Below are positions 1 to 43,479 of a stretch of DNA of 43,479 nucleotides, piece after piece. Position 1 is the first letter of the stretch. Each line of letters opens with the position of its first letter. The notes under the pieces are model-generated. The model was not told the origin of the DNA. It saw nothing but the letters and a program-made list of their open reading frames with translations, and did not search any database. This DNA is from Halocafeteria seosinensis (Eukaryota): positions 1-43,479 of the forward strand of contig LVLI01000512.1 in assembly GCA_001687465.1 (NCBI GenBank), read 5' to 3'. The translations under genes and the position numbers were made by a program.

Positions 1-70
1 GATTAGATCTTAAGAGCAACATTCATTCTCCCCGGATTACACTTGTACTACCTCTGACCTCCGGCTGCAG

Positions 71-3000
71 AAGGCAAGGAATGCATCCTGGATCTCAAGT
101 AAGGAGTGAGACCACCTCTACAGCTTAAAACAATCAGTTTTACGTTCTCTCCTGAGATTGGTCATGATTACAGCAAGAAATGGAAGGTGGAAGGACTTGT
201 GAACGATGAAGATTTTTGCTATTCTGTGGATGCCACAGCCGGAGCGGGAGCTAATGGACGCGTCTGTGCCGCTGATGCATCTGGGAGTGTCTGCGATACA
301 GTTCAGATCCAGTAAGATCTGAGTTGGACACGGCTTTAGTTTTGAAATGGTTTCCTCATTCTATCTACTTCGTAATCACAGAGCAACAGGAATGCTCAAA
401 GAGGATCCTCGTTTCGGCTTTATTCGCTACACTGATCCCATGGATGGCGAAAGTCAGTTTTGTTTCCTGATCCAATTTGATGCGTACAACGAGCCAACGG
501 GGAATGGAGGGTTTTCTTCTGGTTCAAGTATTAGCTGTATTGACGAAGATCCCCAACAATGGGCAGGAGTGATCGGTAGGTGATAAAATTCCCTTGACAT
601 GTTTGTGCGACTATTTTATATTACTTCGGGCAAGTACAGAAGGCAAAGAATGCATCCTGGATCTCAAGTAAGGAATCATGTGGTAGCTTGTATGATCTTA
701 GCTATTTCCATGTTATCGTGTTTTTTCGGTGTCTTCCAGTCGAAAGTGGAAAATCGAGGGAACCAAGAATGGTGAAGGCTTTTGCTATTCTGTGGATGCC
801 TCAGCTGGAACTGGGGGGCAGGGGCGTGTTTGTGCGGTTGATCCGTCCGGAAGCGTCTGTGATATGGTTGACCTCCAGTAAGGCTCTTGCTGAAGCAATT
901 TTGATTGGACCTACATCTGCTGTCAAGTTGTCAACCTGGTGGTCGTTAACTTACAGAGACACGGGAATGCTCAAAGCTGATCCTCGTTATGGGTTTATTC
1001 AGTATACTAGCCCCATGGACGATGGAAATCAAATTTGCTTAGTGATCGAATTTGATGCCCAGAATTATATGACTGGGAGCGGAGGGGTCGTTTCTGGCTC
1101 AAGTACTGGTTGCGTCGAACAGGACCCTCACGATTGGGCGAAAGTCATTGGTAAGTAGAGGGTCTTTCCCTCTTGTGTCAGCTGGTCCTTAGTGTCGCTA
1201 CTTGTGGAGCGTACACACTTGCAGAAGGAGAGGAATGTATTCTGGATCTGAGGTACGTCTTGGGGACCGATATACGTCGAAGGATATTGTTGCCCTGCAG
1301 CACTACTCGTGTTGTAGGACTACAGGAAGGAATGGAAATTGACAGGATTCTTCAGTGAGGAACAGAGATTTTGCCATTCTATCGATGCTTCGCGAGGCAC
1401 CAAAAACCAGGGAAGAGCATGTGGAGCAGATTTTACTGGATATGCCTGCACCAATGTAGAGGTTAAGTACGCTCATTGCCCATAACGCATAACCAAGGTA
1501 GGGCAAGCAATGAGTTATGCTTGTCTGTCGAGTTTGTCTCGCAGCTCCACCGGGCACCTGAGGGCTGATCCCCGCTTTGGCTTCATCGGTTATACAAGCC
1601 CTCTGGATAGTGATCGTCATATTTGCGCCCTGATACAATTCGACGCACACAACGAGCCAACTGGTAAAGGGAGGTTCTATTCTGCCCCGAAAGGAGACGT
1701 CATCTGTGCCAACTTGGATCCTGCGGAAGCGGCGAACGTTGTAGGTACGTGTCGCTGGCCAATGAAAATTTGGCATTTGTACTTCACACATAAGACTTTC
1801 GAATTTATCCGAGTTTTAACCATGCGGCGAGTGTGCAGAGGGAGGCGAGTGTGTTTTGTCCATAAAGTAAGGTGTCAGTGCCTAGAATATGCCACATTCA
1901 ACGCTACTATTTCCAACTCATCCCTACAGCAACATATGGAAGGTCGATGGCATATTAGCTGAAGACGACGAAGATTTCTGCCACTCCATAGATGCGAGAG
2001 GTGGCTCAGGTGCTGAAGGGCGAGCCTGCGCGGCCGATTCCTCAGGAAGTGTGTGCGAGTCTGTGCTCATCGAGTAGGTGCTGTCACCGACCTGCCGAGC
2101 TCCCTGTAATAGTTACTACTTGTGACTGTATTCTCTCACAGATCTACTGGCCCATTGAGAGTAAACCCCAATTTTGGATATATCCGATATAGGAGTCCAA
2201 TTGATTCTGCCCGCCGCATATGTTTGGTTATCGAGTTCAATGAGTCGAATGAACCCACAGGAGATGGAGGGTTCGTTTCGTCTACGAATGATGGTATCAG
2301 CTGCGTCGATCTTGATACGCAACGAGGTGCTTATGTAGTAGGTATGTTAGCAGAATACATGTATGGTAGAATGCCGATCTTTGACTGAATTCTCGTGATA
2401 CCAAATCCTTCGGTGCTACTTTGTATATGTCCATGCAGAAGGAGAAGAATGCATATTAGATATGAAGTACGTATACCTGCAGGGCCAGTTTTCGAGTCTC
2501 TACTTGTAGTTTCAGAGCAATTGCTTGAGTAATACAGTAAGAAGTGGAAAGTTGAGGGCACGTTCGGAAACGGTCAAGACATATGTCAATCGGTGGATGC
2601 CACTGGAGGAATCCACAGCGAGGGGAGAGTATGTGGTCTGGATTCGACGGGATATGCCTGCGACGTCGTAGAGATCGAGTAGGTCAATTCCTATTCATGT
2701 GCTTGGCACGACTTGTCTAGTAAACATTACGTGTGTATCGTAATATGCAGCTCAATGGGCCACTTGAGAGATGATCCCCGCTATGGCTATATCGGCTATA
2801 CTAGCCCGATGGACAGTAGTCGGCGAGCTTGCATTCTCATTCAGTTCGATAAATACAATGAACCAACCGGTTGGGGAAGCTTTTCTTCCAACGAGAAGGG
2901 TCAAATTAGTTGCAAAGACCTAGAGCCCTTGAACGGTGCGGAAGTAGTTGGTACGTACAGCGCACGTAGCATGAAGTGACGTCGACTGGGGAATTGTACT

Positions 3001-6000
3001 CTTCCAACACTTGAACATGCGTTGCAGAAGGGATCGAGTGTGGATCGGGCTTGAAGTAAGAAATTGGTGTGTTATGGATGGTGCAGTCTTCATTTTTTAT
3101 GCGTCTGTCATTTCTGTGTCCAGCAAAATTTGGAAGGTCGACGGTATATTCACCAGTAACGAAGATTTCTGTTACTCAATAGATGCCTCAGACGGCTTTG
3201 GCACCAATGGTCGAGCGTGCGCAGCCGATTCCTCCGGAAGCGCATGCGATTCCACACTGGTCGAGTACGTGTCCCTCTGGGCAGTTTTACAGAGCTCTTT
3301 TGGTAATTGCCACAACGGTTCTGTTCTGTAACAGATCCACCGGCCTCTTGATTGCGAATCCTCGATTTGGATACATTCACTTTACCAGTCCATTGGACTC
3401 CGCCCTTTCTGTTTGTTTGCTCATCGAGTTTGATAAGTTCAACCATCCTACAGGCGATGGAGGCATATTTTTGTCTATGAGTGATGATCTCAGCTGCGTT
3501 CTTCTAGAAACTCAACGAGGTGCATATGTCGTAGGTACGTTGTCTTACACCGTTGGAATGAAATTGAGGGTAGCTTATTTGGTTTACCACTTGGTGAGCC
3601 ATGCAGAAGGTGAAGAGTGTATGCTGGATTTGAGGTGCGTCATTTGGAGATCTTCAAGCATTATTAACGTGATAACATGGTACTCCTGCAGCAAGAAGTG
3701 GAGAGTTGAGGGGATTTTCCAAGATGGACAAAGCTTTTGCCGCTCTGTAGATGCCTCTGGGGGAATTCAAAGTGTGGGAAAAGTCTGTGGTGTGGACTCC
3801 ACAGGATCTACTTGTGGCAATGTGGTAATCGAGTACGCTTCTCAGTTATTGACATTTGTAAGCACTTTGTGGCTAGTAGGCAGTAAGCATGTATTTGTTG
3901 CAGTTCCATGGGTCACTTGAGAGATGATCCTCGATTTGGTTTTATCGGTTTTACTAGTCCCATGGATAGTGACCGTCGGGCGTGTATTTTAATCCAATTC
4001 GATAAATACAACCGACCAACCGGTTGGGGTAGCTTTTCGTCTGCAGCGAAGGGTGACATTTCCTGTAAAGACTTGGAACCTTCTGATGTTTCACAAGTGA
4101 GCGGTACGTGCTTCTGTGTTGCATGACTGTGTAGTCGACACTGCCGTCGTACTATGAGGGTATTCGTCTGCAAGGTTGTTCAGAAGGATTGGACTGCGTT
4201 CTACCATTGAAGTAAGGCTAGATTTATTATGGTCAAGCATGAAGGGATTTCTTTCACGATATAAAGTTTTGGTTGTTGTGGTTTCCAGCAAGAAGTGGAA
4301 GGTCGATGGAATATTGCTTGAGGATAACGAAGATTTTTGTCACTCCATCGATGCTACGGGTGGGGCAGGGACGCAGGGACGCGCCTGTGGTGCCGATTCT
4401 TCTGGTAGTGTTTGCGGGTTCGTAATGATCGAGTACGTAGCCGACGAGGAGTCTAGCTTTTGTCCCAAACCCATAGTCCGTTGCACCGTTGCCGTTTCTT
4501 CAACAGGTCCACGGGGGCTTTGACTGCAAATCCCCGTTTCGGGTACGTTCACTATCAGAGTCCAATGGAATCCGGCCGGCACATTTGTTTGATAATCGAG
4601 TTCGACCACCTGAACAAACCAACTGGAGATGGAGGAATATATCTGTCTCCTAATGAGGAACTCAGCTGCATGAATCTTGATCCGCAGCGCGGTGGATACA
4701 TAGTAGGTACGTTCCCCGTATTAGTTGACAAAGAATGTGGCAACAGCATCTTAAGTAATTTTATTTGTCAATGACAATTGGTGTGGAACGATGCAGAAGG
4801 TGAAGAGTGTAGATTGGATTTGAGGTACGCTTGAGGGAAATTTAGTTTCTTTGTATTTATAATCAATTTGGATGCGAATTATACAGCAAAAAATGGAAAG
4901 TAGAGGGCGTTTTCCAGAGTGGCCAAATTTTTTGTCATTCGGTGGATGCCTCCGCGGGAATCCACAATCAGGGAAAAGTCTGTGGCATGGACTCTAGGGG
5001 GTATGCTTGCAACCATGTAGAAATCGAGTACGTCTGTCTTAGTCGTCATATTGTTCGGACAAGCTGTTGATAGTGAACGACCGCAATTTGTGGTTTGGTT
5101 TTCGCAGTTCCATGGGCCACTTAAGAGCTGACCCTCGCTTCGGGTACATCGGCTATACTAGCCCCATGGGAAGTAACCGTCGTGCATGCATTTTAGTTCA
5201 ATTCGATAAATACAACCAACCAACTGGCAGGGGAAGTTTCTTTTCTAATGAGGAGGGGCAAATTGATTGTAGGGACTTGGAACCCTCGACCGGTGCAGAA
5301 GTAGTCGGTATGTAGTATGTCACTCAGAATAATATTGCTTCGTGGACAGCTCAGAGACTGATACATCTGTGTCTATTTGTTTGTATACTTACTCAGAAGG
5401 ATCGGACTGCGTTTTAGCATTAAGGTAAGGCTCGTCTATCATAATAAGATGTTTCATATCTACCAACCGAATATGTATATTCAGTAAAAAGTGGAAAGTC
5501 GACGGTATCCTAGTTGAGGGGAACGAAGACTTTTGTCACTCCATCGACGCTACTAGTGGATCAGGCAACGAGGGACGAGCATGCGCGGCGGATTCCTCAG
5601 GAAGTGTATGCAAAGTCGTCACGGTTGAGTAAGTTAAAGTGTAACAACTTCTCTTTCTTCACCCGTTACCAATGTTCTTTGACAGATCCACTGGAGCTTT
5701 GTTTGAAAACCCGCGTTTCGGTTACATTCACTATACGAGTCCCATGGATCCCGATCGCCGTATCTGTTTGCTTATCGAATTTGACCAACTCAACGAGCCC
5801 ACAGGAGATGGCGGCCTAGTAAGTTCGACGAGTGATGATCTCAACTGCGCCGAGCTCGGTGCACAGCGCGGTGCATACGTAGTAGGTACGTTCTTTTCAT
5901 TCATGGAGAATTCCAAGGGTTATATTCTGGTATTGACATTCTGATGTTTTGGACAGAGGGAGAGGAATGCATTTTAGACTTAAAGTAGGCTCCACCACGC

Positions 6001-9000
6001 GGAATTACCTTGAACAGACAGAACGTATTGCTTATGGACTCTGTATGCAGGAGAAAATGGAAAGTTGATGGAACATTTAGTGGGACCAGCGAAAACTTCT
6101 GTCATTCCGTGGATGCGTCGGGGGGTGAAGAAAGCGACGGAAGAGTTTGCGGCGTTGATTCCACCGGCAATGCCTGTGACACTGTGCAAATTGAGTACGT
6201 GCATTCAACCTCAGCGATATCAACGTCGCTTGTAACCGACACGACGTCTTTGTCGGACGTTACTAGTACACAGCTCCATGGGACATTTGAAGGCTGATCC
6301 TCGATTCGGATTTATCGCATATACTAGTCCATTCGCTAGTGATCGTCGGGCCTGTATGGTGATCAAGTTTGATCAATTCAATCAACCAACAGGAAGGGGT
6401 GGTTTCTATTCCTCTCCGAAAGGTGATTTTACTTGTGATGATGTCGATCCGGTCGAGGGAGCCGTTGCTGTCGGTAGGTTCCCTTTCCAAGCGCCAGTAT
6501 GCGTAGGGCAAGAGCATATTCTCCTTTGTTGAATGTGACTTTATTTTGCAGAAGGGACCGAATGCGTTTTAGATTTGAAGTAAGCCGAATTTTGTTGCCC
6601 GGGCTCTCCCTCGAGAGAGTGAATCGTTGCGTATTGCAGTAAGAAATGGAAAGTTGACGGCATATTGAGCGATACGGATGAGGACTTCTGCCACTCTATA
6701 GATGCATCGCGCGGCAGAGGGAACGAAGGTCGAGCGTGCACCGCTGATTCTTCAGGGAGCAAATGTAATAGTGTACAAATTGCGTAAGTCTTGAATGCGC
6801 TCACCAAAGACCAGGCGGAAAGTACTTGCCACAATATGCTATGCAACGTTCAGGTCTATGGGACTGCTTACCGCCAACCCTAGATTTGGATTCATTGGCT
6901 ACGCGAATCCAATGGAATCTTCACGTTTTGTCTGTCTGCTAATTGAATTTGATCAGTCAAATCAACCTACTGGAAATGGAGGTTTCTATTCCGCTGTCAG
7001 TGGCGATATAAGCTGCAGCGACCTACAGCCGCAACAAGGCGCCTATGTGGCAGGTACGTGGTTTGTTCTATGCATTATCAGGTTTCAAATTAACTAGAGC
7101 CACTTTCCGAAATGATCAATGATCCTGCAGAAGGTGAAGAATGCAGATTGGATTTGAGGTAAGGATTCGCTGAATGTGTTTCAGGAACCATGATTAGCAA
7201 ATACGGTAATGTGTGCAACATTTGGCAGCAAAATGTGGAAAGTTGATGGAGTTTTTAGTGAGAACAACGAAGACTTCTGTTATTCCATAGATGCCTCAGG
7301 CGGTAGCGATAGTGAAGGACGAGCCTGTGGTGCCGATTCGTCTGGAAGCGCATGTAGCACAGTGCAAATAGAGTACGTGTTTAGAAAAGCGGTCGAAGCT
7401 CAGTGACGGGACCTGTGATTGGTGTTTATGATGGGATCTACAGTTCCATGGGACATCTCAAGGCTGATCCTCGGTTTGGAGTCATCGGATTCACGAGCCC
7501 GATGGACAGTGATCGTCGAGCGTGTATTCTTATCAAATTTGATGTCCAGAATGATCCAACCGGCTCTGGCAGTTTCTACTCTGCCCCGAAGAACGAGGTC
7601 AATTGTACTGATTTGAGTCCGTGGGAAGGGGCGGTTGTTGTAGGTACGTAACGTGGGATCACTAACACCTTCGAAACTGCGATACTTGCTTTCGTTTGCT
7701 TCTTGACCCCTATACGCAGAAGGAAAAGAGTGCACTCTCGATCTATCGTAAGCATTCTGTTGGAGGGAATATTGCTACTGTAGCATGATCTACCTTGTGC
7801 CTCACTCCTGCAGCAAGAAGTGGAAGGTTGATGGAGTCCTACTCCGAGGAAACGAAGACTTCTGTCATTCCATAGACGCTTCCAGTGGTATGGGCCGAGC
7901 CTGCGCAGCTGATTCTTCGGGAAGTGCGTGTGACTCGGTCCAAATAGAGTAAGTTTAAAGTTACAGTCTCTTGAAATCACTTTTGAAAGATTGCACAAGT
8001 AAATACATTTCTCATTCACAGATCCATGGGACTTCTGAAGGCAAATCCTCGTTTCGGATACATTGGCTACTCGAATCCGTTGAAGCCTAACCGTCGCATT
8101 TGTTTGTTAATCGAGTTTGACAAATTCAATGAGCCCACAGGAGACGGCGGATTCTACTCTACTATCAGTGGCGATGTCAATTGTTCGGATCAAAACCCGC
8201 AGCGCGGAGCGTATGTAGTAGGTAAGTCTTCAGATTTTATGCATTGCTACCAACGGTACATGTCATAGACCTCGTTATGGTCTGCCGAGTTGCAGAAGAT
8301 AAAGAATGTATCTTAGACTTAGAGTAAGTTCCCGCCTTCGATGTTCTCTAACCTAGGGGTCATTGCGGGCATGCAGTTGGGTAACGTTCTCTCTTCGACT
8401 ACCTCTGGGGACTGCAGAAAGAAATGGAAAGTAGTTGGGGTTTCCATTGGAACTGATGAGAAATTTTGTCATTCTGTGGATGCTTCCGGGGGACTCCAGA
8501 ACCAGGGCAGAGTTTGTGGCTCAGATTCTTCGGGAAACAATTGCGACACGGTCGAAATTGAGTAAGTTTGTGCAGCATATGTCCCGCAGAGTGATGATAA
8601 CCAATAATTCTTACACATAACAAGCAGTTCCTTAGACCACTTGAAGGCTGATCCTCGGTTTGGAGTTATTGGTTACACTAGCGCAATGGATAGTTCTCGC
8701 CAGGCGTGTCTTCTTATCCAGTTCGATAAATACAACGAACCCACTGGGTGGGGCAATTTCTATTCGGCTCCCAAAGATGAGATAAATTGCATGGAGTTGG
8801 GACCCTCCGCAACCTCTGTCGTAGTGGGTACGTGCTAACCCAGGCTCTCATTTCACTTGTGACACATTCAAACTCTGTGGAATTTTGCAGAAGGAGCTAG
8901 TTGTGCCTTAAATTTGACGTAAGACGTACTAATTGCTATAGTTTCTATGCACGGACGTGCGCCTCACAATGACTTTCTGGCATGTTGCAGGAAGAAGTGG

Positions 9001-12000
9001 AAAGTTGATGGTGTTTTAGTTGAGAATAATGAAGACTTTTGTCACTCAATAGATGCTTCCGGTGGTGTGGGAAGCCAAGGTCGAGCATGTGCGGCTGACG
9101 CGTCAGGTAGCTCTTGCGATTCTATACAAATCCAGTAAGCTTGCAAACTAAGTTAGTTACGGTTCGTAACGGTAGTAACCCATTTACCCTCCCTCTTGTG
9201 CAGATCCGTTGGAGCGTTGAAAGCTAACCCTCGTTTTGGATATATCGGTTACAGGAGTCCGTTAGATCCCAACCGTGACGTCTGTCTCCTGATTGAGTTC
9301 GACGACGCGAACGAACCTACGGGAAATGGAGGATTTTATTCTGATGTGAGTGGGGAGTGGAGTTGTGACGAACGATTTCCGCACACAGGGGCCTGGGTCG
9401 TGGGTAAGTGGGTTCGGCAATGAACGTTTGGGGAGCGGTTTCTTATGGACTGTTATTCTGGGTTGATTATTACAGAAGGAGAGGAGTGTATTCTGGATTT
9501 GAGGTAGGGCATAAGATGTTCATATGTACACATTCATGCTAATGCGACTCATTGGAAAAACTGATGAGAGACATACAGAAAGCTATGGAAAGTTGATGGT
9601 GTTCTCAGCGACAGCAACGAAAACTTCTGTTACTCTGTTGACGCTTCGAGTGGACCCGGAAACGATGGAAGAGCCTGCAGCACCGATTCTACGGGGAGTA
9701 CTTGTGATTCTGTGCGAGTACAGTACGTCTCTTAGATGGGAATACATTTTTATGTTGTTCAATTCCTAATCAAGCTGCGCATCACAGTTCTTTGGGACAC
9801 TTGAGAGCCGATCCAAGATTTGGATTTGTGGATTACACGAGTCCTCAAGATAGTAACTTGCGTGTTTGTCTTCTAATCCAGTTCGATAGGTACAACGAGC
9901 CAACGGGAGGCGGGGGATTCTCCTCTGCTTCAAGCAGCGACATCAGTTGTGAGGATGTTATACCGCGACTTGGAGCAACTGTCACAGGTATGTAAAGACA
10001 CTATATATTGGTGCTTCTGACATAGGTTTATGAGAATATTATTACCCTATGCAGTTGGCCGCGAATGTATCCTACTGTAAGTTCTGCAAACCAAGGTGAC
10101 ACCATATGGCGTTCAGTTCTCACGTCGCGGTATTATGCAGGCGGAAATGGAAGGTAGATGGTACCCTTAGAGACGACGATGATGAACAATTTTGCCATTC
10201 TATAGACGCGTCTGTTGGAGTAAACAGACAGGCACGTGCATGTGGTGCCGACTCTTCCGGAAGTGGCTGCGGCACGACATCCATTCAGTAAGAAGCCCCT
10301 GGGTGATGCCACAGCTCTGTATCCCGACTAATCTACTTCTGTTCTGTACCATCAGCTCTATGGGTCTGTCAGATATTGATCCTAGTTTCGGGTTTGTTGG
10401 ATATACCAGTCCAATGAATAGTAGTCACCAGATCTGTGTTCTGATAGAGTTTGACGAACGTGGAAGACCCACGGGGAATGGAGGATTCTATTCTGCTCCG
10501 GGTAGCGAACTCTCGTGCGCAAATCTGGATCCACAAACGGGGGCTACTGTCGTAGGTATGTTAACCCACAGTGTAAGCGACCATAGGCGATGTCACCCGT
10601 TCACTTTTTTGTGTGCAGACGGCGAAGAGTGTATCTTAGATTTAGCGTAAGAACTTGAAACCATAGGCTGCTTTACCACTTCAATGTGTCAAATGTCGTC
10701 CTTGTATCTGCTGTGATCTTCAGAAAGAGTTGGAAAATTGACGGAAGTTTCGAGGAGGATGGCGAGAGGTTCTGTCACTCCGCTGATGCTTCCGGTGGTG
10801 CAGGAGAGACTGGAAGGCTGTGTGTGGCTGATTCAAGTGGAAGTTTTTGTGACTTTGCCCAAATCCAGTAAGGATATTAGCAACCGCAGTAACCTTAAGG
10901 ACCGGGGTAATCCGTGCTTTAATTGTTCTTGATGCAGTGCAATGGGGCATGTGAGAGCTAATCCTCGTTTCGGATATGTCGGCTACACCAGCCCACGAGA
11001 AACTAGTGAACGAATTTGTTTGATTATCGAGTTTGACCAGTACAACACCCCAACCGGCCAAGGGGGATTCTATTCTATATCCGACGACGTCGTTGAGTGC
11101 GCTGAAGTGGAACCTAAAAAAGAATCAGTAGTAGTCGGTACGTCTCAGAGTGGCTCTATTTCTGTAAGCGAGAGCTTCGGATCGTCTTTATTGTTTATTT
11201 GTGGAAGTACAGAAGGCGAAGAATGTATACTAGAGCTCAGGTAGGATCCCGTTTTTCTCATATCGAGATATTTGGTGCAACGCTTATTGATTGTCTAAGA
11301 ATTTGAAATCCAGACGAACGTGGCAAGTGGAAGGCACTTCCAGCGACTCCAATGAGAATATTTGCTATTCAGTTGATGCATGGAGCAATTCGGATTCGGA
11401 AGTCAGAGTCTGCGGCGCCGATGCATCGGGAACTGTTTGTGGTACATTTCCAATCCGGTAAGGCGTCCGAAGCGTTGTCACTATACTGATGGGGGAATCT
11501 GACGATATCTGGGACTGCAGTTATATGGATCATTCGAAGATCAACCCACGGTTTGGAGTGGTTGGATTTGACAGCCCGATCGACAGTAGAAGGCGGGTAT
11601 GTATGTATGTGGAGTTCGATGCCCGTAACCGCCCAACAGGCAGGGGAGGGTTTTACTTGGGTCCGATTAGTTGCGCTAGTGCACCACCTCTAGATGGAAG
11701 TGTGATAACGGGTAAGTGGCTATCTTCACAGCCGAATTTATCTATTTAGCTTCCAGCTATTTGTTTCTCCTCACATACGCTCTGCAGAAGGGAACGAATG
11801 CTTGTTACGGTGCGTGCAACGTCATTTCGTGCCACAGCAGTAAGAGTATTCACCTTCATTCATTATGCTGCAGACGAAAATGGAAGCTAAGTGGCGAGCT
11901 GAGTGGTAATAATCAGAGAATCTGCTACTCTGTGGATGCATCTAAAGGAGTTGGCGCCGAAGGAACCGTATGTGGAGTGGACGGTTCCGGCACCACATGT

Positions 12001-15000
12001 GGGATGGCAAAGATTCAGTAAGAACTAGCAAGGTCTGTAAAATTCACCGGTTCAAATGCGCTTCTATTCGATTGTTATGCCATGCAGTTCCATTGGACAT
12101 TTGAATTCGAACCACCGGTTTGGTTACATTGGATTTTTTAATGCAAAGGACATTAACCAACTGATTTGCATGCTGATTGAGCTCGACGCCGAAAATAATC
12201 CTACAGGATATGGAGGCTTGCGCTTTGGGGCGAGTAGCGACATTTCATGTGAGGATTCGGCAGCAAATGCTGGATCTTTGGTAGCACGTATGTATTACTT
12301 CTTGAAAGAACTTGGTGATCAGCTCCGCTAATGCATTCTTTCATTAACTTGGTTCATGCAGAAGGTGAGGAATGCACCATTGACTTGGAGTAAGTATTGA
12401 TTTTAGTTAGAAAGTCGAAAACGTTGGTCAACTGATCCGTTAATGGCGCCATATTGTGGTCACAGAAAGAAGTGGAAAGTAGACGGCGTTCTTATGAGTA
12501 ACAACGAGAGATTCTGCTACTCGGTTGACGCATCTGCGGGCGTTGGTACAGAGGGACGTGTATGCAACGCCGACTCCAGCGGTTCTACTTGCGGGAAGGC
12601 TCAAGTAATGTAAGACAAGCAGTCGATACATGAATATGGTCATTTGTGACCTACCCTCGATGCCTCATGATGTCGACATACAGTTCGATGGGACATTCAA
12701 GTGTAGATCCGCGGTTCGGTTACGTTGGGTTCAGCAGTCCCATCGAAGAACAGCGGACTATTTGTATATTTATCCGCTTCGATTTACAAAATAAACCGAC
12801 CGGTAGTGGAGGTATGATCACGGGAGCGAAGAGTGACGTTTCCTGCAAAGGTGAAGAGCCAAACGAGGGAGCTGTAGTAACAGGTAGGCAGATACGGAAA
12901 TAAAATACCATCATATAGTGAAACGACAATTTGTTACTTCTTTATGCTGTGCAGAAGGGGAAGAATGTGTTTTGGACTTATCGTAAGCAGTTGAATAGTT
13001 TCGAAGCCTGCCCAACGCTTGAGTCATAATTTCGCCGGTGACCATCATACAGGAGGAAGTGGAAGCTTAACGGCGTTTTGGATGGCAGCGAAAATATATG
13101 CTACTCTGTGGATGCAACGAAAGGCCTGGGATCAAACGGTCGGGTATGTAGCGTGGACTCCAGTGGCAGCAGTTGTGAGATGGCGCAAATAACGTAAGCA
13201 TCTTAGATGCTGAAGCTCGGTATGCTAGAACATTCTTCCTCGAAGAAATATAAATGCAGTTCTATGGGCCATGTAAATGTTGACCCCCGCTATGGTTTCG
13301 TGGAATTCCCAAGCCCCAAAGATAGTAGGCAAACTGTCTGCCTACTTATCCAGTTTGACACGAACAATGACCCAACAGGTTACGGAACTTTGTACATCAA
13401 GGCAACCGGTGGAGGCGCATGTGCAAGCGTTCAACCGAATGAGGGCGCGACAGTAACAGGTACGTGCCAAGATAGAGGAATATTCCTCCGCTTCTCGGCA
13501 CAGTTTTGGTCACTTCATCCTCTCTGGTATCCAGAAAATGAGGAGTGTACATTGAGTCTCGCGTAAGTTAATGTATATCCCTGGAGTGATTAATCCTGGC
13601 AAACCACTCTGGATATATGCCGATACAGCAAGAAATGGAAAGTGAAGGGCATGTTGGCTGGCTCAGGTGAGAAATTCTGCTATTCTGTGGACGCCTCCGA
13701 GGGGATCAACGCGAGAGGACGAGTTTGTGAACGGGACTCTCGTGGTGAAGCATGTGGGATGGCAAATATCTTGTAAGTGTAGGAGATAACCGATCCTGTG
13801 GTCTCTGTGTCGGCATCACGATCTGGTGACATCTTACATTGCAGTTCCATGGGGCCTTTGAAGGCGAATCCTCTCTTTGGCTTTATAGGCTTTGGAAGTC
13901 CCACAAGAAGCGGTGTGACCAACTGCATAGTGATTAAATTCGATTATGCCAATAATCCAGCAGGCGCTGGAGCCCTCTGGTATGGCCCCAGTGGTGACAC
14001 ACGCTGTGCCGAAGCTGAACCAAACGATGGAGGGGTCGTTACAGGTGCGTGCAATGAAGTTTTTGAGCTGATAGAGTGAGCTCAATTATTTGTTATTGTC
14101 TGCTGGTCAGAAAATGAAGAGTGTATTCTGAATCTAGCGTAAGTCCTTACTCCGTTGAACGACGTTTTGTCTTACAGCTGCTTATCCAGTCTATGGTGAC
14201 ACAGGAAAAAATGGAAGGTTGGAGGAGCCCTGGGTGACTCTGGCGAGGAATTCTGTTATTCCGTTGACGCTTCCGGAGGAGCGGACGCTGAAGGAAGGGT
14301 ATGCCGTGTTGACTCGAATGGAAAAACATGCGAGACGACAGCCATCAGGTAAGGGGACAGATCGAGCATGCTCGGGTTGGCCGCCTTACACACTCTCGTA
14401 CCTTCTACGGTATCACAGTTCCATGGGATATCTGCATGTTGATCCTCATTTTGGCTTCGTCCGCTTCGCAAGTCCGCTTGACAGTGACAAAACCAATTGT
14501 ATACTTGTCGAGTTTGGAGATGAAAACAATCCAACAGGGAGGGGAGGTGTGATATTTGGTGCCAGCAGCGATCTGTCATGTGCGGACGCTAATCCGCTCA
14601 CCGGCGGAGTTGTTACGGGTGCGTGTAGAGGGTAGCACATCGAACGAGTATTAAAAATACATTCACTGGGATTCCTGACATGCGTCCCTGCAGAAAACGA
14701 GGAGTGCATTTTGACCCTAGCGTGAGTGCGCGCGTTTCCATTACACAGGTAACCTCAGGAGTCAGCTCTGTTTGAACTAGTACGCAGGAAGAAGTGGAAA
14801 GTTAGTGGAGCGATGAGCAATTCTAACGAGAGGTTTTGCTATTCCGTCGATGCGTCAGAAGGAACAGAAAGTGAAGGAAGAGTGTGCCGCGTGGACTCTA
14901 CCGGCCAAACATGCGGGATGGCAGAGATTAAGTAAGAGAACTTGTCACACATTCATAGTGTACGCTTTGGCCTAAGCTGCTCCTAACGTACGCGCTGCAG

Positions 15001-16367
15001 CTCCATGGGACCTTTGAAGACTGATCCGAGCTTCGGTTTTATCGGCTTCGCCAGTCCGATAGATAATGACCGGATGAATTGTATGCTAATCCAATTTGAC
15101 AGTGAAAATAACCCAACAGGTGCAGGTGGATGGTACTTTGGATCAAGCAACGTCGTAAACTGCGAAGATGCTGATCCGATAGATGGTGCTGTGGTAGCTG
15201 GTATGTAACCCTGGCAAAGACTCTTCTAATTTAGCCATGCTCAGTTTCCCATGTGCTCTTCACTTCCAGAAAACGAAGAATGCGTGCTCGAGCTGGAGTA
15301 AGTCAAGAGAGGACTGTTGTGTAGGTGATGCTCGTTACATTTTCTTTGGCTGTCGTTTACAGAAAGAAATGGAAGGTTGTAGGAGGCGACGTTGACGAAA
15401 GATTCTGCTACTCTGTGGATGCTACCGCGAGAAACGGTTCTCTAGGCAGAGTCTGTAACATGGACACTAAGAATCATACGTGCACAATGAAAGAGATCCG
15501 GTAAGAGCAAAATATCTGAATTCCATAAGAGGATCCTGTCGTTTCTTTTACGTAAGCTAGTGACTTGCAGCTCCATGGGTCACCTGAAGACTGATCCTCG
15601 ATTTGGATACGTTGGATTTAGTAGTCCGATGGAGAATGACCAAACAATTTGTATACTTGTCCAATTTAACGCTGTAAACGAACCTACAGGAAGAGGTGGT
15701 ATCTACTTTGGACCGAGTAGCACCGTTGTATGTGCCGATGCCGACCCAATAGACGGAGCTGTTGTACAAAGTATGAAAGAACCTGACAGTACACTGTATG
15801 TCTGTGCTATTGCGTACTACGTTATCGACTGTTTGTTTCTCTCTGTTTTCACAGTAAATCATGAGTGCGTTCCGGATCTTCAGTAAGTAAACGGTGCCGC
15901 TGTTCAACAGGTCATCGGTATATAATTGTATCCACCCATTGTTTTGAGCAGGAGGAAATGGAAAATGGAGGGAACATTCGGCACCGGTAGTGAAGCCTTC
16001 TGCTACTCCATGGATGCTTCGAGTGCTGCCTCGGGGGAAGGACGTGTTTGTGGCCCAGATCCGAGCTGTAATTCATGCGAAACTGTCAGAATCTTGTATG
16101 TACTTACTATCGCAAGAGTAGTGCCTTGCGTTTATCAAAGGGTACTAGCGCATTGATGATACAGCGATTCTGGCCGTCTTCGAGCTGATTTTGATTTCGG
16201 ATATTTGGCATTTGCTGATCCGCAAAATAGGTCTCAGACAAAGTGCATGCTAATTCAATTGGACGGGCAAGATGAACCAACTGGAGACGGAGGCCTTCTC
16301 ACAGTCAACAGCGGGAGCGCCAGCTGTGCCGACGCAGATCCATCGTATGGTGCAGTGGTTACAACAG
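71..16367 (+). repeat. Tandem array of 28 ~585-bp three-exon units (coding parts conserved, introns diverged)
   Basis: Micro-exon A (..cag AAGGnGAnGAnTGy..|gt) recurs at ~71, 641, 1225, 1839, 2439, 3028, 3607, 4183, 4797, 5397, 5957, 6552, 7131, 7719, 8296, 8891, 9476, 10055, 10619, 11212, 11788, 12362, 12954, 13535, 14111, 14693, 15270, 15855, each followed by a TGGAA(A/G) exon B and a PRFG/PTG exon C. Confidence 0.92.
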
Positions 16368-16732
16368 GTGCGCAAATCTACGATATCTTGGTTAATAATG
16401 ATGTTTATATCCGTTCTGTTCTGGTTCCTGCAGCACAAGAAGACGGCGGCGACGAGGGACCCGATGGGGGAGATGAATCCTCGCGCGGCGGCGGTGACTC
16501 GTCAGGGGGAGCGGCTGCTGGAGGGGTGGCTGCCGTTGTTGTAGCTGTCGTAGGTGCAGCATTGTATAAGTATCGGGACCGTTTGGGAATAGGTGGAGGT
16601 GCGAGCGGCGCACAACCACCTAGGCTGGGTGGCGAGCACGGTTTATCAGCCGAGAATCCGCTTTACGCCAGTGGTGCGCATTCAGACACTGGAGAATCAC
16701 CCGGTACCAAGAACGGCAGTGAAGAGGCTTAA
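71..16732 (+). CDS. Giant multi-exon type I membrane protein (5' end outside window): 28 tandem ~123-aa six-Cys domains, acidic/Gly stalk, TM helix, cytoplasmic NPxY tail; >=85 exons, ~3500 aa in window
   Basis: Manual splicing at GT-AG gives recurring exon triplet: A (e.g. 71-98, EGKECILDL), B (174-311, KKWKVEG..FCYSVDA..GRVC..DASGSVC..VQI), C (382-575, G.L..DPRFG..SP.D..ICLLIQFD..NEPTG.GGF..ISC....GA.VVG) with phases 1/2/2 in every unit checked and no in-frame stop; last intron 16368-16433, terminal exon to TAA 16730-16732 encodes GGAAAGGVAAVVVAVVGAALYKYR (TM, ~16511-16567) and ENPLY (16652-16666). 1-70 is intron tail, so gene continues upstream. Confidence 0.88.
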
Positions 16733-17472
16733 GCGTGAGTTGCATTAAGTTCACTTCTTAGTTTTGTCGATTATGTACCTTTCTCTGTATCCCCCTTTTT
16801 GCAGGCGTAGATATGTGATGTCCTAAACCCGCACCACGACTTCCGGCAAAATACACATTGGGTACCAATTTCAAAAAATCCTATAAGAAATCTTGAACTT
16901 CATGGCATTAAGTACACATTCTGACTCTTGCTCTTTATACAGGCTTCAAAGAAATGATTCTCATGCTTCTATCCGAGAACACGTAGCATAGGTACATGTA
17001 TGTATGATCGCAAGTACATGTAGTGGTGTATTCAGCTGATAGATTATCAGACATAACACCCTTACGCAAATGAAGACGTGGGACCAATTTCAGTTACAAA
17101 GCTTCAGGAAGGAATTCTCACGATTTCGAATCCAATCACCCCGAAGTATATCCTGCATGCAAAATTAACCAACTAGCCGCACTACCACCAAACAACCTCA
17201 GCAGTGGATTACAAGAAAGAAAGAACAAAAAATCCGATCACAGTATCTCAACAATCGCAGAGGTTGTTTCGTGCGCACTTACTCTATTTACTCGGTACCA
17301 CCCGCTTCGCTTCTCAACTCCAAGTGAGTAAGTCGAGGCTCCAACGTCGGTTTGTGAAGTTAGTTTTCGGAGTCCATTCACCATGACATGAGCACTAGAA
17401 AAGGATCTGTTTGATTTGGAGTACATATTCGTGGATGAGATTTCCGATATTGGGTCTTGAGTACTGCAAAGA

Positions 17473-20098
17473 ATGCGTGTGGAAGAGGTTCTGGAGACTG
17501 CCGCGGGGAGCGAGGTCGCAGATTCCACTCTGCACCAAAGTGTTCATGCTCTCTTACGGGAGCACAGAGTGGACTCTGTCGACCATCTCACGTGTCAGTG
17601 TGAGAATCAGCACAGCCCGAATGGCGGGGTACGTCACTTACAACCAACATGACTAACGCTCCGCATGAAGTCGAAATCCTGCCCCCCCCCCCCTGGAAGT
17701 TCAGATGCACGAAATCTCCATACTGCATGGCGCCGTCTTGCGTGGTGTGAAAGGTCTAGTGAGGATGCTCATAAAGGAATTCAATGCCGATCCGAACCTC
17801 AAGACACGATGCATCGTAAGTGCAGAAAGTGGTTTGGAGTTCCCCTCTCACCTGCATCTGGAATTGGAAGCTGTGTCTTGTTTGCAGAGCAAGAAGACTC
17901 CAATACTCATTGCCTGTCAAGAAGGTGACTTGGAGATGGTGAAATTACTAGTTCAGGAGTGCAGTGCTGATCCCACTGTAACAGGCATGGTACGTGTCCT
18001 TGCCGCTAGTGACTGCTGTGGGCTGGAGCTGACGTCCGCCATGTGCACAGCTGGGGAGAACTCCATTGAATATTGCATGTGAGTATGGACATAGCGGTAT
18101 TGTTCGCATGCTAATCAATGAGTTTGGTATCAACCCTAATTCCCAAGATCGAGTACGTTTTCCTTGAGGTTACAACACATTTGGCCAGTTCAGTGAACAT
18201 CCCACTACTACACTACCGGTATTTTCACACAGGCTGGGAGAGCACCCCTACACGTGACTTCCGTATGCGGAAATATCGAGTTGGCCCGTCTCCTCATAGG
18301 AGAGTGCGGTGCTGACGTGGATGCCTTAACCGCAGATATGGTAGGGTAAAACTACCTCCACCTTCTACGGTTACGTTGACATCTTTCACTGAATTGTTCA
18401 GACCCCGAAAACACCGCTATACATAGCTTGCGAACACGGCCACCTGGATGTCGTACGGCTACTCTTGAATGAGTTTCATGCTGATCCGAACGTCAGAGAA
18501 GGAAATGTACGCTACTTAATGCGTGTGACTACACTGATATCAGTGGGATGCTCTTTGTATGCGGGCTCGCTGCAGACCTCCATGACTCCGCTGCAAATTG
18601 CTTGCAAGACGAAGAACTGGGAGCCTGCTAGAGTACTGGCCGAAGAATCCAATGCAGATCCGAACCTTAGTTGCAAGGTACGTGTTGACTACCTCAAGTG
18701 GGACATGCGTCTAGCTGAATTGCGTCGATCTGCAGCACCTGGAGACTCCACTACAGCTTGCTTGTGTCAGTGGTGAAGTAGCGACAGCTCGAGCACTGCT
18801 CAGACATGCAGAAGCTGATCCGAATATCAAAGACTTGGTAGGTCTCAAGAGATTAACCATAGGTAGTACAACGCGTGCGGCACTTCAATGGAAAGCACAG
18901 GCGCTAGGAGAAACACCACTTCACTCCGTTGCTTCGTGCCCCACGGAATTGCTTGACACCGCTCGTTTGCTGCTTGAAGAGTTCAGTGCGAACCCAGATT
19001 CCAGGGACCAAGGAGTAAGTTTTATATTCTCGAGGTTACAGGTATGAGTGTCGTTTCATGGTTAGGATTGCCCTGTGTTAATACCGTACACACAGGCGAA
19101 CAGGACACCGTTGCACTTAGCTTGCTACAACGGACATACCAATATTGTCCGCATGCTAGTAAAGCAATTCGACGCTGACCCTCATGTAATAGAACGACCG
19201 TTTGCGTTCATGGTGTGTTATCAACCGTGGACCTCCATGGTAGCAACTCCCGAAAAACCCATACTGAACGTTTCTGGTCTGTCGTACAGTCAGGAAAGAC
19301 TCCACTATTGATAGCTGCTGAAGAGGGACACGAAGATATCATTCGAATTTTAGTAGAAGAATGTGGTGCCGATCCATCCGGTCGGGCTTTAACCGAAGGC
19401 TCCTCAAATACAGCACTGCAAGTAAGTGGCGTCTGGGCAGCATACTTCGTTAACTCTTCATCATCTACTGATATCCATATGAGCAGGTAAGCGGAACTCC
19501 ACTCTATTGCGCTTGTGCAAGAGGGCATGTCCGCATAGTCCGACTCCTGTTGCAAGAGTATGGGGTCGACGCCAATCCTGCGCAAGAAGTCAGCCAGCAG
19601 TATTGTTTGATGCCCTCTTAATGCATGGAACCAGACTTGAACCGGTCATTACAGGACGAGGAGTCCCCCCTTCATGCTGCTTCCAGAGCGGGCCATCTTG
19701 AAGTAGTTCGGCTCTTACTTGCAGACGGCAAAGCAGACCCGAACCCTAAAGATCTCGTATGTGAATGCAAGAGCGTTTCCCCCGTAGTATCATAACCATA
19801 CAGAAAAATGGTGAATCTTCTAATTTTCGTGCAGGGTAAAATGACCCCTCTCCACTTCGCATGTTCTTACGGGCATGTTGAAATTGTCCGATTGCTGCTG
19901 GCTCAAGACCAGATGGATCCTTACTTCCAAGACAATGTATGCTGAGCAAGTACTAATTTCGTTGTAGTGATTGAATTGGAATTTACGCTTTTGTTATGTG
20001 TGCTCCAGGCCGGCCGAACTGCTTTGGCCTGCGCCAAAATGCATGAGGGAGTTTCTCGAGTACTGAGGGAAGAATTCGGACTCTCCGAACCCCTTTAG
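17473..20098 (+). CDS. Ankyrin-repeat protein, ~15 exons, 13 full repeats plus a degenerate capping repeat
   Basis: Phase-0 exons starting ~17705, 17888, 18051, 18233, 18402, 18576, 18736, 18901, 19096, 19290, 19487, 19655, 19835, 20009 each translate to one ankyrin repeat (e.g. GRTPLNIACEYGHSGIVRMLINEFGINPNSQD, TPLYIACEHGHLDVVRLLLNEFHADPN, GKMTPLHFACSYGHVEIVRLLL); stop TAG 20096-20098. Start (ATG 17473, exon to ~17628) is tentative. Confidence 0.85.
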
Positions 20099-21091
20099 CT
20101 AGATGCGTGATGGTGGCATAAGGTTGAACGGCTCGGAATCCAGAGAGAGTACTTGGATAACGGTGCCAGCTGGAGAGCCTAAGGACTACTTCTGAATAAT
20201 TGCTAACAATCAAGCATGAGGTTCGGGATGGAGAAATCTGCATTTGAAGCGCCATGATATACAACTACCAATCGCAGTTCGTTTTTGGCAGAAACATGAT
20301 AATTCTAATTGCCCCCGCACACTCAGTGCGAGTTATCTTTGAAGGGTTAAACTTAATGAAACCGGGGGCTGCAGGCATGGGAGGCTAAGATGTCTTGTCT
20401 TCCTGGGAATTCAGCAGATCAGTCAATCACGCTGAATATAAGAAACTCCCTCATCGGTTACTGTATACGATTGGCCGGGATAGCGTAGAGAACGACTTCG
20501 ATGAAACGAGTGGATGTAGTGGGTACAGACTAGACGGCATATTATACTCGCAGCAGAGGACGTAGAATACTCGCTTCATCTTGTGCGAGTTTAAGTTCTC
20601 TGAGATGAGAAGCAGTCTCTTTGCAGTTCTCGCTTCATTCGTGGCATTGCTAGCATCCTGCTTTTCTTACTCATGCAATTGAATATAGCGATCCATATAA
20701 AAAGTACAATTCATGACTCGTTGTGTATACGTCAGAGTCTTGTCGTCATCTTTCTCTTTTCCCAAGGCCATCTTGTCTTTATATCCTCAATCCCACAGGC
20801 CCGAGATCCTGAATTCACTCGCCCTCATTCGGGAATACACGATTACGAAGCTCTTCTACTTTCTTCTAGGTGAGATTTGGTGCTGTGTCTGCAATAAAGC
20901 CAATTGTACTGGGCCATTGCTGGTCATGGTCGTTACCGCGTTTGCTTGTTGGACTGCAAGTGCCTGTGTACTCCATGTTCCACAGCAGTCACACGGCTTT
21001 CCATCACAATTGTTTCCGGATGGTTATGAGAAACGTATATATGAATGTCCTCCGAGTCGCGCAGATGGGTGCGGACACAGCATTCTGAGGC

Positions 21092-23692
21092 ATGGTCACA
21101 AACGGAGTTGTACCCACGTTTTCCAGCCAGGTTGGATTCCTCGCCAGAAGATCGCAGGTGCGACTTGTTGGTTCACTTTGCGACGCTCAAGAAAACCACA
21201 CTATTAACCCAGTGTTAGGTTGGTTGTTAATGCCGTACAGTAGATGCCCCCCGGGGAATACAAGCACAAGAGAAATGGAACGGAAAACGCAGCGCCCGCT
21301 TCCGGAAGAGCAGGAGCAAGACCACCGTTCCGTCCCGGGACAAACGACTCCGGCTGTTGATGGTTCCTCGCCTCAAACAATTCGACGTAAGCCGCAAACA
21401 ATGTGGTTCAATTGTTATGGATTCACACCATGGAGGTACGTCTGTCCATGGTGGGAGCGGTCGGAATCGAGTGAAAACACCAAAAAACACAACGGTGGAA
21501 GTCAGCAACGACATCGACGACGGTGTTTGCTGGTGTGGGGAGCCATTTTGGCTTACCTGTTATACTGGATCGGGCTAACGCTGGAGTTGAGACCATGGAT
21601 GTATACGCATCGACGACTGGGGTACACCATGGATGAATTGGTGCACTGGGTGGGATTATACAAACCTTCGCAATCGGTGCAGAATTCACCGGATCCCTGG
21701 ATGATCACCGGCAACGTATCCCAAGTCCAGGAAGAGGATGTTGTTAAAAGTCGGACGTTTGTTGAGTTGTTGAATACGCGGATTGCCATGCGACGGGATG
21801 CGCTGGAAAAGCAAGTGAAGGACTCTCTTGATCAGCAACGAGCAATAGGCTCCTCTGCTTCCACAGGGACCAAGAAACGAGCCAAAGTAGTAGTGTTCGG
21901 CGCAAACGAGTTTATTGGGTATCACATTATTGAGAAACTAGCTCAGCTAAACAAGAGCGCTTCGAGCCAATATAAAGGGGGAATCGAAATTGTGGCATTC
22001 GCGTCAGCGACGCCTGAGTACACCAGGGAGACACCTATGAAGAACTATCGAGACTCACTTTTGTGGCAGAAACATCGAATTCGAACTCAAAAAATCCATA
22101 CGTGTAAAGTGGAAGTATATAAAAGTCTTTTATTCGGAAACGTTGAATCGGGTGGCCAAAAGGGCAATCCTCCGGAAATTGAAGGAGTTACGCATATTGT
22201 GCAGGCCGCTCTCACAGCTGAAAATACTGGTACCTTGAGTACCTGTCAGCTTACTTTCTTAAACGCCTTTGCAGAAACTGCAGAAGCCGTTTCGCCGCAA
22301 TCTACCCTAGCATCGTATATTAAAAATGTCCCGGTTATCCTGGACTTGTCACTGGATCCTCAGGGAACAGACTATAAGATGAAAAAGTTCCTGGCGAAGA
22401 TGAAGGCATCTTGGAGGCTGGCCGATTTATATAAGGAAACATATGGACTCAACTTCTTTCTGATTAATCCAGGACTGGTTATATTCGGGCAAGTAGATAG
22501 TTCAAATTCCCTGCTACGGCGTTTGTCACGGCTTGCATCTCTTGATAACCCTGCGAGTAGCGGCGATGACCCTCGCCCGATGAAGCAAGGTAGCGCTTTC
22601 AAGCAGGTTCTGGAAGTCACGTATGGTATAAGCCTTGTTCCTGTCAGTAAACTGGCAGAATCGTTAGCCAAGTGCATGCTGGGTCCTGGAAACGTAGGGC
22701 TGGCCGGAACTTTGGCATCATTCGGCAATGCCGACTCGAATGATAAGCTGATAAAAACGCTGAATACCAAGAATTTAGGGATGACGCTACTAGGCTTACT
22801 CACAAACCATCAACGGGTACGTACGTCTACTACTGGTAAAGTAGACACAATGCTAAGACAGCAGTCCTCCCTTGGCGACGAATTTACTGCTCACCTCTCG
22901 GACTACGTTCGCTGGTTTTTGGAGCATACATATCCCGAAGGAATCATCATAACCTCATATTTTGCCATGACACCGCGGGCAAGGGGCCGGTCCAGACTTT
23001 CAGCATCCGGGGACGAGCAGTATATTGCTTCCTTGCGTAGCGCGGCCCACAAATTTAATCTAAAAGTATACGTATGGCACAACGGTTTGCTTCCAAAGTT
23101 TGTGCTCGATCAACAGACGGAAAGGTTTCAATTCCTACATACAGACTACATGGCTGATAGCGTACACAAGAAAACGGCGAAATATATCCCCATTTCACCG
23201 ACGGATCTCCGCTTCGTGTATTATCTCCGGCACATTGAGAGAATCAACTCCTCAATCCCGGCCGACTATCGCCCAACGTATGCGCTATTAACCGATATCG
23301 ATGACGTTCGTTTTCGAAAAGACCCATGGAAGTCAATTCGAAGCGGCAACGCTGACAGCTTGTTCATTGGTACCCAAAACAGAGATGCTTCGACCAATGA
23401 ATGGTTGCAACACAACATGAAGATTTGTGAGCTCACCGACGAGGATCGGGGAACGGCCAACTACGGGCACTTTCGCAAGCAGCATACGGCGACTTTGGAT
23501 GCTGGAATTATTGGTGGGAGACTTGGAACTATAAGCGGCTTTCTTAATCGACTACTGCACACGTTAGAGCGGTTCAATCCCTACGTGAGTTGTAATATGC
23601 CCGCTGTTAACCTTGTTGCCAAGCGATACTACCCAACCCGTCTATTTTACGCCAATGCCACTGCGAAGAAGGACATATACATTGTCCACTAG
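21092..23692 (+). CDS. Intronless type II membrane protein: degenerate NAD-dependent (UDP-glucuronate 4-epimerase-like) extended-SDR domain fused to a C-terminal DxD glycosyltransferase-like domain
   Basis: 866-aa open frame (true start may be ATG 21275); hydrophobic CLLVWGAILAYLLYWIGLTL anchor; Rossmann-like KVVVFGANEFIGYHI; LADLYKETYGLNFF resembling extended-SDR helix; C-terminal IIITSYF, YALLTDIDDVRFRKDPW, LDAGIIGG, CNMPAVN motifs. Confidence 0.7.
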   Translation: MVTNGVVPTFSSQVGFLARRSQVRLVGSLCDAQENHTINPVLGWLLMPYSRCPPGNTSTREMERKTQRPLPEEQEQDHRSVPGQTTPAVDGSSPQTIRRKPQTMWFNCYGFTPWRYVCPWWERSESSENTKKHNGGSQQRHRRRCLLVWGAILAYLLYWIGLTLELRPWMYTHRRLGYTMDELVHWVGLYKPSQSVQNSPDPWMITGNVSQVQEEDVVKSRTFVELLNTRIAMRRDALEKQVKDSLDQQRAIGSSASTGTKKRAKVVVFGANEFIGYHIIEKLAQLNKSASSQYKGGIEIVAFASATPEYTRETPMKNYRDSLLWQKHRIRTQKIHTCKVEVYKSLLFGNVESGGQKGNPPEIEGVTHIVQAALTAENTGTLSTCQLTFLNAFAETAEAVSPQSTLASYIKNVPVILDLSLDPQGTDYKMKKFLAKMKASWRLADLYKETYGLNFFLINPGLVIFGQVDSSNSLLRRLSRLASLDNPASSGDDPRPMKQGSAFKQVLEVTYGISLVPVSKLAESLAKCMLGPGNVGLAGTLASFGNADSNDKLIKTLNTKNLGMTLLGLLTNHQRVRTSTTGKVDTMLRQQSSLGDEFTAHLSDYVRWFLEHTYPEGIIITSYFAMTPRARGRSRLSASGDEQYIASLRSAAHKFNLKVYVWHNGLLPKFVLDQQTERFQFLHTDYMADSVHKKTAKYIPISPTDLRFVYYLRHIERINSSIPADYRPTYALLTDIDDVRFRKDPWKSIRSGNADSLFIGTQNRDASTNEWLQHNMKICELTDEDRGTANYGHFRKQHTATLDAGIIGGRLGTISGFLNRLLHTLERFNPYVSCNMPAVNLVAKRYYPTRLFYANATAKKDIYIVH

Positions 23693-24584
23693 TAAATGAC
23701 GACCAGCAGCTAGGACCTTGGACTTGTGGAGCTAGGTATGAGGTTCTAAAACCGAGGAGCTGTTTAAAGCTCAGATCGACTCCGTTCCTTTCTGATCTTG
23801 CTATCATGCTTTGGGACCGCAAAACGAATAGATATATCCTAGATATTCCAAATGAAAAGTTTGCAGAGCGAACGGAATGGAATTTAACCACCCTTGAACA
23901 TGGACGATGAACAGCGTGTTCACATGGTCTATCGTTTCGATGCCAGGAATGTCGCATGATGATTTGTTTTTCGTATGCGTAGTGGTATGTAATGCATTGC
24001 GTCGTGTATGTTCTCCAGGTTCCTCTCGTTTGGCTTGGCTAAGTGGATTCCTGGGACAGCGGTGGATTCCATAAAGGCAGAACTAAATCATTAGCTCAAC
24101 TGTGCACCAGGAGGCACGGAGGCAAGGGAACCAGCATTCTTCATTGCACTGCCCCAGTATGAGCACAAGTTATGAGAATGGAAGGCTGCTGAAGCAGCAA
24201 TGTCTGGGCAACTTCCTATGTAGTAATTCCCCATCTTCCCATCTGCGCCTGCTACAGTTGAACTTCGCTTGGAAAGCGCCTCGCTGACTTGTTTCGGATC
24301 TCGGTACTTTTGCTCCAGCATTTCGAAATGCTGACGGAAATCTCTCCGGAACCTCTTGACCTGCGCCGCCTAGCAGGGCGACGAGATGACTAGTGATTGG
24401 TATGTCCATCGAACACTTGCGAAGCTACCTACGACATGGCAGCATCACTAATAACAATGGATTGATGCAAATGGTCGCCTAATTTACTGAAATGCAGGCG
24501 CGCGAAGGGCTGCTATTTTCTTTAATCCAGTAGGGATTCATGTTGACGATGTCTGGGCAGTTTCCACTCTGGAAACTGCAAATT

Positions 24585-24840
24585 CCGCGGCGGCCTTACG
24601 TGTCATTTCGACATTGATTAGCATTAATGTAGGAGGGAATTATATCAGTAAATAGGAGCTCAGCACTTGCCTGACGCTTTGCGGGTCAATACTGCACGGA
24701 ATACGATTTATCTAGCCGGGAACTTCATTGGTGATATTGGTACGCAGCACTTAGTGGGTGCCGATACGACACTGGCTCGGATTGAGTTATCAGAAAACCG
24801 AAGTGGTGGTACTGATGCTCAACATTTGGCGGATGATCAA
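24585..24840 (+). pseudogene. Decayed fragment of the 28-aa LRR gene family
   Basis: Reads ALRVISTLISINVGGNYIS / frameshift / GAQHLPDALRVNTARNTIYLAGNFIGDIGTQHL..DTTLARIELSENRSGGTDAQHLADD, matching the AQHLADALRVNTTL repeat at 37.5-41.8 kb but with indels. Confidence 0.75.
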
Positions 24841-27302
24841 ATGGACTTCAATGAATGTGGAGATACTTCATATCATGCTTCCATGATGATTATGTTGCCG
24901 TTGAGAACGTATCTGCAAGCCTTCATGCTCCGCTGTAGGACGAGTTGTTTTCCTAATTTAGTATACAGACCTACAATATACGATACACGAATCAAGGTCG
25001 TGAATTGATGCTGAAACCATCTATATCTTGATCCAAAAATGCACAGCGGTTTGTAGGTGAATTCCAGCAGGGCATGGTCGCAGAGCCGGGAAGCGAGCAA
25101 GACTTCGAGAACGCCGTATCTATGGACGGAGTGACATCAAATCGATTTGGATAGTCATTTAAGCTGTCTTAGTATTTGTACTTGTCGCCTTGACAAAAAA
25201 TAGGGAAGGGAAGTACAGGTACTTCCAGAAGCCATGCGCTAGCTCGCAAATCGAAGCCGGGTGCCATTTTATTCGCCCAAGTACGGACGGCATGGTGGAT
25301 CCTGTACCCTGTGCTTTTAATTATGATATACAGGGTACATCCATATAAGGAGTCCTATGAAGGTGTGACGTGATCATGGATAGAAAAGGCAAGGAGCAGC
25401 GGAAGGTGCGTGATGAAAGATATCCTACCTGTCGTCAACATCGAAGTTTAGAAGGACTGCGAGGCCCCACAGCAAGTCCATGGGACGCATTTCGATCGTA
25501 GGAAGAAAACCAGATGATAAATTGTTGCTGGTATATATGTATTGGAATGCTTTGGATATTCGGCTTCCCCTGACGAGCATGGGTCCGATATGCACAGAGA
25601 GTTATGGATTCCACCATGAACGCGGAAGCACGCGCACTGAGATGGCTTCGTTCAATAGTATAGCAAGAAGAGAGTCAATAAAAGACTGAATGGTTAAATG
25701 GGCTCACGAATGCCGATTGTGCACGACAGACCAAAGACAACGAGCACTGCACACACAACCTACTTAATCAAGAAATACATACCCAGCGTGATTGGAGCAT
25801 TATGGGTCATTGCTAGTGTTTGGAATCAATTCGTCGACAAGTATGGAGAAAATGATATGATGCTCATCGTATGCGTCTGACAGCTCGAACTGCTACATAT
25901 GTAACGCTGTTTGAGATGACATGCAGCGAGACGGTAGAAGTGGCTCGGGCGATACAACGGCTGCGTGAATGAGTATGCATTGTAACAACCGTTCAGAGAA
26001 CCAAGATAGGTATGATTTTAGACGAACTTTTACGCCTGCTATAAATTGGCTAATTCTTTCGAAGAAAGTCTAGCTTTCCTCGGCGGTAGCACAGGAGCAT
26101 TGTATGTTATCCAGCAACTCCGTCTGTGGCATGACATGTCGGCACATGTTATACCAACAATTGACCCATGATTAGTATTAATTACATTGGAAGGCATCTA
26201 TCTGCGAGTTGCCGGTCTTGCCTTTGGGAACTCCGGGACCTCCAGTGCGTGGAAGTGAGTTGGAACTGCATCCCCGCGTCGGTGCAGAACCGTTGGCCAG
26301 CGTGCCGATCACAAGCAACGAAGACTCGCATTGGTTCCTTCGACCGGTAATTTTTGAAAGAAATTCATCCTGCAGACAGCTCAGTATATCTGTGAAAAAA
26401 TGTGTCATGCTGATTCCAGGCTTGAGTCAGCTCGAGCCAACTGTCAAAGCTGCGCTGCTTGTACAGTACCGTAAGCAAATTTGGAATGCACAAACTGCAA
26501 TGTTCCCCTTGGAGATACTGCGTCATTCTCTTCATTTTGCTCCCTCAATTTCATATGCTTGGATCCCACATTACATAGCTGAGGCATTCTGCGCAGTCCT
26601 GCCTTCAACAACTAAGTCAAACTAACCAAGACAACTCAACGGCACTTTCTAATCCACAGTGTTCTCTCTTCAGGGATTTGTCCATTCTGTTGTTCCCCTG
26701 CACGGGAATCACTTTCTTACCAGGTGAGTACTGCTCCACCCCCGTCTCCGTCCTCCAACGAGTTCACATGGAACCATGCGAATCCTGGGAAGTATGGTAC
26801 TGCAAGAAGCCTGCCAGGGACTTGTTCTCCCAACGCCCAACGGCTCTGTCGGACAGAGTCTGTCCGGGGTCAGGAATCTGCCCCTGGGTTCCCCAGGGCA
26901 AGGAACAATTGTTTCTCATGACCTCGTTAGCGCTTTATACGTGCAAGATCATCTACTATCCGCTGTTGAGGGAATGAAAGCATCCAGGGAAAATGCGGTG
27001 CTGAATACCTTTGGGCCGAACAATTGTGGGTGGACTCGCAGAAGCATGTGACCAACTCCGGTGGTTCCGCAGAACAAGGTAGCTCAAGCCGCGCAGTCAT
27101 ATAGCACATGGACCGTTTGTTCCCGAGAGATTGTCTGCATAGGGTGGGGCTCAGGGGACGAGACTAGGGTTGCTTGTGCGTGACTGTGCACTTTTGTATA
27201 CGGCACTCTGCTCTGAGTTGTTGTCGCAAGCGCGGGGAAGTCAAAACCGGTTTGCTCCAGTCCGTTCGCAGGATCCAAGTTGAAGAAAATAAATTGAACA
27301 AA

Positions 27303-30265
27303 ATGAAGCAGCGAGATGTGCCGACCACCCGACGAATGAAATCGTGCCAGTCCACGGAGTCTTCCAAGTCGTTGAATCGAAATACGGCGAGAAAACGGCC
27401 GGCTGCTTCGAGTAACTTGCCCGGCTCCAGTTCCACGAGTAAACGAGTTTCAACCAGAAATGAAAAAGCAAACTTACAGAAGAATGCAAAAGGCACTATC
27501 TCGACGGATCCTCCCCAAACGAGACGAAATCGACCTTCCCGAACAGAGTTGCCTGAGGAACGGCAAGAAACAGAAACTACGTCGGCAACTGCGCCGGCGA
27601 CTTCCCAAGTGGACCCCGGTTGGGGTAGCTGGGAAGCTAACGTAAAGAGAGGAAAAACCAAAACTAGTCATAGTTCTTCCGAAGTGACGCAAAATGATGT
27701 AGTAGAGAAATCTTCCGCAGACGAGGAGGATTGGTGGGAAAGAAAGATTACCTCCTCCGCGGAAACTCACCAACCGCAGGTGGAGGGCAATGAGAGACAG
27801 CAAAATTCAAAAGAAGAAGTCAGTAGGTCACCTGTATCTCCCAGGACTGAAAAAGAGGAGGCAGAGTCTCTTGGAATTGAGGAGTCACATTTCCATTTCA
27901 GCCCTCAGGAAGAGGAAGAGGGTTCTGCAACAGTAACTTCCCGCGGTACTTCTCTAACACCACCTAATGATGCATTGCCAGGGACATCTGAAAGTCCGCT
28001 ATTTAGACTACACCATGTACCTGAGTCGACAACCAATTTGATCGAGGAGCCACCCGCAATGCTTCCAATATTTATCCTGTATTCTTTGGGACACTGGACT
28101 TGCACAAGGTGTGTAGTTACTCGTCGTCCAATGCATCCGAAATGAGAGAAACAGTCTTTCTGCTGAACAGGTGTAAAAGCCGCAAATTTCTGGAAGGAGC
28201 CAACTTTCGAGTTTATTACTATCACGGAAGATGGAGAAAGTAAGAGATTCCCTCGTTTTACTCCCTATTTGCAGACTTCGCACTTATCTCTCATTGCAGA
28301 AGGTGCGCCCCATGCTCTCTGAAAGTAACGGCAGGAAAGGTTTGTCAATGGCGAAGTGAATATAGACGAAAGAAGCATCACAACTCAGCTTTGTGTGTTA
28401 TAATATGTTGCTGCATTCCAGAGTGGAGTTAACCCTGGTAGAGGCAGCAGGTGGACGAGAGTAAATATTGACGTTTGTAAGTAGGACAATCGGGTTCCTG
28501 TCAACGCTTGGGGCGCTTTTTATCCACAACATGGCTACGGGACTGCAGATAGTTTTGCTAAGGACCCGGTGGATCGAATTTTCCGCCTAAAGAAGGGCTT
28601 CTCTCAAAGGTTTAATGATCCAAACCGTACCGTCAGAGAAGCAGGCTTGTACGTTCCAGTGTCAACGTTGCTGGAAGCTCGTCAGGAAGATGTCATAAAG
28701 TGTTTTCATTTCTACGGAGGAACGATGATCCGCGACCGCTCTCCGGAAGAAGATACATCCGAGGAAGTGGTTTATCACGGAAATCCTATGGCGACGGTAA
28801 AGTTAGTTCCTTCTGCCAAGGATACTGCTAAGATAATACTGACGACCGAGCTCACAGAAGACAGCAGTGAGCTGCGCCTCCACGAGCATACATACGCCTC
28901 TAATGGATACCTAGTATTGCATGTAGCCTGGGTGTCACAGACGATCAAGGTGCGTTTTTGTGGCCTGTAACGGTTCCGATGCCTATTCATCCAGAAGATG
29001 AACCGGGACGCAGGTGCGTATGGGGCAGAATGCTCCTTCGCTGGAGGCTGATCTGGATAACCCCCCTTTACCGTCCGGAAACCTGGCTCCACCATTTACA
29101 TGTATTCTCTTGCGGAGCAATGTTCAAGGGTCAGAGATATTCCTTCTAGGTATGGCCATTCGAACTTGCTTACTGCTTCCATTAAGGCACATTATGGCAA
29201 ATTGTGGATTGTGATCCGCGTACAGATAAGGGAGAAAGTTTGCCATCTACATCTCAAATAGCTAAAGTATCCAATCGTGTTTTAGCCGATACGGTAGAAA
29301 ATTCGCCGGTGGAAGGATCGCCCCAGAAAGCANCCGCCAGCCGAATGGAACCGCCCCGATCAGTAGCGGTAGTTGCTGGCAAGCGTACGATCCCGCAACT
29401 GATATGTGGCAAATCAGATCTGAACGCGCTTTTGAGCGACCCCTCGTCGGTTGGTTCACGAAGTGGTCAAGACTCAAAGTCTCGTAAGAAAAGCTCGCCT
29501 CCAACAGTGAAACAAGTGCAGCCTGCAGCTGAGTCTGGTGATGGTGACGGAAATAACGAAGGTTTACAGGAAGGAGTCGTTAACACAATAGAAGAGGTAA
29601 TACAGGGAAATGCATCGAAGAAGAGGAGCAACAAAAGAACAACCGGTAGCAAGGGCGAGAAGAAGACCAGAAACAAGGAGACTTGTCAAACAACGTACAC
29701 AATGCCCGTCGCTGACACATTTGGAGCACCGCCTATGTCTCAACCCGATGAAGAAAGCATGAACATAGATAACTCTCAGTCTGAAGAAGCTTGTACCTTT
29801 CCGCCTCGCGCTTCCAGTCAGGAGCGTATGGACTATGACAACAGTAACGCCGCTGATACTAGCAAGCATGAATCTGCGGAGCCAGTGGTTAGAGAAGAGG
29901 TTCCGAAAGAAGAGGCAAGAGCTGGTGAACGTTTGCCTCGCTTTTCTTCTCTGGCAAACTCAGTTCTGACGGACGTCTCGAAGGCTAAAGGGTTTTCTCG
30001 AGGGAAGCTAACAAGAGAAAAGAGCACAAGCAGGCTGCCTTTCGCCCCCGTTGGAAATTCGTCAGCTCCAAGGATGCCGTGTTGCATGTTTCATCCATTT
30101 CTCAGGTACAGTGCAAAACACGTCAAGAGCATTCACCCTCTGCCTCATTGCCGACGTTCGGCGAGTGTCCTCCAGCGTGTGACTGACAGGCTCTCCTCGC
30201 AACCTCTTTGTTCGAAATACTTATCAAACTTAGACACTGACTTTAGTCTCTTCGTGAATGTCTAG
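27303..30265 (+). CDS. Multi-exon hypothetical protein, S/T/E/K-rich disordered ends with a CxxC-x21-CxxC zinc-finger-like motif; boundaries uncertain
   Basis: ORF 27174-28145 splices at 28108/28171 and 28239/28300 to give WTCTRCKSRKFLEGANFRVYYYHGRWRKRCAPC; further phase-consistent exons link via ~28422, ~28549, ~29014 into ORF 29204-30265. One ambiguous base (n) at ~29333. Confidence 0.5.
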
Positions 30266-30844
30266 GAAGTAGTGTACAGCCTTCCCCGACGTTGGCGCGG
30301 GTTGACGGCGCCTCTTCCCGAAGAACTGTAGAGCAGTTGCTCTCTCGAAGAAGGACTTCTGCAGTTAGTCACCCGTATGCTCATGGAGGATGAGTCTGTC
30401 GACCGAGTAGTTCCTTCGACGGATAATGGGCAGGAGACTAGCGAATCCGAATCGTCTCTTTTGTCTGATCCCCCAGAAGCTCGATACCTTCAAGCCACGC
30501 TTTGGGATTCATCGGTTACTCTTTGATCTTGTCTCTGTTTACGGAAGCAATATTGTTATTAATGTCCTGCTTCTCGTGCAACGGTGACACAAGATGGACA
30601 ATACATGCAAAATTCGGTTGCAGTCTGCGACTTCCAGCGCGACCTGCGCATATTCAGAATTCTCACACTGTGAGGCTCACCCCCTTCCGCCGGTCAATAT
30701 GCCATGTGATGCTTTGTTGGTTTCCAACAATCCAGCGCCCTAAAGAACACTGTGTGTTTGTGTGTATGCATACAATTGTGGCATCATGAACGCAAGACGG
30801 AACTTGGAAGTTCGGAAGTTGGAGCTTTCGTTCGACACAAGCAC

Positions 30845-31580
30845 CGAGCGGAAAGTCAGCGTCTTAATTGAATGTATTCGCCTAAATGATACACCGTCTA
30901 ACGATACAGTAAGGAGGAGGAAGCCTTGCATGAAGTGGATGAGGTCAAAGCAGGAGACGTAGCAGATGCGTTGTGTGTCACTACGACAATATTCACAATA
31001 CCAAATTGATGATACCGGTGTGCAATTTCTAGCTGACGCTTTACGCGTCAACATCACGTTGACGGTGAGTGATGTTGACGGTGATAAGCCTAGGCTAAAA
31101 TCAAATTGGCGATCCGGGCATACAACATTTGGCTGGCGCTTTACGAGTCAATACGGCTTTGACAGCGATCAGTTTATGCCACAATCGCATCGCTACAAGG
31201 GGACTCAACTTTTGGCTAATGCCTTGCGCGATGTAAATTCCAAATTAACCAGGATTGATTTAGACGAAAACAAAATTAGTGATGTAGGTGCTGAATCTTG
31301 GCAAACGCGTTGCTGTTTACTAGGAGATTGACGGAACTCTGGTTACGACGAAATATAATCGACGATGTAGGCGCTAAACATGTAGCTAAAGCTTTGCGTG
31401 TGAATACGAGATTGGCTTGGATCAACTTAGAAGAAAACGAAATCACGGATACAGGTGCTGAATACTTCGCGAATGCTTTGAATTCCAACAGCACATTGAC
31501 TGAAATCTTTCTGTTGTTGAACCTAGCCATGACGAAGATATACTGAGAGAATTGCGAAGTTAGTCAAACGAAACAAGGCG
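30845..31580 (+). pseudogene. Older full-length paralog of the LRR gene family, frameshifted
   Basis: N-cap ERKVSVLIECIRLND (cf. EERVQTSIQRIRRND), repeats FLADALRVNITLT, QHLAGALRVNTALT, LTRIDLDENKISDVGA, HVAKALRVNTRLAWINLEENEI, C-cap ERIAKLVKRNK (cf. ERIKHLVEQRNK); several frameshifts, a duplicated gttgacggtga and a TAA inside a repeat. Confidence 0.8.
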
Positions 31581-32532
31581 TGAAACAACGTGATACCGGA
31601 TTCTCTCCGGTCGAAGGACGATCTTCGCATGTATGCATTAGCATAGAGTCCACCTCTTGTAACAGCCACTTCTCATCAGAGAATGAGTCCTCACCAGTTT
31701 TGGCGGAGATTACACTGTAATTGCCACTGTACTGTACTTGCCAAATTGGCAATGCTCGCGTGCCACATGTTGTTGGTCTTGTTGACTACGTACTCTGTGT
31801 CCTGTTATGTCTTGTTTTCTACGAAATAAACTCTATTTGATTGAACAAATGCGACTTCGCTAAATTGCATATACCAGTAGAATAGCTTGGTTGACTACGG
31901 AAACAGCAAAATGGGAAGGTCAACAAAGAGACTAGTTCGGACGACTTACATGCTCTGCGAAAACAAACTGTTGATCACCTCTCCTAATAGAACAACCTGG
32001 AAAAAGCTCGTATGCACTTCTCGTGTTGAGTCAGCTCCGAAGTTCGAACCCACATTAGGTGACTCTGCGATCATGCCATGAATGTACGGTACGACCACTG
32101 CCCTTCTCACAACGAGTCTTCCATTACCATACAACATGAAGCACAGCATGTGTTGACGCCAAAGTCCCTGTTGCATGCTACCCCGGTCCTGTTCGTGGTG
32201 TCGCCGCCCTTTGTGCCGCTCCGAAGGGACGCCAAACTGGAAGGGTGCGATTAGGTGACCCCTCTCTCCAGAGGAGAAGAAGGAGGTTATCTTTATTCAG
32301 GTGAAAACCGAGGACCTTGTCATATATGTGTTTTCACTATGTTCGAAGTGGTTGCAGAGCAGAGTTTCCTCCTACCGGGCTGTCTGATCTGACCTGATAC
32401 CCTGAGGGTTACGGTATACCTCTTATAGGACTGCGGAGTTGGAGCCCCGAAGCGAGAACAACCTTGCTAGATTCCTTCGATCCTGGAAAAAGAAAAAGTG
32501 AATTTAGGACCAACCAGTAACAGAAGAAGGAG

Positions 32533-35398
32533 ATGATGATGATACACGCCATGCTTGTTGGTTTCTTTATCATATTGATGCAGTTGTCAGGAGAAACTGG
32601 AGCCTCCCATTATCGATATGGAGTTGTGACTTGGCGCTTCCAGCCTAATCAGCCTGATTATACAGTGCAATTCACCGTAAATCTAGCCTGGTATGTACGC
32701 TTCTTTGAATTCTTGTAAGACTCCTCTGATGACAATTGCCCTTGTTGGCTGTTTGGGTTCATGCAGGAGGTGGTCGTTCTTCGGCCAACCCAGGTCAGGA
32801 ACTGTAGATTCCTGCGGTAACTGCTTCCACTATGGTGACGGGACCTCTGGCGCCGCTCCACCTTTGAGTATTGATTCTATAAGTGAGGAAGACGATTGGT
32901 TTGCAGGCGAAGGCAAAGTAATGCATATGTACTCAGATCGAACCAATGGACGAGAGCCTTTTCGCTGGCGCTTCGAAGGTTGCTGCCGCATAGGTTCTAT
33001 CCAAAACAGCGGATCAAGTGGATGGAGACTCATTGCTGACGTTGATCTTTCTCGTCGTGCTGACACCGGCACGGCAAATAACCCCCCTTCCTCTTCAATG
33101 ATGCCCATCGTCACGATTACGGAAGGAGTGGGCAATACATTTTTCGTAGTTGCAAGCGATGCAGATAACGACCCCTTGAGCTTTCGTCTGGCAAATGGAG
33201 AGGAAATGTCAAATGACGGGACGGGCACCCAACCTCCCGGTATATTCATTGATGAAGAGAGCGGTCAAGTAACATGGGATAATCCAAGCATTTCGAGTGG
33301 ACATGAAAGCGCTTGGTGGTACACCAACATTATAGTCTCCGATGGCTACTCCTCAGTGGGAATCGACTTTATAGTACGTGTTGAGGCTCAAGCCACCATA
33401 TGCACTGCTCAGACCGGTGATACTTGCGTCGATTGCGGTAACCCTTGTACTAGTGACACTGACTGTGGAAATGGCTGTCACTGTGGGAATAACCGGCCCC
33501 CAAAGTTTGTCTCGCCTCCGTGGACCGACGCGTCTGGCCTCCCTCAATGCTTTCTTCCGGGGCAAGTGGGGGAATTCTTAGTAACAGCTGCCGACGACGA
33601 ACCATGCCACACTGTTACTCTTCAGACTGCAGGGAGGCCAAGTGGATCTACATTCGAGAAAATATCTTCAGTCGCTAACCCTGTGGAATATCGCTTTCAG
33701 TGGTCGCCCGCTGTAGACGAATCCGGAAGCCAGCAAATGAGTATAGTGGCCCTAGATGAGGAGGATTCCTCTCCTCCTCAAACTGTGGAACTCTTTGTTC
33801 CTTCGACTAATCAGCTCCCGGATGTCGATACCTTAACACCCTTGCAAGGACCATGGAATGAAGAAATAACAGTAGACATGTTCGGAAACGGCTTCATACT
33901 GAGCGTCGCCCTTGCATGCCGTTACCGTCTAATTGGTTCTTCCGACTGGATCACCCGCAAGGCCATCTTTGTTTCTACAGGGCATATCAAGTGCCATATC
34001 CCCAAGAGATCGGCCTTGACCGAACATACCACGGACGAAGCAAGTATGTCTGTTGAGATCGAAGTCTCCAACACTGCCGGTTGTGCATCATGGAAAAGCA
34101 TTTCCACTTTATTTGAGTACACTGGCCCCACCCCAACCCCTAGTCCGACGGCATCTGTATCAAAAACCCCACATGCAACGTCGTCCCCGACTAATTCAGA
34201 AACCCCATCGGGGACCCGCTCAATGAGCGCTACACCTACGGTTACGACGTCCGTTACTTGCTCAAGTACTGGTACAAGTAGACCAACGGAGGAGACACCG
34301 ACCAAGAGCGATTCACCCTCTACTAGCCCGATGATAACGAAAACACCTTCTTCAGAAAGTGCAACGTTTTCATCCAGTCGTTCGGCCACCCAAACTATGA
34401 CAACAAGTGGTAGCAACTCCATGACCAGAACACCCTCACCCTCAGAAAGTATGACGTGTTCAGTAACTAGTTCAGTGACAGGAACGCCGACAGCCAGTGG
34501 AACACAAACCTCTACAGGCTCGTTAAGTAGAACCCCATCAGCGTCAGAAACTGGAACAACCAGTAGAACTCCAAGTGCTTCGAACACGTTAAGTAGTACT
34601 CCCGCACCCTCAGAGAGCGGAACGACAACCACCTCCATTACAGCAAGTGCTACCTCGTCACATTCAGAGAGTGCAACGACCGCCAGCTCCATTTCAACTT
34701 CAGCGACTAGCCATTCGCTCGTCAGCATGTCGCCTTGCTCAACTCCAGGCACTAGCTCGAGCATGCAAGTCCCCATGACAAGTTGTCCTGTCAGAGCCAG
34801 CGAAAACCATACTGTATCACGGCTACCCTTTCCCTCGAATAGTCCAGTCCCAACATCTTCACCGAAGAAGACTAGTTCAGCTACCGGTATTCATCAGCAG
34901 ACTCTGTCAATTCCAATGCCAAGCACATCTGCTACCGGTATTCCGACTTCTGAAGAAACAAGCGAAAGTGACGGCAGGCCCTCACCAACAAGTGATGCCA
35001 CCCCCAGTGCAAATCCTCCGCCAGACGGTGATCCAGGAGGAGACACAACGGTAGACGAAGGAGAGGGAGACAGCAGCGGTGCGATCATCGCTGCTCCACT
35101 TTCGTCCCTCCTGTTTCTTCTATTTGTTGCTATGACAGTGATTTTATACCGGCGCTATGGTTCAAGCAGGTACTCGACAACCGACACAGACAAAATTCTT
35201 CCAAGCGATATGGATATGGAAGTGCACATCACTCATGATAAATGGAGGCAAGCTGTAAATTCGTCTTCTTTCTCTCTAGCCAATGTGCCGGCATCAGCAT
35301 CTTATCGAAGTAGTAATCGCCATAAAGGAACGAGGAGAGTCGTGCCTCATCGTAATGGGCGGAAAAGGAGGCGCTACGGAGCAATTCATAGGAAGTAA
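32533..35398 (+). CDS. Type I membrane adhesion-like protein: signal peptide, Sib (integrin-beta-like)-type N-terminal region, Cys-rich segment, IPT/TIG-like domain, Ser/Thr/Pro mucin stalk, TM, cytoplasmic tail
   Basis: Exon 1 32533-32690 (MMMIHAMLVGFFIILMQLSGETGA|SHYRYGVVTWR), intron 32691-32766 (GTATGT..ATGCAG), exon 2 to TAA 35396-35398. Motifs SHYRYG..W, YGDG, DDWFAG, GCCRIGSIQN, MMPIV, VVASD, QPPG, IDFIV, NRPPKFVSPP recall Dictyostelium SibA N-terminus (from memory); TLTPLQGP..GNGF..C..AIFVS..IKC..VEVSN..FEY is IPT/TIG-like; TM AIIAAPLSSLLFLLFVAMTVILY. Confidence 0.8.
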
Positions 35399-35712
35399 TC
35401 CCCATTTCTGACTCCAAAGCAGTATTTTCTTGGGTTTGACATTCTATAAAGATTTAGCTGACAATTCCCGCCTTTAACCTCTTAGATGGAATCAGTTTCC
35501 GCTAGAACGTGCTTCTAGTACGGTGCGCGACGATAACAAAGTCCATGCCCCATCGTAGTGGGCGGAAAAGCAGGCGATAAGGAGTGATTCATAGGAAGTA
35601 ATCCCCATTTCTGACTCCAAAGCAAAATTTTCGTGGGATTGACATTCTTGAAAAGATTCAGCTGAAAATGCCCGCATCTAACCTCCTCTTAGATGGAATC
35701 AGTTTCCTCCTA
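35342..35712. repeat. Imperfect direct tandem duplication, period 203 bp, spanning the stop codon and 3' flank of the Sib-like gene
   Basis: ggaagtaatccccatttctgactccaaagca at 35391 and 35594; flanks gggcggaaaag..aggcg and cttagatggaatcagtttcc also repeated. Confidence 0.9.
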
Positions 35713-37486
35713 GTGATCATGGCACAGCAGCGAGTGGCCATTGGCTCCAGCGCCTAGCCTCCACTGGCTCTCCGTGGTCAAAACAGCTAAAGAAATAGAG
35801 CTCATTGCATTTACTATAGATATGTACATTAGATATACACTAAATTTGTCTCCTCGAGTGCGCTTGCAATCCTTATTGCTCGCGTCAGCTTACTGTTAGT
35901 GCTTCTGTCTACCGTGCCATATGTAGGCATTGTAGGCATTATCGTTGCACACTACAACAACTTTGTACCCGTTTTACCGGGTGCCAGCACCCTGGCGTGC
36001 TATACACCATGGCTTTGTCCGCTGAATGAGAGTAGCTCGGGGGAAGTAACAACTCATTCTGTTCCGCCTGCGGGAATGAATTGTTTCGTGACCAGCAGCA
36101 AGCATTCATTTCTCTCTTTTCCCTGGCCGCAATGCGCGGCTTGGCTTGAGTCAGCATCGCTCGAGTTGGTTCTGCGGAAGAACCCAGCAGTAGTCTTTGG
36201 TTTGACTGTAAATACAAGTCACAACAGTATGTGCACATACTGAAGTGAGAGGACGGTCAAAGTGGAGGGGGAGCGGACACGCCAATGAGAAAGAGCCGTT
36301 GAATTCCTACCAGGTACCCGCCAGAAATAAAATGGCGCACTCTCGGTGAATCACTCGATAGACGAATACATGAATGAGTAGCAGCAACGCCATGAGGATA
36401 ACGAAGAGCAAGCAATTGACCAAGATGTTCATGTTGAAATGGGAATGGGGCAACGCTTGCGCTGCCGCGCCAAACCAAGGGAACTAGGGCCCCATTTCCG
36501 CTATAGGGTAGTGCCCTAAACGTAACGTGTGAGGAAGGTCGCTTCCAACCTAATCCAGCTAACGTCGAGGAATACCCCCTTTGCCCTTCGGGGTCCGATC
36601 TGGAAGTACACTTTGCTATCCATGTCCAGAAACCGCTTCAAATACGTAGAAGGGACCTTACTGATGAGGTGGGCTCTGGTGCGAACAAAACGACCCGTCA
36701 GCTGATTCTGAGCCGAATCAAACAGAATGAAGATACACGAATGCTTCATTGAATTCCTGGGACAGCATGTGTAGTCAACCTAACTAGCTTTCGGACCGAT
36801 TGTAAGAGCGGATATGAAGGGCCACTCTGCAACACGTGCACTGATGAGTACGTGAAAACAGATGGAGAGTGAGTGCCTCTCCTGCGACGGAAATAATCAG
36901 TCCGGCATTATTTTGCCAATGTGAACGATAATTGAGTTTTCGATTGTGACCGGATTGAACGTTGCTGAATCGAAGTCGAAGACTTCTTCGGAGAAGAAAG
37001 CGAACGAGATACCCGGGAGATCTGGTAACGATGAGCGTACGAGCAGCGCAAAACCTTCTGAATCATCCCTATTATATATGGACCGAAAGGACCATGTGGA
37101 AGGGTTCATTCAAGCCAGTCGTGACTCTTGTTGGGCAGATTCATTCAACTGTGACCATAACTGTCATCAGCGGTTTTGAAGTTTATCGTTATAAGACCCA
37201 AGGTCATCGAAGACTTACTCCTGACTTGTCGTTTAGGACGGAACAAGAAGAGTATGCGATTCTGACTGCAAATTGCAATCAGTGTGTTTACGTTATTCGG
37301 GATAGTGCTCGGATTACCCTTTCTGATGATAGGGTAGCGACCAGGTCAGACCTACAACCCTTCTTTATTGAAGTTCATTCATTCGCCTTGTTGATGTGTG
37401 CTCACACAAAGAGAGCCAGTCTTATTCTATTGGAATGAGTATTGACAAAACACGATGGTTGCTTGCTGGAGGAAGTCGTCCTAGTC

Positions 37487-38488
37487 TTAACCTTGTTTCT
37501 CTGCTCTAAGAGATTTATCCTTGATTTCATTGTCACCTATATCAATCCCCGTCAATGTCGTATTGACCCGCAAGGCATCCGCCAAATGTTGCGCTCCTGT
37601 ATCACCGATCTGATTTAGTTCTAAATCAATCCTCGTCAATGTCGTACTGACCCGCAAGGCATCCGCCAAATGTTGCGCTCCTGTATCACCGATCTGATTC
37701 CCTGCTAAATTAATCCCCGTCAATGTCGTATTGACCCGCAAGGCATCCGCCAAATGTTGTGCTCCTGTATCACCGATTTGAGTCGCTCCTAAATGAATCC
37801 ACGTCAATGTCGTATTGACCCGCAAGGCATCCGCCAAATGTTGCGCTCCTGTATCACCGATCTGATTCCCTGCTAAATTAATCACAGTCAATGTCGTATT
37901 GACCCGCAAGGCATCCGCCAAATGTTGAGCTCCTGTAGCACCAATTTGATTCCCTCCTAAATTAATCCACGTCAATGTCGTATTGACCCGCAGGGCATCC
38001 GCCAAATGTTGAGCTCCGATTTGATTCCCTGCTAAACCAATCCCGGTCAATGTCGTGTTGACCCGCAAGGCATCCGCCAAATGTTGAGCTCCTGTAGCAC
38101 CGATTTGATTCACTCCTAAATGAATCGTAGTCAATGTCGTATTGAACCGCAAGGCATCCGCCAAATGTTGAGCTCCTGTATCACCGATTTGATTTCCCCA
38201 TAAACGAATCTCAGTCAATGTCGTATTGACCCGCAACGCATCCGCCAAATGTTGAGCTCCTTTAGCACCAATTTCATTCCAAGCTAAATTAATCTGAGTC
38301 AGTGACGTATTCTTTCCCTCCCGCAAGGCATCTGCGATTTCTTTTGCATCTCTGTCATCCAAGCTCTTGCACAAAAGATCCATTCCTGTATCCGTATACT
38401 CTGGATCATTTCGTCGAATCCGTTGAATACTCGTCTGCACTCTTTCTTCCTGCTTGGCGTCCCTCCTCTTGCTGTTGTTGGATCCCAT
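37487..38488 (-). CDS. Intronless RI/NLRC3-type leucine-rich-repeat protein, 10 modules, N-myristoylation-type start MGSNNS; C-cap frameshifted
   Basis: 333-aa ORF of 28-aa repeats NTTLTxIxLxxNQIG(D/A)TGAQHLADALRV (84-bp period; module 4 has a 9-bp deletion); 23-nt deletion relative to paralog near 37508 gives early stop RAEKQG*. Confidence 0.88.
   Translation of the reverse strand: MGSNNSKRRDAKQEERVQTSIQRIRRNDPEYTDTGMDLLCKSLDDRDAKEIADALREGKNTSLTQINLAWNEIGAKGAQHLADALRVNTTLTEIRLWGNQIGDTGAQHLADALRFNTTLTTIHLGVNQIGATGAQHLADALRVNTTLTGIGLAGNQIGAQHLADALRVNTTLTWINLGGNQIGATGAQHLADALRVNTTLTVINLAGNQIGDTGAQHLADALRVNTTLTWIHLGATQIGDTGAQHLADALRVNTTLTGINLAGNQIGDTGAQHLADALRVSTTLTRIDLELNQIGDTGAQHLADALRVNTTLTGIDIGDNEIKDKSLRAEKQG
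37508..38330 (-). repeat. 84-bp coding tandem repeat (LRR modules), copy 1
   Basis: Near-invariant gtcaatgtcgtattgacccgcaaggcatccgccaaatgttg(c/a)gctcctgta repeated ~10 times with variable ~19-nt segment. Confidence 0.92.
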
Positions 38489-39404
38489 TCTTATTCTTCT
38501 TCTTATTTAGATAGGAAGGGTAGGGTAGGCAGCATACAATGCAGTACAATACACTATTATACTTCGTTGTGCAGTATAGTATAGTACAACCATTGTGCCA
38601 TACCCTGGTGGTAGTGTATGGATGGTGTGTGTTATGCTGCGTGGCTTTATTTACCTCAGATAAACAAGCAAGCAAGCAAGCAACAACCCCTATGTATGAT
38701 ACATACTATACATACAACAAGGCAGACTGTCGTCTGGTGAAGCAAATAAATGTCACACGATTCGTGTCATGTAGCCTCTGCATAATGTAGGTGGGTGCAC
38801 CGTGCGGGTGTGAAGTTCACTGTGAACCATTGCTGCTTCAACCTACACTGGTTAGCTAATAACCCATGTATGTCCGTTGAAGAAGAATCATCATCAATCC
38901 TGTTCAGCAGCAGCAGCAGCAGCAGCCATGGTCATGGTCATGGTCATCGTGTGTTGTGGGAGGCACATTGCGACACGGGGACGATAGGATCGGAATGTGG
39001 GGTTCCATCCATCCAATCCAATCGCCGCCACAGGGGCGCATCATTCTCATTGAAATTTCAGATTTTGTTTACTTGCTTGCTCTTTGTTATCTTCATGGCG
39101 TTAGTGCTCTTCCATTCATATCTTGCGATCTCAACTAAACTCATAAACTCAACAGCTCTTTCCCGTCCTTGTTTTGGGTGCTGCTGCTACTGTAGGCTGC
39201 AGTGGAATCATCCACGAACCCAAGCCGCACATTGCGATCAGAAAGCAGCACCAAAGTGTTGCTGCTGGAGCTTACTTCCGCAGACTGAGTTAGAAGAATG
39301 ATTTCTGCCTCCTCCAAGCAGTTGTCTCTAAAAGACAAAACCATGGCGGTCGACCACCTCGTAGTACTGGTTTCTGACTTGTACTCTGGATGCTGGCTTG
39401 GTGA

Positions 39405-40358
39405 TGTGAGAGGTATGTATTCTCTTCGGGGGATCTGACAGATGTTAGCGTAGACGAGAACTCCGAAAGGGCTGCTTTGATCGGTAGCCCCCTTCGTGAG
39501 TTGGTAGTATTCGATGAGGACGAGCTTGGTCGCTCGTTTGGACAGGAACTCCTATTTTCCATCGTGTCTGTTGATGTTTCGGAGGATTCGGGCTTCTTTA
39601 GCATTGGATCATGCTCAGGCCAACTAAGCGTTTCCCGGGATGGAGCGGGTCTTCTGGATTTCGAAAACCGCGCTCGCAGGTATGAGGCTGAGATACTTGC
39701 GGAGGACCGAGGTGAACACGCTAAGCAAGTCACTGGAGCTGTTACAATTCATGTGAAAGATGTAAACGAGGCTCCCTATTTCACAAAGGAACCTGCAAAA
39801 CATAAGTTTGCAATTTTTGAAAACTCCACGGTCGGAACTCCCTTAGTTTTCGGAAGCGGCTACGACACGCTTGTAGCAGCAGCTGATCCAGATGCTGTAG
39901 CGGACTCAAACTCACCGGACAAGGTCATGTATTCTATCGTATCCCAAGATTCTAATAAGTATCTACAGATCGATCAGTTCTCTGGCGCAATATCTGTTGC
40001 GCCGGACGCTCCCCGTATAGCGTATGAAAGTATACCGGACCATCAACTTTCCCTGACAATTAAAATTACTGACTCCAAGCTGAGTGATACGGGTGGTTTT
40101 GTTGTCGAAGTACTGAAGGCGAATTTGTTTCCCGAAACCGAATCCAAGTCGATGAAGTTAAAGTTTCGAGTAAAGGAGATGTCAGAGGAAGATACCATAG
40201 TCGGAACGATCGCAGCGACTGATGAAAATGTAGGCACGGTATTCTCTTGGGCTATTCGCGATTCAACCATCGAGTATGGCGATGGTTCCGTAACGGTGTC
40301 TGATCCTGGCTGGAGACCTGCCGAAATGGACTCCTCGATGATGCGTTCTGCAGTTTGA
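39405..40358 (+). pseudogene. Intronless cadherin-repeat gene fragment (~2.5 domains), truncated at both ends
   Basis: Open frame with cadherin motifs SVDENS, FDED, LDFE, DVNEAPYF, IFENS..GT, AADPD, YSI, ID..SGAI, YE, VKEMS..T.VGTI.ATDE; TGA immediately upstream, no signal peptide or TM, ends against the 3' flank of the LRR copy. Confidence 0.65.
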
Positions 40359-40459
40359 ACGGCCATATTGAAAGGAAAGTCAAGGCGGTCAGGTCACGCA
40401 TCGTGTTCACCTTGTTGCTGTGAGCTCAAACAAAGAGACCTAGTCTCATTCGATTGGCA

Positions 40460-40768
40460 CTAGTCTTTGACAGAACACGATGGTTGGTTGCTTCCTTGCT
40501 GGCGTCGTGGTCTTACCTTGTTTCTCTGCTCTACTAAATGCTTGATTCTTTCCTCCAGAGATTGATCTTTGATTTCATTGTCTCTTATATTAATCGTAGT
40601 CAATGTCGTATTTACCCGCAAGGCATCCGCTAAATGTTGCGCTCTTGTAGCACCGATTTGATTCCCTACTAAATAAATCGTAGTCAATGTCAAATTGACC
40701 CGCAAGACATCCGCCAAATGTTGCGCTCCTGTATCACCAATTTGATTCCTTCATAAACAAACCGTAGT
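40460..40768 (-). pseudogene. In-frame remainder of LRR unit b beyond premature stops
   Basis: After TAG the same frame reads TTVCL*RNQIGDTGAQHLADVLRVNLTLTTIYLVGNQIGATRAQHLADALRVNTTLTTINIRDNEIKDQSLEERIKHLVEQRNK...*; second stop TGA at 40751-40753. Confidence 0.8.
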
Positions 40769-41770
40769 CTATGTCGTATTGACCCGCAAGGCATCCGCCA
40801 AATGTTGCGCTCCTGTAGCACCGATTTGATTCCTATATAAATTAATCCTCGTCAATGTCGTATTGACCCGCAAGGCATCTGCTATGTCTTTTGCATTTTT
40901 GTCATCCAAGTTCTTGCCACAAAGACCCTCTCCTGCATTCGTATATTTCGGATCATTTCGTCGAATCCGTTGAATCCACGTCTGCACTATTTCTTCCTTC
41001 TTGGCGTCCCTCCTCTTGCTGCTGTTGTATGCCATTCCCTGCTCTACTAAATGCTCGATTCTGTCTTTAAGAGATTTATCCTTGATTTCATTGTCACCTA
41101 TATCAATCCACGTCAATGTCGTATTGACCCGCAAGGCATCTGCCAAATGTTGCGCTCCTGTATCACCGATCTGATTTAGTTCTAAATCAATTCTCGTCAA
41201 TGTCGTACTGACCCGCAAGGCATCCGCCAAATGTTGCGCTCCTGTATCACCGATTTCATTCTCATATAAATTAATCCCCGTCAATGTCGTATTGACCCGC
41301 AAGGCATCCGCCAAATGTTGTGCTCCTGTATCACCGATTTGAGTCGCTCCTAAATGAATCCACGTCAATGTCGTATTGACCCGCAAGGCATCCGCCAAAT
41401 GTTGCGCTCCTGTATCACCGATCTGATTCCCTGCTAAATTAATCACAGTCAATGTCGTATTGACCCGCAAGGCATCCGCCAAATGTTGCGCTCCTGTAGC
41501 ACCGGTTTGATTCTCTCTTAAATCAATCTCCGTCAATGTCGTATTGTCCCGCAAGGCATCTGCTATGTCTTTTGCATCTCGGTCATCCAATTTCTCCTTA
41601 AAAAGATCCCATTCTGTATTCGTATACTCTGGATCATTTCGTCGAATCCGTTGAATACTGGTCTGCACTCTTTCTTCCTCCTCCTCTTGCTGCTGTTGGA
41701 CACCATTCGGGTTGTCAAAATTTGCAATACCAGACTCTTCGCTTTCGCTATCCATCAACTCCTCTTCCAT
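40769..41770 (-). CDS. Intronless LRR protein formed by in-frame head-to-tail fusion of two LRR gene copies
   Basis: Unit a (6 modules + C-cap DRIEHLVEQG) runs directly into unit b start MAYNSSKRRDAKKEE..IQRIRRNDP; terminates at TAG 40769-40771 (TTG->TAG in NTTL). Confidence 0.8.
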   Translation of the reverse strand: MEEELMDSESEESGIANFDNPNGVQQQQEEEEERVQTSIQRIRRNDPEYTNTEWDLFKEKLDDRDAKDIADALRDNTTLTEIDLRENQTGATGAQHLADALRVNTTLTVINLAGNQIGDTGAQHLADALRVNTTLTWIHLGATQIGDTGAQHLADALRVNTTLTGINLYENEIGDTGAQHLADALRVSTTLTRIDLELNQIGDTGAQHLADALRVNTTLTWIDIGDNEIKDKSLKDRIEHLVEQGMAYNSSKRRDAKKEEIVQTWIQRIRRNDPKYTNAGEGLCGKNLDDKNAKDIADALRVNTTLTRINLYRNQIGATGAQHLADALRVNTT

Positions 41771-42329
41771 TGCTTTCGCTGTTTCTAGCTTTTTATCCCT
41801 TTCTCATCCCAATTGAGTAGACATATGGACAGTTAAGAGGTGCGAATAGGCAATGATGAGGGCAAACAACGCCGACTTACAAAGTAGCAACCTGCTGTTG
41901 AATTCGAGCAAGCAGTCTATCCAGGTCTGCTGTGGCGTTGCTCATCGTGCCTGGGCGTGTCTTTACGCACAACCAATGTAGCACTCTCCCTTAAGTACAT
42001 TATAGTTTTTCATATCGTTTACCACAGTCACTGTCACTTCTCCTGCCAGACGACTGCCAAGTCAAGACTTCCTACCAAAAGTGACGGCATCCAGAGGGGA
42101 CAATGCTTTCGTTCACTTGGAGAAATGGAGTTGAATTCTATTCATTCAATGCAATGAATGAGGTCGATTAGTATCTGGCATTGATCGTGCGTGGGTTATA
42201 GAGAAGCACGTTCTTCTGTTTCGCTCTCTTTGGTAGATTCTGTGTGTTGTATAGTGTATACTGTACAACAGGTTGAGGTTGATACAGTAGATAAAGTTTA
42301 TTACCACCGTTCACCGTTTGTAGGAGACG

Positions 42330-43479
42330 ATGCCGAAGAAGGGAGCTTCTAATACTAATACGGCCACTACAAGACGCCCCAATACCAGGCAAGCGGCTAA
42401 TGAGAGCCGCCCGACCCAGAAAAGAGCCCGTTCACGGGAATCGGGAGGGACTCAAAAAAGGTCGAAGAAGGCATCTTACAAGAAGCATGCGTCTACAGGC
42501 AAAGGAGGCACAAATGGCAGCGTGCCACAATCGGGACTGCAAGATAAGGCTAGTGGACAACAGGCGTCTGCCGCGACGAGCTCTTCCTCCGGGAAGAAGT
42601 CAAGGCAAAAGAAAACCGGTAGTTCCTCGGCTTCCAGCGCGAAGGAAAAAAGNCCCGCCGCTAGTAAAAGGGTAGTGCAAGCCAATGACGCCGGTAAACC
42701 AAAACTGCTAATACCTTCTTCGGCTACCCGAGAGGAGGAGAAGACGTTAAAGGAAGAATATGAAGCTAAGCTGGCACAGTATGGTGGGAACCGTTCTAGC
42801 AGTGAACAATCGGGGACTGATACAAGCCACTCTTCAGAGGGGGCTGATGACACAATGCCTGGCAGTGCTAGCAAGGATGATGTGGGAAAGAGTAAGGAGA
42901 CAATGATACAGTAGTAGAGAGAGTACTGTAGCGCGTATTTATGCTTGCCAACACAGGCTTCTACGAGTGGACGAAGCGAATGCTACCTGTGTTCAAAGTC
43001 CCAGCGCCGGAACAACAAGAAACGCTGGAGTTTTTGAAAGAAGCTGGGTATGAATGGGGACACGATTCATTGGCTTCGGAAGAGAAAGCTAAACTTATTT
43101 TCAAGAAACACATAAGCGACGAGGATGACCAAGTCCGTCTTGCATCCGCCGCCTACAATGAAAATATGGCACATTCAGGTAGGTGAACTTCGGTAGTCTC
43201 TACTGTTGACTCTTGCTGCGGTCTATTATCAGTCTTTCACCATATTGTTGTGCTGTCTTGTTTTGTTTTATGTTTGCAGGTGCTTCGCGTGCTGATCCAG
43301 GTGAGTAGACGACGCCAATAGTGAAAAGAAGTGCTACTATAGCAGCGCGATTCCGCTACTTTTTTGTGTGTATGACTTCTTTCGTCCGAATTGCAGCTCT
43401 TGACCTCGCCAAGAGGCTCATTACCATGATCAGAGTCAGGGAAAATAGTCTGAGCGATGAAAAGAAGCCGCCATACTAT
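42330..43479 (+). CDS. 5' part of a spliced hypothetical protein with K/S-rich disordered N-terminus (runs off window)
   Basis: Phase-consistent exons 42330-42891, 42957-43178 (FYEWTKRMLPVF..LEFLKEAGYEW..), 21-nt micro-exon 43280-43300, 43397-end (LDLAKRLITMIRVRENS..), canonical GT-AG. Confidence 0.65.

Follow-up and report, generated by a model that had tools for sequence, protein, structure and literature searches.

Gene organization and assembly support

The window, a 43,479-nucleotide stretch of Halocafeteria seosinensis DNA (contig LVLI01000512.1), carries on its plus strand a giant gene built of tandem three-exon units, followed by several shorter genes (Table 1). The gene model (71-16732, +) was scripted from motif anchors and splice candidates, and consists of 28 units, each with exons A, B, and C, and one last exon. 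Exon C of unit 21 fell outside the motif filter; it was placed from the sequence and checked in the spliced frame. Introns have GT..CAG boundaries in 84 of 84 cases and are 57-97 nt long (median, 71 nt). Exons B and C span 135-147 nt and 191-203 nt, respectively, and exon A has 28 nt except in units 18 and 21 (22 nt). The phases are 1-2 for exon A, 2-2 for exon B, and 2-1 for exon C. Since the phases of a cassette add to zero, the frame is preserved on duplication. Assembly of the spliced coding sequence, a check proposed in an earlier note written from the sequence alone, gave 10,643 nt encoding 3,546 amino acids, with a single stop at the end.

The window starts within an intron, and the start codon and signal peptide lie upstream of it. 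Because the 5' end of the gene is outside the window, 28 units is a minimum. A giant tandem six-cysteine array was thus confirmed much as the earlier note had described it: at least 28 copies, all in frame and stop-free, of about 123 aa each (119-124 aa when spliced). The pairwise identity of the units is 36-75% (mean, 50%). Their alignment has 15 invariant columns, six of which are cysteines present in 28/28 units. The distribution of one, three, and two cysteines over exons A, B, and C given in the note held for 27 of the 28 units; unit 28 has 1/4/2. The note's consensus needs correction at its end (GA.VVG), where the final G is read-through of the donor site; in the spliced sequence, this codon encodes the E that opens EGEEC. 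Within the window, the exon-B motif is confined to the plus strand of the array, where it is present 28 times. The rest of the plus strand and the whole minus strand have no copy, which argues that the array is not a chance pattern.

Contigs of run X1, from which the window itself may derive, match the array at ≥99% identity; seven pieces span it and leave 1, 1, and 43 bases uncovered. Because these contigs have no joints or frameshifts over the array, a collapsed-repeat artefact is unlikely. Sixteen differences separate the gene from X1 (10 intronic, 3 silent, and 3 missense), and one X1 contig extends approximately 1.9 kb upstream of the window start.

Two features of the array were recorded on the side. 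Seven of the 84 introns are in frame and without stops, six of them following an exon C, the last intron included; two consecutive introns (72 and 57 nt) at 3336-3830 (+) are of this kind. The X1 contig on unit 1 (79-674) has a depth of 175, compared with 113-119 over the greater part of the array. At 645-674 lies an X1 contig of 33 nt with a depth of 55. Unit 1 may have an extra copy on one haplotype, contig depth being a hint only.

Table 1. Features of the tandem-array gene (positions in the window).
Feature	Position	Strand	Remarks
First exon A in the window	71..98	+	Cys would complete a 29th domain 5' of the window
Array of 28 three-exon units	71..16367	+	Period ~570-610 nt; 83 GT..CAG introns inside
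Example exon B, unit 1	174..311	+	W..G..FC.S.DA..GR.C..D..G..C, three Cys; predicted four-stranded antiparallel sheet
Example exon C, unit 1	382..575	+	G.L..DPRFG....P.....C.I.FD..N.PTG.G......C, two Cys; predicted four-stranded antiparallel sheet
Units 3-16, two alternating subtypes	1225..9403	+	Lag identities, tree, four diagnostic columns
Last domain, exons B28 and C28	15952..16367	+	Extra exon-B Cys, no exon A after
84th intron	16368-16433	+	After the array
Last exon	16434-16732	+	Linker, transmembrane helix, tail, stop
Juxtamembrane linker, Gly/Asp/Ser-rich	16434..16507	+	
Predicted single transmembrane helix, Gly/Ala/Val-rich, GxxxG	16508..16564	+	Kyte-Doolittle 2.2 over 19 aa
Predicted cytoplasmic tail, 55 aa, and stop codon	16565..16732	+	One NPxY, NPLY at 16655-16666

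Neighboring genes

A multi-exon ankyrin-repeat gene (17669-19490, +) lies directly 3' of the array. It is followed by an 867-codon open frame (21089-23692, +) that includes a hydrophobic segment and for which Pfam gave no match at E 0.01; three start variants of this frame were tried, and none was found in the protein collection. A single long open reading frame at 32687-35398 (+) encodes SibA-type N-terminal and Ig-like domains (PF24907, PF24908); a stalk rich in Ser/Thr is also present, and a hydrophobic segment lies close to the end of the frame. A cadherin frame (PF00028, E 2e-13; 39405-40358, +) is flanked by two opposite-strand, closely related LRR_6 frames with 84-nt tandem repeats (37487-38506 and 40769-41803, both -). 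Decayed LRR-like fragments occur near 24652 and 30963. With its ankyrin, LRR, cadherin, and SibA-like genes, this is an ordinary neighborhood for a protist.

Constraint and history of the array

Synonymous divergence exceeds non-synonymous divergence in 378/378 unit pairs (mean pS 0.81 vs pN 0.34), and the introns align about as poorly as shuffles. This combination indicates that the frame, the splice sites, and the cysteines have been preserved over a long time. The array would have grown by tandem duplication of complete three-exon cassettes. In units 3-17, identity is 64% at lag 2 and 51% at lag 1, and this alternation points to expansion by two-unit duplication. The unit tree gave strong support for only two of its 25 inner branches.

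Relatives and probable register of the domain

The exon-C profile was searched against 1.84 billion protein representatives and gave seven matches. Five were dropped because their scores were sums of weak repeats, and two (P0001 and P0007) are credible. P0007 is a 64-aa ENA fragment (E 9.9e-4). P0001 (E 2.2e-10) is a 183-aa EukProt protein, annotated as a complete open reading frame, from transcript gb/GECG01009441.1, an accession prefix that we take to be that of a bicosoecid stramenopile transcriptome. In contrast to the at least 28 tandem copies of the array protein, P0001 has a single copy of the domain between a hydrophobic N-terminus and a hydrophobic C-terminus, which can be read as signal-peptide-like and GPI-signal-like, respectively. 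Pfam gave no relevant family for either relative.

The cysteines of P0001 follow the order of exon B, exon C, and the next exon A. Their spacing is 10/9/33/26/16, compared with 16 (13 once)/9/33/24-27/17 in all 27 window domains measured, and both have an Asp at position +4 from the first Cys. In this B-C-A' register, exactly six cysteines are present in 28/28 window domains; the last domain is followed by no exon A and reaches six through its extra exon-B Cys. On account of the cysteine spacing in this one relative, the domain most likely runs through exon B, exon C, and the Cys of the next exon A. The A-B-C unit of the earlier note would then be out of register with the domain, although an A-B-C register with another cysteine pairing may apply. 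The identical 33-residue spacing across the B/C junction in P0001 means that an independent transcript supports the splice model. The N-terminal half of P0001 compared with exon B alone was not significant (hhalign probability, 0.5%), and the whole-unit profile did not raise the score of P0001 above that from exon C by itself (53-54 vs 56 bits).

Searches against known families

Pfam has no family at its curated cut-off for the repeat. The 28 exon-C peptides gave no match to any family at E ≤ 1, with the exons scanned separately, which lowers sensitivity; among the exon-B peptides, there was one FOLN match (E 0.11), apart from the Wnt matches discussed below. The Pfam models of EGF, Ig, FN3, cadherin, SRCR, and lectin were matched neither by the separately scanned exons nor by P0001, in agreement with the note, which could not assign the repeat to any of these. 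NCBIfam and PHROGs gave single matches only (E 0.02-0.1). PDB profile searches gave one match, for exon C (E 0.32); exon B and the P0001-led alignment had no match. A literature search listed no publication on the six-cysteine module.

The search of Pfam and EukProt that the note had proposed thus found no family at the cut-off and one EukProt relative, P0001. The suggestion that the repeat may be an undescribed domain family stands insofar as the searched libraries hold no curated family; it is modified by the two credible relatives and the redrawn boundaries. The module is probably an undescribed all-beta extracellular domain, uncatalogued in these libraries.

Predicted structure

In the first AlphaFold2 model, the C half had a pLDDT of 93-95 (pTM 0.62). 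In the second, the C half had 85-92 and the B half 65-81, with four strands each (pTM 0.45). These models cover no whole, correctly spliced domain, so that the packing of the halves is putative. The description of the unit as beta-rich agrees with both halves being predicted as four-stranded and the unit as nearly all beta. We propose that the domain, starting at the end of one exon A and closing with the Cys of the next, is formed of two four-stranded antiparallel sheets packed in a small sandwich or barrel. The six invariant cysteines would form three disulfides, and the ectodomain may be rod-shaped.

Predicted membrane anchor and tail

Averaged over 19 residues, hydropathy peaks at 2.2 (aa 3473-3491), compared with at most 1.23 in the repeats. 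This lone strongly hydrophobic stretch is consistent with the protein ending in a transmembrane segment, as the note had it. A Pfam scan of the last exon, which encodes the 55-aa tail, found no domain; the signalling role implied by the note's word "receptor" would be presumptive.

With GxxxG in the helix and one NPLY in the tail, the protein has the Gly-rich single transmembrane helix and NPxY tail of SibA/integrin-beta-like receptors. Dictyostelium SibA/integrin-beta-like receptors and the Acanthamoeba mannose-binding protein (MBP) are likewise type I proteins with a Gly-rich single helix and a short NPxY tail. The array protein differs from these proteins in that its tail has a single NPxY rather than two and its ectodomain consists of a single, unrelated repeat. 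In the 3,546 aa, the N-terminus being outside the window, Pfam found no vWA or SibA domain. Integrins and Dictyostelium SibA have NPXY motifs to which PTB domains and talin bind, and the Acanthamoeba adhesion lectin MBP also contains NPXY (PMC9197732, PMC12686525). These roles suggest that the tail may serve anchoring or uptake, a single NPxY being a short motif.

Discussion

We consider it reasonably likely that the gene encodes a type I protein for adhesion or capture at the cell surface, in which independently folded 123-aa disulfide-bonded beta domains arose by three-exon duplications and an NPxY tail provides a tie inside the cell. The ectodomain would be a chain of at least 28 modules, predicted to be all-beta with three putative disulfides each, and would project from the cell for approximately 100 nm if extended (our estimate). 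Such a fibre could bind substrate, prey, or matrix multivalently. The tail would link it to PTB/FERM adaptors, as putative partners, for anchoring or uptake rather than for signalling through an enzyme domain.

A more far-reaching reading, which we hold only tentatively, is that the repeat founds a new extracellular domain family whose fold is its own. The module, eight-stranded and with three disulfides, would then occur singly in small proteins with an anchor and, in arrays of at least 29, in a giant NPxY-tailed adhesion fibre of a protist lineage. A rival reading is that of beta-propellers. Each unit would then be two blades, and two to four successive units would form disulfide-closed propellers, giving lectin-like heads instead of 123-aa beads. 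This is unlikely. P0001 is annotated as a complete open reading frame and has a single unit, so that a propeller would require oligomerization. No homology between the two halves is detectable (hhalign, 0.5%), the score obtained for them being attained by 2 of 40 column shuffles. Blades are matched by any four-stranded meander, and the atlas recognition of 1591, from a query that included intron-derived residues, lies below the mark of 2300. Still less probable is a remote family of the PliI-type sandwich or the calycin/avidin-like barrel, which would make the array a series of enzyme-inhibitor or small-ligand-binding modules. The half-domain match to the PliI lysozyme inhibitor (PDB 3od9) was at background level with no sequence signal, and sequence-profile similarity to PliI or calycins was found neither among PDB chains at E ≤ 10 (alignment A5) nor in Pfam.

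Weak sequence matches were obtained to Wnt. Five of the 28 exon-B peptides, scanned separately from the other exons, match Wnt in Pfam at E ≤ 1 (best, 6.4e-4), and two searched singly match only Wnt PDB chains (8/8 and 5/5; best E, 0.0016 and 0.0022). Exon B could accordingly have a common ancestry with a Cys-containing linker segment of Wnt. However, the match covers approximately 35 residues around the GTQGR.C loop, and PF00110 stays below its cut-off (19.1 bits for the first member vs 20.3), with approximately 37 of 305 positions aligned. The 28-sequence profile matches no Wnt at E ≤ 10, P0001 has no Wnt match and a different first cysteine spacing, and no Wnt chain is among the fold matches listed. 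Wnt proteins have a full-length helical N-terminal domain and a complete cysteine set. The unit, with 123 aa, six cysteines, and a nearly all-beta prediction, is unlike this helical domain. As the signal is gone in the family profile and absent in P0001, it is read as convergence on a Gly/Cys loop, and common ancestry appears very improbable. Similarly implausible, in our view, are a pseudogene, several separate short genes, or an assembly artefact as explanations of the array. Such a reading could draw on the 5' end lying outside the window and on transcription being presumptive. It is opposed by 84 repeat exons without a stop or frameshift, spacers that are only intron-sized, the strong synonymous excess, and the matching X1 contigs.

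The adhesion or capture protein that we favor has a familiar overall architecture, that of a giant protist surface protein. Giant tandem-domain surface proteins of protists include arrays of cadherin, Ig, EGF, or sushi domains, and the Cys-rich surface antigens of Paramecium and Giardia. They share with the array protein a long, Cys-rich, periodic ectodomain produced by tandem duplication. The array repeat differs in that none of their Pfam models is matched and in its three exons with fixed phases.

The surface proteins of protists are poorly catalogued. The repeat, for which 1.84 billion representatives yielded only two credible relatives and which belongs to no curated family, offers a concrete new domain for structure determination. 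The limits of the single-copy P0001 can serve as natural boundaries of an expression construct. Should the NPxY tail prove functional, the protein would be another ectodomain combined with an integrin-like tail outside animals.
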